This document shows positions 1-64,000 of a stretch of 64,000 nucleotides of DNA, piece after piece. Made by a program: the position numbers and the translations under genes. The notes beneath the pieces are model-generated. The model was given only the letters and a program-made list of their open reading frames with translations, ran no database searches and had not been told where the DNA came from. Origin of the DNA: a virus. How positions within the stretch are numbered: the stretch's first letter is position 1; every line of letters starts with the position of its first letter. The stretch is taken from IMG/VR virus record IMGVR_UViG_3300030060_004277, positions 27,600 to 91,599 of that record. One strand, 5' to 3'.

Positions 1-3000
1 AGTAGGGGTTCTTCCTCATGAACTCAGGGTGGGATAGTTCCTGCGCTTGGAGCACTGGCATCATCGCGCTGTTGGTCGTCTCGAATGAGAACCTGACATT
101 GCCGTACAACTTCTCGCCCGTCAGGAAGGCTGTGTCCGATGAGCCTGTCGTATCTACCCTAGTGACCCAAGGAACGGCACCGAGACCACGAGCGTTGATT
201 GCTGGTAGTGACAGGTTGCCACCATCCATCCTCTTCCACACCACGTTCTCCACCGAGAAGTTCTTCGCAGGTGAGTTTTCGTACATCTGGAATGCGTTGA
301 CGTCACCCATCCAATACTCAGTCGGATAGGCAACGCTGTTACCAGTGCTGGCTGTGTACGCTGTGCCTGTGTACTTATCAGCAGACACGTTCCTCTGAGC
401 GTCACCACTCTCAAGCAAGGCAGAGCCCACGCTTCTATCTAGGTCGAAGAGTAGGTCACCGGTCTTGTTTAGACCCGGTGTAGCATTCTTCAGAAGCAGG
501 TCATTGCTGGCTGATGTCGTATCGACGAAGGTCAGCGTACCGTTTGTGACAGACCCTCCCGTTGTTGAGGCGGATAGTTCGAACTCGGTGGTGCTGGTGA
601 TGCTCGCTATGGTGGCACCTTCCGGTATGCCAGTCCCAATCACTCTCAGACCAACGATGATTTTGTCATCAGCATCATGCGTGATGGTGGGGTCGTCGTT
701 GTAGTCACAGGTAGCGTTGGTGAATGAGAAGTTGGTGAAGAAGTCGGACGTGAGGGTATCGGTCCAATTCGCTCCTACCGTGCCTGTTGGCACTGCTGTG
801 CCATCCACTATCAGAGCCTCGACGTTAGGACCGGCGTTTGCTGGTGCGATGTACCTGTCTTGGTCATGGAATCTGGGGTCGAATTGCGTAGTGCCAGCAG
901 CGCGTATCTTGTTGCTGCTGGTGGTCTTGAGATGGAGCCAATCACCGTTGCACTGTATCAGGTCACGGTCGTACTTGTTCTTGAGTGCCGTCTCGCATTC
1001 GTAACTGACCACTAGGAAGGCGCTGGTGTACAGACCCTGTGGGTGTGTGAGTTCCTTCGGTAGGGTCGTCCTGTAGTTCGTGGGCGATGACCAGTGTGTG
1101 ACGCTGTTGGTGGTCGTATCACTGTCTTGGAAATAGGGACTCGATGTGCCTGTCGACCAACCGTCACCACTTGAGTCTGGGAAGTTGGTATAGAATCTGG
1201 TTTTGGTTAGAGCATCTGCTACGTTAGTGCCCAGACCATCCACGGGCGCTATGCTCTCCGGACTGTGCTTCATCGGTGCGACCACTGGCACTGAGCCATG
1301 CGTTGACATCACCGTGCCAGCGGTACCGTATGGCGAGAATGCCAGATTGGGATGATAGGCACCTAGACCAGCAGCGTAACCAGTGGTAGTGGTAGTGCTT
1401 GCGTTCTTGGTGGTGGAGACGGATATCTTGAGGCTGTTGAGCAAGGAGTACCTCTCGCCATGCCACCCCACTGCTCCGATTGGCCTCGTCCTGTCAATGG
1501 CATCCGCGATGCCTGAGAAGTGAGCCTGTGTCATGTGGTCACGGGTGCTGTCGTTCTCGTTGTTGAAGCGTATCGTACCGGCCTTGGACCACACGAAGAT
1601 AGTGGCATTGCTTGCTACTGTCGCGAAATCATCAGCGCTACCCCCTACATGGTCTTCCCAAGTCGCTATATCCTCGAACTCGTTCTTGCCCTCTATTCTG
1701 TTGGGTGCTAGGAAGAACTTGATGTCACCACTTGCGTTTATCTCCCTCGAGTGGTAACAGGCCCAACTCACGGTATTGCTGACATGGGCTCTCAGCCAGC
1801 CAGACGCTGGTATCTGCTCTGCTGTGACCTGATTGGGATTGCTGGTGTCGACTGTGATGAAATTGGTGGGTGCGCTTGATTGTTGCACCCCGCTCGATGA
1901 GGTTCCGACTGACACCCAGCCGTACCTGTCCTGTCTGAGGGAGTTGCCCATTGATGGCATGTGTGTGCCACCGAGCGCCTTCAGTGCCCCAGCACCGGGG
2001 AAGGTGTTGATGGCCGCACCCAGAATGGTGGCGAACTCCTCGCCGTTCTGACAGCGCGTCGCATCTACCACTATGTACTCCATTTGGGCGTGGGCAGTAG
2101 TCACTGAATCAGATGAGCCTGTGTAGTTCAGTGTCTTGTTCAACATGGTCCCCGATACCCTGAATGCCGCTGGGTGTATCTGGTCTCCCCTAGGCCACGA
2201 CGTGCCGTTTATTCTGTTATTACTACTAGCAGAGGGATGTGGTGGGTTGAATGTGATTTGATTGTCCATCCAGTGACCGCCGGGATGGAAGCCACCATCC
2301 ATGTGCCACACCGTATCAGCGGCCATCGCTATGCCGTATGCTATGACAGGGGTGTGCATCTTCGGATGTATGGGCAATAGGTCGGTAGCGTGATGCGGTG
2401 TAGCGTCACTGAACTGCTGACCGTAGTGCCTACCGTGAGCGGGTCTCTGTAGGAACTTCCCTTTCATGCAGTACCCGGCTGGCGTCTCCCAGTTGACCAT
2501 CGTTCTCCAGTGGAATCCAGCAGTGTCGTTGTAACGGGTCTTGCTCATGGGGCCGAACGTGTACTTGTCGTTGTCGATGGAGTTCGGGAACAGTAGATTG
2601 GATTGCGTGTCACTGTCAGGCACGGAGGCCCAAGTCGAATTGTTGGTCGCCGTGACTATCAGGCCGGGATTGGGCTCGAACTTGTTACCAGCGTCTACGC
2701 TGGAGTGTGCTAGACCATTGCTGTCGTTGACCTCCCTAGTGAAGGGGAACGCCTGACCCGGCCCGAATATGACATACGTGGTCTTGTTCTCAGTGCCATC
2801 GATGTGGTCCTCGTACCTCGCCGTGGGGTGTGGGAACCTGAGGACTAGGGGAGTGGGCTTGGCAGTGATTATGTCATTCGACAGCACTGAGGTCTTGTTC
2901 AAATCAGGAGCAAGCACGTTGTCCTTGTTGAATGCTGGTGGTGTGATGCTACCACGGTGTTGGTTGCAAAGCGCTGCACCGGGGAAGAATGCGAACATTG

Positions 3001-6000
3001 CATTGGTATCGAGCATTGCGAAACTGGTGGATATCTCGCTTGCGTTCTGTATGCCTGAGACTCCCGTAGGCCCATTGGCATAAGGGTGGGTGTAGAACGA
3101 GGAGTAATCGTTCTGAGTGCCGTCATTGACGTCAAGCGTAACACCACTGAAGCCACCGCCGAAGTACAATGGCACGCTGTGGTCACGACTTCTCTTACCG
3201 CCCTTGAACATGACAACAGGTTCTGAGAATACGCTACCGACGGAGCGCAGTCCATCGAACTTCCGGGTGTGTTCCCTATCCCCCCACTTGGACCATAGGT
3301 AGTCAACGCTTGCTGATGGGCTACCACCACCGCCGGTGTGATGGGTGTCGAAGTCATCGGAACCCGTGTCTGCTACCCACTCCAAATCATACGCATCGGC
3401 AGTGGATGCTGTGGCGCTGGTCGTGTTGTAACGTAGTTCTGCTGTTGTGTTTATGTCTGGGGAGAGATACACCCTCGCTCTCTCGTTTGCGGGTTTCAGT
3501 ACCACATGTGACTGGTAGTATGGAATCAGGAAGTCCGTGACGTCCTGTGCGGTGTTGTTCACATTGGCTCTGAGTCCACCCGCTTCGTCAGTAAGGAGTT
3601 GCGGGTTGTCTATCTTGGGCAGTATGTGGTCTCCCGATGAGCGTGTGAATGATATGCCCTTCAGTCCCTCCCTCCACTTCTTGATGCTCACTGGAATGTT
3701 GCTGGAGTCTACAAGAACCGGTGTGGCTGTGTTGCTGTTGGGTCCTCTCGCAGCAGTGCGTATCTGTAGTAGAGTGTAAGGTATGTAACCGCAGTCTATG
3801 TTACGGCTCTTGTCTATGTCAGCATCCGACACTGCTCTTGAGGTGCCGAAAGCATAGCCAACTGAGCCTGTTGGTCTCAATGTCTTCTCCAACTCACCGA
3901 ACTCCAGATGCGCGGCTTTGATTCCTTGGTCGGGATGGAGAGTGGCTGAGAATGATGTGTTGAGTGGCCGTAGCGTCTTGTTTGGGTTGTAGGCCCTGAT
4001 GGTGATTGCGGTTGGGCTGACGCCCCACTCACCAAAGGTCCTACCATCTGCTGCATACATGTCAGTGCAATCGAACTTGAGTCCCTCTGCTGAGTTTATG
4101 ATGTTGCCAGCATTGACAGCAGCAGCGGTCACAGCAGCCATGAGTTCGTCAGTGACTAGACAAGTCCAGTTAGGCCCAGCGGATATGAACTCGCCACCAT
4201 TGCCACTGATTGTCGCAAGTTCTGTGGATGTGAATCCCTCGACGTCGTAGAATTTGTCTCCCTCCCTTCTGCTGTAGGACGCCACATATCCTAGGTGGAC
4301 GTCATCGGCGGGTGCCACGGTGAGTTTCCTGCCATGAATGTGTATGACGCCGTTCTCCTTGGGGAAGCCGTAGTACCCGAGTATGTCTATGTCACTGGAC
4401 ATATGGGAATAGGGTCTTGCATGTGTGATAGTCAGTGTCGTGCCTGAGAGACTGAGCCCACCACCATCCAATCCAACCGATGAGCCTACCGCTATGGTAG
4501 CCTCCGGTGATGGTACGCCTCTCCACCTACCGCCCTTCCAAGCGTGCTCTGTGACTGTAGGCACTGCTCTTGCCGTGCCAGTTCCAGAACCAGCCCCAGT
4601 TGCTACGAAGAACGTGCCCACGTTGCTATCAGCAGCACCCACGGTGGTGAAATCGGTGCTGCCTGTGCTTACTATTCTATAGCGGTGACCTGTGACGAAA
4701 CCACCAGCAGTGTCTACGTTGGTAAGACTGCTATCGCCGTAATCCACCGCCATTCTGCCTGTGGAGTCTCCTGAGCCGAACATGTGCTTGCCTATCGTGA
4801 AGCCACCTTGTGAGGTATCACGGTCATCGAAGAATACGCAGACTTCATCGTCTATCGTGTTCGGTAGGATTGTGTTTTCATTCGAGAAGGACTCGCTCAC
4901 TTGCTTGTAGACGTATCTTACTCCGAACTCGTCTCCGGTGTTGTCCTTGAATCTGAATCCGAAGACCTGTCCGCTGCCTATGTTGTCAGATAGTTTGTCA
5001 GCACTAGGCACGTATGAGCCATAGGAGCCTGTTGACTTTCCATACCTGTTGTTGAACCCCCTCTCGTTCACCTTGCCGAAACCCCATGTACCAGCATTGG
5101 GCGCCCATCCCGGCACACCTGTCGCTACTAATCCGCCGAAGTTGACTCTACCAGTGGCTCTCGACCCTACTCTGAGTCCCTTGGTCAGTGTTGAAGATGA
5201 ACCCTTGACGTCAAGAGATTCTACGTTGATTGTGTTATGGCTTTTACCGCTGATGGAATCGGACACCGCTCTGAGCACAGTGTCATCCTCGAAATCAGAG
5301 ACGCTATGCACGTCCTCACCGCTTTCCTCTGCTGTGATGTACTGACGTAGAGTGGTGATTGGTGCGAATGGTCGACCATGCTTGTTCAGTGGCATTGGTG
5401 CTGGATGCATGTTCTCACCCTCGTTCTCTTCCGGTAACGCCCAGAAGTTCCTCCACCTCCCACCATGTCCTATTAGGAACTCAGGCTCGTACGTGTCTTG
5501 ACCAGTGCTGTTGTCCAACCATACGCAGAAGTTACGGCCCGTTGCCCCCGGAACCGTGCTGTGTACGACTATCGATACACCGGTGTCTCCTTTCAGGTCC
5601 TGAACTTCCCTGCCTATGTGTGCTCTGACGTATCCCATGTGGGTGCCCTTGTTCTTGTCATCCACATGCCAGAAGGGAGAGGGGTCATGTGCTGAGCCGT
5701 TGTTGGTTCTAGCAGTTAGGGCACCGTGTTGATTGATGAGCCTGACTACTTCCTCAGCGGCTTGTCTGATATTGACAACACCTTCCCTGTTCTTGACCTC
5801 ACCCATATCGATGGTGAGTCTTCTGACGAAGTCCATGTCCTTCCACTCAGGGAGGTGCTGCAACCTGCTCTCCTCATGCGAGGTTAGGTCCAATGACTCT
5901 GCTCTGATTCCCCTGAGGCACAGGAAGGCGGGTATCACCCTCGTGCCATCTGGTGTGTCGAAGAAGGTGGATGGGTCCCTGAGGTTGTATCCGGATGATG

Positions 6001-9000
6001 ATGTGGATTTCCTGTGTGTGACGAGCGCTGATGTGAAGACATCAGACGAATCCAATGGGATTCTTGTCAAGAAATGAAGCGTGTCCGCCACTTCACTCAA
6101 AGACGCACTGTCATTGGTTCTGGGCACTGTGCTGTAACCGTGTCTCAGTCCATCGACAGTGCCACCGAGTGAGTATTCCGTATGCACATGATGACCGTGG
6201 GCCTTGCCGTAAATCCTGACGCTGGTGTTATCCCTGCCATCGGTCGGTAGTTTGTAGGTCCCAGTTGGAACTGTGCTTTCCAACAGGTCGCTTGTCTGTC
6301 TGTTGGCTAAGTCATGTGCGTATGCGCTCTCTATGAACTTTGATTGCTGTGTACTCCTGATGTATGGGTTCTGTGAGAGGTATCCGTTTGTCACGTCTAT
6401 CTGAGTGGTCCATGGGCTAGGAGCGGAGCCAGCGTATTGCGCATTTAATTTGTAGAGGGATGTCCTGCTTGTACCACCTGTGTCAACGACTTCCTTTCTC
6501 CACCCCAACTGCGTGGCCTCGGGACTCGTCTGCACTTGCATGAAGATGTCTTGGAATGCGATGAACTCCCTGTCATGTGCCACGTCGTATAGCAGGACCC
6601 GAGCATGGTCCGCAGTGAAAAGATAGGGGTCTGTGTAAGCGATAGTGGGCGCTTGTGAGGCAGTGAGGCCCAGTGCTAGGTAGTTCTCCTCTATCGTCCT
6701 GTTGACGTGTTGCACGTAGTTTCTAGCAGTCTCTAGGCAGTCATTACCAATCAGGAAGTTCTCTATCGGGGTGCTGTCTCTCGGTGAGTCGCTCAATGAG
6801 CCCGAGCCTCCAGTGAACTCGGACCACACTTGTGACTCGTCATACACGCCTCTGCTCTTAGCGAATAGTCCCTCAACGGCATGTGGATTGTTGTAGGACA
6901 TATTAGCCCATATCGTATCGCCGTTACGGAGTCCACCGGGTGCGTATGGGTTCAACCACTTGGCATTGAGTATCGCATCTCTGTCCTCATAATCACCCAT
7001 TGCCACTGCTAGTTTCGCGTTGGATGGTATGTCTGGCGCATTGCCCGAAAGATGTATTGTGCTACCATCGACTCTAGTGACAGTCCCTATCTTCTTGATT
7101 TCATCAGTCGTGGTATCAACATAGTAGTATACCTCGTCATCCTTCTTGATGTTCATACCATGTAGGTTGTGTAATGTCTTCTTTCCTAAATCACTGCTGT
7201 CTATTTCTACGTAGGCTCTCGCGGTAGAACTGTAGGCAGTAATACCGAGAGAGGTATCTATGTGCATGTTGTTGAAGAGTTCCCTGTATACCACACCACC
7301 GTCGTAGAACGTCTGACCGGTGCCGAAGGCAGAGGTCTCCCTTATCACTCTCGCAGCCTTTCTGCTCAATGTGATTTTCTTTCCGACCAAGGAGGTGGGG
7401 TTTGTTCCTACTGCTGTGGTGTACGCTAGTGTTATGCTGTTATCAGGCGTGGTGACAGAGCCAATGGTCTTGAGATTGCCATGGTAGTGGTATCTGTGTA
7501 TGGTGCTACCATCATTGTACTGAACCTCGTAGATGAGTTCTCCCTGCTCCTTTGGCGCGTTGGCGATGTCGTCATAGCCTAGATTGGGGAACCTAGCGAA
7601 GTCCTCTGGACTGAGAGTGAGGGTGAGAGCGAACTCGCTGTTGCCTAGTGATGTCTTGAGTTCGCTCAGTGGTTTCCCAGTTGCTCTCTTTACCTCTACC
7701 TTGGGTGCGTGTGGATTGCTCTCGGGACCAGCCTTGAACTCCACGGCGGTGACATATTGCCTGAGGCCGTAATCGACGTTTCCTCCCTGTGTCTTTACAC
7801 TAGCAGCGTCATAGTGGTACTCGCTCCTACCTTCGAAATCCGATGACGGTGTGAACTCGTCAGATGAGATGACGTCTATATCACTGTCAAGAAGGGGGCC
7901 ACCCAAGAACACAGAAGCACCGGTTTGAAGCGAATCGAGGAAGCCATCGGTAATGGCATAGAGCCCGCTGATGACCCCCGGCTCTCCGATTCTTATCGAG
8001 CCGTTGGTGTAGTCGATGGATGAGTACCAAGCCCATTCTCCAGTCGCTGTGAAAATCTTCCTGTATCTTCTGTGTGAGGTACCATGGTACTTCGCGTTTG
8101 TCTTAGTGGGAGCAGGGAAGACATCGATGTCATTTAGATACAAATCCAGACCATTCGTCACATCTCCCTCTATCTTGGTGATGTAAGTGGACTTGACGAA
8201 CTCCCTCTTCTCTATCGCGAAGGAGTACGCGGAACTCGCCTCCCTGTCAGTCGGTGGCCTGCTCTTGAATCTCCTACCGACTGGTGAGGGGTTGTACGTG
8301 TGTGCGGTATGCGTGGCATCGACATGAATCTTGAATCCGTTGTCAGGACCCACTGTGCTCTTGAAGAACTGGTTAGTGAAGAGCGGTATCTCGGCAATCG
8401 CTCTGGTGCTGGCGTATTGAGTGCCGAGTTGGTAGTCGTGTGACACGTCATTCAGAGCCTGATGCATCCTGTCATTCACAGTGCTACCATTCTCTATATT
8501 GGACTCATCACCGAAGTCAGGTTCGCTGAAGACAGTGAAGTTGCCGTAAATCTCAACAGCACCACTCGTATCACCCACCATCAACCCGGTGGCGTTCAGT
8601 ATCTCACCTATCGAAGTGTACTCACTCCCTGATGCGCTTATGAAATCACCAGAGCCCAGTGTGGACAATGTGAAGGTGAAAGTGGTTCCAGACTTGCTGG
8701 AGTACTTGGCACTGCTACCGTCTGGTAGGTATATCCTGCCGTATCTGGGAAAGCCATAGGTGCCCCAACTCGCTAGGTCTTCCGAGTTGTTGTTGAGTGG
8801 TTCGACGAGAAGCGTGCCCGTGCCTGTGCTGAAATCCATATCCAGTTTGACTGCTTCAACAGCATATGCCCTACGAGTGGAGTAGGACTCGTGTGCCAGC
8901 ATGCTCTTCTGATACACCGGTTTGGTGTCCATGGCCCCTTGACCGGGTCCACCTAGGGTAACCGTAACCACTGGTGCGTTGGGCTCTATCTCCTTGACTA

Positions 9001-11938
9001 TGTGGGAGTCAGGGCTTCCAGTGCCTACTAGGTCCACATTCCTAGATGCAGCAGACTCAGAGAGACCAACACAATTAATCACGGTGTAGTTGCCCCTATC
9101 AGCGGCATCATTCTCCCTTACGCTTCTGACTCTGGCCCTGCTCAGCAGACACATTATCCTGAACAAGGAAGGATTGTTGGTTGAGGCGCTTCTGTCAATG
9201 TAATTGCTGAGTTGGTTTGTCCTTCTTCGGTCACTAGGTTGCACCACCAGCATCATGTTGGATACGCTACCATCGGGTATGGCCACGTTGTCTATGATAT
9301 CGAATACCTCGTGTGTGTTTGAGTATGACGGGGTTATGGCAGTGTCAAACTGACCGGCTGATGGAGAGCCCACCACAGTGTCCGGCTCGACCCTGCTGAA
9401 GTCACCCTTGTCAGTCAGGCTTACTCCCGCTGAGATTTTAGGGAAGGAGACCATGTTGAACACTGATTCATGCGAGCCATCCACACTAGTGGAATCCAAT
9501 ATGACAGATGGTGTGATGTTCTGTGAGGCGTCATCTGCCCTAGGTGTGTAGTTTGCTGGTGATAGCGTCTCATCTATGTCAGTGTCCGCTGAGTAACCCT
9601 CGCTGTTGTCACCAATCAGACCATGAGGTTGCAACATGTTGCTGGCGCTCTGTAAATCACCAGCGTTGAACTCTAGTATGCCACCAGCAGCGTAGAGCGT
9701 CTTACCTGATGATAGCGAGTCGACTATGGCATCGTAGATGAAGGACCCTGCTCCAGTGGACACATCGGATGCAGGCACTGTCTTTTCAACCATCAGCATG
9801 GGGTAGTATGGTCTCGCAGTGCCAGTACCAGAGCCAGTCCCCGTTGCATTGAATATGGTTCCAACATTGCTGTCACTAGCACCTATAGATGTGAAATCGG
9901 TATTGCCTGCACTGACTATGATGTATGTCGTGCCTGAGACGAATGACCCCCCAGTGACTGTTTTGTGCATGCTTGCGCCAGTTAGGTCTACGGCGTTGTA
10001 GTGTATCTCTACGTAAGGAGCGAACTTGACATTGGTTGACGTCAGTTGGGGAACGTGAAGCAGTGCGACTCTGCTCTTCTTGGAGGGTCTCAGATAGTGC
10101 TTTCTGATGTCGCTCTCATACTTATCACCTAACCTAGGCACTGGGCCCTTTAACGCAAATGGCCTGAAGTCGAAACTGGGACCGCCGATTGCTATCAGTT
10201 TCCTCTTGCCAGTAGGAGGACTGTTCGTATCCTGATAGGAGTTGACGGCATGTGTCACAGTTGCTGTGTTGGTAACTCTGTTCGCTGCTATGGGATTCAG
10301 GTCCCTATACACGTCCACCCTGCTGTTGATTGGTACCTGATGCTCTACGCCTTTCTGCATCTGGTCATAGACTATGTCTATCAAATCCGCTTGACCATCG
10401 CCCTTGAGATTCACTATCTCATCATTGGCATCAGGTAGCATTCTCAAATAGGAATGACCATCGACGTGGTTCTTCACATGCCTTCCGCTGTGACCTATCT
10501 GGAACTCCGTAGGCACATCAGCATACCAAGAGACCGCGAATGGATTGTCAGTGTCGGTGTCAGTGATTGACATCCTCGATGAGTAGACCAGCCCATGCAC
10601 AGCATAATCGCTCTCATCTATGACCATCTGCCCTGTTCTGTCTACCATCTGCGTAGAGAAGTGAGGTGGTTGAAATGGCTTGCCGGTCCCTGAGTCTACT
10701 AGTAGGTCTGCGCCGATTACAACAAAGTAGTCATCAGAGTCAGTGGTTCTGTTTTTGTTCAGGACGCCAATCAGCCCATCATTAGCCACACCCCTGTTAT
10801 GGTCCAAGTGAATGCTGGAGACGGTGAGAGTCGCTGTCCCGAACATCGTGTTTATCGAATGTAATCTCACTCTCTCTGGTGGTGAGCCATTGGGCTTCTT
10901 CGTCTTTCGGTCTATCGAATTGGGGTTGATGAGGAGGTTGTATGGTACGTGAGGAATGTACTTGTTGCCATCGCTATGATGCACTATGGTGTATTTTCCG
11001 GAACTGTACGGGGATGCTGTGAAGTCCACGTTGCCACCTGTGAAATTGCTGGTGGTCGCTGCTTTGCCAGTAAGAGCCGTCGCTAGGGCTTGAGCGTCAC
11101 TGGCGCTTATGCTCATGGTGCTTAGACCACTGCTGGTGTAGTCGTTGGTGATTGATGTGAATGATATCTCATTCTCTATTGGTGATATGGGTTCCTCGAA
11201 CCTATAGAGGAGCATTGTGGTATCGTCTTTCAAAGGGGATTTGCCATCTATCATCCCCTCTTTGAAAGCGGCTTTGATATGCACTGCCTCCATTACACCC
11301 CTGAACTGACCTCCCTTGCCTCCGATGTAGATGTTGGAATTGGATTGAGACATTCTCTTCGGTCTGTCCTTGAGGCTCTTCTCCGCCATGAGTTCTCCAT
11401 TGACATAGAGTTGTATCCCCTTCTGTCTCACTGCTGCTACTACGTGTAGAAGTTGCCTGTGGTTCTTGTTCAAATCAGTCGCATTGCCATACGTGCTCGT
11501 ATCGAATCTGTTGTAAGAGTCATGGATGCCCCCGAAGTTGGAGGCTGGGTATACTGTACCCTCAAATCTGTTGGAGGTTTTACTACCTGTGGTTATCTCA
11601 TGGTACTCGTCTTTGCTACCATTATTGAGGTAGATACCGAAGGTCGCCGGTCCGGGCGTGTCTATGTTTCCCACCGTGAGTTTGAACTGACCCTCCTTCT
11701 CTACGACAGTGCCACCACAGTCAGGCATCAACCAAGTCTCGATTACTATCTCGTTGGTGTACCTGCCTGAGGTGATTGACAAATCCGGATTTGGATTGCT
11801 GTCATCCAGTATCTCCCTCATGCTGGTATTGCCCTGAGCATCCCTGAAGCCAATGATGGGAGAGCCGTCGGGAACCAGTATGCTATCGCTCACACCATCG
11901 AAGAAGAATGCATGATTGGTGCGACTGATAACTGACAT
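1..11938 (-). CDS. Giant (>3979 aa, truncated at window edge) virion tail-tip/adhesin protein with N-terminal LamG/concanavalin-A-like domain
   Basis: ATG at 11938 gives MSVISRTNHAFFFDGVSDSILVP...IETWLMPDCGGTVVEK...LLHVVAAVRQKGIQLYVNGELMAE...IYIGGKGGQFRGVMEAVHI (LamG-like pattern). The same frame still reads sense at position 2 (...ELSHPEFMRKNPY). The track lists no closed ORF in this frame, consistent with no stop inside the window. It lies downstream of tape measure and distal tail genes. Confidence 0.85.
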   Translation of the reverse strand, partial: MSVISRTNHAFFFDGVSDSILVPDGSPIIGFRDAQGNTSMREILDDSNPNPDLSITSGRYTNEIVIETWLMPDCGGTVVEKEGQFKLTVGNIDTPGPATFGIYLNNGSKDEYHEITTGSKTSNRFEGTVYPASNFGGIHDSYNRFDTSTYGNATDLNKNHRQLLHVVAAVRQKGIQLYVNGELMAEKSLKDRPKRMSQSNSNIYIGGKGGQFRGVMEAVHIKAAFKEGMIDGKSPLKDDTTMLLYRFEEPISPIENEISFTSITNDYTSSGLSTMSISASDAQALATALTGKAATTSNFTGGNVDFTASPYSSGKYTIVHHSDGNKYIPHVPYNLLINPNSIDRKTKKPNGSPPERVRLHSINTMFGTATLTVSSIHLDHNRGVANDGLIGVLNKNRTTDSDDYFVVIGADLLVDSGTGKPFQPPHFSTQMVDRTGQMVIDESDYAVHGLVYSSRMSITDTDTDNPFAVSWYADVPTEFQIGHSGRHVKNHVDGHSYLRMLPDANDEIVNLKGDGQADLIDIVYDQMQKGVEHQVPINSRVDVYRDLNPIAANRVTNTATVTHAVNSYQDTNSPPTGKRKLIAIGGPSFDFRPFALKGPVPRLGDKYESDIRKHYLRPSKKSRVALLHVPQLTSTNVKFAPYVEIHYNAVDLTGASMHKTVTGGSFVSGTTYIIVSAGNTDFTSIGASDSNVGTIFNATGTGSGTGTARPYYPMLMVEKTVPASDVSTGAGSFIYDAIVDSLSSGKTLYAAGGILEFNAGDLQSASNMLQPHGLIGDNSEGYSADTDIDETLSPANYTPRADDASQNITPSVILDSTSVDGSHESVFNMVSFPKISAGVSLTDKGDFSRVEPDTVVGSPSAGQFDTAITPSYSNTHEVFDIIDNVAIPDGSVSNMMLVVQPSDRRRTNQLSNYIDRSASTNNPSLFRIMCLLSRARVRSVRENDAADRGNYTVINCVGLSESAASRNVDLVGTGSPDSHIVKEIEPNAPVVTVTLGGPGQGAMDTKPVYQKSMLAHESYSTRRAYAVEAVKLDMDFSTGTGTLLVEPLNNNSEDLASWGTYGFPRYGRIYLPDGSSAKYSSKSGTTFTFTLSTLGSGDFISASGSEYTSIGEILNATGLMVGDTSGAVEIYGNFTVFSEPDFGDESNIENGSTVNDRMHQALNDVSHDYQLGTQYASTRAIAEIPLFTNQFFKSTVGPDNGFKIHVDATHTAHTYNPSPVGRRFKSRPPTDREASSAYSFAIEKREFVKSTYITKIEGDVTNGLDLYLNDIDVFPAPTKTNAKYHGTSHRRYRKIFTATGEWAWYSSIDYTNGSIRIGEPGVISGLYAITDGFLDSLQTGASVFLGGPLLDSDIDVISSDEFTPSSDFEGRSEYHYDAASVKTQGGNVDYGLRQYVTAVEFKAGPESNPHAPKVEVKRATGKPLSELKTSLGNSEFALTLTLSPEDFARFPNLGYDDIANAPKEQGELIYEVQYNDGSTIHRYHYHGNLKTIGSVTTPDNSITLAYTTAVGTNPTSLVGKKITLSRKAARVIRETSAFGTGQTFYDGGVVYRELFNNMHIDTSLGITAYSSTARAYVEIDSSDLGKKTLHNLHGMNIKKDDEVYYYVDTTTDEIKKIGTVTRVDGSTIHLSGNAPDIPSNAKLAVAMGDYEDRDAILNAKWLNPYAPGGLRNGDTIWANMSYNNPHAVEGLFAKSRGVYDESQVWSEFTGGSGSLSDSPRDSTPIENFLIGNDCLETARNYVQHVNRTIEENYLALGLTASQAPTIAYTDPYLFTADHARVLLYDVAHDREFIAFQDIFMQVQTSPEATQLGWRKEVVDTGGTSRTSLYKLNAQYAGSAPSPWTTQIDVTNGYLSQNPYIRSTQQSKFIESAYAHDLANRQTSDLLESTVPTGTYKLPTDGRDNTSVRIYGKAHGHHVHTEYSLGGTVDGLRHGYSTVPRTNDSASLSEVADTLHFLTRIPLDSSDVFTSALVTHRKSTSSSGYNLRDPSTFFDTPDGTRVIPAFLCLRGIRAESLDLTSHEESRLQHLPEWKDMDFVRRLTIDMGEVKNREGVVNIRQAAEEVVRLINQHGALTARTNNGSAHDPSPFWHVDDKNKGTHMGYVRAHIGREVQDLKGDTGVSIVVHSTVPGATGRNFCVWLDNSTGQDTYEPEFLIGHGGRWRNFWALPEENEGENMHPAPMPLNKHGRPFAPITTLRQYITAEESGEDVHSVSDFEDDTVLRAVSDSISGKSHNTINVESLDVKGSSSTLTKGLRVGSRATGRVNFGGLVATGVPGWAPNAGTWGFGKVNERGFNNRYGKSTGSYGSYVPSADKLSDNIGSGQVFGFRFKDNTGDEFGVRYVYKQVSESFSNENTILPNTIDDEVCVFFDDRDTSQGGFTIGKHMFGSGDSTGRMAVDYGDSSLTNVDTAGGFVTGHRYRIVSTGSTDFTTVGAADSNVGTFFVATGAGSGTGTARAVPTVTEHAWKGGRWRGVPSPEATIAVGSSVGLDGGGLSLSGTTLTITHARPYSHMSSDIDILGYYGFPKENGVIHIHGRKLTVAPADDVHLGYVASYSRREGDKFYDVEGFTSTELATISGNGGEFISAGPNWTCLVTDELMAAVTAAAVNAGNIINSAEGLKFDCTDMYAADGRTFGEWGVSPTAITIRAYNPNKTLRPLNTSFSATLHPDQGIKAAHLEFGELEKTLRPTGSVGYAFGTSRAVSDADIDKSRNIDCGYIPYTLLQIRTAARGPNSNTATPVLVDSSNIPVSIKKWREGLKGISFTRSSGDHILPKIDNPQLLTDEAGGLRANVNNTAQDVTDFLIPYYQSHVVLKPANERARVYLSPDINTTAELRYNTTSATASTADAYDLEWVADTGSDDFDTHHTGGGGSPSASVDYLWSKWGDREHTRKFDGLRSVGSVFSEPVVMFKGGKRSRDHSVPLYFGGGFSGVTLDVNDGTQNDYSSFYTHPYANGPTGVSGIQNASEISTSFAMLDTNAMFAFFPGAALCNQHRGSITPPAFNKDNVLAPDLNKTSVLSNDIITAKPTPLVLRFPHPTARYEDHIDGTENKTTYVIFGPGQAFPFTREVNDSNGLAHSSVDAGNKFEPNPGLIVTATNNSTWASVPDSDTQSNLLFPNSIDNDKYTFGPMSKTRYNDTAGFHWRTMVNWETPAGYCMKGKFLQRPAHGRHYGQQFSDATPHHATDLLPIHPKMHTPVIAYGIAMAADTVWHMDGGFHPGGHWMDNQITFNPPHPSASSNNRINGTSWPRGDQIHPAAFRVSGTMLNKTLNYTGSSDSVTTAHAQMEYIVVDATRCQNGEEFATILGAAINTFPGAGALKALGGTHMPSMGNSLRQDRYGWVSVGTSSSGVQQSSAPTNFITVDTSNPNQVTAEQIPASGWLRAHVSNTVSWACYHSREINASGDIKFFLAPNRIEGKNEFEDIATWEDHVGGSADDFATVASNATIFVWSKAGTIRFNNENDSTRDHMTQAHFSGIADAIDRTRPIGAVGWHGERYSLLNSLKISVSTTKNASTTTTTGYAAGLGAYHPNLAFSPYGTAGTVMSTHGSVPVVAPMKHSPESIAPVDGLGTNVADALTKTRFYTNFPDSSGDGWSTGTSSPYFQDSDTTTNSVTHWSSPTNYRTTLPKELTHPQGLYTSAFLVVSYECETALKNKYDRDLIQCNGDWLHLKTTSSNKIRAAGTTQFDPRFHDQDRYIAPANAGPNVEALIVDGTAVPTGTVGANWTDTLTSDFFTNFSFTNATCDYNDDPTITHDADDKIIVGLRVIGTGIPEGATIASITSTTEFELSASTTGGSVTNGTLTFVDTTSASNDLLLKNATPGLNKTGDLLFDLDRSVGSALLESGDAQRNVSADKYTGTAYTASTGNSVAYPTEYWMGDVNAFQMYENSPAKNFSVENVVWKRMDGGNLSLPAINARGLGAVPWVTRVDTTGSSDTAFLTGEKLYGNVRFSFETTNSAMMPVLQAQELSHPEFMRKNPY
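4574..4710 (-). repeat. Copy 1 of ~46-aa fibre module (AGGFVTGHRYRIVSTGSTDFTTVGAADSNVGTFFVATGAGSGTGTA) inside giant ORF
   Basis: Manual translation; near-identical to copy at 9816-9955. Confidence 0.8.
9816..9955 (-). repeat. Copy 2 of fibre module (GGSFVSGTTYIIVSAGNTDFTSIGASDSNVGTIFNATGTGSGTGTA)
   Basis: Manual translation; shares TDFT-x-x-GA-x-DSNVGT-x-F-x-ATG-x-GSGTGTA with copy 1. Confidence 0.8.
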
Positions 11939-11955
11939 CCCATTTCTTCCTCACA

Positions 11956-13263
11956 TCATATCAGCATGTCTATCGGTGCGAATAGCATGTTGAAGTTGTA
12001 CACGGTCTCACCCGCATCGTATGCGATGTCCATCTTCTGGACAGCGCCCTGTATGCCAGTGAAGGCATTATGAGGGTCGAAGTCAACACTGGCTGGTAGA
12101 GTGTTGTTGACGGATGTCTTTTCAAGGCCGTGTTTGCCAAAACCAGTTGGCATGAAGAAGTTCCTCGCTGTGTACAACTCACCATCTGATGAAGTTATAG
12201 TGGAGTTGTAGGGTATCTGTATACCTATGATGTAGTCCTTCTTCTCTTCATCGAATGAGCCAACGAAACTGCTTAGACCAGCGCCCGCGAGACTAGCAGA
12301 AGCGGTGAATCCACCCACAGCAGCAGGAGCGCCTAGACCAGCAGTGGCGGCTGTACCACCTAATGATGCCACCATGCCCCCTATGCCACCAATGACAGCA
12401 CCGAACCCTGCTAGTTTCCTACCTGTGTCAGTGACGCTGTTGTTGAGTATGCCATACAGGTCCATGGCTTTGTCACCTGCTGATTTCTTGCCACCGGTCG
12501 TACCACCAGTGAAGGTACTGAACTCAGGTGCATTGAATGTAGCGGTGTTGTACACATTGGTCCCGCCTGTCACATTGAAGACCGGGGTCTGTGTGTTACC
12601 ATCGGAGCCAAATGAGACTTGTGTCACTCTGACCCCATAGGAGTCCCTGTTGTTCTCCTGATTTGACACGGTCTCGACCGCTGCCGTAAGTGTGGACGAG
12701 TGTTGTGCGTTGATGTAGGCAGCCACTGCTGTTGCTATCGTCTTGGCAAGTAGATTCTGAGCCGTGTCTACAGTGCTGTCAGAGGCGCTCTGCAAGTCCG
12801 AGGAGAGAAACACAAGCACGGTGGGTGTGCTACCAGCACCACCAGTCGCACTGTACGCAGCGACCTCACCACTGATGAGCGAACCGCTGGAGGTAAAACC
12901 GACTGTCTTGTCGTCACCTGCTGTATTGGTGAAGGTTATTGTCCTAGTGCTTGCAGACAGTAATGCATTCACATTGCTGTAACTAGCCCAAGGCACACCG
13001 ACGCTCGACCCTCCCTTTCTACCGAAGTTGATTAGGCAACTGGCCTTGTTGCTTGAAGAGCCCTCCCTGTCGTCAGTAATGACTCCTTGAATGTTGATGA
13101 GTGCTGTGTTCACGTTGAAATCAGCACCAACCCTGAAACTGCCTGTGAACGGCATGGGTGCGCCGCCTACCTTCCTCTCTGTCGTGAGGGTCATGTTGGT
13201 GGCGTCTAACTCAATGAGTTTGCCGTTCTCCTGCACTAGTCTAATTGGAACTCCTGCTGGCAT
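11956..13263 (-). CDS. Putative distal tail/hub protein with internal Gly/Ala-rich hydrophobic segment
   Basis: 435 aa directly after tape measure; beta-rich termini (...GAVQKMDIAYDAGETVYNFNMLF); function from position only. Confidence 0.5.
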   Translation of the reverse strand: MPAGVPIRLVQENGKLIELDATNMTLTTERKVGGAPMPFTGSFRVGADFNVNTALINIQGVITDDREGSSSNKASCLINFGRKGGSSVGVPWASYSNVNALLSASTRTITFTNTAGDDKTVGFTSSGSLISGEVAAYSATGGAGSTPTVLVFLSSDLQSASDSTVDTAQNLLAKTIATAVAAYINAQHSSTLTAAVETVSNQENNRDSYGVRVTQVSFGSDGNTQTPVFNVTGGTNVYNTATFNAPEFSTFTGGTTGGKKSAGDKAMDLYGILNNSVTDTGRKLAGFGAVIGGIGGMVASLGGTAATAGLGAPAAVGGFTASASLAGAGLSSFVGSFDEEKKDYIIGIQIPYNSTITSSDGELYTARNFFMPTGFGKHGLEKTSVNNTLPASVDFDPHNAFTGIQGAVQKMDIAYDAGETVYNFNMLFAPIDMLI

Positions 13264-13267
13264 CTAT

Positions 13268-14266
13268 TCACCTCGGTGCGTATCTCGCTCCCCCAACTGC
13301 ACGGGCAGTCTCCTCCTGAATCATTCTCCCTATCTCCGTTGCGAGGGCCCTCTTGTCCGACCTGTCCGTGATGCCACCTGCATTCACTGTGATGTTGAAT
13401 GTCTGCGATACTCCACCTGAGACCGTAGTCCCACCACCACCGCCTCCGCCCCCAGTGACTAAGTCACCGACTGCTCCGGCTGCCGAACCAACAGCGCTTC
13501 CTGCTGCTTTGAAACCAGCCTTGACGCCTCCGAATATCTTTCCACCGACCTTGGCAGATAAATCGACTACTTTCTTGAGACCATCTATGATACCATCTAG
13601 GACGTTACCGAGGAAGTCTATCACAGGACCGAGTGTTGCATCATAGATATTGGACATGCCTTTCATGACCGAGTCCCATGCACCTAGTAGACCATCTAAC
13701 GCTACTGAGCCTATATTGACAAAACCGTCCCATAACGGTGATACCACTCTGTCCCATGCTCCTTGAAGCAAGTTGACGAATCCACCCCATGCCTTTCCAA
13801 GAAGGGCCATTGCACTTGAGCCAAGACCCTCAATCTTATCCCAGAGCGGTAAGACGTAATCCTCCCATAATCCCTGCATCTTGATTACCATGCCACTCCA
13901 GTCTCCGGTCAGGAAACTGTAGACCATTGAGGCATAATCCTTGAGAAACGAGAATATCGGGATAATCACTCCGTTGAAGATGTCTGCCATTGTGTTGACA
14001 ACCGCCATGAAACCGCTTTTTATGAACTCGAACACAGGTAGAGCAATCTCCAATAGTTTCTCAAACAGAGGCTTGACATGCTCGTCGAAGACTTCCTTCA
14101 TCTTCATGAAGGCCTTCTGCGCGGCTGTTGCTGCCAATGAGAATGCGCCAGAAAGAAGCGAGCCTATGCCGGATGCTATACCACCAAGGCTGCTCATGCT
14201 CCCACCGATGGATTTGAGCAATCCCTGTACCATGCCCAGTGATGTACTCAGTGCTCCCAGTGCCAT
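13268..14266 (-). CDS. Short tape measure protein
   Basis: 332 aa; periodic W/F amphipathic repeats (LWEDYVLPLWDK, AWGGFV, AWDRVVSPLWDGFV, AWDSV); C-terminal FNITVNAGG...LATEIGRMI; follows tail chaperones. Confidence 0.75.
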   Translation of the reverse strand: MALGALSTSLGMVQGLLKSIGGSMSSLGGIASGIGSLLSGAFSLAATAAQKAFMKMKEVFDEHVKPLFEKLLEIALPVFEFIKSGFMAVVNTMADIFNGVIIPIFSFLKDYASMVYSFLTGDWSGMVIKMQGLWEDYVLPLWDKIEGLGSSAMALLGKAWGGFVNLLQGAWDRVVSPLWDGFVNIGSVALDGLLGAWDSVMKGMSNIYDATLGPVIDFLGNVLDGIIDGLKKVVDLSAKVGGKIFGGVKAGFKAAGSAVGSAAGAVGDLVTGGGGGGGGTTVSGGVSQTFNITVNAGGITDRSDKRALATEIGRMIQEETARAVGGARYAPR

Positions 14267-14558
14267 CAGAAGTCCTCCTGATGTAGGAAGTCGTAGTCGA
14301 AGGTGACAGTCTCATTGCTGGTGCTGTTTTCCATCTCTTGTCTCTTCTGCGCTTTCCTTTCCTCGTCCTCGATGGCGAGGGCCCAGATGAGTGATTGTTT
14401 GAATACGTCCTCCCCCATACTGTACACCTCGTTCAATGATACCCCGTAATGTTTTGCCACGATGTAGGCGAACAACTGATTCTGCAAGTCTATGTCTTCA
14501 GTGGATTTTATTGTCTTCCTCTGTAAGAATTGCTGAACCTTCAGTTGTTCGCCTTCGT
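14266..14558 (-). CDS. Frameshift extension (gpT-like part) of tail assembly chaperone
   Basis: -1 frame is open from the slippery site through YEGEQLKVQQFLQRKTIKSTEDIDLQNQLFAYIVAKHYG... to the stop at 14266. Confidence 0.75.
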
Positions 14559-14903
14559 AAAACCCCCTTGCATTGCCTCCGCCAGTTCATCTGGCTTAGG
14601 TAGCAACGCTGCTATCTGTTGGCCTGCAAAGGCGTTGATTTGCATTAGTTCGTTCGTGCTTAGTTCTGGATTAGTCTTTACGACCCATTCCGAGAAAGCG
14701 TGATTCCAATATCCTTCCAAATCCAATGAGACGTCATTTCCGTCCATTAGAAACATATTCTGTGCTGCTTTCTGTACGTCAAAGAACGTGATGTCTCGAA
14801 TCCAGATTTCCATGATTTGCTCAGGGTCATCCGGGTCGACCTTAATCTCGTGCTTCTGTTCATTCTTCTTCTTCAGTATTGCTTGTTTCTCCACTATCGG
14901 CAT
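14541..14903 (-). CDS. Tail assembly chaperone (gpG-like)
   Basis: 120-aa acidic protein between tail tube and tape measure, ending ...QGGFTKANN over a slippery heptamer. Confidence 0.75.
   Translation of the reverse strand: MPIVEKQAILKKKNEQKHEIKVDPDDPEQIMEIWIRDITFFDVQKAAQNMFLMDGNDVSLDLEGYWNHAFSEWVVKTNPELSTNELMQINAFAGQQIAALLPKPDELAEAMQGGFTKANN
14559..14565 (-). promoter_or_regulatory. Programmed -1 ribosomal frameshift heptamer G GGT TTT
   Basis: CAA GGG GGT TTT ACG on the minus strand; XXXYYYZ pattern in correct phase, joins the two chaperone ORFs. Confidence 0.8.
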
Positions 14904-15462
14904 TTTGTGTCACTTCCTCGGTTGCAGCCTCTTCTTCAGAGGGGGCATCCGACGAGTCATCAGCAGCCACTTCTTCAGCGGGGGCTTCAGCCTCGTCTTC
15001 GTCTGGTTCGACTGGGTCTTGTGTTAGGCCTTCGTCATCTCTCCTGAGACGCAGAACGACCTCTGCTTTGGTGCCTCGAACAGTTATTCCCCTGCTCTTG
15101 CACTCTTCTCTTAGTTCTGCTACTGTCATTGAGTCATAGTCAGTGTCAGCGAATGGATTGTCTTGTGGTGCTATGGTCTCTGTGACTTCCTCAGTCTCTT
15201 CGACCTCCTCGACCTCTTCGACCTCTTCGACCTCTTCGACTGCCTCTAAGGTCTCTTGTGCAGCCTCTACCCAAGGGGGCGTCTCCACTTTTGGGTGGAC
15301 TTCTATCGCTGATAGGACAGCCATGTCAATATCCTCCCTCGTTCTCAAAGTAACGTACGAGGGTCTCATCGGCATGTCGACTTTACTGAGAAGCCAAGAG
15401 ACGTAATCCACATGAGAAACTCGATTGTAGTGCTGCACTCTCTCTAAATCTTCTGGCCACAT
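14860..15462 (-). CDS. Acidic protein with SAP/HeH motif
   Basis: DYDSMTVAELREECKSRGITVRGTKAEVVLRL is a SAP-type motif; EEV tandem repeats at ~15190-15243. Confidence 0.7.
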   Translation of the reverse strand: MWPEDLERVQHYNRVSHVDYVSWLLSKVDMPMRPSYVTLRTREDIDMAVLSAIEVHPKVETPPWVEAAQETLEAVEEVEEVEEVEEVEETEEVTETIAPQDNPFADTDYDSMTVAELREECKSRGITVRGTKAEVVLRLRRDDEGLTQDPVEPDEDEAEAPAEEVAADDSSDAPSEEEAATEEVTQNADSGETSNTEEEE

Positions 15463-15471
15463 CTAATTCAC

Positions 15472-17526
15472 CTACGGACTCAGGATTGTATCCCTGCCAA
15501 TCACCTTGATTGACTTCGGTAGAATCTTGAGTTTGCTTCGTATGGGTCCTTTGTCCTCCGGTATGGGTAGTGGTGCTTCGGTAATGAAGTAGTCATCGAT
15601 GAGTATCTCCAGATTCTCTCTTGTGGCACCGGAACCTGACTTGTTGAATGTGAGGCGTATCATGTCATCATCCGTTTGACCAGACTCGTCTGTGTCATCG
15701 AAGTTTGCCACTGCCCTTCTCATGTTGTGATAGAAGGCCGGGTCATCGACTACGATTTCCATCTCTAGGTCATACTCGGTTTTGCCTTCTACGGCTAAGG
15801 TTGGGTTTCTAGTGCCAGCGAATGGGACTTGGTCTGTGGCTGAGTCAGCGACATTAGCACCGCTTATGGTGTAGAACTGCTCTACCCCAGTGCTGCCATT
15901 CAGAGTGAAGGAGACTACTTGACCTAGGTTCTGCCCGAGCACTCTCATAGTCCCATTGTAGAACATGAATGGTTTTTGGGTGCCTTTCTCGATACCTGAG
16001 ACCTTTCTACTGAGTTCGGTGTTACCTGTGTCCTCAAAGAGCCTGTGTGTGTCATATCTGTCTCCTTTGTTGGAACTCTCCAACCTGCCGGTGTCAGTGT
16101 AGCAGAGCGCTGAATCGAAGTTGACTGTCATCCTAAGAGCAGCGTCCGTATCTGCTGTCATACTGAAGTCCTTGACCTTGCATCCACGGAAGACACGGGT
16201 GAGTTGCTTAGAATCACCAGTTCCTCCGTCAGTGGTACCGGCGTTGCTGTCCAAGTCTCTTCTTCTGACGCTGACCTCCATGGCGAAGGACGGTACCGTG
16301 GTTCTGGAGAAGTAGAGATGCTCGATGCCGTTGGTGAGTCCACCATCAGTGCCTCTGTCTGGGCTACCGTTGCTTGAGTCAGTAGCGTATCTTGCGAAGG
16401 TGACAACTGTCCCACTAACCGGATGACCGTAGTCAAGGGGCTGGTCAAGCCATATCTTGCAGTCACCGCTGCTTGCGGAGAATGAGACTATCCTCCTTAT
16501 CTGCTGCTTGATTGCCTTGTCGAATATCTGCGTGGCGTTGACTGCTGGCCATGCATCAGCGACAAGACCACCACCCACCGCTGTTTCCCTGTACGTCTGA
16601 ACGTCTACCATCTCCGCTGCTGTATCTAATATGACATAGTCACCCACACCGACATTCACACTACCAAAGTTAGGATTATCCGTGCCACCGTCATCGGTGA
16701 TTTCTATATACGAGTCACCGGGACTGGCTGGTTTGCCACTGGCGAGTATGTATGTGCCTGTAGCAGCGTTCTCAGTTGCTGAGTTCAATGGCTTGGATAC
16801 GTGTTGTCCGAGACAATACTTGAACCAGCGACTGTTGTGTATGTTGCACTCGAAGGAGCCACCTTGGTTGGTGAACCTGCCCGGTACTTGCACTGCTACA
16901 TCACGACCGAGACCCACAACGTGATACCTCTTGAGGTCGACCTTGGTCTCTGGTAGAGCGACAGTGCTGACGAGACCGACGAATTGGTCTGTGAGAACAC
17001 GCTCTGCTGATGCATTTGCAGCGTCATTGTGAGTCATGCCGACATCGATGGTAGGAGTGGCGAATGGTAGGATTGTGATTGCATCACCGGATGCGGATGT
17101 CACATCAGCAGCGATGTTGCCTGATTTGAGAGCAGGTGTGACCGTAATCTCAGTCTTGCCATCGTTGTCGTTGTCGGTATCGTTCGCTACCTCCTGCTTC
17201 ACTATGGTGTAGATACGACCTGTCGAGTTGTAGTCATCAGCAGAGAAGTTCCCAGATGCGTTGAATACCAGTCTGCTACCAACGAGCATGCCGTTCGGGT
17301 ATCGTAGAATGCCCGCATTGACAGGAGTGTTCGAAGCCCCACCGGTGAATGTGATGACGCTCGTATCCTTGACCAAGTCATGGTGCGGCGCATTGGCTGC
17401 GTTGCCACCAGTATCGAAACTGCAAATGATTCTGAATGTCCCTGCATAGTCATGCTCTAGGAACAGACTAGTCTCATGGCCGAATGTAATCTCGCTTAGG
17501 TCACCCTTGTATACTGTCGACGGCAT
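15472..17526 (-). CDS. Major tail (tube) protein with large insertions
   Basis: ~684 aa; tube-like motifs PSFAMEVS, GCKVKDFSMTAD, PFMFYNGT; position before chaperones; ATG 17526 follows GAGGTGA RBS. Confidence 0.7.
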   Translation of the reverse strand: MPSTVYKGDLSEITFGHETSLFLEHDYAGTFRIICSFDTGGNAANAPHHDLVKDTSVITFTGGASNTPVNAGILRYPNGMLVGSRLVFNASGNFSADDYNSTGRIYTIVKQEVANDTDNDNDGKTEITVTPALKSGNIAADVTSASGDAITILPFATPTIDVGMTHNDAANASAERVLTDQFVGLVSTVALPETKVDLKRYHVVGLGRDVAVQVPGRFTNQGGSFECNIHNSRWFKYCLGQHVSKPLNSATENAATGTYILASGKPASPGDSYIEITDDGGTDNPNFGSVNVGVGDYVILDTAAEMVDVQTYRETAVGGGLVADAWPAVNATQIFDKAIKQQIRRIVSFSASSGDCKIWLDQPLDYGHPVSGTVVTFARYATDSSNGSPDRGTDGGLTNGIEHLYFSRTTVPSFAMEVSVRRRDLDSNAGTTDGGTGDSKQLTRVFRGCKVKDFSMTADTDAALRMTVNFDSALCYTDTGRLESSNKGDRYDTHRLFEDTGNTELSRKVSGIEKGTQKPFMFYNGTMRVLGQNLGQVVSFTLNGSTGVEQFYTISGANVADSATDQVPFAGTRNPTLAVEGKTEYDLEMEIVVDDPAFYHNMRRAVANFDDTDESGQTDDDMIRLTFNKSGSGATRENLEILIDDYFITEAPLPIPEDKGPIRSKLKILPKSIKVIGRDTILSP

Positions 17527-17536
17527 CTTCTTCACC

Positions 17537-17986
17537 TCATGGGATTAACTCTGCGAAGATAACAACTTCTATCTGATAGGTCATTCTGAACAGTTTTTTG
17601 CTCCTATCTGACAAATCCGTCCTCGTCTTGTAGACCAATCTGTCCATGTTCGTGCCATCTCCTTTTCTGAATAAGTGAATGAGTCTTCGCACCTCGTTCT
17701 CCATGAGTTTGAAGTGGCCCCTGCTCCTCATGGTACGCATGTCGACCGTGATGTTGATTCTGGTTGTGACGAAGTCGTAGAGCAATTCTGGTGTCTCCTC
17801 ATTGTGTGCCGTCTCGAAAACTAGGACGTAGTCGGTCCTGTCTAGGTCAAGCCTCTTGCCTCTCTCAGGACCAGTCTCAGCGATATCGATTATGACAGGC
17901 TTGAAGTTGGCAGTGTTGCCCCTGTTCCAGTTGTCACTGAGGGTATCGACCACTAAGTCGATGCCTTCTTTGAATGTGGCTACCAT
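17537..17986 (-). CDS. Putative tail terminator/completion protein
   Basis: 149 aa just upstream of tube; ...RINITVDMRT...RMTYQIEV pattern; position. Confidence 0.55.
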   Translation of the reverse strand: MVATFKEGIDLVVDTLSDNWNRGNTANFKPVIIDIAETGPERGKRLDLDRTDYVLVFETAHNEETPELLYDFVTTRINITVDMRTMRSRGHFKLMENEVRRLIHLFRKGDGTNMDRLVYKTRTDLSDRSKKLFRMTYQIEVVIFAELIP

Positions 17987-18354
17987 TCCTTGACCTCCAT
18001 TTCTCTCTCATATAGCGCAAAGTCGGGTGCTAGTTTTCCTCCCCTCTGCACCACCTTGTGCTCTCGGAGGGCAGGAGACTCATTTAACATACGGGTATTC
18101 ACGTTGTTGTTTAACGACAAGACTTCATCCATGGATGCGGGTGTGCCGTTCAATCTCTCATAACCATCAGGAGTCTTCCTGAGACCCGCTACACCTGCTT
18201 CCTGCCTCTCTATAATCTCCCTGAACTCAGAGGGAGTCTGGGTTATGACCATCTTGAGTTGTTCCTGCACTTCACCCTTTTCGAACTCCTTGCTGATGGC
18301 TTCCATGTAATCAACATAAGTCGGGTCATTGCGGTCATACGCCTTATTACTCAA
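17980..18354 (-). CDS. Hypothetical neck-region protein
   Basis: 124-aa ORF overlapping both neighbours. Confidence 0.6.
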   Translation of the reverse strand: MSNKAYDRNDPTYVDYMEAISKEFEKGEVQEQLKMVITQTPSEFREIIERQEAGVAGLRKTPDGYERLNGTPASMDEVLSLNNNVNTRMLNESPALREHKVVQRGGKLAPDFALYEREMEVKEW

Positions 18355-20029
18355 AGGTAATCACCTCTATGTACCGAGGAAGGGTCCTGTCGATGTCTTG
18401 TCTGTATAGTTGAATCTTAGACGCTAGGTCCACGTTCTGTGTTCCCTCTGGTATGAGGACACTCCTGTCGTCACTCATGAGCAACTCGATGGCAACCATC
18501 TTGGTACATACGTCCTCGATGGCCTGCTCGACGTATCTCTCGCCGTAGATGTACGCGACCTTGATTGCGTTCCACTCGAAGAACGGGTATGAGTTGTTGA
18601 AGTAGACTATTCCCATCTCAGCGTCGAGCCAGAAGTCCCTGAGCCTTCCCTTGTCGCCGCTGGCGCTGCCCCCTTGCAGGTCTATGGCGAATCTATGCTG
18701 AGTGACTGTGGCACTCGCGCTGCTCATTGTAGTAGCGTTGCCACCGTTATAACTCCCAACTTGCTTACAACTGATGAATACAGTATCAGTCCTGCTCTCG
18801 TAGAAAACTACGTCTGCGGCATCAGAGCCGACGAGAAGACCGGATGGCGCGAAGCCCTCTGTGGAATCGACCACTATATCCATCGTACCAGCGGTTATAT
18901 CACCAGTAGACGAGGCTGTGGTCGCTGTGCTGGTGTGAGTTTGGGAGATTTCTATGTTAGTGCTCGGGCTGCCAATCACAGCGATTGAAGAGTCCTCACC
19001 GCCGACGGAGTCCCTCATGCTGGATATCTTCACTATCCCCGAGCCGTAGTCGGCATTGGCACTTGCGAGGAACTCGTTGTGGACCGCCACGTTCGACGTC
19101 GAACCCGGCATGGTGAGTGCTGTTCCACCTAAATCTGCGAACTCGATTGCAGTTGCTGATACCCTGTCCTCCTTGTTGATGAGGTCAGCGAGGCTCTGTG
19201 CATTGCTCATGTTGTCCAAGTCTATTCTGAACTTGGCATTGTCATGAGCAACTGCTCCTCCATCGGGTATTTGCACTGCTTCCAGTGTAGCAAAAACCCC
19301 TGAGCCGTTGGCTAGGAATACCTTATTGGTATTCTGCATGAAACTCCCAACAACGGATGAGTCAACTGAGGTTTTCTTAGCGAATCTGAGGCGAGCCTCA
19401 GCAGCGCCTATCTCCCTGTAGTCGTCGCCCTGCCACAGTTCGACCCTCAGCAGTTGCTGCACGTTGCGGAATAGGAGTGGGGCTGTGCCTACGTAATCCG
19501 TGTAATATCGTCGCCTGTATGGTTTGTAGGTATCGAAGTTGATGTACTCGGCAGAGACCAGATTGGGTCTCCATGAGTTGTGAGTGATGTTGTCTATCTT
19601 GTCCTGCATCCTAGTGATGATTGTATTGACCTTGTCTTTGGTAAGCCCTCGTGACCTACCATTGGTGAACGATGCCTTGTTCTGAACGTATCCATTGTCC
19701 GTGGTCTCGTATAGACCGGGGTTGATAGCGGATGAGAATGCGAGTTTGACACCGTCTGCACTTGTGGTGATTGCAGTGATATCACGGTCAACACCCAAGG
19801 GGTCTGCGTCTGAGTACAGTAGTAGAGTGTCTCCTACTGAGAATCCGATGTTCCTGTAGTCCGCTCCTGTCACGAATACGGCGTTAGCCTCTGCGTTAGC
19901 GGACATCAAGACTGCTTCTTGTGGTCCTAAGTCCAATAGGTCTGCAACTTTCTGCGCTGTGGTATACACTATAGCAGTGGGGTCTAAGGGTCTCGTCTCA
20001 GGTTCACCCGGACTGAATACTTGTGGCAT
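18347..20029 (-). CDS. Putative head-tail connector/adaptor with insertions
   Basis: 560 aa; YTTAQKVADLL, IITRMQDKIDNIT, IKVAYIYG...IEDVCTKMVAIELL resemble adaptor-family segments split by inserts. Confidence 0.6.
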   Translation of the reverse strand: MPQVFSPGEPETRPLDPTAIVYTTAQKVADLLDLGPQEAVLMSANAEANAVFVTGADYRNIGFSVGDTLLLYSDADPLGVDRDITAITTSADGVKLAFSSAINPGLYETTDNGYVQNKASFTNGRSRGLTKDKVNTIITRMQDKIDNITHNSWRPNLVSAEYINFDTYKPYRRRYYTDYVGTAPLLFRNVQQLLRVELWQGDDYREIGAAEARLRFAKKTSVDSSVVGSFMQNTNKVFLANGSGVFATLEAVQIPDGGAVAHDNAKFRIDLDNMSNAQSLADLINKEDRVSATAIEFADLGGTALTMPGSTSNVAVHNEFLASANADYGSGIVKISSMRDSVGGEDSSIAVIGSPSTNIEISQTHTSTATTASSTGDITAGTMDIVVDSTEGFAPSGLLVGSDAADVVFYESRTDTVFISCKQVGSYNGGNATTMSSASATVTQHRFAIDLQGGSASGDKGRLRDFWLDAEMGIVYFNNSYPFFEWNAIKVAYIYGERYVEQAIEDVCTKMVAIELLMSDDRSVLIPEGTQNVDLASKIQLYRQDIDRTLPRYIEVITFE

Positions 20030-20328
20030 TAGAGCCTTGCCTCCTCATTCCTGTTTCCTAGATTGTACTCCATAGGTCTATCACAAGAACCACATGTCTC
20101 TCTCCACATGAAATGAAGAAAGCCGCAGTGCTTGCATCTGGTGCCAGAGCCTATGTTCAATATGTCTGCGACGTCCTTGACTCTCTTGTGCTGCTTGCGC
20201 ACAGTGCCTTTCAATGGATTGGGGTTGTCCCCAACCACACCGTCGTCGTATTTTATGTCTGAACGTACGTTTTTCTTCTGTGCTCGGGAGATGTCTTCGA
20301 TATCAAGTTCTCTCAATTCGAAACCCAT
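20029..20328 (-). CDS. Small Zn-ribbon protein
   Basis: CKHC...CGSC. Confidence 0.65.
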   Translation of the reverse strand: MGFELRELDIEDISRAQKKNVRSDIKYDDGVVGDNPNPLKGTVRKQHKRVKDVADILNIGSGTRCKHCGFLHFMWRETCGSCDRPMEYNLGNRNEEARL

Positions 20329-20343
20329 TCATACCCCTCACCA

Positions 20344-20538
20344 TCAAACGTATGTCACCAATATGTAGATGTTGCCTAAGACCGTAAAAGGGTCCGATGC
20401 TATCAGGCTGGTGGTGCTTGACGCATCACCCAACGTGCCCACAGCAGTCGCTATGGTTGTTGACAGCGTGGACGTGTCAGTGAACTCCTTCGGTGAGAAG
20501 GGTCCAACGACTTTGTACTTCGGTGTTAGGTCAGCCAT
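20344..20538 (-). CDS. Small virion-associated hypothetical protein
   Basis: 64 aa with GGTGA RBS in capsid-neck cluster. Confidence 0.6.
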   Translation of the reverse strand: MADLTPKYKVVGPFSPKEFTDTSTLSTTIATAVGTLGDASSTTSLIASDPFTVLGNIYILVTYV

Positions 20539-20551
20539 CTAGGTCACCGCC

Positions 20552-20833
20552 TTAACTGCGGTGTCCCATAGCGAACCATGTGCCGTCTTGCCCGTTTACG
20601 TTCTGGATGACTAGGGAGGTGCCGTTGATGAGTGCGAACACTCCATCGACTCCTGCTCCAGTTCCAGCGGTACCGCTTCCTGCAACCGCGTTGCATGCAA
20701 CTATGTCGGCTAGTAGACCAGATAGGTCAATGCTGCCTCCTGCATCGCTTCCGCCATTGGTAAAGGTTCCAGTAACCATTAGTAGGTTACCGACTGTGTG
20801 TGGTCGTGTGTCTATTGTACTTGCAAATGCCAT
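20552..20833 (-). CDS. Small beta-rich virion protein (possible capsid decoration)
   Basis: 93 aa, Gly/Thr rich; position. Confidence 0.5.
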   Translation of the reverse strand: MAFASTIDTRPHTVGNLLMVTGTFTNGGSDAGGSIDLSGLLADIVACNAVAGSGTAGTGAGVDGVFALINGTSLVIQNVNGQDGTWFAMGHRS

Positions 20834-20838
20834 TTATC

Positions 20839-21252
20839 TCATTCCTCCTGTATTGTCTCCTCGACTGGTTCTTCGACTGCTTCCTCGACCACTGGTTCTT
20901 CAACCACTGGCTCTGCTACGGGTTCAGGAGCAGGCGGGTTAAGGACATTGTCCACGAGACCGAGTAGTCTGGTCTTCGTCTTGTATCCTCCACCCACGCT
21001 GCTTCCACTGTCCTCTAGCCACTTGATGATGTTGGCTCTAGTCCAACCCTCATCAGGGATTCCGTCTTCACCTTTGTCGTGGTGAACACCTTCGTCGCCT
21101 TCAACCAGAAAATGCTGGTCACTAATCTTCCTACGGTTAGAGTCGAGCCAATCTTGACTGACTTCCCTTACCTGCCCACGGATGAAGGCCGGGACTTTGG
21201 GGTCCGGGCTCTTCCTCTCGTAGAAAGGACCTTTGTAGGTTATAGTAGGCAC
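20839..21252 (-). CDS. Protein with HeH/LEM-like motif and acidic PVVEE tail
   Basis: WTRANIIKWLEDSG...KTKTRLLGLV; tail EPVAEPVVEEPVVEEAVEE. Confidence 0.55.
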   Translation of the reverse strand: MPTITYKGPFYERKSPDPKVPAFIRGQVREVSQDWLDSNRRKISDQHFLVEGDEGVHHDKGEDGIPDEGWTRANIIKWLEDSGSSVGGGYKTKTRLLGLVDNVLNPPAPEPVAEPVVEEPVVEEAVEEPVEETIQEE

Positions 21253-21263
21253 GAAGAGTCACC

Positions 21264-21692
21264 TCAGACTACCACTAGCAGTAGTTCTGCTCCAGTCGTG
21301 TCGTTAGTGGTACCATCAGTCGTCGCTTCTATGTCGAAGGTTAGCACGAGGTCGCTGGTTTTTGCCACTGCAAAGTTAGCAGTTGCGTCTGCGTGCTGTC
21401 CTACTACTGTTAGGATTTTGCTGCACTCGCCGCTTAGGGTTAGTGTCTCACCCTCGGCTAGAGCGCTGTTCATCGTAACAGCGAGAAGTCTTGGACTCCT
21501 TCTGTTCACTACCTGTGTGTTTGATGCTGCGAATCCACCAAGGTTACCGGGGTAACCGTCGGTTGATTGTCCGTCGAGCCATAGTGTCTCGCTTTCATCG
21601 CTACCAGCCCATAGACCAAGGTCTAGGTTGACCGTGGTGGTTGCGCTGCCGCTTGTCGTGTATGTTATTCCTCTGTGTGTTGTTGCTGCCAT
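21264..21692 (-). CDS. Putative capsid decoration/minor head protein
   Basis: 142 aa, Thr-rich, immediately after MCP. Confidence 0.5.
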   Translation of the reverse strand: MAATTHRGITYTTSGSATTTVNLDLGLWAGSDESETLWLDGQSTDGYPGNLGGFAASNTQVVNRRSPRLLAVTMNSALAEGETLTLSGECSKILTVVGQHADATANFAVAKTSDLVLTFDIEATTDGTTNDTTGAELLLVVV

Positions 21693-21729
21693 ATCTTTTT
21701 CACCTTACCTTTTTATCTCCTCTGCAACC

Positions 21730-22866
21730 TCACTTTAGGTCACGAATACTCCCTTGTGCTCCGAAGAAGGTGGTCCATATTTCTCCCATCGTTCTGTAGA
21801 GTCCTTCCTGACCTAGCCTGTTGATGGCGAACGGGTCGCCAGTCTCGATTCCCGACTCGAAATACTGGGTCGGTATCGCAGTGCTGAAGTAGAGGTAGTC
21901 TGTGTCTAGGTAGTAAATCTTGGATAGGTTTCCATCGTCATCCATGTCCTTGGTTGGGATGATTGGCACACCGTTGTAGGTCGCTACGATGAATCCGGCT
22001 TCCATACCGGGTACACCCTTCACGCCGTTGTAGGTTGGTGTGACTCTCTTCTCTTCCATGAACCTCTGCTGGGACTGTAGCAGTTGCTGTAGTCTCATCA
22101 GAGTGTCGTATCCAGTTAGCATGACCTTGGGGTTTCCACCGCGCTCCCAGATTTGCTGGAACAAAGTGTCCAGTTGGTCTAGGGACAGTGTCCTGTCGTT
22201 TCCGCTTGAGTCACAGTTGACTTCTGCATCAGACCAAGTGTTAGCGCTTCTGTCGATGCTGTATATGTCCAAGTCTGCTGCTGTGTTCACGTGGACTGAT
22301 GTGTTCATTGCTGCATCGCTTGCAGTAACTCGGTCCAATGACTCGAAGTTGTTTCCTGCTACTGTGTCAGCGTCAGTCAAGAGCATCTTGTTGACCATCT
22401 CTGCGTGGTGCTTACCCATCTCTTCCTTTAGGACTGCTCGGATGTCTCCCAATCCGTCGTCCCTGTCTGCTAGGAAGATAGCCGTCTCAGACATATCGAA
22501 CGTGTGTGCGATTGTCTTTGGCTTTGCAGCGATGTGCTGGAAGGTAGGCTTCACAGTGTCTGGTAGGATTGCATTCTCTGCAACACCACCGTGGACAACC
22601 CCTGCATTTGGCTTGTCAGTGATAACTCTCCAACCGCTCCTGTCCCAAGGTCTCTTGGGTAGGATGCTGAATGCGTTGAACTCTTGGTTCAATTGTGACC
22701 AGACCTTTCGTCCGTAGATTGCTTGGTAGGTACCAGCAGTCGTGGACAGCATAGGACTGTCAGCCTTCAATAGTTCGCTACCAGTGTATGAGTAGCCCAT
22801 TGCGTTCCCGGCGCCATAGTAATAGCGCTCCATGTCAGTTATTGTGCGTACGTAATCTCTTGCCAT
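21730..22866 (-). CDS. Major capsid protein (HK97 fold)
   Basis: 378 aa after prohead protease; GGVAENA, KTIAHTFDMS, YNGVPII, IYYLDTDYL pattern; GAGGTGA RBS. Confidence 0.9.
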   Translation of the reverse strand: MARDYVRTITDMERYYYGAGNAMGYSYTGSELLKADSPMLSTTAGTYQAIYGRKVWSQLNQEFNAFSILPKRPWDRSGWRVITDKPNAGVVHGGVAENAILPDTVKPTFQHIAAKPKTIAHTFDMSETAIFLADRDDGLGDIRAVLKEEMGKHHAEMVNKMLLTDADTVAGNNFESLDRVTASDAAMNTSVHVNTAADLDIYSIDRSANTWSDAEVNCDSSGNDRTLSLDQLDTLFQQIWERGGNPKVMLTGYDTLMRLQQLLQSQQRFMEEKRVTPTYNGVKGVPGMEAGFIVATYNGVPIIPTKDMDDDGNLSKIYYLDTDYLYFSTAIPTQYFESGIETGDPFAINRLGQEGLYRTMGEIWTTFFGAQGSIRDLK

Positions 22867-22877
22867 ATTTTTTCACC

Positions 22878-24311
22878 TCACTCTGGATTGAAGGCCCTCG
22901 TTGCCAAGTTGTGCACCTCGCTCCAAGACATTGATGCAAGGTCCTCAGTGGAGGGCACGGTTACTGATGGTGCCTCAGCCGACTTCTGGATGGCCTCGCC
23001 AATCTCTGGGGATGAAGTGACGCTCTCGATTCTCTCGGATAGCGCTTCAATCGATTTTTGTATGTCTGCTAGAGGCCCGCGAGCATCGTATGCTGCTGCC
23101 TCGGCCTTTGCAATCTCCTCTTCTCTCTCGCTTGCGTAGCGGGAAGCAAATTGCTTCTCAAGGGTAAGCCTGTAGTCCTGCTCTAGTGCAGCAGCCTTGT
23201 AGACCTCATATGCGGCCTCTACATCTGCATCGCTAACTACTGCTGGGTCTAGGTAGTCGGATTTCTTGACTTCCTTCTCGCCACCACCAGTGCCTAGTTT
23301 TCCTACAGCGCCGGTTGAGGGAGAGCCACTCTCCTGTGCTCGACCTTTCACCTGACCACCGAAGTAGTCAGCACCGTCTCCAATGGACTCTGGGGTAGAA
23401 CCCAAGTTTGCTTTCTCGAGGTCATCGAAGTGCGCTCTTGCACCATCGATGTCAACTCCGCCGCTCTTCAGGGTGTCTTCCATCCAGTTCAGGTACTCGG
23501 AGGAGATAACGTCAGAGAATTCCTCTGATTTCTTGGCATCGTCACCGTGGACTGCCTTGCCGTACATCCCTTTCTCTTTGTCGTCATCTTTCTTATCCTT
23601 GTCCATCATGGCCTTCTCCTTGTCGTCCTTGCTTTCTTTCTTATCAGCCATGTGCTCTTTCAGACCTGCTGGCATTTCGCCCTTGTCCACGGAGTCACCC
23701 TCCAAGGACTCGAGCCTGCCCTCAAGACGAGAAAGCACATCGCTCATCTGTTTCATCATGTCATCGTTTTCGTCTGTCATTTTTTCACCTGTGTCTTCCT
23801 TCAAAATACTAAATGTCGCTTCTGGGTTAATTCCTTTTTCGCAAATTGTTATCTCATGCAGTTCAAGTTTACTGATTTCTTGGTAGTCGCCCCTCTTTGG
23901 GTCCGATTTCCTCATTCTCTTGAACGCCTGACCGCCGATACTGAAACCCCTTAGTCCGCCTTTGCGTATTTCCGCTGAGACTTCCTTGGCCTTCTCGATG
24001 TCGTTACGTAATTGTACTACTACAAACATTCCGACATCATCGACTTCGCTCTTCCACAACCTCCCTTCTGCATCTGTATAATTTGGAATTACTTCTCCTA
24101 CCTGTATATTTGAGTGCGCTAGTTGGACGTTTCTGTATTTCGGGTCCTCCATGAACTTCCGAAATGCGTCCTTCAATGCCCCCCTTGTGATTATATCGCC
24201 CTGCTTGTCAACCAACTCGACACTGGCATAACCAGCGACGATGAGGTCGTTTCCACCCTTGAGGAGTGAAATAGACTCGTCTGCTCTGTAGAGTTGCTCA
24301 CTTAGGACCAC
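22878..24311 (-). CDS. Prohead protease fused to scaffold
   Basis: IVAGYASVELVDKQGD, QLAHSN, GFSIGG, LHEITICEKGINPEA (HK97-type protease); charged coiled-coil C-terminal half. Confidence 0.9.
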   Translation of the reverse strand: MVLSEQLYRADESISLLKGGNDLIVAGYASVELVDKQGDIITRGALKDAFRKFMEDPKYRNVQLAHSNIQVGEVIPNYTDAEGRLWKSEVDDVGMFVVVQLRNDIEKAKEVSAEIRKGGLRGFSIGGQAFKRMRKSDPKRGDYQEISKLELHEITICEKGINPEATFSILKEDTGEKMTDENDDMMKQMSDVLSRLEGRLESLEGDSVDKGEMPAGLKEHMADKKESKDDKEKAMMDKDKKDDDKEKGMYGKAVHGDDAKKSEEFSDVISSEYLNWMEDTLKSGGVDIDGARAHFDDLEKANLGSTPESIGDGADYFGGQVKGRAQESGSPSTGAVGKLGTGGGEKEVKKSDYLDPAVVSDADVEAAYEVYKAAALEQDYRLTLEKQFASRYASEREEEIAKAEAAAYDARGPLADIQKSIEALSERIESVTSSPEIGEAIQKSAEAPSVTVPSTEDLASMSWSEVHNLATRAFNPE

Positions 24312-24369
24312 TGGCCCCGTGTTGGTTTGTCATACTACTTATACCGCTCGCAGAACTAACTGCAAGGTT

Positions 24370-27300
24370 TCATACCTCTAAATCGTCGTACTGCTCTTCC
24401 TTCTTCTTCTTTTCTTTAGGTTTCTTGGGGTAGTCTGAAGGTTTCTCTGGGTCTTGCTCAGGCCTCTCTTTCATGTCCCAGTCTGGGACTGCGTGCTCCG
24501 AAGTTAGTGAAGTTGGCCCTCGGGGACTGGCTATATCTGAGCCGACATCAATACCAAGAGCCCTACCACCGCTCATAGGGTAGTGACCGCTACCTGTCAT
24601 TTTCTCGAGTTTCTCTAATGCCTTCTCTATGAGAAGAAGGGCCTTCAGCGTGTCCTTCGGTTTGAGAAGCACATTCTTGTCCTTCTTGGGTTTGAGAAGC
24701 CCACCGCTCTGATGCTCTATTCTCCTAGCACGCTCATCAGTCATGCCCTCGTTTGATTCGTCCTCATCCCAATCAGCCCTATCCAACTCCTCTTTCAGGA
24801 GTTCTTTGAAACCTTGACGCCAATAGGGTTCTAGGCTGTTAGCGAGTCTCAATGAGTAATCTGACTTGGTTATGCTGCCTATCGCTGCGATTGGGTTGAC
24901 GGGTTCCTCATCTACTATCTCGTACTTCACCAAGTCCTCCGGTAGATGGAGAATGAAATGCCCCCTGTCCATCTCCATTGCGAAAGGTATGTGGATTTGC
25001 TCCTGTGCTTTTGCAAGCAGAACCCACTTCGGGTGTCTCTCCTCGCCTTTCATGTAAGTAGACTTGGCATCTCTCAAGAGTAGTTTCTGCCCACCACCAC
25101 CGAGGTCCTTGACTGCTTCCTCGAATCCCACATCGTCCGTGACACGTATGGATTCAGGGCTTGGGACATGCACAGGCTCATGACTGTCGAACTGTCCCCT
25201 GATTAGTTTGACCCTCTCTCTGGTAGTGAGGTCTGTGACGTCCGTGTCATCGTATAGCAGGATGTCATTGATGTGAATATCATCATCCACTATGGTGCAG
25301 TCGATTACGTAATCCCTCTGGCATACCTTCCTGAGCGCTGCTCTCATGTCATCGTCCACTCCGATTTTTTCGCCATCCTCATCGGTGATTTCTATCCTAC
25401 TGCCCTTCTTCTTGACCTTGACCCTCTGACCCTCGTGATACTTCGATACGACCCACTCGCCAGTGAATCCGCGTAGTTCCTCCATGTCATCGATTTCGAA
25501 TATCCTGTGAAGCGGGTCTATCAGTGGCATCTCCTTGGGCAACTCCGCCTTGAGCATCTTACCAATCGCATTGAAGTCGTCTATTGGTGCCATTCCGGTG
25601 TTCGGGTCCACAGCCATCTGGTTGTTTTGCAGACCTGATATCTGGGATAGTCCCGGTTGTGAGTAGAGGTCTTGCGTCCACTCGTCTCCGAATACGTAGT
25701 TCATCCAAGGCATGGAGACCGAGTTCAACAGAGTGTCACTGGGCATGTTGGTGCCAACCATGGGACTTCCCCTCGAATTGTACTCGACACCTATGCTAGG
25801 TGACATCGAGAATCCGAAGTCCATCCTGCCTGAGTTGTATATTGGTGAGATTACATTGCCCTCCATCTCAGGAACTGGTCTTATCGGCACAGACATTCTA
25901 CCGTGGACTGGTTTTGTCACACTACCAGCGCTGGCCTCCTCAAGGGGACCCGATTGCCCCTCATCAAATGTGAAGATGTGACTGGAGAGTGCCTTGTGCC
26001 TCTCCCTCTCCTTGGTCGTCGAGTCGATGTCCTTGTTAGGCGTCGGATGCTCCTGATGGCCGAGACCGTATGCGGTCATGTCACCCATCCTAGCCAATTG
26101 ACGAAGGAAGCCAAGAGAGCGATATGCCGTGTTGCCTGTGTTGAAGGCCTTAGCCTCCCTTAGGTTTCTAACAGGCACATTCTCAAAGCCATCGATGTGC
26201 TCTCTGAGGTTGTCTATGTCCTTGAACTCCGAGAACATGTTGTCCATCCTCGGATGAAGTTCCTCACCCATCGTGGTGACTTGTCCGAAGGTAGCAGCCT
26301 TCGTAGGACCGACTAACGTGGCTAGAGTGTCTTCGACTTGTTTGTTGTGGAACTCGTCATCAGGTAGACCTAGAGCCTGTCTTGCCTCCTCCACTTCCAT
26401 ATCAGGAGTCAGTTCCGTGCCTTTGTCCCTCAAGGCCATAGCGAGTTTCTTGTGAGGGGATGACTGTCCTCTGGATTCCAGTCTCTGTTCTAGGCTTTCC
26501 CTAGTCTCTTCCTTCTCGTGATACCCGTGGGTGCTGAGGTCATGGTCACCATCCACCATCAATCCTCGACTAGCGTCATGAGCGAGCCTCATCGCATTCG
26601 CCATGGCTGTGACCGGGTCACCTGTGTTGAACGCATCAGGGTTCTCCTTGAGCAACATGGGCAGTAGTTTTGTCTTGGCATACTCAGCAACTGCTCTCTT
26701 GTCAGCATCCAACTTCTCGGAGAACTCTCTGCTTAGTCTCTTACCGGATACTGTTGAGTCTGGTTCCAACTGTCCCATTCTGTATTGCTCATCCTGTGCT
26801 GTTAGTTTGTCTAGGTCGCCTCTCAGGATTTGCAGTTCCGCATCCCTTCTACTACTAGGGACTTTTCCGGACTCGATGTCCTCTATCCTCTCCATGATGT
26901 CATTCATCTCTGACAGCATGCCTCTACGATTATCGGTATCTGAGATTACCTTTCTCGCGTCTCCCAGATGCTGTAGGAACTCGGAGTGAAGAGTAGGTCT
27001 CGGTCCCAATTGAGGGTCGTTATAGAGGTCTCCGTAAGTGTGAACGAACTTACTCGATGGATTGAGTGGGTCATTGTACCTACCAAGGGCGAAGGCTAGT
27101 CTATGTGCGGAACCGGACCTATTCATGAGGGAGGCATCGCCCCTAGTCTCCGAGCCTATACCCGCATAGGGATGGAACTGCTGGAAGTCAGCGGCAGTCT
27201 CCCTGTCGAACTTCATGTCTTGGAAGTGAGTGTCAGATGTCGGTAGTTGGTTGTGTACGCTCCCCATCACCGAGGGGAAGAGCGTAGTGAGGTCATCGGT

Positions 27301-29562
27301 GTAGTTGTTGTGACTGCTTCTCGCCTTGTCGCTACCCTCGATGTCCCTCCTAGATACACCATATCTGCTGAGTATCTGCAAAGGGCTCATCGGTGACCTC
27401 TGTCCGGGCAGGATGGGAGATATGTGCAATCCACCGTACAGCCCCACTGTATCCGTTCTTGGCTCCAGAATACTCGTCTTCACACCTCCAAGGAGCGACT
27501 GCTCCCCTTCCGGGGTACCGAACTCCGGTCCACCTACTTCTGCTGGTCTTGGTTTTGGTGTGACTGACTGTTCCCCTTCTTTCTTGGTCATGAATGAGGA
27601 TTCTTCACCCTCACCGTATCTGTGATGATTGTGGATGAACTCACCATAGGTCGCTGGGTCTCTACCTAGGCCACCCCTGTCACCATAGTACTTGGTAGCC
27701 AGATGGCTGAGTCCCCTCATCTTGCCATCCATCGTGATGTAGTGGTCCTTGTGTCCATCCGGTAGGTCTGCTGCTCTGGGCGCGTTGAATCCTGACCTTA
27801 TGAAACCGTATCCGTTCTTGATGTCCTTGGATTGCATGCCCAGTGATACGTTTTGGTCATATTTGGATAGGACCTGCTCGACCACATCCTTACCCAGAAG
27901 TGGCCCATCATAGACCTCATCAGGTAGTGTGGAGTGCTTATCAAGGGGATTCAACTGATTGTCATATCCGGCAAGACTGAGGAATCCTTCCCTACTGAGT
28001 GCTGCTTCATTGGAACTATTCGCATGGTCCCTGAATGCCTTTGCTGGTGACTCGTTGGTCTCCAAGAATGACTTCAATCTATTTCGACCGAAGTCATCAT
28101 GAGTGAAGAGATTGGGTATCTCATGAATGTCATCCATGTCAGAGCCTTGATTCAAGAGTGAGGTCAGTCCGTTGAGCAGGTTGTCATAGGCATTGGTCTT
28201 GTCATCTACGCTGACATTCCTGAGAGCAGATGCTATGCCACCTTCCGAGCCTTTGAACTTGGAGTCTGACTCGGACTCGATGGTCTTCGGCACATTAGGC
28301 GCTGAAGCCCCATGACCCCTGCTGAACCAATGCTTCTCAGGTCCAGCGTTCATCTCTAGGTTCTTCTTGAGTCTGGTCATGGGGAACTCCTTGCCATCAG
28401 ATAGGGTGACCAACTGATGCTCGGGGTCATCACTCCCATTGTCATCAAGATGCTGGAGTATCTTGGTTCGGTCCTCTGGCTTCAGGAAGTACATGCCTTT
28501 CTTCAGAGTGTCCCAACCCATGGAATGACTGTGCTTCATTGGATAGGATTCCGCTGCCTCTGGACCGAACTCAGTGACGAAGTCTGCTCTCTCTTGGTCG
28601 GTCATGCCCTCAGTCGGGTCGACAGTCGTAGTGGTAGTACCACCCAATGACATCTTGTCCATCCTGTCTTTGAAGTGCTGCATCTGCATGGCTCTCTCCT
28701 TGCTCTCCTCTGACAATCCAGAGAATTTTTCCTCGAGAGCAGCCATATCAGTGGCCTCCTCTTCCTTCCATCTCTCATAGTCGTTCATGCGTGTCGTTTC
28801 CATGTGGTCATAGGGGCTGTCGACGTTGTTCGACTTGGGACCACCGAGGAAGGAGTATGCGATATCACCACCACCCCTGTCTACACCTTCGTATATCGGG
28901 GAGCCTAGTTTTCTGTGGTGCTTCTCATGAGCATCCTCGACTCTCATGGCTTGCTTGGCGAAGGACTCCTCTTCAGGAGCCTCTGCCATCTTCTCATGGA
29001 AGTCATCCTCCCACCATGGTGTGTCATCGTGGCCGAAGTACTTCTCGAAGAGCATAGACTCGTACTTGGGTCTACCAGTCACTGTGTTCTGCATCCTCAT
29101 AGGATGGATATCCTCATGGAAGGGATGGTGAATTGGATAGTGGCCATCTTCGTCAGGTTTCGCTCCGGGCCATTTCCCGTGGGCCATACCTGTATCATGA
29201 CCACCTGTCATTCTCCCTTGGTAATGATGGTCAGTCATGTACTGGGGTAGGAGTCTGGAGATGTTTCTTGTGAAGGAAGAGGGTTTGCCTCTCGGTTTTA
29301 TGGTCCTCTCGACATCAGGCTCGGTGCGCTCTAGGTAATCTACCAGTTCCTGTCCCGAGAGAGTCTGCTTCAGGATGTCTGTAGCGGCTTTGAGACAAAC
29401 TAGGTCATCATTGGTGGCTTCGTAGTCCATGCCTGAGCGAATTATGTTCTCGACCGAGACTAGGTAATGACCAGCCTCTTGCTCGTAATCATAGCCCTGT
29501 GTGATTGATTTGAGTAAATCGGCTCTGTTCCTCGCAAGAACCTCTAGCCCATCCTCTCGCAC
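24370..29562 (-). CDS. 1730-aa head-module protein with C-terminal degenerate ATP-dependent DNA ligase-like domain
   Basis: WVVSKYHEGQR, YVIDC, INDILLYDDTDV..L...ER, LLLRDAKSTYMKG....KWVLL follow ligase motif order; N-terminal ~1330 aa unrecognised. Confidence 0.7.
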   Translation of the reverse strand: MREDGLEVLARNRADLLKSITQGYDYEQEAGHYLVSVENIIRSGMDYEATNDDLVCLKAATDILKQTLSGQELVDYLERTEPDVERTIKPRGKPSSFTRNISRLLPQYMTDHHYQGRMTGGHDTGMAHGKWPGAKPDEDGHYPIHHPFHEDIHPMRMQNTVTGRPKYESMLFEKYFGHDDTPWWEDDFHEKMAEAPEEESFAKQAMRVEDAHEKHHRKLGSPIYEGVDRGGGDIAYSFLGGPKSNNVDSPYDHMETTRMNDYERWKEEEATDMAALEEKFSGLSEESKERAMQMQHFKDRMDKMSLGGTTTTTVDPTEGMTDQERADFVTEFGPEAAESYPMKHSHSMGWDTLKKGMYFLKPEDRTKILQHLDDNGSDDPEHQLVTLSDGKEFPMTRLKKNLEMNAGPEKHWFSRGHGASAPNVPKTIESESDSKFKGSEGGIASALRNVSVDDKTNAYDNLLNGLTSLLNQGSDMDDIHEIPNLFTHDDFGRNRLKSFLETNESPAKAFRDHANSSNEAALSREGFLSLAGYDNQLNPLDKHSTLPDEVYDGPLLGKDVVEQVLSKYDQNVSLGMQSKDIKNGYGFIRSGFNAPRAADLPDGHKDHYITMDGKMRGLSHLATKYYGDRGGLGRDPATYGEFIHNHHRYGEGEESSFMTKKEGEQSVTPKPRPAEVGGPEFGTPEGEQSLLGGVKTSILEPRTDTVGLYGGLHISPILPGQRSPMSPLQILSRYGVSRRDIEGSDKARSSHNNYTDDLTTLFPSVMGSVHNQLPTSDTHFQDMKFDRETAADFQQFHPYAGIGSETRGDASLMNRSGSAHRLAFALGRYNDPLNPSSKFVHTYGDLYNDPQLGPRPTLHSEFLQHLGDARKVISDTDNRRGMLSEMNDIMERIEDIESGKVPSSRRDAELQILRGDLDKLTAQDEQYRMGQLEPDSTVSGKRLSREFSEKLDADKRAVAEYAKTKLLPMLLKENPDAFNTGDPVTAMANAMRLAHDASRGLMVDGDHDLSTHGYHEKEETRESLEQRLESRGQSSPHKKLAMALRDKGTELTPDMEVEEARQALGLPDDEFHNKQVEDTLATLVGPTKAATFGQVTTMGEELHPRMDNMFSEFKDIDNLREHIDGFENVPVRNLREAKAFNTGNTAYRSLGFLRQLARMGDMTAYGLGHQEHPTPNKDIDSTTKERERHKALSSHIFTFDEGQSGPLEEASAGSVTKPVHGRMSVPIRPVPEMEGNVISPIYNSGRMDFGFSMSPSIGVEYNSRGSPMVGTNMPSDTLLNSVSMPWMNYVFGDEWTQDLYSQPGLSQISGLQNNQMAVDPNTGMAPIDDFNAIGKMLKAELPKEMPLIDPLHRIFEIDDMEELRGFTGEWVVSKYHEGQRVKVKKKGSRIEITDEDGEKIGVDDDMRAALRKVCQRDYVIDCTIVDDDIHINDILLYDDTDVTDLTTRERVKLIRGQFDSHEPVHVPSPESIRVTDDVGFEEAVKDLGGGGQKLLLRDAKSTYMKGEERHPKWVLLAKAQEQIHIPFAMEMDRGHFILHLPEDLVKYEIVDEEPVNPIAAIGSITKSDYSLRLANSLEPYWRQGFKELLKEELDRADWDEDESNEGMTDERARRIEHQSGGLLKPKKDKNVLLKPKDTLKALLLIEKALEKLEKMTGSGHYPMSGGRALGIDVGSDIASPRGPTSLTSEHAVPDWDMKERPEQDPEKPSDYPKKPKEKKKKEEQYDDLEV

Positions 29563-29574
29563 TTGACCACCTTC

Positions 29575-29727
29575 TCACCCCATCGCTGGTGCGTACTGTG
29601 CACATTCACTCAGACTCTGTCCTTCATGACCGGGTACTTTGCAACCCTCGTACGCATTAGCACCACACCTAGCGCAGGGGCCCATTACGGCTGGTGCCTT
29701 TCTTACTGCCACATAACCCACGTTCAT
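29575..29727 (-). CDS. 50-aa Cys-rich protein (not in ORF track)
   Basis: MNVGYVAVRKAPAVMGPCARCGANAYEGCKVPGHEGQSLSECAQYAPAMG; ATGA overlap with upstream stop. Confidence 0.65.
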   Translation of the reverse strand: MNVGYVAVRKAPAVMGPCARCGANAYEGCKVPGHEGQSLSECAQYAPAMG

Positions 29728-30344
29728 CCCTCTGTCTGGTGACCGGGGGCAGGATTATCGTGTGGATTCTGGTTCCTGTTCAAAGACTCGAGATTTACAG
29801 TGGAGGACGATGCGCCTTTGTTGGCGACGTCCTCTGAATCCAGTAGGCTGTTGTTAGTGCTGTACTGTTGATGGTAGGTATTACCACCGGTCTCAATCAT
29901 GAACTGTGTGGACTCAGGATTCGTGTTGAAAGTCTGTATCTTGTGCTGTGAGCCTTTCTTCATATCAACCGATGCCTTGCCCATGCAACCCATCTTCATG
30001 CACATGCCCTTCTCCATGTCCATCTTCTTCTCACCACAGGTTGGGCACATTCCCATGCCCTTTCCCTTCTCGACTTTGTCGACGCTCTTATCACATTGCG
30101 CTTTTTCCTTTGCCGTGCACTCAGAGTATTTCTTACCGAAGTTCTTCTGACAGTATTTGTCTTTCTCACTCATGTCGGCTTTCTTCTTCTCGTCTTTAGC
30201 ACCCTTGCCATCTGCCGCGAATGCAGGAACCTTCTTGCCCTCATGTTCGACCATATCCAATTTTTCAGCCTTCTCAAGTAGGCTCTTGGCTCTCTTTAGC
30301 AGTTCAAATGCCTCGCCTGAGGCCGGGCTTGGTATGGGTCTCAT
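29724..30344 (-). CDS. Lys/Met-rich putative internal head protein
   Basis: 206 aa; EAFELLKR, many xxK[A/G/S] sites, GKKVPAFAADGKG motif. Confidence 0.65.
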   Translation of the reverse strand: MRPIPSPASGEAFELLKRAKSLLEKAEKLDMVEHEGKKVPAFAADGKGAKDEKKKADMSEKDKYCQKNFGKKYSECTAKEKAQCDKSVDKVEKGKGMGMCPTCGEKKMDMEKGMCMKMGCMGKASVDMKKGSQHKIQTFNTNPESTQFMIETGGNTYHQQYSTNNSLLDSEDVANKGASSSTVNLESLNRNQNPHDNPAPGHQTEG

Positions 30345-30345
30345 T

Positions 30346-30696
30346 TCAATACAACTCCTTTACTTCTCTGGTCTGCTCGGCCATCTCGTGGATTTCCGAC
30401 CAACTTAGATTGTGTATCTCCTCATTGCTGTACTCGTTGTTATCAGACTTGGTAACAGCACTGGCATCATCGACTGGTAGGTCACCGCGTAGTGGGTCAT
30501 AACCGACATCGACACTGAGAGGAGTTCTTGCGGTGACGTATCCCGCCTTCTTCAGCAGAGCGGCGGGTGAATCTACCATTCTCTTTAGTGCGGCGTTCTC
30601 TGCCTTTAGAATTTGAACCTCGTTGTCGATGCTCTCCATCTTGGTGATGAGAGTATTCATCAGTTTCTCTGCGCCGCCCTCTTCCATCAGTTTCAC
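30346..30696 (-). CDS. Small scaffold-like protein
   Basis: Coiled coil plus C-terminal NLSWSEIHEMA matching the protease-scaffold end SMSWSEVHNLA. Confidence 0.65.
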   Translation of the reverse strand: MKLMEEGGAEKLMNTLITKMESIDNEVQILKAENAALKRMVDSPAALLKKAGYVTARTPLSVDVGYDPLRGDLPVDDASAVTKSDNNEYSNEEIHNLSWSEIHEMAEQTREVKELY

Positions 30697-31058
30697 TCAC
30701 CGGGTCCGACGTATCTACCGAATGTGCTTCTTGCTTTCTGCATTCGTGAGTTTGTTCTCGCTGACATTATTGTTCCGGGTAGTTGAATATCCCTGTTCGC
30801 TGGGTCGAATGACGAGCCAGATTCGTTGAAGGATGCTGTTGGGACACCGTTTGCGAATACAGTCAGAGGGTCAGATGCGGCCTCCTCTGCTTTCTTGATT
30901 GCGTAGACAAGGTCCTCCTCTAGGTAAGAACTGAGTTTCTTTATCTCAGAAAGGTGCATTCTTGCTGCCTCTGGTTCTCCCGCTTCTATGGCCTTGGCAA
31001 AGGCCTCATTGTGTACGTTCATTTTTCTTGCCATAGGGTGCATCTTGACTAAGTCCAT
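30693..31058 (-). CDS. Hypothetical head-module protein
   Basis: 121 aa, translationally coupled to next gene. Confidence 0.65.
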   Translation of the reverse strand: MDLVKMHPMARKMNVHNEAFAKAIEAGEPEAARMHLSEIKKLSSYLEEDLVYAIKKAEEAASDPLTVFANGVPTASFNESGSSFDPANRDIQLPGTIMSARTNSRMQKARSTFGRYVGPGE

Positions 31059-31096
31059 GGTAATCTCGCCCTGCTCGTAAACGTCACGACTTTTAA

Positions 31097-32872
31097 TTAT
31101 GCACCCCGAAACCGTCTCGCATTCATTAAAGCACGACTATTTTGCTCCTGCTGTGAGGGTTGCGCACCTCGTTGTTGAACTGAAGATATTGGAGAGCCAG
31201 AGCCAGCCACTGTTCGACGTTGAGGAGCGGCTGGTCCTCTGGGTGTTCTGATACCAACACCCTCTCCTCCGGGTTGTGAGGGTGGCATCATTTGCCTCAT
31301 CATATTCGGTGGTAGTTGTTGGTTAAGGCCAGTTGCGCCGACAGGACCACCCGGTATCGGTGGTGCCTGACCGGGTGGCATACCCATCGCACCCATGGGT
31401 GGCATACCCGGTGGCATACCCGGTGGCATACCCTGTTGCATTCCATCCTCAGGCTGTATTTTTCTGTAGGAGAACCTGATGTCCCTGTCTCCTTCCTCTA
31501 GTAATTCAGGCTTGTATCCGAGCATCTGCATCCTCTGAGCGAGGTTGACTTCCATCTCGTCTCTCCTGAGTCTGGTAATCTCGTCCTCTTCCTCATTCGG
31601 ATAGAGGGTAATCTTCCAATCCGTTATGCCCATCTCTCTTAGCATTCTTGGGAATAGTATGTCCGTGTATACCTTCTGACCGAACTCCACTGCTCTGTTC
31701 GTGACTAGAATCTGCATGCCTTCGTTGCCGAGCCCACCGCTCTTCCCGCTATCGACCATGAAGATGCTGCTAACACCATAGTAGGCTGCTATCCTGTTTC
31801 TAATCTCATCCCTGACAGCGGTGTACTGCATCTCCTCTAGGGTGTCCATGAACTTGACCCAATTCACTCCACCTCTGCCGGTCTGACTCTCAATACCGAC
31901 TTTAGGGATGTAATGAGGGTCTCTTTCCATCTTCTCATCGACCGATTTCCAGAACGACTTCATTGACTCTAGGTTGTCAGTTGTGACCGATATGATACCC
32001 TTTGGCGTCCTTCTCTTCTGGTATGCTGTGTACATGTAGTTATCCATGGCGGTCAAGGTCATCGCTTGACGCCACATAGTATTGACTGGGCTCCTGCCAT
32101 ACAGTTTGCTTGGTGAGTACTTGCTGATGTGAATGACCTCACCTTCTAGGTAATACTGGGTCTTGCCACTACCAGCCATGTTAGCATAGTGCGCATCCTG
32201 CATGTGGTTACCACACACAGTGCACTTCTCCTCCTGTCCGGGGTAGGCGATTTGGTCTCTGTGAATCGGGCAGACCTTGTACCTACCACCTCTGACTCCC
32301 CTCTTGTCTGATATGATTCTCATGAAGATGGGGTCACCGCGAATGACCTCTCTTATTCTATAGTGTTGTATCTCGCCGGTATCAGGGTCGATGTAATAAT
32401 CCTTGACGAGTATGAGGAAGGCATCATCCACGACGTTCAGGTCCTTCTCCAATTCGAACATGACTTGCATGAAACCCTGCTCCATCGAGTTCTCGCCCCT
32501 CAACAGCCATTTCGCGTATGTGGTCTGATGAGGGTCGGGTCCTCTTACCTCACCACCGCAGATATCACAGACATCCAAGTCGAATTGATACTCCTCATCA
32601 CATTCGACGCATTTCTTCTGGAACTTCTTCTCCCAGTAGTATCCTCTTCTGAAAATCTCCTGTTGAAGTTTTGAGATGACTGTCCTAAGAATCAGATTCT
32701 CGTGTGACACTGCATATAGCGCAGGTATGGTAATGCCCTGAGCCAGAACAGGCTCTTGTATGCCTGTGGTGTATAACGGCATCTGAGGCTCAGGGGTCGA
32801 ACGAATCCTGAAAGGACCCCTTATTGCGTCTATAAATCGGCCTATTGGGCCCCTCTCTGTTTCATCAGCCAT
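31097..32872 (-). CDS. Portal protein
   Basis: EVIHISKYSPSKLYGRSP, TPKGIISV, RNRIAAYYGVSSIFM; two Zn-ribbon inserts; start MADET at 32872 overlaps upstream TAA. Confidence 0.85.
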   Translation of the reverse strand: MADETERGPIGRFIDAIRGPFRIRSTPEPQMPLYTTGIQEPVLAQGITIPALYAVSHENLILRTVISKLQQEIFRRGYYWEKKFQKKCVECDEEYQFDLDVCDICGGEVRGPDPHQTTYAKWLLRGENSMEQGFMQVMFELEKDLNVVDDAFLILVKDYYIDPDTGEIQHYRIREVIRGDPIFMRIISDKRGVRGGRYKVCPIHRDQIAYPGQEEKCTVCGNHMQDAHYANMAGSGKTQYYLEGEVIHISKYSPSKLYGRSPVNTMWRQAMTLTAMDNYMYTAYQKRRTPKGIISVTTDNLESMKSFWKSVDEKMERDPHYIPKVGIESQTGRGGVNWVKFMDTLEEMQYTAVRDEIRNRIAAYYGVSSIFMVDSGKSGGLGNEGMQILVTNRAVEFGQKVYTDILFPRMLREMGITDWKITLYPNEEEDEITRLRRDEMEVNLAQRMQMLGYKPELLEEGDRDIRFSYRKIQPEDGMQQGMPPGMPPGMPPMGAMGMPPGQAPPIPGGPVGATGLNQQLPPNMMRQMMPPSQPGGEGVGIRTPRGPAAPQRRTVAGSGSPISSVQQRGAQPSQQEQNSRALMNARRFRGA

Positions 32873-34014
32873 TACAATCTCTCCTGCCACTTAGCAACGT
32901 CGTCGGCACTTACGCCCCACTCTGCGAGTAGGGTCTCGCTCTTTGCCTTGTCGTCGCTCCAGTTCGAGTACCTTACTACCCTTTTGAGTTCCTCTTTTCT
33001 CATGGAGTCATCCTCCTCAAGGAAGGCAAGCACTGCTTTTGCCTGTGTTTTCTTCATCTGTAGATGAGGCATAATCTTGTCGAGTAGTTTCCTGATATCA
33101 CCTTTGGAGTAGAACTGCAATCTGTGTTGACTCCTCTGGCTGTCCTTATACACCTTCTGGTCCAACTGAAGAACACCGCAATCAAGGACTTTTCTGAGTT
33201 CTTCGCAATGCAGCCTGCCCCTCGTACCGGTGGCAATAAACCCTGCTCGGGGCTCACCCCTCTTGGTTATGGTGATATATCCGTCAGCATCGAGGAATCC
33301 GGCAGCGTATGCATACGGGTCTTTGAGCACAAGACCGTTCTTGTCCATCTTTACGAAAGTGCCTCTCTGTGCACCGTTGACTATGTCCACCTCCTCACCA
33401 TACAATGAGAGCAGTTTGGATAGTTTGTTTGCAGTGAGACCGGGCATCTTCTCGATGTTGTCGGATTCGAAGAGTGCTCTGGCACTCATCGGCCCGTTCA
33501 TCTTCAGGAGACTAGAACACTTGGCTATCGTCTCCTGTTCCTTTTCCGTGAGTCTCGTCATCTGGGACAACGTGGACTTCCACATCTTCCTAGCATCCTT
33601 CCTCATGTTCATAGAGTCTACCCAAGCGACTCTTTCCTCATCACCCCAGACATCCTCGTGGTCTGCGAGCATCTTGAGAGTCTCCTCTCCCTTTCTCCAA
33701 AGCCTGCATGCTTTGATTAGACTGACTTTCCTAGAGTCGGAGAACTTTCTCAGAGACTTCAGACTCCTGTCGGACAAGTCAAAGTTCCTTATCTCCTTGA
33801 TGTAGTCGTTAGCCCAGTCTATCTCATTGAGAGTCATCTGCACTTCCATTGACTTGAGTGTTCGGACATCCTCAATCAGAGCGTCTATGTCCTGCTTCTC
33901 ATCCTTGTTATGCCTTCTCGCTTTCCGCAGTCTGTGCACTACGTCAGTGGCAGAGATGCCGAGGTTGTCCTCGAACCACCCTTCGCCACTCTTGGAGAAG
34001 TTGCTCATCTCCAT
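32872..34014 (-). CDS. Single-motif LAGLIDADG endonuclease-family protein with long N-terminal extension
   Basis: AYAAGFLDADGYITIT...IRKLLDKIMPHLQMKKTQA. Confidence 0.85.
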   Translation of the reverse strand: MEMSNFSKSGEGWFEDNLGISATDVVHRLRKARRHNKDEKQDIDALIEDVRTLKSMEVQMTLNEIDWANDYIKEIRNFDLSDRSLKSLRKFSDSRKVSLIKACRLWRKGEETLKMLADHEDVWGDEERVAWVDSMNMRKDARKMWKSTLSQMTRLTEKEQETIAKCSSLLKMNGPMSARALFESDNIEKMPGLTANKLSKLLSLYGEEVDIVNGAQRGTFVKMDKNGLVLKDPYAYAAGFLDADGYITITKRGEPRAGFIATGTRGRLHCEELRKVLDCGVLQLDQKVYKDSQRSQHRLQFYSKGDIRKLLDKIMPHLQMKKTQAKAVLAFLEEDDSMRKEELKRVVRYSNWSDDKAKSETLLAEWGVSADDVAKWQERL

Positions 34015-34070
34015 ACCGTCCTGTTCTCATTGTCATCCTTTACGTGAGTTGTATTGTTGTTCATCTTCAT

Positions 34071-35576
34071 CTATGGCACCATCCATGATGGGACTTTGCG
34101 GTCCCCTCTGAACCAGTTGTCGAAACCCGGCATATAATCATCGAGGAGCATTACTGAGCCTTTGAACTCCTTCGACGCCCAATTCGCCAGTGCTATGCTG
34201 ACAGCCAAGTCGTCATGAGTACCCACACTCTCCAACTTGCCGTTCTTATGCATACCGAACCTGTTGAGTTCCTGCATGAGTTGGTCGGTGTACTTCCTGC
34301 TCCTCTCATCTCCGTATGGTAGTTTGACTTGTCCTTGTTCAAACGCAAGGAGAAGCGACATGAACAGTGACTCTTTCTTTGTGCGTGTGGTCATGAAGAC
34401 CCTGATTGGCATGTCAGAGGCTAGTTCCCTCATCTCCTGCTCCAGCATCCTCTGGAAGTTGTTGCCCTCGAGTTCTATCAGGTCAGGCTTGAATCTGTTG
34501 TTGAGCATTACCATCATTCGTTTTTGCGCCATCGAGGACATGCCCCTCTCGTGAACGACGTGGACTATCTCCTTGATATCGCTGTCAGGCTTTATCCTCA
34601 TGACGGTCATGGCTGTGAAGTCAGCGTTCTTGTCGGATGAGATAGCAGGGTCGTGTCCGATGAAATGCTGTCCGAAGACACCATCCGCTTCCCCTTCCTC
34701 GTTATAGAAGGTCTCGGCTCTGTCGAGCAAGACGAGGTTAGTGTCCTTGGCCTTCTCTAAGATGTCCATCGGGAACATACTCGCAACATCGTGAATCGGC
34801 TCGCATAGATACTCACGGCTGAATTGTATGGCAGGCATGGAGAGTCTCCTCTGATTCAGTGATTCTAAGTCCCATCTGCCGGGCCAGAGAGCCTCGCCCT
34901 TCTCATTGATAGCAGGGTAGGTCTCGACTCTGAAGGTCTCCTTCTGCTCCAGTTCCGCGTACAAGTCGTTGTAAGAGAACGGTGTGCCAACCATCATCAG
35001 TTTGCTGCTGTGGTGGAGAACCGGAAGTAAGACACCGTAGAACCAGTCCGCAGTCTTGGCCAACTCGGTGGATGTGGTTCCCCACAGTATATCGTCACAC
35101 ACGACGATGTCGGGGTGGAAACCACGGGTAGCACCGCCGACCGACTTGGCCATCAGACGAGAGCCGTTTGTGAAGTTGAAGTATGACTTGGCCCATCTGT
35201 CACCATCATCCTTGAGATGCCTCAGTATGGGTGTGCCCTCTATGAGGTTCCTGATGAATCGCATGTGCTCTAGCGTCTGCTCTAGGGAGTGTGAGAATAT
35301 CATGATGTGGGTGTTGGGCTTGAAAGCCGCAATCCAGAGGGCGTAGGACATGAAGAAGACGGACTTGCCGTGGTCACGAGACGCCTTGACGCAGTAGTAC
35401 TGGTGATTCGCAAGACCATCGTGCCATGATTTGTGATGGTCGTTGTACATGAACTCGAGCAACTCAGTGAAGAAGTACTCAAACGATTTTTTCGCCATCT
35501 CCCTGTCCATGTTGAGGATGAACTCTTCCATGTTCTCCTTATCGGAAATGATATCACGCTCCTGTGGACTGGTCAT
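34071..35576 (-). CDS. terL: Terminase large subunit
   Basis: Walker A ASRDHGKS, RGFHPDIVVCDD, VGTP, nuclease GHDPA...HDDLAVSIALA. Confidence 0.93.
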   Translation of the reverse strand: MTSPQERDIISDKENMEEFILNMDREMAKKSFEYFFTELLEFMYNDHHKSWHDGLANHQYYCVKASRDHGKSVFFMSYALWIAAFKPNTHIMIFSHSLEQTLEHMRFIRNLIEGTPILRHLKDDGDRWAKSYFNFTNGSRLMAKSVGGATRGFHPDIVVCDDILWGTTSTELAKTADWFYGVLLPVLHHSSKLMMVGTPFSYNDLYAELEQKETFRVETYPAINEKGEALWPGRWDLESLNQRRLSMPAIQFSREYLCEPIHDVASMFPMDILEKAKDTNLVLLDRAETFYNEEGEADGVFGQHFIGHDPAISSDKNADFTAMTVMRIKPDSDIKEIVHVVHERGMSSMAQKRMMVMLNNRFKPDLIELEGNNFQRMLEQEMRELASDMPIRVFMTTRTKKESLFMSLLLAFEQGQVKLPYGDERSRKYTDQLMQELNRFGMHKNGKLESVGTHDDLAVSIALANWASKEFKGSVMLLDDYMPGFDNWFRGDRKVPSWMVP

Positions 35577-36315
35577 TCATCTTGTCCCTTAGTTCCTCAT
35601 TGAGTTTTCTCTGCTCTTCCTCTTTCATCTCTTTCTGTTTCTCTCGCTGTTCTTCCTGCTTCTCCTCTAGTTCCTTTGCTTGTTTTGCAGGGTCGGGAAG
35701 GACATTCTGCAAAGCACCCGCCATATCCTCACTGGCCTTGGGTTGAGGGGTGAACTCACCAAGGCTGCTTTGTCTGGTGTTGTCCGCAGTCATGGGAGGC
35801 GCTGGAGTAGGCGATGCTATGGTCTGTCCTCCCTCCACTCGGGCTGGGAAGAATTCATCCATTGTCGCCTGCCTAGTGCCTTGTGGCGAGCCGAGGTCTC
35901 TGAATGCTCTTTGAGCACCATACTGCGCACCGAATCTGGTTGCCAATGGCCTCAGGAATTGCTGCGCACCATATGCGCTAGATGCCATACCAGCGAGACT
36001 GGGTGCTTGCCCTTGCAAGGAGGCATCGTAGATTGTTTTACCAGCAGAGCCTAGTATTGAGGCGATGAGAGCAGCCCGATTGGCTCTTGATGCCGCTGTT
36101 GTTGCACCTTGTTGGACTGCTTGTTGTGTCTGTTGTGGTAACTGTCTGTCGCCAAGCACACCCATGGCTGCCTGCATACCAGCCTCCTGTGGTGCTATCG
36201 GCTTTTCAGGGGATATGAGTAGACCACCCTGCGGTCCGCCAACAACCGCTTGGGTCTGTAAGGTGTTAGGGATGAAACTTTCATCTTGCTTTCTAAGAAC
36301 GTATACTCTACTCAC
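35554..36315 (-). CDS. Gln/Ala-rich hypothetical (possible internal virion protein)
   Basis: 253 aa; N-terminal VYVLRKQ; C-terminal charged coil. Confidence 0.6.
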   Translation of the reverse strand: MSRVYVLRKQDESFIPNTLQTQAVVGGPQGGLLISPEKPIAPQEAGMQAAMGVLGDRQLPQQTQQAVQQGATTAASRANRAALIASILGSAGKTIYDASLQGQAPSLAGMASSAYGAQQFLRPLATRFGAQYGAQRAFRDLGSPQGTRQATMDEFFPARVEGGQTIASPTPAPPMTADNTRQSSLGEFTPQPKASEDMAGALQNVLPDPAKQAKELEEKQEEQREKQKEMKEEEQRKLNEELRDKMNDQSTGA

Positions 36316-38607
36316 TTACTCGCCTCCAAATGCTGTCTTGACGACCTTGACGACCTTGTCGCTGTATCCGTACTTCTTGCTGATTCTGGTCCAGTCCCCC
36401 TTCGTGAAGACTATCGTGCGAACGTCGATTGGTGCTATGTCCATCTTGTGTGCCATCGTGGATATGTCAGAATTGGACTCCACGCTCATCTTTCTCTTCG
36501 GCAGGAACTTGAGGACGTCCGTGTCCTTCTTGGCATCCTCTATCTGCATCTGCTCGACGGCTTTCATCAGCCTGTCTTTCGCCACCTCTGGGCTGTCTGC
36601 TGACTTCATGTAGTCAGTGAGGAAGGTCTGGTACGGGTCGGAGATTGTCTGCTGGAACTGCTGCAACTGCTGTGGGCTGATTTGCGCTCCGGGTCTGATG
36701 CTACCGACGTCCCTCATGGTCTGCTCGACCTGCGCGGGGCTGGCTTGCGCAAAAGCCTGTCTCCTCTGTTGGAATGGTGTGAGCCTCGGGTCTACTGGGG
36801 TGGGTGATGCGACCGCCATTGGTGGTTGCGAGACAGGTGGTGGACCCCTCGGGGTTGCAGCCGGTGGGGGTCCTTGAGGTGCTCCTGCTACTGTTGGGGA
36901 TGTCTGGACCGGTTGTGCCGTAGCAGCAGGGGCTGCTCTCGATACCGAGCGGATGTGGTCAGGCACACCCATCAGGCTCTGGTCCGCCATGAAGCCGCCG
37001 ACGAGTTGGTTCGACACGACTGGCGCTAGATTGTCTATCTCCTCCTGTGATGGGTTTGCCCTCCTCGGTGTATGGCCTCTGGATATGGAGTTCATGTGAG
37101 CGAGGTACTCTATCACCCTCCTGACACTATCCACGTCACCCATCGCTTCTTCTGATGTGTTAAGTGAAAGATTAGCCTGCTCTATCTCCTCAGGCGAGAG
37201 AGCATCGTACCTGAAATTGGAATTAGCATCCGTCTCCTTGCCGACCTCTCTGGTTCCGGACATGAGCATCTTAGCCTTGATTCTAGCCGCTTGCTTCTGC
37301 GTACCTAGAGTCCTCTTTCGCCCAGTGCGCTCGTCGACAGTGCCATACACAGGTGCCCCATATCCTACGTTTTGCAGGAAGTCCTCTATCTTCTTGTCCG
37401 CCTGCTCGCCGTACCTATCCGCATAGACATCGTGAATCTGCTGGGTTATGTTTCCTTTGCGATTGGTTCTTCCGAACAACGCATGGAATGCTGGGTACTT
37501 TGCGAGTTCACCGAACAGTTCCATTCTCTCCTTGTCGTTGGAGAGGCGATATGCCAAAGGTACGCCTTTGTACTCCTCCTTGAGGTCAGTCAGTTTCATG
37601 CTCTGCTTGATTTCAGTGCCGAACTTGCTGGTATCGAGACCGAGTACGTGCTTGATGTGGTCGTTGGCTGATGAGACTATGCCTGCGCTTCCGGCTGAAC
37701 GAGTCCTTGGTAGGAAGTAGGTGTCTGGTAGATGATGTAGGATGTCCCAAGAGTACAGGTCTTTGAATGCCTTTTCATTGATTCCCATCGCATCAAAGTT
37801 CTGCGTGGATGACTGAGGCAGCCTGTCACTCCCTTGTAGATGACCAGATGGAATGTGATAAGCGCCTGACATCATGGAGTTGTCCTGCGGATTCAGGATG
37901 AAGTGCAGGTTCTCAGGCCTGATGTACGGCTTGCCAACGAAACTGAAGTCCTGTCTCGGGTTCTCGAAGCCAGCCTCCTTCATCGCCTCTTCCAACTGGT
38001 TGTGGAAGGGTATGGAGTATGACTCTAGGAATGTGCCGTATTTGTGATTCTGGCCGTGGCTGTTGGTCGTGGTGGTGATGAGCCTTCCCTCTGGTCCGTA
38101 GTTGCCCCTGTTCATGACGTCTCTCTGGTACGGACCGACGACGAGTTTTCTCCACATCATGCTGTCAGCGTCCGGTAGGTGGTTCTTCTCATCCGGATGT
38201 GCGGTGTTGTATCTGTCTATGGCACTCTGAACTATCTGCTTGGGGTCACCCCGCATTCCGTTTCTGACCATCGCCTCTCCGATTCTCCGGATGACACCGT
38301 CGACACCGTGAAGATGCTCACCGCCAGATTCGTCCTTGTAGACTATCTCACCGTGATTTCCTCTGACGAAACCGCCCGGAATCACCTTTCCGACACCGGG
38401 TATCCCAGTCTCCTGCTCACCGTGCGCACCCGTATGGGCGAATGCTGGCACGTCTGGTTGGTTCGGGTCGTCATTGTGAGCATCAGCAGGTGGGTATCTC
38501 TGGATGTGGTAACCACCACCGAAGAGGGCGAAGTTGCCGTCTCCCTTGATGAGCAGGTCACCCATCTTCCTGATTACGTAGGACTTTCGGATGACTCCTA
38601 CTCTCAA
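36316..38607 (-). CDS. 763-aa hypothetical (possible internal/ejection protein)
   Basis: Long ORF; N-terminal VIRKS/YVIRKM/LLIKG; Pro/Gln linker; helical C-terminal domain. Confidence 0.7.
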   Translation of the reverse strand: MRVGVIRKSYVIRKMGDLLIKGDGNFALFGGGYHIQRYPPADAHNDDPNQPDVPAFAHTGAHGEQETGIPGVGKVIPGGFVRGNHGEIVYKDESGGEHLHGVDGVIRRIGEAMVRNGMRGDPKQIVQSAIDRYNTAHPDEKNHLPDADSMMWRKLVVGPYQRDVMNRGNYGPEGRLITTTTNSHGQNHKYGTFLESYSIPFHNQLEEAMKEAGFENPRQDFSFVGKPYIRPENLHFILNPQDNSMMSGAYHIPSGHLQGSDRLPQSSTQNFDAMGINEKAFKDLYSWDILHHLPDTYFLPRTRSAGSAGIVSSANDHIKHVLGLDTSKFGTEIKQSMKLTDLKEEYKGVPLAYRLSNDKERMELFGELAKYPAFHALFGRTNRKGNITQQIHDVYADRYGEQADKKIEDFLQNVGYGAPVYGTVDERTGRKRTLGTQKQAARIKAKMLMSGTREVGKETDANSNFRYDALSPEEIEQANLSLNTSEEAMGDVDSVRRVIEYLAHMNSISRGHTPRRANPSQEEIDNLAPVVSNQLVGGFMADQSLMGVPDHIRSVSRAAPAATAQPVQTSPTVAGAPQGPPPAATPRGPPPVSQPPMAVASPTPVDPRLTPFQQRRQAFAQASPAQVEQTMRDVGSIRPGAQISPQQLQQFQQTISDPYQTFLTDYMKSADSPEVAKDRLMKAVEQMQIEDAKKDTDVLKFLPKRKMSVESNSDISTMAHKMDIAPIDVRTIVFTKGDWTRISKKYGYSDKVVKVVKTAFGGE

Positions 38608-40463
38608 GGCGTTCGTCCTCCCCTACTGGTGTAAACTCCAATGGGGTCCATGCCGAACGTGCGCGGTTCGTTGTTCGCGTCTTCGGTAGCACCCTCTGGT
38701 CGAGTGGTCTGCTTTGGACCATTCTCTGGGTTCTTTGGAAGATTCGAGCCAGCGCCTGCTGTGTCTTTAGTGCCCATTCCCTTCTTCTTGCTCTCCTTCT
38801 GCCTGATTGCTCTCTTAGTATCAGCGAGGAGTTGCCTGAGTTCTATGATATCGTATCGAGTAAGTTTCTTCTGTATCTCGCTACCCTCACCTATGGGTCC
38901 GGTCATCACGCCTTGGACCGATGAAGATGGTAGCCTGCCGGGTCTCATCATGGGTGGTGCGGCCATCTGCTGTACACCGACACCTGCTGTTGGCATCGGC
39001 GCGGGCGGGGCACCCGGCATGGGTGGTGGAGTTGGCATTGTTGGTCTCGGTGGCATGGTGGGAGGCATTATCGGTGGTATCCTGTGTGGCTTGAGAGCAG
39101 GTCTTCTAGGTCTTTGCACACCTTGTAGTCTACCCCCACCAGTCGGACCGGCAGTATATGAGCGAGTACCGAACCTTGCTGGAGTCGATGCCACTGTTCT
39201 GACACCACCTAGTCTCTTTCTGCTCTCCTGCTGACCCATGTATTGCCTGTACTTCTGAGGGTCCTTCGACGTGGGCTGCTTGGTCTGCACACCACGGTGT
39301 GACATTTCGACTGCTAGGTGAGAGCGACCAAGACCTGTCTTCTGGCCGCTCTTTATTCCCCTGCTTCTCGCTTTTGCCCTTCTGGAAGTGGCGGATGCTG
39401 GATTGACGCCACCGGGTGGCATCTTGAATTGACCAGTCGAAGGACGGAATTTTTTGCCTCTTTCCTTCTTCTCCTTCTTCTCCTTGCTCTTGTCGCTTTT
39501 ATCCTTTTTAGGTTCGGGGTTTTTGTCTGGCACGAAGCCTTGAGCCTCTTCCTTGAGTATCTGGAATGCGATTTTCATCGACTCTCCGGTTTGAACTCTG
39601 TTGCCTTGCATAGTCAGGTACTTTTCTCGCTCCTCCGGTGGTATGTCGATTGAGCCGGGTTTGTCCATTGTGGGATGTATGTTCTGCTCCATATCGCGTA
39701 TCTGACTCATGATTCTCTCACGCTGCTCATCGGATACTTTTCTCTTGTCGGGTAATTCAGGTGGCATGTTTGGACTCATGTCCATCCTAGTGTCTCCGGG
39801 TATCATCGGCTTTCCATACGGCATGGTCGGGTCACCGATGACTGGCTCTTCCGGGGCTACCGGTAGGTCATTAGGGTTGAATGGTACTGGTTTTGCTTGC
39901 TGTTGCTCCGTAGTGGCACTGATGTTCCGTGGCTTTGGTGCTGGTCTCTGCTGCCTGACCTTGCCGAATCTCATTGTTCTAGGAGGCGCTCTGCTGCTTT
40001 TTCCCCCACCGCCTCTTCTTGGGGCTGCTTTGAGAATATCAGACCAAGCCTCTTCCATCGGCTCTCCCATGGCAACCATCTCCCCACCAGCGGCACCGGG
40101 ACCTCTGGCTTGGTTCGCTAGACTCGTTAGGAAGCCGAGATTGCCGGGTGGACCGGTCTGTGCGGATATCTCTCGCTCTTGGTCTCTCTTGTCGGCATCA
40201 TCCTCGCCTTCCTCCTCCTCATCCTTGAAACCCTCTAGGTCGCTTGCTCTGACCTTGATGTGCTTGACTTTGCTCATGAGACGCCTTCGGGCTCTGTCCT
40301 TCTCCCTCTTTTTATCCATCTTGGCATCTTTGTTCTTGCCATCCTCAGCACCGTGGCGGTCCTCCTCGTTGTTGTTGACGTACATGTGCGAGGATTCGCT
40401 TCGTGGATTGTAGATTCTGGTATCGCTACCAGTGCCCATGCCGCCTGTTCCCTGTGGCATCAA
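38604..40463 (-). CDS. 619-aa low-complexity Pro/Arg/Lys-rich protein
   Basis: Long ORF; contains GEPMEEAWSDILKA and GESMKIAFQILKE. Confidence 0.7.
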   Translation of the reverse strand: MMPQGTGGMGTGSDTRIYNPRSESSHMYVNNNEEDRHGAEDGKNKDAKMDKKREKDRARRRLMSKVKHIKVRASDLEGFKDEEEEGEDDADKRDQEREISAQTGPPGNLGFLTSLANQARGPGAAGGEMVAMGEPMEEAWSDILKAAPRRGGGGKSSRAPPRTMRFGKVRQQRPAPKPRNISATTEQQQAKPVPFNPNDLPVAPEEPVIGDPTMPYGKPMIPGDTRMDMSPNMPPELPDKRKVSDEQRERIMSQIRDMEQNIHPTMDKPGSIDIPPEEREKYLTMQGNRVQTGESMKIAFQILKEEAQGFVPDKNPEPKKDKSDKSKEKKEKKERGKKFRPSTGQFKMPPGGVNPASATSRRAKARSRGIKSGQKTGLGRSHLAVEMSHRGVQTKQPTSKDPQKYRQYMGQQESRKRLGGVRTVASTPARFGTRSYTAGPTGGGRLQGVQRPRRPALKPHRIPPIMPPTMPPRPTMPTPPPMPGAPPAPMPTAGVGVQQMAAPPMMRPGRLPSSSVQGVMTGPIGEGSEIQKKLTRYDIIELRQLLADTKRAIRQKESKKKGMGTKDTAGAGSNLPKNPENGPKQTTRPEGATEDANNEPRTFGMDPIGVYTSRGGRTP

Positions 40464-40912
40464 GCATCAACTCCAGCGTATTTCAAGCAGTAATCGAAGG
40501 TCTTGTGCCCTAGTCTCATGTAGAAGTCAGCGGCGACTGACTCGTTGATTATGCAACTAGCCATATCCTCGCACAGGTCTCTGAACTTAGTTGCTGATTC
40601 CTTGATTTCCTGCCTGAGAGGGAGTATCTCGCTTGGCTCATCTGTCTCAGACATCCTGTCGAGAGCCGCAAGCACATCAGTGAGACACATCATAGTGATG
40701 TGCTCATGATTCCTATTGGCATAGAACTTGAACCTTTTACACACGATGACGCAGTATTCCATGAAGAGAGGGAGTTCATCATACACGTCGATGTTATCAG
40801 TTTGAAGTAAACGAAAACCCGGATGGGAGACCTGCATGAGGTCTATGGTTCTGACCATCATTGCTTCATACCCTCCACTTGCTCCTGCAATTGCGCTTTG
40901 ATTCTCTTCCAA
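40460..40912 (-). CDS. Hypothetical helical protein
   Basis: 150 aa (probably starts MMVRT at ~40861); coupled to neighbours. Confidence 0.6.
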   Translation of the reverse strand: MEENQSAIAGASGGYEAMMVRTIDLMQVSHPGFRLLQTDNIDVYDELPLFMEYCVIVCKRFKFYANRNHEHITMMCLTDVLAALDRMSETDEPSEILPLRQEIKESATKFRDLCEDMASCIINESVAADFYMRLGHKTFDYCLKYAGVDA

Positions 40913-41577
40913 CTCTCCGGACTCTCCTTTGCTAGTTCCACTTTAAGGATATTAATTGTGTTATTGACCTGAGCACCCTCACTGGTGGTACCCCATGTGG
41001 TCTGTAGCCTGACTAGGTCTTTCAATGACTCTCTCACTTCCTTGTGTAGTGAGACTGCGTTTCTGATGAAACCCTCCTCGTGCACGGATGACTCGCTCAT
41101 GAGTTCGTCAAATTTCGAGTTCAGCCTTTCGAGATTGCTTCTCATGACGTTTGCTTCTTGTCCTACTGTGATTGCTACCTCAGTCGCTGCTGATTTCTGC
41201 ACTAGGGGCTGGAAGTGGAACTTCATGTGGTGGTGAACTGACTCCTCTTTGATGCCTAGTTCCTCTGCGATTAGTTCTGATTCCGCTCCATTGGAGAAGA
41301 ATCTGTGCTCGAAAGAGGCACGATTGGTATGAGTGCACAGGACACATGATGGATTAGACGCCATGTGATACTGACCCATGTGATTTCTGAAGTGCCGGTC
41401 TGCTGTATTGGCTCTCCAACCCATCTCCTTGTCTATCCTCATGCAGGTTGTTTCACCGTTCTTGAGAGATTCCTCTAACTCATCTCTCTGCTCGCTTGTG
41501 CAGAAGGGACACGACCGTTTTACGACTGGCTTGCGCTCAACCACGATGGTGCCGTATAGGGAGGCGGCAATTAACAT
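40858..41577 (-). CDS. Terminase small subunit candidate with tandem CxxC-HTH-HxxxH units
   Basis: CPFC...RHFRNH and CVLCTH...IAEELGI...HHHMKFH, followed by coiled coil and NNTINIL; upstream of TerL. Confidence 0.55.
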   Translation of the reverse strand: MLIAASLYGTIVVERKPVVKRSCPFCTSEQRDELEESLKNGETTCMRIDKEMGWRANTADRHFRNHMGQYHMASNPSCVLCTHTNRASFEHRFFSNGAESELIAEELGIKEESVHHHMKFHFQPLVQKSAATEVAITVGQEANVMRSNLERLNSKFDELMSESSVHEEGFIRNAVSLHKEVRESLKDLVRLQTTWGTTSEGAQVNNTINILKVELAKESPESWKRIKAQLQEQVEGMKQ

Positions 41578-41584
41578 TGCCTAA

Positions 41585-41836
41585 TTAGAACCGCGTAATC
41601 CTATGGTATACTGACGTCAAGAGAAAAAGAGAGAGAAATACCCCTACTACCATCATGGTCATCTCCGACTGGTTGATTTCATTTGCCTTGAACAGGAGTA
41701 TGCCGACGAATATCACTATGGCGCTGATGAGTTGAACCATCACCATATCGACTATGACGCTTCTCTTGGGAGCGAGCATCTGCATCGACATGTCTGCGAA
41801 CTGCCTTGGTATTGGTATCGCACCGCCGTTCATCAT
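41585..41836 (-). CDS. Small two-TM membrane protein
   Basis: MVMVQLISAIVIFVGILLF and MMVVGVFLSLFLLTSVY. Confidence 0.75.
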   Translation of the reverse strand: MMNGGAIPIPRQFADMSMQMLAPKRSVIVDMVMVQLISAIVIFVGILLFKANEINQSEMTMMVVGVFLSLFLLTSVYHRITRF

Positions 41837-42510
41837 TATGCCCTACCTCCGAACATTAGGTTCCTCATGAACGAGCCACCCGCCTCAGCAGCGCCTTGCA
41901 TCATACCGGGGTCAGCCATAGCAGTTTGAAGTGCCCCTTGCAACATGCTTGACTCGGCTCTCTGCATAGTCTGCATCCTTAGTGTGTCAGCGTTGCTGAC
42001 TGCACCATTGACGTCATTCTGTAGACCGCTCATCTGAGCCATGATATTCTCAGGACTCATGGTCTGGAGTTGGGTTGGTAGCGATGTTGGGTCCAGTTTG
42101 AAGACGCCTAGTTCATCATCGAAGTTGAAGGATGCCTCTTTCAAGACGTTCAGGATTGAGAAGGTCATCATCTGTCCGAGTATATCTAAAACCAGATTGA
42201 AAGTGTTGCTCTGGACGAACCTCTCCACTGGCAACTGTGTGTTGAGCATGGTAACTAGAATCTCAGTCTCACTGGGTGGCATCATGCCATTCTGTGCGTA
42301 TTGCGGGTCCATACCAGTAGCACTACCTAGGAACGCTGACATTAGATTGGGTTGCTGTTGTTGCGCGTACCAGTTGTTTGCTGGTGCTGAGTATCCATTA
42401 CCCATCATGGAATTACCCATACTAGCACCCATACCCATCGGGGCACCGGTCATTGATAGATTGAGGGCATTACCACCAGTTGATGGCTGTTGATTACCAT
42501 AGCCCATCAT
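41836..42510 (-). CDS. Met/Gly/Gln-rich hypothetical protein
   Basis: 224 aa, low-complexity N-terminus, amphipathic C-terminus. Confidence 0.7.
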   Translation of the reverse strand: MMGYGNQQPSTGGNALNLSMTGAPMGMGASMGNSMMGNGYSAPANNWYAQQQQPNLMSAFLGSATGMDPQYAQNGMMPPSETEILVTMLNTQLPVERFVQSNTFNLVLDILGQMMTFSILNVLKEASFNFDDELGVFKLDPTSLPTQLQTMSPENIMAQMSGLQNDVNGAVSNADTLRMQTMQRAESSMLQGALQTAMADPGMMQGAAEAGGSFMRNLMFGGRA

Positions 42511-43518
42511 CTACTGCACACCCTCCGCTGTTTGATTGGGAGTGGGGGTGCTCACTTGAGTCTGTTGGTTGACTAGGGCTTGTGGTGGTGTCTGCTGCAT
42601 TTGCGCTGCTTGCTGCATCAAAACCTCTTGGAAGGCTTGAGTCGGTGTCTTCATGTCGAGTAGTTCCTTCTGGAACATCCTGTTATCGAAAGTGATGACC
42701 GTGAGGTCGTTCTCCTCGGTCTCTGGATTCGCGTAGAACTGGACACTTATGCCCTTGCTCCTTCTGGAATCCGCCATAATCTCAGCGAAGAAGGGTTCGT
42801 ACTTGTCTACCAAAGGATGTTGTGGTCCGGTGTCTGTACCAGCGAGAGTTGCTACCGGGACTGAAACTAGACTGACTCCCTTTCGCATCTTGTCTCTGAA
42901 TCGACTGGGTTTCATCTCTGCCTCCGCTTCCTCTTGTTCCTCCCATTTCCTAAGTAGGTGATACAAGTGCAGATGCTCTGGGCAGTATGTCCCTCTCATC
43001 TTTCGACCGCTAGTCACGCCTTCCCTTGCTACGAATGCCTCTGCTTCTCCTGTGATTGGGTTTTGCCAGTAGAGTTCCCACAGCGACTTGCCTGTCTCAT
43101 CATCGCAGATTTTGGCGTATAGATTATCATGTTGTATCAGGTCTTTGACATTGCAACCGTCTATCACGCATGTTCCTGTGTCCTTAGAATACCTATAGGG
43201 ACTAAGCCTCAACCATCTTCTAGGGTCTAATATTGACCTTTTTGTCGGTTTTAGTAGTCTGTAAGCCTGCTTGATGTCCTGCCTTCTGGCTTTTCTGGGG
43301 TCAGGATGCCTTGAAGGGTAGAAATTGACTTTTGGTACCTCGATGTTCTTCTCCATGGCAACTTTCTGCATTTGCTGTTGTGCAGCCTGTTGCTCTAGTA
43401 ATGCACCGTGCGTGAATTGTGGATTGCCTTGTTGCGCCATGGCCATCAAAGCGGCCTCGTTCATCTGCCCAATGCTCTGTTGATTGTTCACGTAGAATGG
43501 ATTTAAGTTGTTCATCAC
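42511..43518 (-). CDS. Gln-rich protein with putative metal-binding core
   Basis: 335 aa; CVIDGC...YCPEHLH; Q-rich termini. Confidence 0.7.
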   Translation of the reverse strand: MMNNLNPFYVNNQQSIGQMNEAALMAMAQQGNPQFTHGALLEQQAAQQQMQKVAMEKNIEVPKVNFYPSRHPDPRKARRQDIKQAYRLLKPTKRSILDPRRWLRLSPYRYSKDTGTCVIDGCNVKDLIQHDNLYAKICDDETGKSLWELYWQNPITGEAEAFVAREGVTSGRKMRGTYCPEHLHLYHLLRKWEEQEEAEAEMKPSRFRDKMRKGVSLVSVPVATLAGTDTGPQHPLVDKYEPFFAEIMADSRRSKGISVQFYANPETEENDLTVITFDNRMFQKELLDMKTPTQAFQEVLMQQAAQMQQTPPQALVNQQTQVSTPTPNQTAEGVQ

Positions 43519-43521
43519 CGC

Positions 43522-43743
43522 TTACTCCCCCTTACCCTCCGGACATACACGAATTATCATGGTTTCTCCCTCAACCCTCAATTCCCACTCTATTTTGTCT
43601 CCAGTGGACAAGTCGAACTGCTTTACTATCCAAGAAGGGACAGTAGTACGTAGAGAACCAGTGCCTGTGGAAGTCAAAGAAGTCCTTGTGACACTCCTAC
43701 CCATGCCACTCCGAGTGGGCCACACACCAAAAAGGTCACTCAT
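43522..43743 (-). CDS. AbrB/SpoVT-like DNA-binding protein
   Basis: GSLRTTVPSWIVKQFDLSTGDKIEW swapped-hairpin pattern. Confidence 0.75.
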   Translation of the reverse strand: MSDLFGVWPTRSGMGRSVTRTSLTSTGTGSLRTTVPSWIVKQFDLSTGDKIEWELRVEGETMIIRVCPEGKGE

Positions 43744-43753
43744 GAGGTCACTT

Positions 43754-44470
43754 TCAATAGTTCATCATGTCGAATAGTGTTTGTTCGACGTTCCAGCCTA
43801 TTCTAGTGGCCATAAAAGCACGTCTAGTGGGAACCCCCGCTTTCTGTAAGCGAATCAAATCATCTCTGAACGGGTCGAAAATTTTGTGCTCGCCTATTCT
43901 CCCTTGTTGCCAGAGCACTGCTGCCTTGTCATCGAAGAACCTATCAGCCTTATTCGCCACTAGCAACAGTTGCTTTGGTGCGTACTTCTTTCCCTTCCAC
44001 CAACTCTTGACGTTTCTGTATCTGTAGTTGCGAAAGAGTATAGCATCGACTAGATACTTGAATCCAGCAACCTGCTGAAGAGCATCGTCACCACCCTTGA
44101 AGGCGCGGTCATCGAACATGAAGATAATGAACTCGCATTGCCTCGCTACCATGTCATCCACCCAAAGGTTCCAGAATCTGTCCTCACCACCTATGTCAGA
44201 GGAATGAACGACTCTTCTCTCACCCTGCCAACGTAGTCTTTTGCGAGTTGGTTTGGGCAGAATGTATCGAGTGAGGAGTTTGAAGTGGTTTGTCCTCTCC
44301 TCGAGAGGAATCTCTTCCATCTCACCGGGGGTGGTCATGTACCTGTCGAGAGTGGTCTTGCCGACCATTGATGCCCCGTAGATACCGACACGTCTGGATT
44401 TCCAGTTATTGTATATCTGCTGGCCCCAAAGCGCTGCGCCAACTAATGCACTCCCTGCCATCGCCGCCAC
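43754..44470 (-). CDS. Arf/Sar1-like small GTPase
   Basis: G1 GASMVGKT, G3 DIGGE followed by RFWNLW, FIIFMFD, G4 LVANKAD, G5-like MAT...NVEQTLF; N-terminal hydrophobic/amphipathic helix. Confidence 0.85.
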   Translation of the reverse strand: MAAMAGSALVGAALWGQQIYNNWKSRRVGIYGASMVGKTTLDRYMTTPGEMEEIPLEERTNHFKLLTRYILPKPTRKRLRWQGERRVVHSSDIGGEDRFWNLWVDDMVARQCEFIIFMFDDRAFKGGDDALQQVAGFKYLVDAILFRNYRYRNVKSWWKGKKYAPKQLLLVANKADRFFDDKAAVLWQQGRIGEHKIFDPFRDDLIRLQKAGVPTRRAFMATRIGWNVEQTLFDMMNY

Positions 44471-44481
44471 GGGCTATCACC

Positions 44482-44781
44482 TCAGGACACTAAGCCAACT
44501 AACCAGTTTGCAAATCTCTGGACCTGCTCAAGACCCCAGTTCACAGTCAACTCCCAAAGGCTGATGTCAGTCCAGTAGTACTCTGCGGCTGAGATGCCTA
44601 GCATACCAGCAGCAGTGAAAAGAAGAGTTCGTACCCATCCTATACCCCACTCATAGGTATTATCGACCGTATTCGCCATGTGCATGGCTCTGAGAGTCTC
44701 CTCTACGGAATCATCAGCGACGTTTCTAAACAGTCTGGGGCCTTTTATTCCGGGTATTCCGAGTATTCCGGGTAGCGGCAT
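44482..44781 (-). CDS. Small membrane protein
   Basis: GIGWVRTLLFTAAGMLGISAAEYYW TM plus amphipathic C-terminus. Confidence 0.7.
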   Translation of the reverse strand: MPLPGILGIPGIKGPRLFRNVADDSVEETLRAMHMANTVDNTYEWGIGWVRTLLFTAAGMLGISAAEYYWTDISLWELTVNWGLEQVQRFANWLVGLVS

Positions 44782-45377
44782 CAGTTACCGCCACGCTTGG
44801 CCTTGTACCTTAAGTCTGGCGACCCATCCTTCTTTCTAGGGATGTCTTCTCTGATTAACTCATCAGCCATGGCGTTCAGACCCAAGTCCAAGGGCTGCGA
44901 TTCTGATGCCTGATGGGTCGGTATGCCCGGATTGAAATTGCTATGGTAGTCAGTCGCTAGACCGGAGAAAGCGCCACTATTGAATGACGGGGACACTTTG
45001 TCTGGATTCTCAGCCATCCAACGGAGTTCGTTCTCCAACTGTGCTTCCTGCAATCTCATCTCCAAATCCATTCTTCTCTGGTCGAATCCCATCTGCTGTT
45101 GCCTTATCGTCTTCGTCCTTTGATTCTGCATCTCTGCCATTTGCACTCTCTCTTGCATCTGCTGCTCGAAGAACATCTTGAAGAAATAGTATGCTATTGT
45201 CTGTACAGCCAATGCACCCATGGAATACGTCATTCCATTTACCCAAGAGTCTCCAGCGGAGCCAGCGGGTAGCCATATACCGGCGTCATAGACACCGACA
45301 GCCACTCCAACTAGCGCAGATTGGGCTAAGATTAGCCCTGTCATCTTCATATCTTGCGAACCTTCATTCAACTTCAA
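44781..45377 (-). CDS. Two-TM plus coiled-coil membrane protein
   Basis: LILAQSALVGVAVGVY, YSMGALAVQTIAYYFF, Q/R/M coiled coil, C-terminal PRKKDGSPDLRYK. Confidence 0.75.
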   Translation of the reverse strand: MKLNEGSQDMKMTGLILAQSALVGVAVGVYDAGIWLPAGSAGDSWVNGMTYSMGALAVQTIAYYFFKMFFEQQMQERVQMAEMQNQRTKTIRQQQMGFDQRRMDLEMRLQEAQLENELRWMAENPDKVSPSFNSGAFSGLATDYHSNFNPGIPTHQASESQPLDLGLNAMADELIREDIPRKKDGSPDLRYKAKRGGN

Positions 45378-45469
45378 TCACCTCTGACCTCGTATCTGGC
45401 ACATAGGGTGCCATCATAAGGGTTGTGACCAGAAAGCCGACCTGTAATGTCTAAAAATTCTAATGTATT

Positions 45470-45507
45470 GTCTATACATATAGTTATATTTATTTATAGG
45501 TATAGAC
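45470..45507. promoter_or_regulatory. AT-rich 13-bp inverted repeat upstream of GTPase operon
   Basis: GTCTATACATATA-N12-TATAGGTATAGAC (12/13 match) in the intergenic gap upstream of the operon. Confidence 0.5.
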
Positions 45508-45535
45508 GTTTATTAAGAATAATCGGAATCAAGCA

Positions 45536-45958
45536 TTAGCCCTCTCCCATCAGTGAGGGGTCGCTCACAGGTGAGCCAAAGATACTCATTACCCGATTCA
45601 TTCCGAAAGCAGGGTGAATGTCACGGTCTTCCATCACAGAAAGACCAAGAGGGGAACCATCAGGCATGGTGTAATGGAACCTTTGTCTTTGTCCGGGTTG
45701 ATAGGGGCTGCTATCAGGCTCGTTAGAGGCTACGGAAATAGGGTCGCCCTGTATGCCTAATTCCTTCATAGCCAATTGTACATACCTATCGGCGTGATGT
45801 TGAGGAGTATATTTGTCAAACTCCGATTCATGTTGGTATACATGGCGGGCCTCCTCCATGTGGGGAGTATCCTCCCATTCCATCAAGGCATCGTATACCT
45901 CTTGAGCATGACCATAATCTTTCAAGACGTTCCATGCTAGGTCGAAGGGGTTCATCAA
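45536..45958 (-). CDS. Hypothetical protein with N-terminal FDLAWNVLK tag
   Basis: 140 aa. Confidence 0.7.
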   Translation of the reverse strand: MMNPFDLAWNVLKDYGHAQEVYDALMEWEDTPHMEEARHVYQHESEFDKYTPQHHADRYVQLAMKELGIQGDPISVASNEPDSSPYQPGQRQRFHYTMPDGSPLGLSVMEDRDIHPAFGMNRVMSIFGSPVSDPSLMGEG

Positions 45959-46509
45959 ACCACCCGCAGAGTCCCTCGGTTCTTGAAGTGCCGAGCCCGA
46001 TTCGAGTGCTCCCCCTCTAACGTGAGCCTCCCACCTTGTGTGTGACTTACATCCTTATGGTCACCTGAACCATAGATGCCCCTGCGGCGTCTCTCTTGAT
46101 TGAGTTCTTCACGATACTTGACTCGCTTCGGACTCGACTCGTACTTCTTATCGTACTCCAACTTGTGACGACGTGCCTCAGGTGAGAGTTCCCTAGCCTT
46201 CAGCACACCGACCATCTTGACAATCGTCGGCTTCCCACCGACACCCTGCTTCTTAGCCCTCTTTCTCTTGGTCGCTGCTCTCTTCTGACCAGTCGACATC
46301 GACCCAGATGTCTTGGGTGTTTTTTCTGAGACTTTCACTGATGGTCTGCACTTCGGATAGCCTTTGCCACTCAATTTCGCCTTGCCCCTTCCGCACGGCG
46401 GGTGCTTTCCGTCCTTGTCCTTCCTCGATACGTCTACCCACTTCTCCTTGAACCAGCGATTCAGGTTCTTCACGACTATCGTATCGTGGCAGGTGCAACG
46501 GTCGGTCAT
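45955..46509 (-). CDS. Basic two-domain protein: RWFKEKWVDV-CGR-YPKCRP module plus HNH-like module
   Basis: KDVSHTQGGRLTLEGEHSNRARH resembles minimal HNH; likely start MTDRC at 46509 (ATGA overlap). Confidence 0.6.
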   Translation of the reverse strand: MTDRCTCHDTIVVKNLNRWFKEKWVDVSRKDKDGKHPPCGRGKAKLSGKGYPKCRPSVKVSEKTPKTSGSMSTGQKRAATKRKRAKKQGVGGKPTIVKMVGVLKARELSPEARRHKLEYDKKYESSPKRVKYREELNQERRRRGIYGSGDHKDVSHTQGGRLTLEGEHSNRARHFKNRGTLRVV

Positions 46510-46736
46510 TTCTTCTTCCCCTTCTTTCGGAATTTTCCTCGGCAGTATTGAACTGCCCATCCGTTAGCGTAGGCAGAGGGGTAAACTTTGAATTTTCTTT
46601 TCGCAGCGGCTTTTCCTTCGGGGCAGAGTTTCTTTTCGAGTGAGTCCCACGCCACATCCATGCCGACGCAGTGACCACAACCACAAGAATCTATCATATG
46701 ACACCCACCATTTTCCTCATGTTCATCGGTGCCCAT
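46506..46736 (-). CDS. Small basic protein (KLCPEGKAAAKRKFKVYPSAYANG family)
   Basis: Motif recalled from marine virus hypothetical proteins; DVAWDSLEK tag. Confidence 0.6.
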   Translation of the reverse strand: MGTDEHEENGGCHMIDSCGCGHCVGMDVAWDSLEKKLCPEGKAAAKRKFKVYPSAYANGWAVQYCRGKFRKKGKKK

Positions 46737-46903
46737 GCATCACAGACATGGTCTGCACGGCAGTTGAAGTCGTACCACTCGCAATACCCGGTCATGGGGT
46801 CATCGGTCTTGCTAGAATCCCAAGCCTTGCAGTTGCCGCACTTCTTGCCTGTGGTGGCTTTCCTGTAATTAGGTGCATCTGATTTGGCCATTAGCAGTTC
46901 CAC
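46694..46903 (-). CDS. HiPIP-like four-Cys protein
   Basis: NYR...KCGNCKAW...GYCEWY...HVCDAW. Confidence 0.55.
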   Translation of the reverse strand: MELLMAKSDAPNYRKATTGKKCGNCKAWDSSKTDDPMTGYCEWYDFNCRADHVCDAWAPMNMRKMVGVI

Positions 46904-47286
46904 CTCTTTAATGCCGCACCTTTAGGAGTTAGTTTACCGTCCTTGCTCGTAGGACCCTTACTACCACCCATGCGAGCGCAGAAGGATTTTCTTCTTTTCG
47001 CCCTCTTGCTTCCGGGCTTGAGTTTGGATGGCTTTGTCGTGACTGGTGGCTTCAGGTTAGCGCCTGTCTCTCGCTTGAACTTGTCACGACCCGCTTGGTT
47101 GAGCCCGCCCTTCTTGTGGTGGCGCTTTGGGTTATACCCGTGAAACGGTTTTTTTTTCGCTTTCTCGAAATAGTCATCAAGGAGGGCTACAGAGGCTTGT
47201 TGCATAGGAGAGCAGCAGTCACAGGTCTCGTGCTCTGCCCATGACTCATCTTCTGCTAGGCTCTTCTGAATCCAGTTCCCACTCAT
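46891..47286 (-). CDS. Small basic protein (GGLN.AGR...RRKSFCARM...ALKRWNC family)
   Basis: Motif recalled from marine phage hypotheticals. Confidence 0.65.
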   Translation of the reverse strand: MSGNWIQKSLAEDESWAEHETCDCCSPMQQASVALLDDYFEKAKKKPFHGYNPKRHHKKGGLNQAGRDKFKRETGANLKPPVTTKPSKLKPGSKRAKRRKSFCARMGGSKGPTSKDGKLTPKGAALKRWNC

Positions 47287-47783
47287 TCACCATTCATCCT
47301 TCTCTGCTGCCTAAGCATCTCGGTGGCTCTGTCAATCATGCTTTGCTGACCGGGAGAATGCTGTGTTCCGTCCGCCATCATGTTTCTCATTCCCTCTTGT
47401 GGCGATGGCATTCTTTGTTGATAGATGGGAGTTTCTCTCTCAGTCTGACCCGTAGCCTCTTGCATCGTCTGAGGTGTATATGGTTTCGGCATCATGTGCT
47501 TTCTGGGGTCTGAGTCGTAAGTAGGGTAGTTGCCCTCTTCATCGAGCCCGTCCATGCCCGCTTGAGCCGGGTTGAAGTTTCTTACGTTGTGATAGGGCAT
47601 GTTCTTCGATAACTCATAGGTCCCCACATGCTCGACGAGGGTATGCCATGCCTTCTTCATAGGCTCATCCGGCTTGGATGTGTCCTCTGGTTTCTTGGGC
47701 ATCTTGGGGCCGACCGAGACGACAAGGGCTATCGAGGGTTTCTTCTTCTCCCCCGCATAGTCCTTGACGTCCCCATCTGCCAT
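47283..47783 (-). CDS. Hypothetical protein with EPMKKAWHTL tag
   Basis: 166 aa, GGTGA RBS. Confidence 0.65.
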   Translation of the reverse strand: MADGDVKDYAGEKKKPSIALVVSVGPKMPKKPEDTSKPDEPMKKAWHTLVEHVGTYELSKNMPYHNVRNFNPAQAGMDGLDEEGNYPTYDSDPRKHMMPKPYTPQTMQEATGQTERETPIYQQRMPSPQEGMRNMMADGTQHSPGQQSMIDRATEMLRQQRRMNGE

Positions 47784-47787
47784 CCCA

Positions 47788-48003
47788 TCACCTCTTTCTG
47801 CTAACTCTCACAAGCCCTGTTTGCCTCCGCATGCGCGGTCTTACGGTGCCACGGGATAGGGCACGGGCATATCTAGCCTTCGTTTTCCTTGTTTTCGTCT
47901 TACGTGCAAGTCTCTGTACCTTGGCCTGCGCCAGACGCTTCGGGCGGTTCTCGATGTACGACCGCTTCAGCACCGAATACCAGCCGGACTGCCCCATGTC
48001 CAA
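47788..48003 (-). CDS. Very basic Arg/Lys-rich small protein
   Basis: 71 aa; SGWYSVLKR. Confidence 0.6.
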   Translation of the reverse strand: MDMGQSGWYSVLKRSYIENRPKRLAQAKVQRLARKTKTRKTKARYARALSRGTVRPRMRRQTGLVRVSRKR

Positions 48004-48156
48004 GGCCAGACAACGTCATGTTGATTACCTTTATTCTATCTGGCAGCAAACGTGGTGGCTTCTGGGGTTCACGGTTTACCTACGAGTTTCTCTTCTTCTA
48101 CCGTTGCGCGTTCCCCATCCTTTGCGCTCCCAGACCCCACACCCGACATTCTCAAG

Positions 48157-48468
48157 ATGCCCTTTCTAGCACCTCTCTTAGCAGCCGCTGGTAGGGCAGT
48201 CGCCACACAAGGCGTCAAGGGCGCTCTTACAGCAGGGGCTAAGAAAGTTGGTGAGGCAGCCACGAAAGAGGGGCTCAAGGGTATGGCTGCGCAAGGAGCC
48301 AAGAAAGTTGCCGAGAAGGTCACGTCCGAGGAGGGTATGCAACAGGCCATAGACAAACTCAAGGAGAGGCAACAGCAGAAGGAGATGGAGAGACGTCAGA
48401 AATCCAATGAACTCATGGAGCAGGGACGGCAAAGAGCAAGTACCGGCTCGACCACGATGGGTGCATGA
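48157..48468 (+). CDS. Ala/Gly/Lys-rich amphipathic protein, opposite strand to neighbours
   Basis: MPFLAPLLAAAGRAV..., internal repeat GAKKV..(A/V)T.EG, C-terminal coil. Confidence 0.6.
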   Translation: MPFLAPLLAAAGRAVATQGVKGALTAGAKKVGEAATKEGLKGMAAQGAKKVAEKVTSEEGMQQAIDKLKERQQQKEMERRQKSNELMEQGRQRASTGSTTMGA

Positions 48469-48593
48469 TTCGCGGCGGCGCAAAGGACGTCGGAGAGATT
48501 GTAATAAGGTCAATAATCGAGGCAATCGTCAAAGTCATGTTCATGGGTCTGATAATCCTCTGGGGCATAGCAACAGCAATCAACGGACTCTAG
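48465..48593 (+). CDS. 42-aa membrane peptide (not in ORF track)
   Basis: MIRGGAKDVGEIVIRSIIEAIVKVMFMGLIILWGIATAINGL; ATGA-coupled to upstream ORF; stop overlaps the hmgL stop. Confidence 0.6.
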   Translation: MIRGGAKDVGEIVIRSIIEAIVKVMFMGLIILWGIATAINGL

Positions 48594-49441
48594 TGCTTTA
48601 TCCTCTTCTCGACGTACTGGGTCACCGTGCCTAGGTCCTCGGGCCTGACCCCGCAATCGAGTCCCTCGTCATTTGACCACTTTACGAGGTCCTCAGTGGA
48701 CAGATTACCACCACTACCCGGTACAAATGGACAACCGCCCATACCACCTATGCTGCTGTCGAACTGCCTGATGCCCAAGTCGAACGCCGTGCTGAGGTTG
48801 TCGAACATCCTATTCTTCCTCGGTCCGTGATGGAGGTGCAATGCGAGGTCCGCTGTGATTCCAATGCCCCTCGTCAGGTTGACGGCGCTTCGAATCAGCA
48901 TGGGGTCCGCCGAACCGATGGTGTCCGATAGGACGATGGTGCTACCAAGCGAGTCTGCCCACCGCAGTGCTTTCTCCATCTGGTCGTGCTGTACGCTTCC
49001 GACATAGGGACAACCGAACATGCAACTGAGGTAGACCCTGATGTTCTCCTTGGGTATCCCATCCAACGCCGAGCAGTACTCGGTGAATATCTGGTTGCTC
49101 ATCTTACCATGGTTGTTCATGTTGAAACTCTCGCTAGGGGAGAAGAACACGTTGAAGTTCTCGACCCCGATTTTTTTGGCCCTCTCCACCCCTACTTTAT
49201 TGGGCACGAGCATCGCCAATTCGCAGTCATACTGCAAATGCGGCAGTTGCTTGAACAGAATGTCCGAGTCCGCCATGTTTGGCACCTTCTCGGGGTTGAC
49301 GAGCGAGCCGACTTCGATGTTGCGAATGCCGGACATGGCAATCTCCTCGATGAGTTCGACCTTGACCGCTGTGGGCGTTATCGTGTCATGGCTCTGGAGA
49401 CCATCTCGCGGACCGACCTCGTAAATCTCAAAGTCGTACAT
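48590..49441 (-). CDS. hmgL: Hydroxymethylglutaryl-CoA lyase
   Basis: EVGPRDGLQ, FGCPY, LSDTIG, LHLH, FDSSIGGMGGCPFVPGSGGNLSTEDL. Confidence 0.9.
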   Translation of the reverse strand: MYDFEIYEVGPRDGLQSHDTITPTAVKVELIEEIAMSGIRNIEVGSLVNPEKVPNMADSDILFKQLPHLQYDCELAMLVPNKVGVERAKKIGVENFNVFFSPSESFNMNNHGKMSNQIFTEYCSALDGIPKENIRVYLSCMFGCPYVGSVQHDQMEKALRWADSLGSTIVLSDTIGSADPMLIRSAVNLTRGIGITADLALHLHHGPRKNRMFDNLSTAFDLGIRQFDSSIGGMGGCPFVPGSGGNLSTEDLVKWSNDEGLDCGVRPEDLGTVTQYVEKRIKH

Positions 49442-50071
49442 TCAATATCCCCCTCTTAAAGGTGGATAATACCCATGAGGTTCATCCAGTTCTGGTCTCC
49501 GCATTCTCTGCACTTGCCCCTGTGGTGGTAATGGCCCTTCGTAAAACGGCCCTTGCATATCACGTTCCCTTAAGAGTCTGCGAATCATACTCGCAATCTG
49601 CGGGTGAATTGTACCCATGCTCATGTAAGCATCAGGGTCTCCTGCGTCCCTTTGGATGAGTTGTTGCTCTGGTAGCGCTTTGAGCAAGGCCCACGCTTGG
49701 TCGAAGAGGTTCATTGGCTCTCCTCTCTCAATTGAGTCCTGCCAACTGTCATCCTGCAAATTAGGCGTGCCCTGTAGGGTCATCGTCGGTGGTGGCCCTG
49801 CCAATTCCCTGAGACAGTCGTGGCACATCGCATGACCGCTCATCATGGGTACACCCGTGAGTCTCTCACCATCTATTACCCTACCACAGCCGTTGTCATC
49901 AACACCCTCCAAGACGAAGTCACACAGTTGAGGCCATTGCGGTGAACTCATCCAGTTCTTGTGTGGCCATTGGGGGTTCTGCGCGTACTCAGCCTCTTCG
50001 TAATCGTCGTCGCTTATGTCGTCTGGATAGTACTCCTTGAACAAGGTCCACGCTTGGTTGAAGGGTCCCAT
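49442..50071 (-). CDS. Hypothetical protein with two AW..LK tags and a Cys cluster
   Basis: FNQAWTLFKE, GEPMNLFDQAWALLKA; C...C...CHDC. Confidence 0.7.
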   Translation of the reverse strand: MGPFNQAWTLFKEYYPDDISDDDYEEAEYAQNPQWPHKNWMSSPQWPQLCDFVLEGVDDNGCGRVIDGERLTGVPMMSGHAMCHDCLRELAGPPPTMTLQGTPNLQDDSWQDSIERGEPMNLFDQAWALLKALPEQQLIQRDAGDPDAYMSMGTIHPQIASMIRRLLRERDMQGPFYEGPLPPQGQVQRMRRPELDEPHGYYPPLRGGY

Positions 50072-50142
50072 GCCCTAGTCCCCCCTGTACATCTCACCTT
50101 GGTTGTAGTACAAGTCCCACTCCATCGAGAAGTACGTGTAAA

Positions 50143-50949
50143 TCAGAACTCCCCCAGTAACTCATCGAAGTTGAATGCCCTGCCCTGTGCTTCGGGTGGT
50201 GCGTTCCTGTCCACGAAACCAGAGTCTATTCCGTATCTCTCCCTACCTAGCCTTGTCGGTGTCAGTGGTACGTTCTCATACGTGGACGGGTCATGGTAGT
50301 CAACACCTCGTGCGACATTCGAGGGCTGCGGCATCATGACAAGCCTCTCTGGTGGTATCCCCTCATGCATGAGCATCTCAGGCAGGTCCTCCGGTGACTC
50401 ATCCGCTGTCCTCGTCTGCATGTCCATCTGCCTCGCTTCCTCTGGGCTCATGCGCACACCGACGAGACCCTGACCACCTTTGTCAGCACCAGTGGATGCG
50501 TATCTTATGTTGCGTGGGTGCGGCTTCGTGAGGAAGAACCCCTTGCCGCCGCCTCTGGTCATGTCGAATTGCTTGTCCTCTGGACTGAAGAGGCCCTCAT
50601 CCGTATCCCAATACTCGTTGTGGCCACCCAGTTGGCTCTGCGGCACGAGTCCCTGACTCTGAATCGCAGGCATGTCCCCCATCCTGTTGGTTCTGACATA
50701 CGTCATCGGCCCGTATCGACTAGGCGCCTCAGGGAAGAACTGCCCCAACGTGGTCTGCTCTGGTGGCAACTCCGGATACAGGTTGGGTAGATTGGGTGTG
50801 ACTGCCGCCTGCTTCAGAAAGACAAATGCATCGTAGCCCGCTTCGGCATGGGAGGTAGTATCAACAGTAGAACGAACGAATAGTGAGTTCCCGACGACAG
50901 CCACGATGACCCGTATAGGGGTCAAGATTTCTAAGTTTCCTTTGTGCAC
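50143..50949 (-). CDS. Possible ADP-ribosyltransferase-fold protein (start uncertain)
   Basis: YVRT...AIQSQGLVP...FFLT...EMLMHEGIPPERL spacing resembles Tpt1/ART-like families. Confidence 0.45.
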   Translation of the reverse strand: MHKGNLEILTPIRVIVAVVGNSLFVRSTVDTTSHAEAGYDAFVFLKQAAVTPNLPNLYPELPPEQTTLGQFFPEAPSRYGPMTYVRTNRMGDMPAIQSQGLVPQSQLGGHNEYWDTDEGLFSPEDKQFDMTRGGGKGFFLTKPHPRNIRYASTGADKGGQGLVGVRMSPEEARQMDMQTRTADESPEDLPEMLMHEGIPPERLVMMPQPSNVARGVDYHDPSTYENVPLTPTRLGRERYGIDSGFVDRNAPPEAQGRAFNFDELLGEF

Positions 50950-51005
50950 CGGTTTTTTTCTAATTTTTTATTTTTTATTCGAGCGCCGTGTGTGGTCATA
51001 TAAGA

Positions 51006-51405
51006 GCGCCAACGCATGGCGCCAACGCATTCTCCGGCTAAGCCCCCGGCGCCAACGGGGTACTGCGTCATGCTAAGGGGCGGTGGTGGGGGTGGCGCCA
51101 ACGGGCAACTGCGCTCCGCCAACGCAACCGCCAACGCTGGACTCGTGGATAGGTGTCAGCGTCACGCTCTGCGAGCGTCACACTGCCGTGATATGGCGGG
51201 GGCGTCGTCGTCGGTGGTGGTGGGGGGCAAGCGTACACGTCGGCACTATGCCCACAACCGCCACCACCACACCAGCGTGACGCTACCCACAAGCGCCAGC
51301 ATGACGCGCCACTTCACCCGTACACCCTAACGTGGACTCCCCACCCATACGGTTGGTATACTGTGTGTGCCTGCTTCTAACTTGAGCCATCTGTGTGCGC
51401 CAACG
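51006..51405 (+). repeat. Cluster of [G/C]CGCCAACG 9-mers in GC-rich non-coding switch region
   Basis: Copies at 51006, 51019, 51049, 51095, 51116, 51128, 51397; inverted copies at 52267 (1 mismatch) and 52303. Confidence 0.75.
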
Positions 51406-51430
51406 GGACGCACCTGCATGATTTGGAGCC

Positions 51431-51450
51431 TTGACTATAAAAGGGAATAG
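51431..51450 (+). promoter_or_regulatory. Early 20-bp element copy 1 TTGACTATAAAAGGGAATAG
   Basis: Exact repeat; TATAAAA core ~40 bp before ATG 51476. Confidence 0.8.
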
Positions 51451-51475
51451 TAAGATACGGGGTGGAGGAAGCGAA

Positions 51476-52189
51476 ATGACTGACACATCAGACGTACACC
51501 CAGCCATAAGAACGAACGACGCGCTAAAGGCGCTTGCGGAGGCAGTAGCCTCGGGGAAGGGGGTGAGCATACCCCTGCACAAGGAGCAGGGCTTCATCAT
51601 CCTGACACCCGACAACTCCCCCGTCAAGTACACCAAGGCGCAAGCGAAGGCCCTACTCACGGCCTGCCACGCTCAGGCCAAAGGCGCGACCAGATACGCC
51701 GATGACCTGCCAACGAACCCGAAGTCCGCGCTCGGACTGACCCACAACGGCTCGCCCCTATGGGCCAAGGCTCTGAACGCAAGCACCAGCAGATACACCG
51801 AGGCAGGCAAAGCCATCAGGTCCGCCCGTGACCAAGCCAAGATTCAGGCAACCGGCGGATGGATTCACGTGCCATCCGGGACCATCGGCCCAAGCAAGAA
51901 GAAGACCGCGACCGCGGCCATCAGGGCCGACCACGGAGGCGACTGGTGGAAGGACGAGGCCCGAGCCAACGAACTGCGCAAGGAGTACCGCGCCGACTGC
52001 ATCATGGTCAAGGACCAGCAGGCAACACCGGCCCCCGTGGTCGCTGAGGCCCAGACCGCGACCGTGACCAAGGCGGTCCTCGTGGACAGGTGCAAGCAAC
52101 TGAGCCTAACCGCGACCGGCACCAAAGCCGAACTTCAGGCCCGCATCGACGCGGTGCCCCTAGCCGGACAACTCGGCTGGCACTCCTGA
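51476..52189 (+). CDS. First early gene; Ala/Lys-rich protein with C-terminal SAP motif
   Basis: GGAGG RBS; TKAVLVDRCKQLSLTATGTKAELQARI; high GC3. Confidence 0.75.
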   Translation: MTDTSDVHPAIRTNDALKALAEAVASGKGVSIPLHKEQGFIILTPDNSPVKYTKAQAKALLTACHAQAKGATRYADDLPTNPKSALGLTHNGSPLWAKALNASTSRYTEAGKAIRSARDQAKIQATGGWIHVPSGTIGPSKKKTATAAIRADHGGDWWKDEARANELRKEYRADCIMVKDQQATPAPVVAEAQTATVTKAVLVDRCKQLSLTATGTKAELQARIDAVPLAGQLGWHS

Positions 52190-52288
52190 GCGGGCAACCC
52201 CGCGACGGACTCACGCAACCCCCCTCGGGCCTCCGGGTCCGGGGGGTGGCCCCCACCCCTGCGCCGTGTTGGCGCGGGGGCTTTTTTT
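52190..52288 (+). terminator. Triple hairpin ending in intrinsic-terminator-like stem and T7 tract
   Basis: GCGGG-CAAC-CCCGC; 11-bp stem with c(UCCG)g loop 52221-52246; CCCCTGCGCC-GTGTT-GGCGCGGGGG then TTTTTTT. Confidence 0.7.
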
Positions 52289-52748
52289 ATCGCGCGCTCT
52301 CGCGTTGGCGCGGGCCGTTGTCGCCCTGCGGGACGTCGCTCGTATCACGATTCGTGACACTCGCTCCAACCATACGGGTGGTAGTGCGCAGGCTATCGAA
52401 AAAAAATGTAGTACTGCGCCCCAGCGCTGGCCATACTCAGGTGCATCGCTTATAGTACGCGCCGGTGGCGGTGGTGTGGGTGTGGTGTGCCCCCGTGTTG
52501 TCTTGCTGGTTCTCCCCTCCCTATGCATGTCTATCTGTGGATGAGTGAAACGTACATAGAAGGGGGTATGTGTCCTATCATTCCTTGTATCTGTATATAC
52601 ATATCAATAGATATATACGTAGTAAGGGATAATAAGAAACAACACGGATGCGCATTTGTACGGACGAATCGTTGCACACATTGGAAACACTTGCACTGCT
52701 CGCCTGTGTCCACAGGATTATACACACCGAGCCCCGGCGGTGTCGGCT

Positions 52749-52768
52749 TCGACTATAAAAGGGAATAG
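52749..52768 (+). promoter_or_regulatory. Early element copy 2 TCGACTATAAAAGGGAATAG
   Basis: 1 mismatch; ATG at 52783. Confidence 0.8.
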
Positions 52769-52782
52769 TAATTCACCGAAAG

Positions 52783-52941
52783 ATGACTGAACAAACAGAA
52801 CAGTATGAAGAAGCACGAACGGCAACCCTTGTGGCTTGTATGCTACAAGGTGAATGGGTTGGGGACATGTGGATATGGACCGACAACGATGGCAACATAT
52901 GGGCAGACGACGAGATAGTATCGTGGGCGGTGGTCGAATGA
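52783..52941 (+). CDS. 52-aa acidic Trp-rich protein (not in ORF track)
   Basis: MTEQTEQYEEARTATLVACMLQGEWVGDMWIWTDNDGNIWADDEIVSWAVVE; ATGA overlap to next gene. Confidence 0.65.
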   Translation: MTEQTEQYEEARTATLVACMLQGEWVGDMWIWTDNDGNIWADDEIVSWAVVE

Positions 52942-53213
52942 GCGCACTGCCGACATGGTATCAGATATTCAACGTGGCCCGCCTTGCGAGTCCGTACCAG
53001 CCTGCGCTCAGGATGATGCAACAGGTAGAGAACGCGGGGCATGGCAATAGTGTGGAGAGGCACCTGCTTGACTTGGTGGTCAACTACAACAGGAGCACTG
53101 AGGAGTTGAAGGCGAGGGTCATGGACATGCTGTACGGAGACTACTACAAGATGTACTCCTATCAGGGATGGGACACGCTGAGCACCAGCGACATACAGGA
53201 GGAAGAGGAATGA
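52938..53213 (+). CDS. Hypothetical early protein
   Basis: Starts MSALPTWY; ATGA coupling both sides. Confidence 0.65.
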   Translation: MSALPTWYQIFNVARLASPYQPALRMMQQVENAGHGNSVERHLLDLVVNYNRSTEELKARVMDMLYGDYYKMYSYQGWDTLSTSDIQEEEE

Positions 53214-54007
53214 GCAGCCCGCTTACTACGAAGGTGGTGTACCAATTCACGACCACGACGAAGAAGTGGCTGGATGACATGGGTCAGGAGCACGTGAGCG
53301 AGCGGTCGAGCACGGTCATCATGACTGACGAGCAGGTGGCGGCGAGGGAGTTGGCCGACATGCTGTGCGACCACGTCTTCAACACGGTGTCACGGCAGGG
53401 CTACGCTGGTCTGCCACCGATGGACCACACGCCTGTGCTGCGTGGCGAGGACGAGTTTGCCAGCGACTTCGACGAGAGGCTGTACGCATGGAGCATGGAT
53501 GGCAGTGGCTATTTCGAGGACTACAAGAACGCGCTGTACTGGGAGTGCCTGATGTTCACGGCCACTCCCTCGTACAAGCCAAAGGGCATCGGTGATGTCG
53601 CCCTTGCCTCTCGCAAGCACAGGCTCGACCCCATACACAATCCGCTGGACGATTTGGTAGATGTGGTGAGGGACATACCCACGTGGAAGCACTGCATTCC
53701 CCTGCCCAGCATGAACGACGTGCTGGCGATAGCAGAGAGGATGGTGATGGGTACGCTGAGCCCGCCCGAACTGCTGATTGACCAGAGCGGGAACGACTTC
53801 GATGGGAGTGTATCACGCTGCCTCTTCAAGAGGATAGAGGTCAGGAACGTGACCACTCGGGACTACGAGACTGAGCAGTCGATAAAGGAGTACGAGGCAT
53901 ACCGCAATAGCGACCAGTACAGGCAGGACATGCAGGACGAGAGGGATGCTGCGCTGACGGAGCGAGAGATGGGCAACCCGAATACCTACGAGAGGGATGT
54001 GATTTGA
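53210..54007 (+). CDS. Hypothetical early protein
   Basis: Starts MSSPLTT; acidic; ends 2 bp before element copy 3. Confidence 0.7.
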   Translation: MSSPLTTKVVYQFTTTTKKWLDDMGQEHVSERSSTVIMTDEQVAARELADMLCDHVFNTVSRQGYAGLPPMDHTPVLRGEDEFASDFDERLYAWSMDGSGYFEDYKNALYWECLMFTATPSYKPKGIGDVALASRKHRLDPIHNPLDDLVDVVRDIPTWKHCIPLPSMNDVLAIAERMVMGTLSPPELLIDQSGNDFDGSVSRCLFKRIEVRNVTTRDYETEQSIKEYEAYRNSDQYRQDMQDERDAALTEREMGNPNTYERDVI

Positions 54008-54009
54008 TG

Positions 54010-54029
54010 GTGACTATAAAAGGGAATAG
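54010..54029 (+). promoter_or_regulatory. Early element copy 3 GTGACTATAAAAGGGAATAG
   Basis: 1 mismatch; ATG at 54041. Confidence 0.8.
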
Positions 54030-54040
54030 TAGAACAGGAG

Positions 54041-54430
54041 ATGATTGAGATGAATTATGAACAAGCAAGAGAGATAATGAAGACAGCAAGGAACCCTGTG
54101 AAGGGCAAGCCGATTGGGAACAACACACGGTTGTATGACAACGATGGGTACTACACCATCAGGTTGCACAACCATGTCATCATGGAGATATACCCTGATG
54201 GCTTCATCCCATTGGATGCGGGGTGGCGGACAGTCACCACGAAAACAAGACTGAATGAGCACATGCCCATTGGTTATCTACACCAAAAGAAATGGCATTG
54301 GTACTTTACCATCGGTGATACAACCTACGATTGGAAAGATGTGTACTTCGTCAGCACGCACCCTGAACATCAGGATGACCCAGTGGTGACCGAGGGAGAC
54401 TACCGTGCATCCAAGGAGATGGTACAATGA
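54041..54430 (+). CDS. Conserved viral hypothetical protein (GW.T.TTK.RLN motif)
   Basis: NNTRL...IRLHNHVI...AGWRTVTTKTRLN. Confidence 0.7.
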   Translation: MIEMNYEQAREIMKTARNPVKGKPIGNNTRLYDNDGYYTIRLHNHVIMEIYPDGFIPLDAGWRTVTTKTRLNEHMPIGYLHQKKWHWYFTIGDTTYDWKDVYFVSTHPEHQDDPVVTEGDYRASKEMVQ

Positions 54431-56766
54431 ACGCACAAGAGATGCACATGATTGTGAAGAAGTTCGTATCCTACGGTGCGCCTGATGCTTACGACGGGCA
54501 AGGTCCGAACAAGTTTGATTGGGACTTCTTGGAGAGGATGTCGCACAGGGATGAACTGAATGCAGAGCAGATACACAGGTGTGCTGAGAGACTGAGAAAG
54601 TACAGGAACACACAGATGCCGAGGGCATTCAGCGAGTGTGGACTGACCATGCCTGACGATTGGGATGCTATGGTGGAGGAGTTGTCGGTAGTGTCGGCGG
54701 AGACGGCTGACCTCATCACCTTCAAGGAGATTGAGACATCCTTCTGGTCCAACAAATACAACAAGAACTTCACCAACAACAGGCTCGCAGTACAATGGTC
54801 TGGGCACCGGAGTGAATTGTACCTTGACCTTAAGAACAAAGTGTCGTTCCCGGAGTTTCAATATCAGCCTGACTATGGTATGCACTTCAAGAGAGACAAG
54901 GATGTCATACTCAAGGGAGCGGGTATCATGGCACAGCATGGACTCAAGGTTGCTGACTTGGTTCTGTATGCCAATGGGTTGGACGATACCCCTGCTCGCA
55001 AGAAGGAAGAGTATGCAGTACGCATCGAGGGAGATGCCGTAGCCATCATGGTACCCTACGATGAGGTGAGGACGAGGGAGATAGTCAAGGCCACCAACAA
55101 CAGGAAGTGGTTGAAGGGTACGAAGGAGTGGGCTGTGCCCATGGTTGAGACCATCCACCTGATAAACAGGCTTGGGCCTGAGCATCCACTCACCGTCATC
55201 ATGGATGCCATGCCTGAGTTGAAGGAAGCCAACAAGGTGAGGGCGGAGCGCATCAGCATCAGCGGTGCCTCATCCCTGAGCGATGAAGACATCGTGGCTG
55301 ACATGAAGGAGAGACTAGACCGAGAGTTCCCCGAGGGGCATGAGTTGTATCCCTTTCAGTATGCAGGTGTGCGCTTCGCTGAGTTGGCTGATGGCAAGGC
55401 AATCATCGGAGATGACATGGGGATAGGCAAGACCATCCAAGCCATCGCCTACTGTGTCTTGCATCAGGAGCACTGGCCTGTGCTGGTGGTCTGTCCTGCC
55501 AACGTCAAGTACAATTGGCTCAAGGAGTTGAAGGCGTGGTTGCCCCAGCACCCTAGTGATGTGGTTGTCAACGGCAAGGATGAGGTACGTGATGCTGACT
55601 TCACCGTCATCAACTACGACCTGATGAGCAAGAAGCAAGGCGAACTCATGGCCGTGGGGTACAAGACCATCATCATGGATGAGTGCCACTACCTGAAGAA
55701 CCAGAAGGCCAAGAGGACTCAAGCCACAGTCGCATTGGCTCAACAGTGTGAGAGCATCCTCGCTCTCAGTGGTACTGCAATCACAAACAGACCAGTGGAG
55801 TTGTTCAACACACTGAACATGGTCAGGCCAGCGGAGTACTCTAACTTCTTCCAATACGCTATGCAGTACTGCGGTGCGCATCAGAACTCATGGGGGCACT
55901 GGGACTTCACCGGTGCTACCAACATCGATGAGTTGCATTCCAAACTGAGGGATGTGATGATTCGCAGGCTGAAGAAGGAGGTACTGGAGGAACTACCGGA
56001 CAAGATACGACAGTTCGTACCAGTCACACCTACCAGCGCAGAGATGACTGACTACAAGAAGTACGCAGCCAAGTGGCTGAGGGACTACGAACAGCACAAG
56101 GTGAACAACGACATGCCAGCGGGGTTCGTTCTCAACATGCTGACCAAACTCAGGCACAAGTGTGGTAGGCTCAAGGTGAGCGCTGCGCTTGACTGGGTCG
56201 CTGAGTACAGGGACATCACTGACAACAAGCCTGTCATCATCTTCACTCACCACAAGGATGTGAGTGCATCCCTCATCGAGGGACTGAATGATGACAAGAG
56301 ATTCGCTGGCACGAGATGGGGTAGAATAACCGGTGATGTGGCATCGCAGAAGAGGCAAGAGATGGTGGACTTGTTCCAATCAGGTGCGCTTGATGGTCTG
56401 GTGTGTAGCACACAGGCAGCGAAGGAAGGACTGACACTCACAGCAGCGGACACTGTGGTGTTCATCGAGCGTGAGTGGGTGCCCGGATGGGAGGAGCAAG
56501 CCGAGGATAGGGTGAACAGGATTGGACAGGACAGTGACACGGTGTGGGCTACCTACCTGTCTGTCGCTGGTACTATCGATGAGAGATTCGATAGGGTCGT
56601 CGAGCAGAAGAGAGAGGTAGTGTCCGCTGTGCTTGACGGTGGTGATATGGAGATGAGGCAGGGCCTTGCAGTGGCACTGCTTGAGGCTATGGTGGAAGCA
56701 GGTGAGATGCCTGCGGACATGCTTCAGAACATAGGTGTGGCCAAGTCACACTTCGAGGAGGAGTGA
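54427..56766 (+). CDS. SNF2-family (SMARCAL1/HARP-like) helicase
   Basis: GDDMGIGKT, VVCPA, DECH, LSGT, RRLKKEVLEELP, QAEDRVNRIGQ. Confidence 0.92.
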   Translation: MNAQEMHMIVKKFVSYGAPDAYDGQGPNKFDWDFLERMSHRDELNAEQIHRCAERLRKYRNTQMPRAFSECGLTMPDDWDAMVEELSVVSAETADLITFKEIETSFWSNKYNKNFTNNRLAVQWSGHRSELYLDLKNKVSFPEFQYQPDYGMHFKRDKDVILKGAGIMAQHGLKVADLVLYANGLDDTPARKKEEYAVRIEGDAVAIMVPYDEVRTREIVKATNNRKWLKGTKEWAVPMVETIHLINRLGPEHPLTVIMDAMPELKEANKVRAERISISGASSLSDEDIVADMKERLDREFPEGHELYPFQYAGVRFAELADGKAIIGDDMGIGKTIQAIAYCVLHQEHWPVLVVCPANVKYNWLKELKAWLPQHPSDVVVNGKDEVRDADFTVINYDLMSKKQGELMAVGYKTIIMDECHYLKNQKAKRTQATVALAQQCESILALSGTAITNRPVELFNTLNMVRPAEYSNFFQYAMQYCGAHQNSWGHWDFTGATNIDELHSKLRDVMIRRLKKEVLEELPDKIRQFVPVTPTSAEMTDYKKYAAKWLRDYEQHKVNNDMPAGFVLNMLTKLRHKCGRLKVSAALDWVAEYRDITDNKPVIIFTHHKDVSASLIEGLNDDKRFAGTRWGRITGDVASQKRQEMVDLFQSGALDGLVCSTQAAKEGLTLTAADTVVFIEREWVPGWEEQAEDRVNRIGQDSDTVWATYLSVAGTIDERFDRVVEQKREVVSAVLDGGDMEMRQGLAVALLEAMVEAGEMPADMLQNIGVAKSHFEEE

Positions 56767-56773
56767 TGAAGAC

Positions 56774-56793
56774 TTGACTATAAAAGGGAATAG
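56774..56793 (+). promoter_or_regulatory. Early element copy 4
   Basis: Exact 20-mer. Confidence 0.8.
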
Positions 56794-56824
56794 AAGGAAA
56801 GGAGATGAAAAGGAGAGAGACAAC

Positions 56825-57763
56825 ATGACAATGAACAAACAAGAAAGAAAAGCATATGGAAAGAAGAAGGACGAGGTGAACAGACAGCGCTGGTTCGAGA
56901 ACCTAGCGCAGGGTATCAGGGACAGCAACCTGCCTTGGCAGAAGCCATGGGTCGGTGGTGGCGGTGGGATGCCCATCAACCTGAAGAGCAAGAAGGCATA
57001 CCGGGGTGGCAACATCATTACCCTCTGGGTCTTCGGCATGGGTGAGGGATGGACTGACCTACGGTTCGGCACACGCAAGCAGTTGATTGATGCTGGCTTG
57101 TCTGTCAAGGGATTGAAGAACGGCAGTGGCATACCCATCAAGTACTTCAAGACTGGAACCTACGAGAAGGAGAACAAGAAGGGCGAGGTCGAGGTACGCA
57201 CATCCTTCCTGACAAGATGGTACGAGGTATGGTGCGTCGAGCAGTGCGAGAACTACGAGGCACCAGTCGTCGAGCCACACAAGGTAGTGCCTGAGTCTGT
57301 GATGATGGAGCAGTTCTATCAGTACATAGACTCTCAGTCTAGCCTTGACTTGAAGCGCAAGGGCAACCGAGCCTACTACAACAGCGATGAGGATGACGTG
57401 GTGCTACCACCACACGAAGCATTCACCGACACGCTGGGTGAAGTGATGACTGCCATGCACGAAGCAGTCCACTCCACTGGGTACAAGACGAGGATGAACA
57501 GGGCATTGAAGAACAAGTTCGGCTCACCTGAGTATGCGTTCGAGGAACTGATTGCGGAGATGGGTGCACTGATTGTGACACTGAGCCTAGGTGGTGAGTT
57601 CAAGCCGGGTGCAGTGATGGAGGAGAATGCCAACAACATAGCCTACCTACAATCATGGCTCAAGGCTTGCAACGAACAGGACAGGGCATTGGACAAGGCG
57701 TTCAGCGATGCGCAGAAGGCAGCGGACTACGTACTGGATGCACTGCGAGGTGATGAGGAATGA
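56825..57763 (+). CDS. ardC: ArdC-like ssDNA-binding/zincin antirestriction protein
   Basis: LPWQKPW, YRGGN, AYYN...VVLPP..F, HEAVHSTG, YAFEELIAEMGA. Confidence 0.85.
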   Translation: MTMNKQERKAYGKKKDEVNRQRWFENLAQGIRDSNLPWQKPWVGGGGGMPINLKSKKAYRGGNIITLWVFGMGEGWTDLRFGTRKQLIDAGLSVKGLKNGSGIPIKYFKTGTYEKENKKGEVEVRTSFLTRWYEVWCVEQCENYEAPVVEPHKVVPESVMMEQFYQYIDSQSSLDLKRKGNRAYYNSDEDDVVLPPHEAFTDTLGEVMTAMHEAVHSTGYKTRMNRALKNKFGSPEYAFEELIAEMGALIVTLSLGGEFKPGAVMEENANNIAYLQSWLKACNEQDRALDKAFSDAQKAADYVLDALRGDEE

Positions 57764-58008
57764 GTGACTACCGACACATGAGTATTGATGATGGCTACAT
57801 ATCCGATGCGGTCATATGGGAGATGAGGGACAAACTAGAACCACCCATGAAGGGGTACGTCATGTTCTCATCCAGTGGATGGGAAGAGAACGTGGAACAC
57901 CTAGTGGAGTACATGGGTATAGCAGAGGAGGACATCTACCTTGTTCGCTATGGTGGCGAGGAGTATGGGTATGTCTCCTGTTGGATACCCGGAGGTGATA
58001 AGGAATGA
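57760..58008 (+). CDS. Small acidic hypothetical protein
   Basis: 82 aa, ATGA coupled. Confidence 0.65.
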   Translation: MSDYRHMSIDDGYISDAVIWEMRDKLEPPMKGYVMFSSSGWEENVEHLVEYMGIAEEDIYLVRYGGEEYGYVSCWIPGGDKE

Positions 58009-58400
58009 TTGACACAGAGAAATACAAAGGACACACACCTGCGCCGTGGAAGGCGCTGCTTAACCATCCTCAAGTGGAAGGGTCATGTGTGGTGAGTGAT
58101 GAAGATGAAAGTAATTTTGGAGACACTTGGTATGAGCGAATACTTGGGCCATTATGGGTTGGTGAATTGACTGACGACATGCCTGATACTAAACTCATAG
58201 CAGACGCACCACTTCTCCTAGCAGAAGTCGAGCGGTTGATGAACTGCTTGAGGTATGTCGGTGTGAGTATGTACTTGGATGCGAACAACCATCGAACATA
58301 CGACTACGGGGACTTGTTGGACTACATCATGGAGATTACTGGAGAGCCTAATGACCTTTCAGGTCAGATGGGTGCGATGATACGGGATGTGATTGAATGA
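58005..58400 (+). CDS. MIDT.KY.GHTP family protein, paralogue A
   Basis: MIDTEKYKGHTPAPW...LIADAPLLLAEVERL. Confidence 0.75.
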   Translation: MIDTEKYKGHTPAPWKALLNHPQVEGSCVVSDEDESNFGDTWYERILGPLWVGELTDDMPDTKLIADAPLLLAEVERLMNCLRYVGVSMYLDANNHRTYDYGDLLDYIMEITGEPNDLSGQMGAMIRDVIE

Positions 58401-58810
58401 TTGACACAGACAAGTACGAAGGACACACACCTGCACCGTGGAATGCTGATGACGATGGAGGGGGTAAGTATCTCCACATAGATGCCTATGGTGAAGAGGG
58501 CGATGTGTGCGTAGCAAGAATGGTAAATGGGAATTGGATAGATACACAACTCATCGCAGACGCACCACTTCTCCTAGCAGAACTCAAGCGGTTAGAAAAG
58601 AGACTTGATTTTGCACAGGAAGTTATGGATGACCAAACAGCAGTGGAGTTTCATGATTTGATACTTGAATCGGAAGGTGAGGAAGACGAGAGATGGGAAG
58701 ACGAGAGATGTCCGGAATGTCAAGAAGAACACCACGACACTTGCCCTTTGGTAGAGGGTTGTTCATGTTGTGAATGGACAATGAAACAAATGCTGGAGGA
58801 AAAGGAATGA
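58397..58810 (+). CDS. MIDT.KY.GHTP family protein, paralogue B
   Basis: MIDTDKYEGHTPAPW...LIADAPLLLAELKRL; Cys/His-rich C-terminus. Confidence 0.75.
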   Translation: MIDTDKYEGHTPAPWNADDDGGGKYLHIDAYGEEGDVCVARMVNGNWIDTQLIADAPLLLAELKRLEKRLDFAQEVMDDQTAVEFHDLILESEGEEDERWEDERCPECQEEHHDTCPLVEGCSCCEWTMKQMLEEKE

Positions 58811-59307
58811 ACATCTTCGTACTAGATAGGAATCCAATCAGAGCATCTGAGATGATGTGCGACAAGCACATCCCAAAGATGATTGTGGAGTCAGCGCAGA
58901 TGATGGCATCAGCCCTGCGTAGGCACGGTGCTGTCGACAGTCAGATGCCGTTGACGAAGGCCGGACGGCCATACTTGGGGGGTTACAAATATCACCCATG
59001 CACTGTGTGGGCGGGTGACTCATGGCACAACTTCGATTGGTTGGCCAACCATGCCATCGGACTGCTTGGTGAATACTACATGAGATTCGGAAAGGAGCAT
59101 GCTTGCGGTAATGCGATTGGTCAGATGAATGGTATGAGTTGGCGACTGCCCAACGGCAGGCTGACACCGTTCGCTCAAGCCATGCCTGATGAGTTCAAGC
59201 AAGAGGATGCGGTGCAGGCGTACCGTGCTTACTACCACAGCAAGACTTTTGCCAAATGGGAGAAGGGAACAGATGCACCACACTGGTGGATGGGGGTGAC
59301 AGCATGA
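58807..59307 (+). CDS. Pyrimidine-dimer glycosylase (DenV-like) family protein
   Basis: MNIFVLD.NP...CDKHIPKMIVESAQM, HPCTVW, EY..RFGK.H, TPFAQAMP, AYRAYY. Confidence 0.75.
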   Translation: MNIFVLDRNPIRASEMMCDKHIPKMIVESAQMMASALRRHGAVDSQMPLTKAGRPYLGGYKYHPCTVWAGDSWHNFDWLANHAIGLLGEYYMRFGKEHACGNAIGQMNGMSWRLPNGRLTPFAQAMPDEFKQEDAVQAYRAYYHSKTFAKWEKGTDAPHWWMGVTA

Positions 59308-59723
59308 GTTATGATATCATACAACACGCTGACGGTGATGACTACGTTGACTTGAACTACACGTTCAATCGCTCTGACTTGTGGTATGACGTCTTCGGTG
59401 AGGAAGGACTCTCTACCCTAAGCGGCATGACGGGTGCAGAGGCTGAGGCTGCAATCGTGCAGTTCCTCATTGATGTCACCAAGAAGTACATGGATGGAGA
59501 TTACAGCACTGTGCTTGAAGAGGTGAGCAAGTACAGGTCGCACCCTGAGAACATCAAGAACATTAATGGTATCCTGCTCGGCCCGAAGACAATCAAGGCT
59601 GGCATCAGGGAGTACGACTCACGCAACGGATGGGGCAGTGCCTTCTGTCAACTCAACTTGATGCTCACGATGCTCGTGCACTCGAGAGAGAAACCTGACG
59701 GTACATGGGGGATATACAAATGA
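59304..59723 (+). CDS. Hypothetical protein (MSYDI...NYT.N...NGWGS)
   Basis: ATGA coupled; 139 aa. Confidence 0.65.
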   Translation: MSYDIIQHADGDDYVDLNYTFNRSDLWYDVFGEEGLSTLSGMTGAEAEAAIVQFLIDVTKKYMDGDYSTVLEEVSKYRSHPENIKNINGILLGPKTIKAGIREYDSRNGWGSAFCQLNLMLTMLVHSREKPDGTWGIYK

Positions 59724-59872
59724 GATTGAACTATGATAAGATGAAGATATACACGCCTGATAGGAATGGAGAGATGCGCGAGGTTCCCATTGAAGTCGTT
59801 CAATGGATAAACAGATGCAGGTACATAATCGCCAAGGAAGAGCACATGAAGAACAAGGAGCAGGTATCATGA
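59720..59872 (+). CDS. 50-aa hypothetical (not in ORF track)
   Basis: MRLNYDKMKIYTPDRNGEMREVPIEVVQWINRCRYIIAKEEHMKNKEQVS; ATGA coupled, followed by 26-aa ORF 59869-59949. Confidence 0.5.
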   Translation: MRLNYDKMKIYTPDRNGEMREVPIEVVQWINRCRYIIAKEEHMKNKEQVS

Positions 59873-60008
59873 AGCCCGGAGACAAACTGAAACTACGCAT
59901 CGAGGAAGAGGAATACATCTACGAGGAGTGGGAACTAGACGACGAGTAGGCGCACGTCATCGAAAGATGATAGTGACAATTGACGTGATAATATGAGTAG
60001 CGTAAGCG

Positions 60009-60048
60009 TTGACTATAAAAAGAGAGACTTGACTATAAAAGGGAATAC
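60009..60048 (+). promoter_or_regulatory. Tandem early elements (partial TTGACTATAAAAAGAGAGAC plus copy 5 TTGACTATAAAAGGGAATAC)
   Basis: Direct reading; ATG at 60051. Confidence 0.8.
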
Positions 60049-60050
60049 AG

Positions 60051-60500
60051 ATGACTAAGATAAAAACAGAACCAATCAACGTATCAAATACAAGGCTTTC
60101 CCTCAAAGCAGGGAGGGGGCATCGTAAGTTCGATGCTAAACAAGCGAAGAGGCATGACTTCGGAGAAGCGCATTGCGTGATTTGTGATGAGGTATTTACC
60201 AAGTATCACCCACAACTAACTGTGTGTTCCGAAGAGTGCAAGAAAGAGAAGAACAAGCGTAGGCACCGCAAGTACTACGAGAAGAATCGTGAGAAGGCAA
60301 AAGCGTATGGCCGCAAGTACTACGAGAAGAATCGTGAGAAGGCAAAAGCGTATGCCCGCAAGCACTACGAGAAGAATAGCGAGAAGATATTGGCAAGACA
60401 ACGCAAGCACCACGAAGAGAATCGTGAGGAGATAAGAGCGAGGGAACGCGAGCGTTACCACGCTAAGAAAAAAGAGAGACTTGACTATAAAAGGGAATAG
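60051..60500 (+). CDS. Zn-finger plus RKYYEKNREK tandem-repeat protein
   Basis: CVIC...CSEEC; four 45-bp units from 60267; stop lies inside element copy 6. Confidence 0.7.
   Translation: MTKIKTEPINVSNTRLSLKAGRGHRKFDAKQAKRHDFGEAHCVICDEVFTKYHPQLTVCSEECKKEKNKRRHRKYYEKNREKAKAYGRKYYEKNREKAKAYARKHYEKNSEKILARQRKHHEENREEIRARERERYHAKKKERLDYKRE
60481..60500 (+). promoter_or_regulatory. Early element copy 6
   Basis: Exact 20-mer. Confidence 0.8.
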
Positions 60501-60521
60501 AAGGAAAGAGGATAGATTGAG

Positions 60522-61046
60522 ATGTTGCTAGATAAGATACAGACATTGGTGAACGACGGTGCGGAAGCACTTGGGCAGAAGATACCCATACCACCTATCA
60601 CAGGTGATACCATAGCCAGAAGGAGAAGCAGTTTGAGCGAACTTGAGATGACAAACCGTGATTCCATACAACACCACACAGGGTGGGCTGAGGCGTATGG
60701 GTTGTGTAGCAGTGTGGGAGTCGTTGACTCCCTGACCTACTACGAGTTGTGCAAGGAACTGGCAGGTGATTACGACCTACTGCCATCCGTCGTACTAGCG
60801 ATGAAGATGAAGGTGATGACAGAACCAGCGAGGATGTATGTGCTGAATGGTGGGCCACAACCATTGTTGCACGTCGGTAAGAGTACGCCGACACTACTGA
60901 GAGTGGCACATGAGGGTGCGCAGTCAGGACTGTGGGACATGGAAGACGTGTTCACGCTACCTGCACCCATGACTCCTGTGTCGCCAGACATACTGGAGCA
61001 CTTCGACGTGGATGGGTTCGATGGCTCGGAGGTGTACTTGGCGTGA
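60522..61046 (+). CDS. Hypothetical early protein
   Basis: 174 aa, bounded by elements 6 and 7. Confidence 0.7.
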   Translation: MLLDKIQTLVNDGAEALGQKIPIPPITGDTIARRRSSLSELEMTNRDSIQHHTGWAEAYGLCSSVGVVDSLTYYELCKELAGDYDLLPSVVLAMKMKVMTEPARMYVLNGGPQPLLHVGKSTPTLLRVAHEGAQSGLWDMEDVFTLPAPMTPVSPDILEHFDVDGFDGSEVYLA

Positions 61047-61054
61047 TTGGAGTC

Positions 61055-61074
61055 TTGACTATAAAAGGGAATAG
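61055..61074 (+). promoter_or_regulatory. Early element copy 7
   Basis: Exact 20-mer; GGAG RBS and ATG 61105. Confidence 0.8.
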
Positions 61075-61104
61075 AAAGAAGGAGAATGAAATGGAGATGA
61101 AACA

Positions 61105-61617
61105 ATGAAGAAAATACGAACGATATATGGATTGCAAGAGAAGGACGGCGGTACTCTTGATGGGTTCAATGCGCACTCCGGTAATGACGTGCGATGTTGG
61201 ACTGACGACGAGGGCAACCTGTACGGTGCTACGTTCTGGACACAGCCGAGCATCAGACCGAGAGTACAGAGACATGAGGATGGTAGTCTCACCCTGACGG
61301 GACAGCACAAGGACATGGTTGACATGAAACTGCTCATCGAGCAGCAAGTCGGCAAGACACTGAAACCAGTGTACGTCACTGGTGTCTTCCCCTCTGTATC
61401 AGTAGGGGGTCATGGGTGGGATTACAAAACCCAACCGAAGGGTCACTGGGCGCACAATGAGGTACTGAAAGCCCACGGGGGGCGGTACTCGTTCCCTGTG
61501 ATGCCTCTTGTGATACCGAAGAAGTACGCAAACAAAATGGAAGTGAGAGAGATGAGCGAAGAGATGATGACAACGACGATAGAGATGCCAGAACTAAGAG
61601 AATGGAGTGTGATTTGA
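61105..61617 (+). CDS. Hypothetical early protein
   Basis: 170 aa. Confidence 0.7.
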   Translation: MKKIRTIYGLQEKDGGTLDGFNAHSGNDVRCWTDDEGNLYGATFWTQPSIRPRVQRHEDGSLTLTGQHKDMVDMKLLIEQQVGKTLKPVYVTGVFPSVSVGGHGWDYKTQPKGHWAHNEVLKAHGGRYSFPVMPLVIPKKYANKMEVREMSEEMMTTTIEMPELREWSVI

Positions 61618-63279
61618 GTGAGTGGAGAATGCAGAGGCTGGTCCACATGGGACAGGTTCGAGTCGGCAGGGGTGGTCGATAACCACATCGACTTCAGCGA
61701 CAACAAGGTGGTCGTTGACAACGTGCTCGGTAGGACCAAAGACACGATTGGCAAGTGCTTTGCCATCGATGCGGCAGTCGCCTACACTCTGTCCAAGGCT
61801 GGGCCTGATGCCAACCTGACTGTGCAGGACATGGTGAACGAGTACACCAGAACTGCTGCGGCCATGATGAACGGCAGGGTCGGGTATGGCTATGTCTACA
61901 AGACAGGCCATATCGATGGCGAGCACTACACCAGTTGCGGTCACGACGAGATTGATGCAGAGATAGTGCATCTCATGGCACCGTCGTACAATGGACCTGA
62001 GAGTGGGAATACTGGTCAGCCGTACATCCACATCGAGAAGGCTGGATGGAGAGCCACGACGATGAAGGAATTCTTGATATCGAACAGGGCACCTGAGGAC
62101 ATTCAGGCACTGGCATCGTTCAGAGTGGAGAAGGATTCTCTCGATGGGTATAGGCTCATTGACGTGATGATGAGCGAGCACATGAGGCCACTCAAGGAGT
62201 GGATAGAGGGTCACTTCGACTGCAAGACTTGGAAGATGTACGATTCAGCCGACATGGATGCGCACGGAGAGGGAAGTGTGTCTTGGCAATTACTCAGTCC
62301 ACGCATCAGAACGTCGAAAACCAGAGGCGTCTGTGGATGGACACTGGATGGCAGCAACAGGTACTGCACCTACCACGATGCTGACGAAGATACGGATTAT
62401 GATTGGTGGATGGTCAGCAAGAAGGGCAAGAGCAACGAGTTCGTCAAGGTGTGGAACGGTGCGAGGTGCTCCGATGGCTGGAACAGCAACATGTTCAATT
62501 CCAATGGTGAGTGGTATCACAACAGGCAAATCATCCGCTGGTCCGAGGTGAGACGTGCCATCGCCAACAGCATCGACGAAGACGAGGTCAAGAGGCAAAT
62601 CAAGAAGGCGCTCAACAGGATGACCAAGCGCAACAAGAACATCGTCTTGCTGACGGATGGGGAGATGGGTGACGGTGCGCCTGAGTACAGGACATTCAGG
62701 TGGTCTGATTGGAGTTGGCTGGCTGTCATTCAAGCAGCAGTCGCACAGACAAGCAAGAAGAACAGGAAGGAAGGCGACGTAGTCAACGGTTGGAAGTACA
62801 CCAAGATATCCAGCAAGAGGTCATATGGCCACGAGATTGCTGAGTTCCAATGGCAGGCAGACGGTGACATCGAGACTTACATCATCAAAGTGTATCCCAA
62901 GGAAGGTGGGTACTACACCAGCACGAACCCACTGCCCTATCGCTTCAAGACGGCGGAAGAGGCTGTGAAGTTCACCAAGATGCTATCCATGATTGCGACC
63001 AAGGCTGGTGGGATTGCCTTGGACAGGGAGTGGGACAAGACTGCTGGCAAGGATGCACCGATTGGCACTGACAGGCTCAAGGTTCAACCAGTCAAACACG
63101 GAGAGGACATGAAGATGGAGATGACCAAGGACCCTGAGGACCTGCCTTCTCCTACTGATATCTTGCAGAAGGTGTTCTGGGGGCTACCGAACGAGTATGA
63201 GACAGCAGTCGAGAACTTGGAAGGCAAGCCGTTCAAGAAGTACAAGGTGAAGGTGACTGAGACGGAGGTGACAGCATGA
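61618..63279 (+). CDS. 553-aa hypothetical protein
   Basis: Long Trp-rich ORF, no motif recognised. Confidence 0.7.
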   Translation: MSGECRGWSTWDRFESAGVVDNHIDFSDNKVVVDNVLGRTKDTIGKCFAIDAAVAYTLSKAGPDANLTVQDMVNEYTRTAAAMMNGRVGYGYVYKTGHIDGEHYTSCGHDEIDAEIVHLMAPSYNGPESGNTGQPYIHIEKAGWRATTMKEFLISNRAPEDIQALASFRVEKDSLDGYRLIDVMMSEHMRPLKEWIEGHFDCKTWKMYDSADMDAHGEGSVSWQLLSPRIRTSKTRGVCGWTLDGSNRYCTYHDADEDTDYDWWMVSKKGKSNEFVKVWNGARCSDGWNSNMFNSNGEWYHNRQIIRWSEVRRAIANSIDEDEVKRQIKKALNRMTKRNKNIVLLTDGEMGDGAPEYRTFRWSDWSWLAVIQAAVAQTSKKNRKEGDVVNGWKYTKISSKRSYGHEIAEFQWQADGDIETYIIKVYPKEGGYYTSTNPLPYRFKTAEEAVKFTKMLSMIATKAGGIALDREWDKTAGKDAPIGTDRLKVQPVKHGEDMKMEMTKDPEDLPSPTDILQKVFWGLPNEYETAVENLEGKPFKKYKVKVTETEVTA

Positions 63280-64000
63280 ACGAAGGAGGATACCCCGAGG
63301 ACATCGAGGACCTAGTGGAGAACCTGTGGGCTGAGATATCAGACGAGGTGACTGAAGAGAAACTGACGGGCAAGACGCTCAAGAACACAGTGACTCCGAG
63401 CAGACTTACCGGTGTGGCATCCCAGAAAGCCAAGTCCCTTCTCAAGTACATCAGCGAGTTCAAGTCAGGCAGGGGCGAGTGGAGAGCACCAGCGACTGAA
63501 CTGATACTGCTCGAGGATGACTTCGATGTGGTTGATGCGGCATTCAGTAGAGTCGCTGATTCAGCCGACGGCTTCCTGCGCACCTGTCCTGAGTTTGCTC
63601 GGCACGGTGTGCTTGAGTCAATCAGGGTGAGCCGTGACAATCTGAGGAAGCACTGGAAGCATCTCAAGGAGACGATGGAGCGAGAGGATGAGAATGGATG
63701 CCTCATACTCCAGCCCTTCACTGAGGCGACATCCAGTTGTGTGCTTGCACCACGGCAGTATGCGGCAGTCGGTATCAATCATGACGGCATCACTGCTGGG
63801 CATGGCTTCAACCTGTACTTCCACTTGGATGAGAGCGATACGCAACTGTCTGACCACATGGCATCAATCGGTCATCAACATGGCACCTACGAGTTGGAGT
63901 TCATCTCTCAACTCAAGGGTGACAACAACGTCGACAGGCATCCAGACATGGAGATGTACCTGACTCAAGTCAGGGGCGCACCACCACATCCACCGAGAGC
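63276..64000 (+). CDS. Partial ORF, possible ATP-grasp-fold protein
   Basis: MNEGGYPEDI...GFLRTCPEFARHGVLES...LILQPF...ELEF...YLTQVRGAP; open to window end. Confidence 0.5.
   Translation, partial: MNEGGYPEDIEDLVENLWAEISDEVTEEKLTGKTLKNTVTPSRLTGVASQKAKSLLKYISEFKSGRGEWRAPATELILLEDDFDVVDAAFSRVADSADGFLRTCPEFARHGVLESIRVSRDNLRKHWKHLKETMEREDENGCLILQPFTEATSSCVLAPRQYAAVGINHDGITAGHGFNLYFHLDESDTQLSDHMASIGHQHGTYELEFISQLKGDNNVDRHPDMEMYLTQVRGAPPHPPR

Follow-up and report, generated by a model that had tools for sequence, protein, structure and literature searches.

Organization of the gene block

Seven ORFs, all on the minus strand, occupy positions 41585-45377 of the window, by which we mean the whole stretch of 64,000 nucleotides that was analysed. 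All were found where the original prediction had placed them, and its description of tightly packed, co-oriented genes holds: from the first gene to the last, the intergenic gaps are -1, 11, 10, 3, 0, and -1 nt. The sole sizeable gap is an AT-rich intergenic region of 158 nt upstream of the first gene (45378..45535, minus strand), in which a TATA-like box, CCTATAAATAAATAT, can be read. This region is a candidate archaeal promoter and a plausible 5´ limit of the unit. At the other end, tight co-oriented packing continues into the next ORF after a gap of 7 nt, so any 3´ limit drawn for the "operon" is arbitrary. All features described below are on the minus strand.

The major capsid protein (MCP) and portal of the virus have matches solely among archaeal tailed viruses, which identifies it as a magrovirus; by these sequence matches, the window is part of a tailed archaeal virus of this type, roughly 92 kb in size. 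The host predicted for this contig is taken from the literature on magroviruses, namely Poseidoniales, a group of abundant ocean archaea. In this genome, the block is part of the late structural arm; it lies a short distance upstream of the genes for packaging and is co-oriented with the structural genes. Neighbouring late genes encode small proteins without an assigned role.

A virus-encoded small GTPase

The third gene (43754..44470) encodes a protein of 238 aa that was classified as an Arf-like small GTPase from its AlphaFold (AF2) model (pLDDT 88.7) and from structural and profile matches. The four motifs on which the GTPase had originally been recognized, GASMVGKT, DIGGEDRFWNLW, FIIFMFD, and LLLVANKAD, are all present at the expected residues. 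G1 or P-loop (GASMVGKT, 44354..44377; GxxxxGKT family-wide), G3 with switch II (DIGGEDRFWNLW, 44162..44197), and G4, conferring guanine specificity (NKAD, 43943..43954; NKxD family-wide), are intact and conserved, and sequence and model together indicate that this is a real, virus-encoded small GTPase. In the alignment, G3 carries the Arf-type DxGG(Q)...LW signature in the form DIGGE..LW, with D92 and G95 invariant in the family and W103 nearly so. A probable G5 (ATR at the SAx position, 43802..43810) was assigned from the alignment by its position in the fold. Within the block, conservation is highest for the GTPase gene (68-96% identity over 80 loci), which has 469 close homologues; the family is present in hundreds of marine contigs.

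The catalytic position is occupied by Glu96, as had been pointed out, but this is a clade variant, Gln being commoner family-wide (Gln 80, Glu 63, His 7, Asp 5, Ala 1). Since the position takes five different residues, the mechanism of hydrolysis appears ambiguous. A pseudo-GTPase that has lost its catalytic Gln and acts purely as a scaffold, binding nucleotide or nothing, would accommodate both the Glu found here and the variation across the family. We regard this as highly improbable, given that the family as a whole retains the P-loop, DxGG, and NKxD, that no gene of the block is better conserved, that Gln is the commonest catalytic residue, and that Ras Q61E retains GTP hydrolysis.

Several features set the protein apart from Arf proteins, which are about 180 aa long. 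Switch I is lengthened, with approximately 34 residues from the P-loop helix to Thr75 (44249..44350, from alignment and model), and bears conserved TTPGE and RTxH motifs; that of Arf proteins is shorter. A family-specific, polybasic and aromatic insertion of 22 residues, LFRNYRYRNVKSWWKGKKYAPK, separates helix 3 from strand 5 (43973..44038). Its median composition in 127 homologues is 8 K/R, 0 D/E, and 5 aromatic residues, compared with 2-3 K/R and 4 D/E in three Asgard ArfR, and it may form a second surface for binding of membrane or nucleic acid. The G4-G5 region is longer, the P-loop reads GASMVGKT rather than GLDxAGKT, and Gly2 is lacking.

The N-terminus differs as well. A helix is predicted for residues 2-23 (44402..44467) from the AF2 model and hydrophobicity, in line with the original prediction, which had also called it amphipathic, as in Arf. 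The latter does not hold in the classical sense: residues 1-16 are an uncharged, uniformly hydrophobic Ala/Gly/Val/Leu stretch whose hydrophobic moment is low (about 0.1). It is followed by an aromatic amphipathic turn and then a basic KSRR, so that the amphipathic portion is confined to residues 14-24. The median number of charged residues among the first 17 is 1 in 117 viral homologues versus 4-5 in Asgard ArfR. The helix is likely a membrane anchor; its hydrophobic segment of about 16 residues falls under a simple TM threshold, and such a short segment could pack against the GTPase itself rather than enter the membrane.

Relationship to Arf-family proteins

For comparison with the Arf family, we considered eukaryotic Arf1/Arf6, Arl1, Arl6, and Arl8 and the Asgard proteins GerdArfR1 (PDB 8OUM/8OUN) and HodArfR1 (8OUK) (bioRxiv 10.1101/2024.02.28.582541). 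Among the matches of the viral family profile, GerdArfR1 (E 1.1e-5) and Arl8 (E 3e-4) rank above Rab33B and KRas, and the top 19 matches in a structural search with the GTPase model are all Arf family chains. When 30 small-GTPase paralogues encoded by a single Asgard genome were scored, its three true ArfR came out best (22-26 bits), whereas Ras/Rab-like paralogues with "GDxxVGK" score at most 12 bits. Profile and fold thus support Arf-family proteins as the nearest known relatives. The original assignment as Arf/Sar1-like is upheld to this extent, short of membership in the Arf family proper, because the protein stays below the Arf cut-off in a Pfam search, and the tree, which lacks resolution, does not place it inside the Arf group.

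The family itself is, by its sequences, virus-specific and very divergent. A HMMER search of 1.84 billion representatives matched 78 cluster representatives, none of them a classical GTPase, and with E 1e-3 as the limit returned no cellular homologue; ESM Atlas clusters of the family are 82-100% viral. The nearest named clusters after the viral ones in the ESM Atlas are bacterial and Arf-like (PF00025, mostly from Pseudomonadota), with language-model scores of 0.94-0.95. HMMER did not find these at E 1e-3 or better, and they are a lead from language-model features, without alignment or E-value, to proteins of similar length (204-248 aa).

Partner genes and conservation of the cassette

The placement of the GTPase gene with membrane proteins is borne out by TM segments in the first, second, and seventh genes, which are of unequal strength. 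The first gene (44781..45377; 198 aa) had been described as encoding two TM segments and a coiled coil. Of its hydrophobic segments (residues 12-30 and 52-70), one is strong and the other weaker (Kyte-Doolittle 1.71 and 1.11); they precede a Gln/Met/Arg-rich helical stretch, a coiled coil by eye, and a polar tail. The second gene (44482..44781; 99 aa) has the single segment proposed for it, residues 47-65, although this is moderately hydrophobic (1.36). Both genes are found in 78 of the 80 loci, and the 198-aa protein may serve the GTPase as membrane receptor or as activator. The seventh gene (41585..41836; 83 aa) has the two predicted segments, both strong (2.77 and 2.03), a short basic C-terminus, and is present in all 80 loci.

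The fourth cassette gene (42511..43518) encodes a 335-aa Cys/His protein with a conserved basic core at about residues 55-300 (C117, C122, C179, H182, H187) and Gln-rich tails. It matched no known family or fold in searches that included Pfam, PHROG, and structure-based comparisons; by analogy, it may be an effector or a GAP-like partner. The product of the fifth (41836..42510) has 224 aa, is rich in Met, Gly, and Gln (11.6% M, 10.7% G, 8.9% Q), and bears an invariant ENI motif in its helical core. Both genes occur in 80/80 loci. Between the GTPase and Cys/His genes lies a 73-aa gene (43522..43743) for the AbrB-like regulator foreseen from the sequence, a DNA-binding protein of the SpoVT/AbrB type (MazE-like) that passes the Pfam cut-off for MazE_antitoxin, PF04014 (E 1e-5; 25.8 bits, cut-off 24.7). 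It was detected in 69 of the 80 loci.

The gene order of the block recurs in 80/80 related viral loci and is therefore not a chance arrangement. Two further lineages, in which GTPase identity drops to 33-39%, retain a core of five genes in the same order: 2-TM protein, small hydrophobic protein, GTPase, Cys/His protein, and Gln/Met-rich protein. Homologues of the first gene are recognizable in lineage 2 (E 4e-6 and 2e-9), and a 2-TM protein of the same layout takes its place in lineage 3. Directly upstream of the GTPase, both lineages have a 72-79-aa protein with the layout of the second gene and marginal sequence similarity. The Cys/His gene follows the GTPase directly in both; in lineage 2, its start codon overlaps the stop codon of the GTPase gene, and the protein matches that of the window at E 7e-40 and 2e-20, with weaker similarity in lineage 3 (E 1e-5 to 4e-4). 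The place of the fifth gene is taken by Gln/Met-rich proteins of 237-272 aa that share its ..ITQENID.. motif. In the five loci inspected from lineages 2 and 3, the GTPase and Cys/His genes have no ORF between them, and the 83-aa gene was not seen downstream of the cassette in either lineage. Based on this comparison, the AbrB-like and 83-aa genes are lineage-specific extras. The neighbours of the GTPase are thus syntenic even in distant relatives, as expected for the module originally proposed, but the conserved unit comprises five genes rather than seven.

Discussion

We tentatively favour, with slightly less than even confidence and partly by analogy, a reading of the cassette as a GTP-switched module anchored at the host membrane that recruits partners. 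The GTPase would be the membrane-bound switch, kept on the host cytoplasmic membrane by its uncharged hydrophobic helix and perhaps by the polybasic insertion. The two membrane proteins would locate or activate it there, much as Sec12 does for Sar1. In its GTP state, the GTPase would recruit the Cys/His and Gln/Met-rich proteins, which would provide an effector or GAP and a self-associating layer. The host membrane would be altered as a result, in a timed manner and late in infection. The likeliest form of this outcome, though in itself rather doubtful, is weakening or vesiculation of the membrane for virion release. Because the partner proteins are without known family or fold, the roles of GEF, GAP, and effector are drawn by analogy only. 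The cassette is a candidate route by which tailed archaeal viruses act on, or exit through, the host membrane.

The genomic location brings virion morphogenesis into consideration, with the GTPase timing or placing head, neck, or tail assembly, the proteins being virion-borne, or the cassette serving a membrane assembly or packaging site rather than egress. The cassette is always in the late structural arm, next to genes for small late proteins; upstream of packaging genes here, it lies beside a thermosome gene in lineage 2 and between the major capsid and tail tube protein genes in lineage 3. Position does not discriminate here, since phage lysis cassettes of the P2 and lambda types are also located among or before structural genes. 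We consider morphogenesis unlikely, because the inner order is constant while the location with respect to capsid, tail, and terminase genes shifts, and because membrane proteins are not expected in tailed virions. Moreover, HVTV-1, whose MCP and portal are homologous to those of the window virus, was searched for the cassette GTPase gene and lacks it; it builds a related virion, for which the cassette is therefore dispensable.

Three features are compatible with a link to nucleic acid: the AbrB-type gene inside the block, the polybasic insertion of the GTPase, and a Cys/His protein whose core is basic. Together with weak MMR_HSR1 matches in 6/20 members of the GTPase family, these would suit an Era/MMR_HSR1-type switch linked to nucleic acid or the ribosome, which would act on DNA or RNA with the Cys/His and AbrB proteins, the membrane genes being unrelated neighbours. 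This is very improbable in our view: profile and structural matches favour the Arf family, the AbrB gene is absent from many relatives, and both membrane proteins accompany the GTPase in all three lineages.

Arf-like GTPases were initially taken to be a matter of eukaryotes and Asgard archaea, which overlooks an archaeal vesiculating GTPase system, ArvA/ArvB/ArvC, of Haloferax volcanii, other Euryarchaeota, and DPANN (PMC10927574). ArvA is Arf-like, has an N-terminal helix, and drives vesicle formation from the cell membrane with operon partners that include a Zn-ribbon protein, a Zn-binding partner proposed to be its GAP (PMC10927574). Going by the published description, the two systems have in common an archaeal but non-Asgard setting, an Arf-like GTPase with a hydrophobic N-terminal helix, and a small operon in which the partner genes are conserved; vesiculation by the viral counterpart is suggested by analogy. 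The viral cassette differs in that the partner proteins share no detectable family, the OapB/ArvB domain (PF09846) being found nowhere in the viral genome, and in the lack of a cellular homologue of the GTPase at the threshold used above.

The existence of host ArvA-type GTPases that govern vesicle release in Euryarchaeota (PMC10927574) means that a viral mimic could hijack them. The cassette would then be a device for host takeover or exclusion at the membrane, acting in superinfection block, receptor shedding in vesicles, interference with division or vesicle traffic, or counter-defence. The membrane-linked features fit this as well as they fit the switch model, and the AbrB-type regulator inserted in the window lineage may be added. 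It nevertheless strikes us as distinctly unlikely: the late-arm position, co-oriented with structural genes, speaks against an early role, a search for known defence and counter-defence families gave no match, and mimicry of a host GTPase is unsupported by sequence, no host homologue being detected in the 1.84 billion representatives.

For the membrane-anchored switch, eukaryotic systems offer a similar logic. The rather hydrophobic N-terminal helix of Sar1 inserts in the membrane, where a membrane-anchored partner activates the protein, and SR-beta has a true N-terminal anchor; the virus likewise pairs a TM protein with a GTPase that has a hydrophobic N-terminus. In place of the Sec7 or ArfGAP proteins of Arf systems, the viral gene has orphan partners.

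Compared with lysis cassettes, the viral core contains a GTPase and two soluble orphan proteins, a combination that we know of in no described lysis cassette, and the holin-like 83-aa gene lies outside this core. Pfam/PHROG-type searches matched no holin, endolysin, or spanin family beyond a weak PHROG match of the 83-aa protein to an Rz-like spanin (E 0.04). What the cassette shares with holin-type cassettes is small membrane proteins from late genes that lie beside or among structural genes, and the 83-aa 2-TM protein appears holin-like in size and topology only. A holin system has been proposed for Poseidoniales viruses of the order Adrikavirales (PMC11706807).

Conservation of the cassette in three virus lineages

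Gene order is shared in 80 of 80 related IMG/VR loci (lineage 1, the window's own relatives), from the gene for the 198-aa protein that opens the block at 41585-45377 (-) through four genes downstream of the seventh. The GTPase is the best conserved protein of the block, with 68-96% identity across these loci, and many of its neighbours fall at 33-60%. Collinearity inside one virus group is little proof, and the search was therefore extended to distant lineages. The lineage 1 cassette lies upstream of the packaging genes. In lineage 2 (contigs L082 and L085), the GTPase is 36% identical to that of the window (family representative P0128) and the cassette is found just downstream of a thermosome gene. 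In lineage 3 (about 140 contigs; L128, L159, L186), the identity is 33% (representative P0147) and the cassette is located between the capsid and tail tube genes.

In order, lineage 2 retains a 198-aa protein homologue (E 4e-6 to 2e-9), a protein of only 72-79 aa, the GTPase and then a Cys/His protein homologue (E 7e-40 and 2e-20), whose start codon overlaps the GTPase stop codon. In lineage 3 the order is a 2-TM protein, a hydrophobic protein of 73-74 aa, the GTPase, a protein with three Cys that weakly resembles the Cys/His protein (E 1e-5 to 4e-4), and finally one rich in Gln. Three other family representatives (P0129, P0163 and P0168) led to no viral contigs. Across the three lineages, the Gln/Met-rich proteins have the same layout and an invariant ENI motif; the small hydrophobic proteins have a common layout and hardly any sequence similarity. 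The AbrB-like gene was undetected in 11 of the 80 lineage 1 loci, and both this gene and the 83-aa 2-TM gene are absent at the corresponding places in the lineage 2 and 3 loci read. Downstream of the cassette, the genes of lineage 2 and the window have no similarity. Because the order is kept in lineages 2 and 3 at different genomic places, without the AbrB-like and 83-aa genes, the conserved core is five genes moving as a unit. The seven-gene unit of the original prediction is thus syntenic in relatives, but two of its members lie outside this core.

Some details of the distant loci are worth recording. The thermosome (Cpn60_TCP1) gene just upstream of the lineage 2 cassette (L082:5250-6785 and L085:4820-6481; E 1e-133 to 1e-140) belongs to a type known as a magrovirus trait (PMC5434244). 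The lineage 2 Gln/Met-rich proteins (L085:9534-10274, L082:9487-10305) end in long, low-complexity runs of alternating Gln and Met. At L128:4689-14928, the whole cassette is enclosed by an SU10_MCP gene (E 2e-8) and a Phage_tube_2 tail tube gene (E 2e-23).

Organization of the block in the window

All seven predicted ORFs are present on the minus strand, separated by -1, 11, 10, 3, 0 and -1 nt. Upstream of the first gene is an AT-rich gap of 158 nt containing a TATA-like box, and the next ORF follows only 7 nt past the seventh, so that the block has a plausible start without an evident end. Promoter and terminator scans used a bacterial-type consensus and gave sites no more frequent than in shuffles. 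The 73-aa protein has an AbrB/SpoVT-type (MazE) domain above the Pfam cut-off. As to the TM segments originally assigned, the two in the 83-aa protein are strong, but those of the 198-aa protein are one strong and one weaker, and the single one in the 99-aa protein is moderate.

The protein encoded directly after the cassette (239 aa; 40858-41577, -) has CxxC pairs and weak matches to HTH and other DNA-binding domains (PHROG E 7e-4 to 2e-3). It is kept in 80/80 loci at 56-99% identity and may act as a late regulator or as the small terminase. The stretch from the cassette to the terminase also encodes a 619-aa protein (38604-40463, -) that is rich in Pro (11.6%), Gly (10.5%) and Lys (8.7%) and apparently disordered. 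It has no family match and is present in 80/80 related loci.

An Arf-like GTPase

The 238-aa protein has a G1 P-loop (GASMVGKT, residues 32-39), a G3 motif (DIGGE, residues 92-96) and a G4 motif (NKAD, residues 173-176). In an alignment of 20 family members, GxxxxGKT and DxGG are kept; D92 and G95 are invariant and NKxD is found throughout the family. The predicted structure has the G-domain fold, with a six-stranded sheet and five helices. By these motifs and this fold the protein classifies as a predicted small GTPase of the Ras superfamily (TRAFAC class P-loop GTPases).

Several observations point to the Arf family as its nearest relatives. Switch II, DIGGEDRFWNLW, has the Arf-type DxGG(Q)...W signature (wDvGGQxxxRxxW), with W103 eleven residues after D92, the spacing of Arf1. 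A profile of the viral family searched against the PDB has its best match in GerdArfR1 (8OUN, E 1.1e-5), followed by Arl8A/B (about 3e-4), Rab33B (5e-3) and KRas (0.03); 8OUN and 8OUM are structures of this Asgard Arf GTPase (bioRxiv 10.1101/2024.02.28.582541). The top 19 matches of a structural search are all of the Arf family, and MglA and Sar1 do not appear among the best 50 matches listed, an absence that does not exclude either. When 30 small-GTPase paralogues of one Asgard MAG were scored with the viral family HMM, the best three (22-26 bits) were three true ArfR, which match Pfam Arf at 139-149 bits. Ras/Rab-like paralogues with a GDxxVGK P-loop scored at most 12 bits, and one outlier with GLGSVGKT scored 21.9 bits.

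Against Pfam Arf itself (PF00025, cut-off 22.3 bits), the window GTPase has no match at E up to 1, and only five of the 20 family members match at all (best E 0.0048). In a tree with one Asgard panel as its only references, the viral family forms a single clade (support 100/99) whose stem measures about 2 changes per site and joins between the Arf-like and Ras/Rab-like groups; with the same panel, the AU test does not reject a grouping of the viral family with the three true ArfR (p 0.27). The protein is thus Arf-like by profile and predicted fold, and a candidate member at most of the Arf family proper. The Arf/Sar1-like GTPase of the original prediction holds as Arf-nearest in both kinds of comparison but falls below the PF00025 threshold.

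More direct searches with the window GTPase returned no match by phmmer against the PDB (E up to 10), by tblastn against 50,697 phage records, or with NCBIfam models (E up to 0.1). Roc was reached at E 0.012, with a score of 16.2 bits where the cut-off is 27. A Roc-COR (ROCO) GTPase was rejected on this score and on length, because the protein ends with its G domain and leaves no room for COR.

Features peculiar to the viral family

The N-terminus had been described as an Arf-like amphipathic helix. A helix is indeed predicted (residues 2-23), but residues 1-16 carry no charge and are hydrophobic throughout, their moment being about 0.1, and only residues 14-24 reach about 0.4; the end of the helix is aromatic, amphipathic and basic. 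The median number of charged residues among the first 17 is 1 across 117 homologues, compared with 4-5 in Asgard ArfR. On this composition the N-terminus resembles a short anchor more closely than it does the amphipathic helix of Arf proteins. Gly2 is lacking as first noted, residue 2 being Ala. N-myristoylation at Gly2 belongs to Arf proper and is absent in Arl8 and ArfR (10.1101/2024.02.28.582541), and the wider family does not require it.

Switch I is lengthened to about 34 residues, with conserved TTPGE and RTxH motifs. An insertion of 22 residues before strand 5 is polybasic and aromatic family-wide (medians of 8 K/R, 0 D/E and 5 aromatic residues), whereas the matching segment of Asgard ArfR (n=3) has 2-3 K/R and 4 D/E. 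With a basic patch of this kind, the protein might be read as a switch linked to nucleic acid, which we find very unlikely for a GTPase kept in the company of membrane proteins.

The catalytic position is Gln in 80 family members, Glu in 63, His in 7, Asp in 5 and Ala in 1. The Glu originally reported is present in the window, but since the position varies across the family it is a clade variant, and Gln is commonest. Such variation might suggest a pseudo-GTPase; the G domain is intact and strongly conserved, and we regard this reading as highly doubtful.

Distribution, virus and host

The GTPase has 469 close homologues, some of them in records labelled "GTPase SAR1 family protein" automatically (JGI). 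A search of 1.84 billion cluster representatives gave only 78 matches at E 1e-3 or better, all of the same viral family and many of them fragments. The sources listed for the cassette region are marine DNA metagenomes only, and no RNA data set is among them. A scan of genome collections found only two short contigs with GTPase relatives, both about 70% identical. Of these 8-kb contigs (L086 and L087; 70-71%), one is assigned to a Maricaulis MAG and the other to a "Promethearchaeati" (Asgard) MAG; both look like viral sequence placed in the wrong bin and should not be taken to indicate a host.

The standard head genes of a tailed virus, for an HK97-type capsid protein (21730-22866, -), prohead protease, portal protein and large terminase, are all on the minus strand of the window, which spans positions 27600-91599 of an IMG/VR virus record of 91.6 kb. 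In the collection of 50,697 phage records, capsid and portal matches are confined to archaeal tailed viruses, namely HVTV-1, HCTV-1 and HCTV-5 of Haloarcula and methanogen-assigned viruses. The same pattern is given for magroviruses, which are assigned to Marine Group II archaea (Poseidoniales), and an SNF2 helicase is reported for magrovirus group A (PMC5434244); HMG-CoA lyase (HMGCL) is a listed magrovirus auxiliary metabolic gene (PMC10160649). Both genes are present in the window. From the match pattern and these literature-reported genes we infer a Marine Group II / Poseidoniales host.

Possible role of the cassette

For the exit of tailed archaeal viruses from cells free of peptidoglycan, a 2024 review gives only "VAP-independent disruption", without mechanism (PMC10791045). 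Published work counts magroviruses among the most abundant surface-ocean viruses (PMC11706807; PMC5434244), and the word GTPase is absent from two magrovirus papers (PMC5434244; PMC10160649) and a Poseidoniales-virus paper (PMC11706807). The cassette, which is conserved, mobile, virus-specific and centred on an Arf-like GTPase, is a concrete and clonable candidate for a means of exit. It would extend the known range of Arf-like switches past eukaryotes, Asgard archaea and haloarchaeal ArvA.

By analogy, the nearest functional precedent is ArvA of Haloferax. This Arf-like GTPase, which also has an N-terminal helix, drives the formation of vesicles together with ArvB and ArvC, a Zn-ribbon protein (PMC10927574). 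In that system ArvB (OapB, PF09846) is directly downstream of the GTPase, whereas the viral cassette is without it. PF09846 has no match in the 91.6-kb record, with Haloferax volcanii and Methanosarcina acetivorans as positive controls; identity of the viral cassette with the ArvA system is therefore ruled out.

A mechanism may be sketched from the strongly conserved, intact Arf-like G domain, the hydrophobic N-terminus, the polybasic patch, the late-arm location, and the two membrane proteins and two soluble orphan proteins that always accompany the GTPase. The GTPase would cycle on the host cytoplasmic membrane, placed or activated there by the two membrane proteins. The Cys/His protein, which judging from its residues probably binds metal (C117, C122, C179, H182, H187), and the Gln/Met-rich protein would act downstream of it. 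A complex prediction for the GTPase with residues 55-300 of the Cys/His protein gave scores of 0.00 and 0.14, where the mark is 0.32, and speaks neither for nor against such a pairing. The outcome would be a timed membrane event late in infection.

We tentatively favour virion release as that event, because recognisable lysis genes are lacking in and around the cassette, tailed archaeal viruses have no known egress mechanism, and the cassette is positioned like phage lysis cassettes, which often precede terminase genes or sit between head and tail genes. Holin, endolysin and spanin families (Pfam, PHROG) gave nothing at a useful E in the seven genes and 13 flanking ORFs, in agreement with the missing holin/endolysin pair of the original prediction; the best match, given by the 83-aa protein, was to an Rz-like spanin (E 0.04). 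Holins are very diverse, and a holin-like role by topology alone is therefore possible.

One far-reaching version of this is that the five genes give the virus an entire membrane-remodelling apparatus of its own, similar in kind to Arf/Sar1 coats, which would vesiculate or rupture Marine Group II membranes. Its parts would be a membrane receptor/activator pair, the GTPase, whose helix would insert into the membrane, an effector or GAP of the Zn type, and a self-associating Gln/Met-rich layer. This seems unlikely as a whole. If true, tailed archaeal viruses would have a new mode of egress, and a membrane system driven by a GTPase would have arisen elsewhere than in eukaryotes and Asgard archaea.

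Two other roles were weighed against virion release. The late-arm position and, in lineage 3, a place between capsid and tail tube genes would suit morphogenesis or a membrane assembly site. HVTV-1, with capsid and portal in common, has no cassette GTPase gene even by profile search, and the cassette is therefore dispensable for building such a virion type; we consider this role rather improbable. Host takeover or exclusion is distinctly unlikely: a search for defence families gave nothing useful, and the cassette genes are in the late arm.

Other genes in the window

The opposite-strand, early arm encodes an SNF2-family helicase (E 1e-34) followed by an ArdC-like protein with ArdC-N and zincin metallopeptidase domains (E 2e-27), an anti-restriction-type pair at 54427-57763 (+). 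The HMGL-like (HMG-CoA lyase) gene is found among small late genes at 48590-49441 (-; Pfam E 1.2e-17). A 380-aa ORF between the large terminase and portal genes (32872-34014, -) has a weak LAGLIDADG_3 match (E 0.004); the terminase gene of HVTV-1 is flanked on both sides by HNH endonuclease genes. Downstream of the tail genes, an open frame of at least 3979 aa (2-11938, -) runs off the window start; its length is that expected of a giant tail or tape-measure-like protein.

Follow-up and report, generated by a model that had tools for sequence, protein, structure and literature searches.

A 20-bp sequence repeated seven times in one arm of the genome of an uncultured virus is probably the core promoter of the transcription units of that arm, with its copies also acting as recombination substrates at which gene cassettes would be lost, gained or swapped. 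As judged from the sequence and its distribution among related viruses, this is the best explanation for the observations taken as a whole.

The virus and its gene content

The window analysed here is a stretch of 64,000 nucleotides, namely positions 27600-91599 of a 91.6-kb contig (G000 in the following). The contig belongs to a group A magrovirus, one of the uncultured tailed viruses assigned to archaea of the ocean. It encodes the terminase, portal and S78 protease of a head module, and also a SNF2 helicase, PolB, an RFC-like loader, ERCC4, a PD-(D/E)XK nuclease and a thermosome subunit. Thus, the caudoviral head module, the archaeal-type replication block, the SNF2 helicase and the thermosome subunit by which the group is recognized are all present, the last two being its markers, and the lineage has been assigned to Marine Group II (Poseidoniales) archaea (PMC5434244). 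The element-bearing arm consists of the accessory and replication block and is presumably the early one. Most of its open reading frames (ORFs) have no recognizable domain; its first gene encodes a SAP (DNA-binding) domain.

The element and its copies

Searching the window for TTGACTATAAAAGGGAATAG with up to three mismatches returned exactly seven matches, at 51431, 52749, 54010, 56774, 60029, 60481 and 61055, all of them intergenic, on the + strand and differing from it at one position at most; 100 dinucleotide shuffles gave no match. When only the 13-mer core CTATAAAAGGGAA was used, the same seven sites came up against an expectation of 0.5. Allowing up to five mismatches only added a partial copy at 60009 and one match on the - strand at chance level. 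No further copies were found on either strand of the rest of the contig with up to two mismatches, and the element is the most repeated 10-mer family of the contig. The features of the region are as follows.

51431..51450, + strand: copy 1, exact; situated where the divergent intergenic region ends, 25 nt 5' of the SAP-domain gene (51476-52189)
52749..52768, + strand: copy 2, TCGAC variant; after a 560-bp non-coding stretch, ATG 14 nt downstream, no Shine-Dalgarno (SD) sequence
54010..54029, + strand: copy 3, GTGAC variant; 2 nt past the stop of a 279-aa gene, heads a 129-aa gene and the SNF2 helicase
56774..56793, + strand: copy 4, exact; 7 nt past the SNF2 stop, heads an ArdC-N/zincin gene and a run of small genes of about 3 kb
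60009..60028, + strand: partial copy (TTGACTATAAAA plus AGAGAGAC), in tandem with copy 5
60017..60047, + strand: left copy of a perfect direct repeat of 31 bp on either side of the 149-aa cassette, composed of the 12 nt AAAAAGAGAGAC followed by positions 1-19 of the element
60029..60048, + strand: copy 5, final base C; left boundary of the 149-aa cassette, ATG 2 nt downstream
60051..60500, + strand: 149-aa cassette gene with CxxC pairs and RKYYEKNREK repeats; its stop is the TAG of copy 6
60469..60499, + strand: right copy of the 31-bp direct repeat, the other bracket of the 149-aa cassette
60481..60500, + strand: copy 6, exact; heads the 174-aa gene
60522..61046, + strand: 174-aa cassette gene, between copies 6 and 7
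61055..61074, + strand: copy 7, exact; 8 nt past the 174-aa stop, heads the 170-aa gene, the 553-aa gene and the following genes to the end of the contig

From the end of the element to the next start codon the distances are, in the order of the copies, 25, 14, 11, 31, 2, 21 and 30 nt. Stop codons lie 2, 7 and 8 nt upstream of three copies, and ORF 60051-60500 terminates on the TAG of the element itself. The intergenic spacers are almost wholly taken up by the element, which contains stop codons in two frames. The ATG that follows copy 2 is at the distance expected of a leaderless mRNA, while that of copy 5, only 2 nt away, is too close to be served by the TATA box of this copy. An earlier note, made from the sequence alone, had described seven near-identical + strand copies with a partial one at 60009, start codons 2-31 bp downstream, frequent abutment on the previous stop and no copies in the late arm; the mismatch search and the measured gaps bear out this description, and the motif search of the contig found no comparable motif in the late (- strand) arm.

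The element as a probable archaeal core promoter

The element is best understood as a core promoter of the archaeal type: a TATA box, TATAAAAG, preceded by TTGAC in the place of the BRE and followed by another 7 bp, with promoter activity predicted from this arrangement. The A/T-rich box of about 8 bp that defines an archaeal TATA box is found, as TATAAAAG, in all copies. The sequence at the BRE position, (C)TTGAC, is not A-rich as the BRE of model archaea is, which may or may not be the consensus of this host; GAAGAG, GGAAG or GAACAG occupies the same position in some relatives. Orientation on the gene strand is without exception in G000 (7/7), in the close relatives G001 and G002 (7/7) and in G006 and G007 (24/24), all sites being intergenic.

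In archaea the centres of the TATA box and the BRE lie approximately 27 and 33 nt ahead of the transcription start (PMC5316973), and the TATA box of the haloarchaeal virus HF2 starts at -26 (PMC8707807), so that transcription is predicted to start 12-17 nt past the element. An ATG is found 13-14 nt past it in 7 of the 25 distinct G000-type sites. At the RFC gene the 13-14 nt spacer is kept in G001, G002, L060 and L079, with a spacer sequence that is not conserved and has no SD. Many short-spacer sites carry GGAG 8-10 nt before the ATG. If transcription began at the archaeal distance, the mRNA would not include this GGAG, which may be of use in read-through transcripts; alternatively, initiation may occur further upstream than assumed.

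With these assumptions, each element would be the core promoter of one transcription unit of the accessory/replication arm. Host TBP would bind TATAAAA(G) and host TFB its two flanks (TTGAC, where the BRE is expected, and GGAATAG directly after the box), and host RNA polymerase would initiate approximately 12-17 nt past the element. Initiation would fall on the ATG itself in about one-third of the units (13-14 nt spacers, no SD, leaderless) and just ahead of the SD in those with 25-31 nt spacers. Since the space from a stop codon to the following element is too small for anything terminator-like, the units probably also read through into each other. The search of five genomes for a viral TFB or TBP found neither, which is consistent with the use of host factors.

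A bacterial host, or a polymerase of the virus itself, would lead to a different reading, with the element as a -10-type or T7-like promoter (GACTATAAAAGGGA compared with T7 GACTCACTATAGGGAGA), initiation at or near GGG and GGAG as a working SD. This is very improbable. It would place every SD-like GGAG in the 5' untranslated region at ideal spacing, TTGACT and TATAAA resemble the sigma-70 -35 and -10 boxes, and identity over twenty bases is typical of promoters of single-subunit phage RNA polymerases. However, the -35-like and -10-like boxes are adjacent rather than 17 bp apart, no conserved -10 is present at the right distance, and the versions TACTTAAA and TATTTAAA of relatives fit a TATA box and not TATAAT. 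The fixed 13-14 nt spacer of the SD-less RFC gene also argues against it, as do the archaeal-type replication proteins and the assignment of the lineage to Marine Group II archaea (PMC5434244). The lack of a match to the single-subunit polymerase family PF00940 in five genomes carries little weight since the control genomes gave none either.

Conservation and lineage-specific versions of the element

A core archaeal promoter is also the reading favoured by the 14 relatives that were found through SNF2. All 14 carry a genome-specific repeat of their own around a common TA[T/C][A/T]TAAA core, always on the gene strand, examples being TTGAC-TATATAAA-CTGGAATAG, CTTCAC-TACTTAAA-GCAGCATCA and GAACAG-TATTTAAA-CCAAC. 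The TATA-like core common to every one of these repeats agrees with the proposal of the earlier note that TATAAAA is an archaeal TATA box, and scanning contig and relatives together yielded no extra G000 copies but a distinct repeat in each of these 14 relatives. G006 (100% complete) has 13 copies and G007 (97%) has 11, on one strand and within approximately 22-23 kb of about 105 kb. In distant relatives, one lineage-specific repeat is found some 3 kb 5' of SNF2 and a second one immediately ahead of the SNF2 unit; each lineage has its own version of the element at conserved positions.

Among the closest viruses the box itself does not vary. In two close relatives and about 25 metagenome contigs it is unchanged within flanks that are only 72-83% identical, and since the box is invariant where the flanks differ to this extent, the copies are held identical by purifying selection. 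Exchange among copies probably also helps to keep them alike. G001 and G002, whose late proteins are 85-98% identical to those of G000, contain the same 20-mer three and four times, respectively, within a replication block that is absent from G000, with flanks 74-83% identical. Over 25 distinct sites the information content is close to 2 bits for positions 2-20 and does not exceed 1.1 bits beyond them.

Such conservation may also be taken to indicate the site of a co-evolving, lineage-specific and virus-encoded factor, which might activate the arm, repress it and so shut it off, or serve as an alternative initiation factor, an explanation that we consider unlikely but the most serious of the alternatives. 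A TATA core alone would not explain the fixation of all 20 positions, each lineage has its own fixed flanks around the common core, conservation drops sharply at both edges of the element as at a protein-binding site, and the 7-8 bp downstream of TATA are invariant. Archaeal repressors commonly bind just downstream of TATA. The first gene of the arm encodes the SAP domain, and a viral factor could hide among the early ORFs because most of them have no recognizable domain. On the other hand, no TFB, TBP, HTH, RHH or other transcription-factor domain was detected among the early ORFs or in five genomes, and the type of element does not follow SNF2 relatedness: L011, with 50% SNF2 identity, has nearly the same box, while L008, with 82%, has a different downstream half. 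Moreover, the similarly extended repeats of HF2 act as promoters on a reporter plasmid in uninfected host cells (PMC8707807).

The earlier note had argued that 20 bp exceed what TBP and TFB need. The argument is weak because the element covers approximately -35 to -16 of an ordinary archaeal core promoter. Its proposal of a dedicated early promoter or activator site agrees, as far as a promoter is concerned, with the orientation, spacing and conservation of the copies, but the scans of the early ORFs and of five genomes turned up neither a dedicated viral activator nor a viral TFB, TBP or RNA polymerase, the control for the polymerase having no match either.

A bolder version, in which the invariant TATA flanks would be a lineage-specific 'promoter code' read by an unrecognized, co-evolving magrovirus early protein, and boxes and viral recombination enzymes together would form an integron-like system, is improbable. 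If true, such a system would capture foreign genes and express them as promoter-tagged cassettes, and would be the first of its kind in archaeal viruses to be backed by evidence from natural populations.

Cassette differences between strains

Differences in gene content between strains were found at the elements. The 149-aa gene is present in G000 only: L058, L082 and L072 lack 60048-60468, corresponding to the 149-aa cassette, and L067 and L077 lack 60048-61049, which also includes the 174-aa cassette, so that copy 5 is joined directly to the sequence downstream of copy 7. All these junctions fall inside the element, with one motif left behind and the indels bounded by it, in contigs that were picked for holding the element and that derive from short-read assemblies, which can mis-join at 20-31-bp repeats. 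The tandem of partial copy and copy 5 recurs in each of the five other strains with sequence at this site, and therefore predates the difference in the 149-aa cassette. In L068, 4.0 kb between copies 2 and 4 are replaced, from the 3' edge of copy 2 onward, by 1.3 kb of unrelated DNA; L068 and L085 depart from G000 at the 5' edge of copy 4, and the homology of L084 to G000 begins exactly at the 5' edge of copy 3. Several metagenome contigs end at an element.

Element-free gene indels are about equally common in the same strains (G000 59310-59870, G001 77090-77555 and 77090-77254, G002 20956-21362 and 25215-25518), which makes the element one route of gene turnover and not the sole one. G001 against G002, the one unbiased long comparison, shows no indel at an element. 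By taking into account the 20-31 bp of identity between copies, these may be substrates for homologous recombination, through which strains would lose, gain or swap entire promoter-plus-gene cassettes. The earlier view of the element as a recombination joint at which gene-content breakpoints of strains fall is supported by five contigs with junctions inside it and three that change content at its edges, and is qualified by the frequency of indels elsewhere; taken together, the interpretation in the earlier note is partly supported.

The coincidence of cassette boundaries with the element could, in principle, reflect a signal that acts mainly in recombination or at the RNA level, such as an attC-like recombinase site or a processing or translation signal in read-through transcripts. 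The two stop frames, the closing of one ORF and the nearly complete filling of the intergenic spacers would suit this explanation, to which we assign a very low probability. No integrase or recombinase was seen among the scanned proteins, inverted repeats are absent from the element, some of the indels lie elsewhere, and neither the universal TATA core nor the fixed distance to start codons is explained. Folded as 70-nt RNAs, six copies with their flanks did not exceed shuffled sequences in stability (z -1.9 to +1.0), and they paired only over 4-5 bp of CTAT/ATAG.

Comparison with known systems

Elements of the same kind as the magrovirus box are already on record in T4-like phages and in archaeal viruses of salt lakes, the closest being the intergenic repeats of HF2, the motif of HGTV-1 and the promoter-early stem-loops (PeSLs) of T4-type phages. 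More distantly, the promoters of mimivirus (AAAATTGA), of poxvirus early genes and of the T7 group also occur in many near-identical copies per genome that mark a temporal gene class. These are read by virus-encoded transcription machinery, whereas none was found here in five genomes, the search for an RNA polymerase being weak as the controls had no match.

The repeats of HF2 and other haloferacalesviruses are of 58 bp (class I) and 29 bp (class II) (Russ, Pfeiffer & Dyall-Smith 2021, PMC8707807). Like the box, they are near-identical, multi-copy and intergenic in an archaeal tailed virus, combine a BRE-position sequence and TATA with a conserved stretch further downstream, point the same way as the genes that follow and keep their positions across related viruses; the several near-identical intergenic copies with promoter motifs, and the conservation of copies and relative positions among relatives, are also found in the magrovirus. 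Experiments have proven the HF2 repeats to be promoters and have mapped their start sites, and these repeats are conserved across the genus, whereas the box is a predicted promoter, is shorter (20 bp), is limited to one arm and is replaced lineage by lineage. Strain-level gain and loss of cassettes at the repeats, seen in the magrovirus, is not described for HF2 in the consulted passages of that paper.

The Halogranum tailed virus HGTV-1 has a conserved motif of TATA box plus inverted repeat before most left-arm ORFs (Sencilo et al. 2013, as summarized in PMC3950731). According to this summary, it likewise is a TATA-like motif that precedes many ORFs of one arm of an archaeal tailed virus, and it was proposed to serve both transcription and genome shuffling. 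The box differs in having no inverted repeat, and strain junctions are observed in the magrovirus while the shuffling role in HGTV-1 was, in the summary, suggested by analogy.

PeSLs (Arbiol et al. 2010, PMC2839356; Comeau et al. 2014, PMC4122927) are sigma-70-type bacterial promoters of about 100 bp with a GC stem-loop that acts as terminator or attenuator, and mini-circle intermediates have been demonstrated for them. The box, by contrast, measures 20 bp, is built on a TATA-type core of the archaeal kind and has neither a stem-loop nor a terminator. Both PeSL components were sought at the box and rejected: a sigma-70-like -35/-10 promoter, given adjacent TTGAC and TATAAA, no -10 at 17 bp and an archaeal host, and a stable stem-loop beside the box, given the z values of the six folds. 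As anticipated by the earlier analogy to T4-type promoter-bounded modules, the likeness lies in repeated promoter motifs that flank accessory genes, ORFans of a hyperplastic region in the case of PeSLs, and in indels between close relatives that are bounded by the motif, with one motif remaining after the loss of a cassette.

The box and the virus that carries it

The 20-bp TATA-type repeat TTGACTATAAAAGGGAATAG, here called the box and composed of TTGAC, TATAAAAG and GGAATAG, is found with 0-1 mismatch at seven sites, all on the + strand, and has no match in 100 shuffled sequences; its 13-mer core recovers the identical seven sites.

Box copies (window coordinates)
51431, +, copy 1
52749, +, copy 2
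54010, +, copy 3
56774, +, copy 4
60009, +, partial box, TTGACTATAAAA then AGAGAGAC
60029, +, copy 5
60481, +, copy 6
61055, +, copy 7

No further full copy is present on either strand of the whole 91.6-kb contig, where a 5-mismatch scan adds only the partial at 60009 and one chance-level match on the − strand. The box is by a wide margin the most repeated word of the contig, and the repeated-word count revealed no comparable motif in the late arm. All copies are intergenic, with the preceding stop codon 2-8 nt before the box or within it and a start codon 2-31 nt after it. The motif scan and the shuffles thus bear out the initial description of seven near-identical + strand copies shortly before start codons and none in the late arm, and the box is a well-supported, real sequence feature. 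Since an exact 18-mer gave only seven scattered single matches in approximately 185 000 cellular genomes, none of them in Poseidoniales, it is not a host repeat.

The contig (G000) is rated 85% complete in IMG/VR, and the window covers its bases 27600-91599. Its + strand arm leaves the contig end and continues at the contig start.

Genome layout
12 to 51 kb, − strand: terminase, portal, prohead protease
+ strand arm: SAP-domain protein, SNF2 helicase, ArdC-N/zincin protein
resumed arm at the G000 contig start, and in the close relatives G001 and G002: family B DNA polymerase (PolB), RFC-like clamp loader, PD-(D/E)XK nuclease, ERCC4, exonuclease, thermosome subunit

Magroviruses were defined by exactly this gene combination, in which SNF2 and the thermosome count as group A traits, and were argued to infect Marine Group II archaea (Philosof et al., PMC5434244). 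Because the markers match, an archaeal host, inferred from the literature, is accepted for G000. The thermosome query gave no match in cellular genomes; in the GenBank phage collection the SNF2 region had no DNA match, and TerL had distant matches only, including HGTV-1 at 22%. Downstream of the tail genes, a − strand ORF of 5633 aa spans window positions 1-11938 and approximately 5 kb before the window; its G001 counterpart has 6143 aa and is 72-86% identical. Positions 1-11800 had looked like a run of small + strand ORFs, a reading rejected because the stretch is part of this ORF, which the window edge truncates.

GC-rich non-coding stretches (50950-51430 and 52190-52750) lie on either side of the SAP-domain gene (51476-52189). 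They contain an A/T run at 50950-50985; (G)CGCCAACG is present in seven or more direct copies at 51007-51405 and in inverted orientation (CGTTGGCGC) at approximately 52268 and 52303. Three other box-carrying contigs (L053, L069, L070) also have GCCAACG repeats ahead of their first box, and the array resembles an origin of replication of the iteron type or a regulator array; Rfam gave a single match, far below threshold, on 50900-52800. A second non-coding stretch of approximately 1 kb, which may be analogous to 52190-52750, is found within the replication arm (G002 18456-19679, G001 74513-75297; contigs L049, L047), its length differing between strains (620-1200 bp). Immediately after a box, an anti-restriction-type gene (56825-57763) encodes ArdC-N and a zincin-like metallopeptidase (MPTase-PolyVal), kept at 57-68% identity in the relatives L015 and L021 and in the metagenome contig L068.

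Conservation of the box and its replacement in relatives

A 17-mer scan of IMG/VR identified two multi-copy contigs, G001 (81 kb) and G002 (27 kb), whose late proteins are 85-98% identical to those of G000 and which carry three and four boxes, respectively, in the arm portion missing from G000. By blastn, the box alone is the early-arm DNA that they have in common with G000, and the two are only 74-83% identical to each other in DNA. A metagenome scan added 35 contigs, approximately 25 of them from the G000 virus group. Across 25 distinct sites, on contigs preselected by an exact 18-mer, conservation is approximately 2 bits at positions 2-20 and at most 1.1 bits on either side; the unselected second copies on those contigs vary at only 1-3 positions (1, 13/14, 20), with flanks 72-77% identical. 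The 17-mer also has single-copy matches, compatible with chance, in further viral contigs (L022, L024-L030, L032, L033). Three of these contigs, from three samples (L025, L029, L030), have the identical 20-mer, with C as its last base, between the same flanks (ggtggt...aagctatg), in a single copy per contig; their fetched stretches have no protein similarity to G000, and this 20-mer may be a chance occurrence or an unrelated element.

The G000 20-mer is absent from all 14 relatives found through the SNF2 protein (0/14), and each of these carries near-identical repeats of its own, on the same strand, around a common TA[T/C][A/T]TAAA core.

Boxes of relatives (upstream part, core, downstream part)
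L011: TTGAC-TATATAAA-CTGGAATAG
L015, L021, L013: CTTCAC-TACTTAAA-GCAGCATCA
L018: AATTCA-TACTTAAA-GGAGCAAAG
L016: GAACAG-TATTTAAA-CCAACAAAG
L020: TTGGAAG-TATATAAC-CAACC
L010, L017: AATTGAAGAG-TAT[A/T]TAAA-CT

Of the relatives, G006 (107 kb) and G007 (105 kb), which are (near-)complete, have 13 and 11 repeat copies, respectively, on a single strand and confined to a block of approximately 22-23 kb. In several relatives, as in G000, one copy lies approximately 3 kb upstream of SNF2 and another immediately before the SNF2 unit. Judging from these sequences, box position is conserved among relatives and box sequence is not, and the G000 box is one instance of a family-wide architecture. The scan of the full genome and of relatives, proposed at the outset, yielded no extra copy in G000 and found relatives with their own or the same repeats. 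Beyond what the earlier note had noticed, group A magroviruses have replaced the box lineage by lineage while its positions were conserved. In G002 the last copy stands at the head of RFC, and the approximately 15 kb of replication genes that follow, PolB through thermosome, are box-free, so that the boxes partition the accessory part of the arm.

The box as a predicted promoter

The shared core reads as a TATA box, and the whole element as a predicted core promoter of archaeal type. A bacterial −10 reading was rejected because TATAAT does not match the variants TACTTAAA and TATTTAAA, and a −35/−10 layout because TTGAC and TATAAA are adjacent rather than 17 bp apart. In archaea, the centres of the TATA box and the TFB recognition element (BRE) lie approximately 27 and 33 nt before the start site (PMC5316973), and in the repeats of halovirus HF2 TATA begins at −26 (PMC8707807). 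These distances predict a start 12-17 nt past the box end, so that the 20 bp would cover about −35 to −16, the ordinary span of a core promoter; the argument of the earlier note that 20-bp identity exceeds what TBP and TFB need is weak.

An ATG is found 13-14 nt past the box in 7 of 25 sites. For the RFC gene this spacer length is kept in four diverged strains, with an unconserved spacer sequence and no Shine-Dalgarno (SD) sequence, the geometry that a leaderless mRNA requires. Where the spacer is longer, the SD is located at the predicted start or past it. Against a start at the archaeal distance, many short-spacer sites have GGAG 8-10 nt before the ATG, which such an mRNA would exclude; as the gaps between units are too short for terminators, we infer that this GGAG serves read-through transcripts.

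Five genomes yielded no homologue of TFB or TBP, and the search for a single-subunit RNA polymerase gave no match, with an uninformative control. Pfam and PHROGs searches of the small early ORFs found no regulator or DNA-binding domain, the only hints being weak matches to PC4 (E = 0.006) and to an Elf1 zinc ribbon (E = 0.03). An RNA-structure role for the box was rejected, RNA folds around six copies being no better than those of shuffles.

Evidence for cassette turnover at boxes

Population-level evidence for cassette turnover at boxes, also beyond the earlier note, comes from the 60-61 kb region, with its 149-aa (60051-60500) and 174-aa (60522-61046) genes, in other strains.

Haplotypes at 60-61 kb (G000 coordinates)
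G000: box, 149-aa gene, box, 174-aa gene, box
L058, L082, L072: without 60048-60468
L067, L077: without 60048-61049

Every cassette-loss junction here falls inside a box, and one box is left. In G000 a perfect direct repeat of 31 bp (60017-60047, 60469-60499) flanks the 149-aa cassette, whose ORF terminates on the TAG of the box. The partial-plus-full tandem at 60009-60048 predates the cassette difference, since all the other strains have it. Three further contigs differ from G000 in gene content at the edges of boxes. L068 retains the SAP gene with the box after it and the ArdC gene with the box before it; 1.3 kb of unrelated DNA separates these two boxes, versus 4.0 kb in G000, where the replaced block includes copy 3, a 129-aa gene and SNF2. 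In L084, the 5' edge of copy 3 is the exact point at which homology to G000 starts. L085 departs from G000 at the corresponding edge of copy 4, with an additional 0.8 kb and, behind its box, another gene than G000 has. What had seemed a different gene downstream of copy 7 in L054 and L072 is a diverged orthologue (32-34% amino acid identity), so a breakpoint there was rejected.

The proposal that the box is a recombination joint is thus supported by cassette junctions in or at boxes, and is weakened by box-free gene indels, which are about as common as box-bounded ones, and by the only long unselected comparison (G001 versus G002), in which no indel lies at a box.

Box-free indels
G000 59310-59870: changed in L067, L072
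G001 77090-77555: absent in G002, L076
G001 77090-77254: absent in L073
G002 20956-21362: absent in L060, L083
G002 25215-25518: absent in L062

Furthermore, as the box fills most of each intergenic spacer, intergenic breakpoints look box-bounded regardless. The metagenome contigs were chosen for containing the box and are short-read assemblies, able to mis-join at 20-31-bp repeats. Several (L057, L065, L076, L081, L051) end 0-27 nt from a box, which indicates that assemblers break at this repeat and may explain the frequent fragmentation of magrovirus early arms. It is argued that at least some box-junction events are real, because the same junction recurs in contigs with the prefixes CETF, CEON, Ga0098038 and Ga0115000, which seem to be separate assemblies, because L068 and G000 are collinear, and because the junction between SNF2 and the extra gene of L085 involves no repeat.

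The 149-aa protein has two CxxC pairs, four RKYYEKNREK-type repeats and weak NinG and treble-clef matches. Its homologues in 20 viral contigs (at most 60% identity), a giant-virus MAG bin among them, have no TATA repeats on their flanks and so give no support for this gene travelling with boxes. The 137-aa gene (58397-58810) is 95% identical in the relative L019 (SNF2, 47%) and 88% in L008 (SNF2, 82%); the comparison points to recent exchange of this small gene between distant magroviruses. It and its adjacent paralogue (58005-58400) both begin MIDT(E/D)KY.GHTPAPW, and this start (ATGATTGACACA) occurs 5-7 times in L010, L014 and L018. In any case, the accessory/replication arm is strongly mosaic.

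Significance and comparison with known systems

Magroviruses are among the most abundant archaeal viruses of the surface ocean, and both viruses and hosts are uncultured. In the magrovirus papers searched for the terms 'promoter' and 'TATA', neither is mentioned. The boxes provide a ready-made map of transcription units, with 10-13 predicted promoters in an accessory/replication block of approximately 22 kb followed by one box-free replication operon of approximately 15 kb, RFC to thermosome. They would improve gene-start calls through leaderless starts 13-14 nt past the box, offer a defined DNA probe to pull out host TBP/TFB or a viral regulator, act as a tag for detecting related strains in metagenomes despite divergence of the remaining DNA, and represent a natural experiment on accessory-gene gain and loss in archaeal viruses.

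Closest in kind are the intergenic repeats of HF2, proven promoters with BRE, TATA, PPE and INR, at positions conserved across the genus (PMC8707807). Next comes the TATA-plus-inverted-repeat motif found before left-arm ORFs of HGTV-1, for which a shuffling role was proposed by analogy (PMC3950731). The mechanistic model is the T4-type PeSL (PMC2839356), which the magrovirus box resembles in its cassette-bounded indels and from which it differs in that bacterial promoter type and stem-loop are both absent; the T4-type logic of promoter-bounded cassettes seems to operate in magroviruses too.
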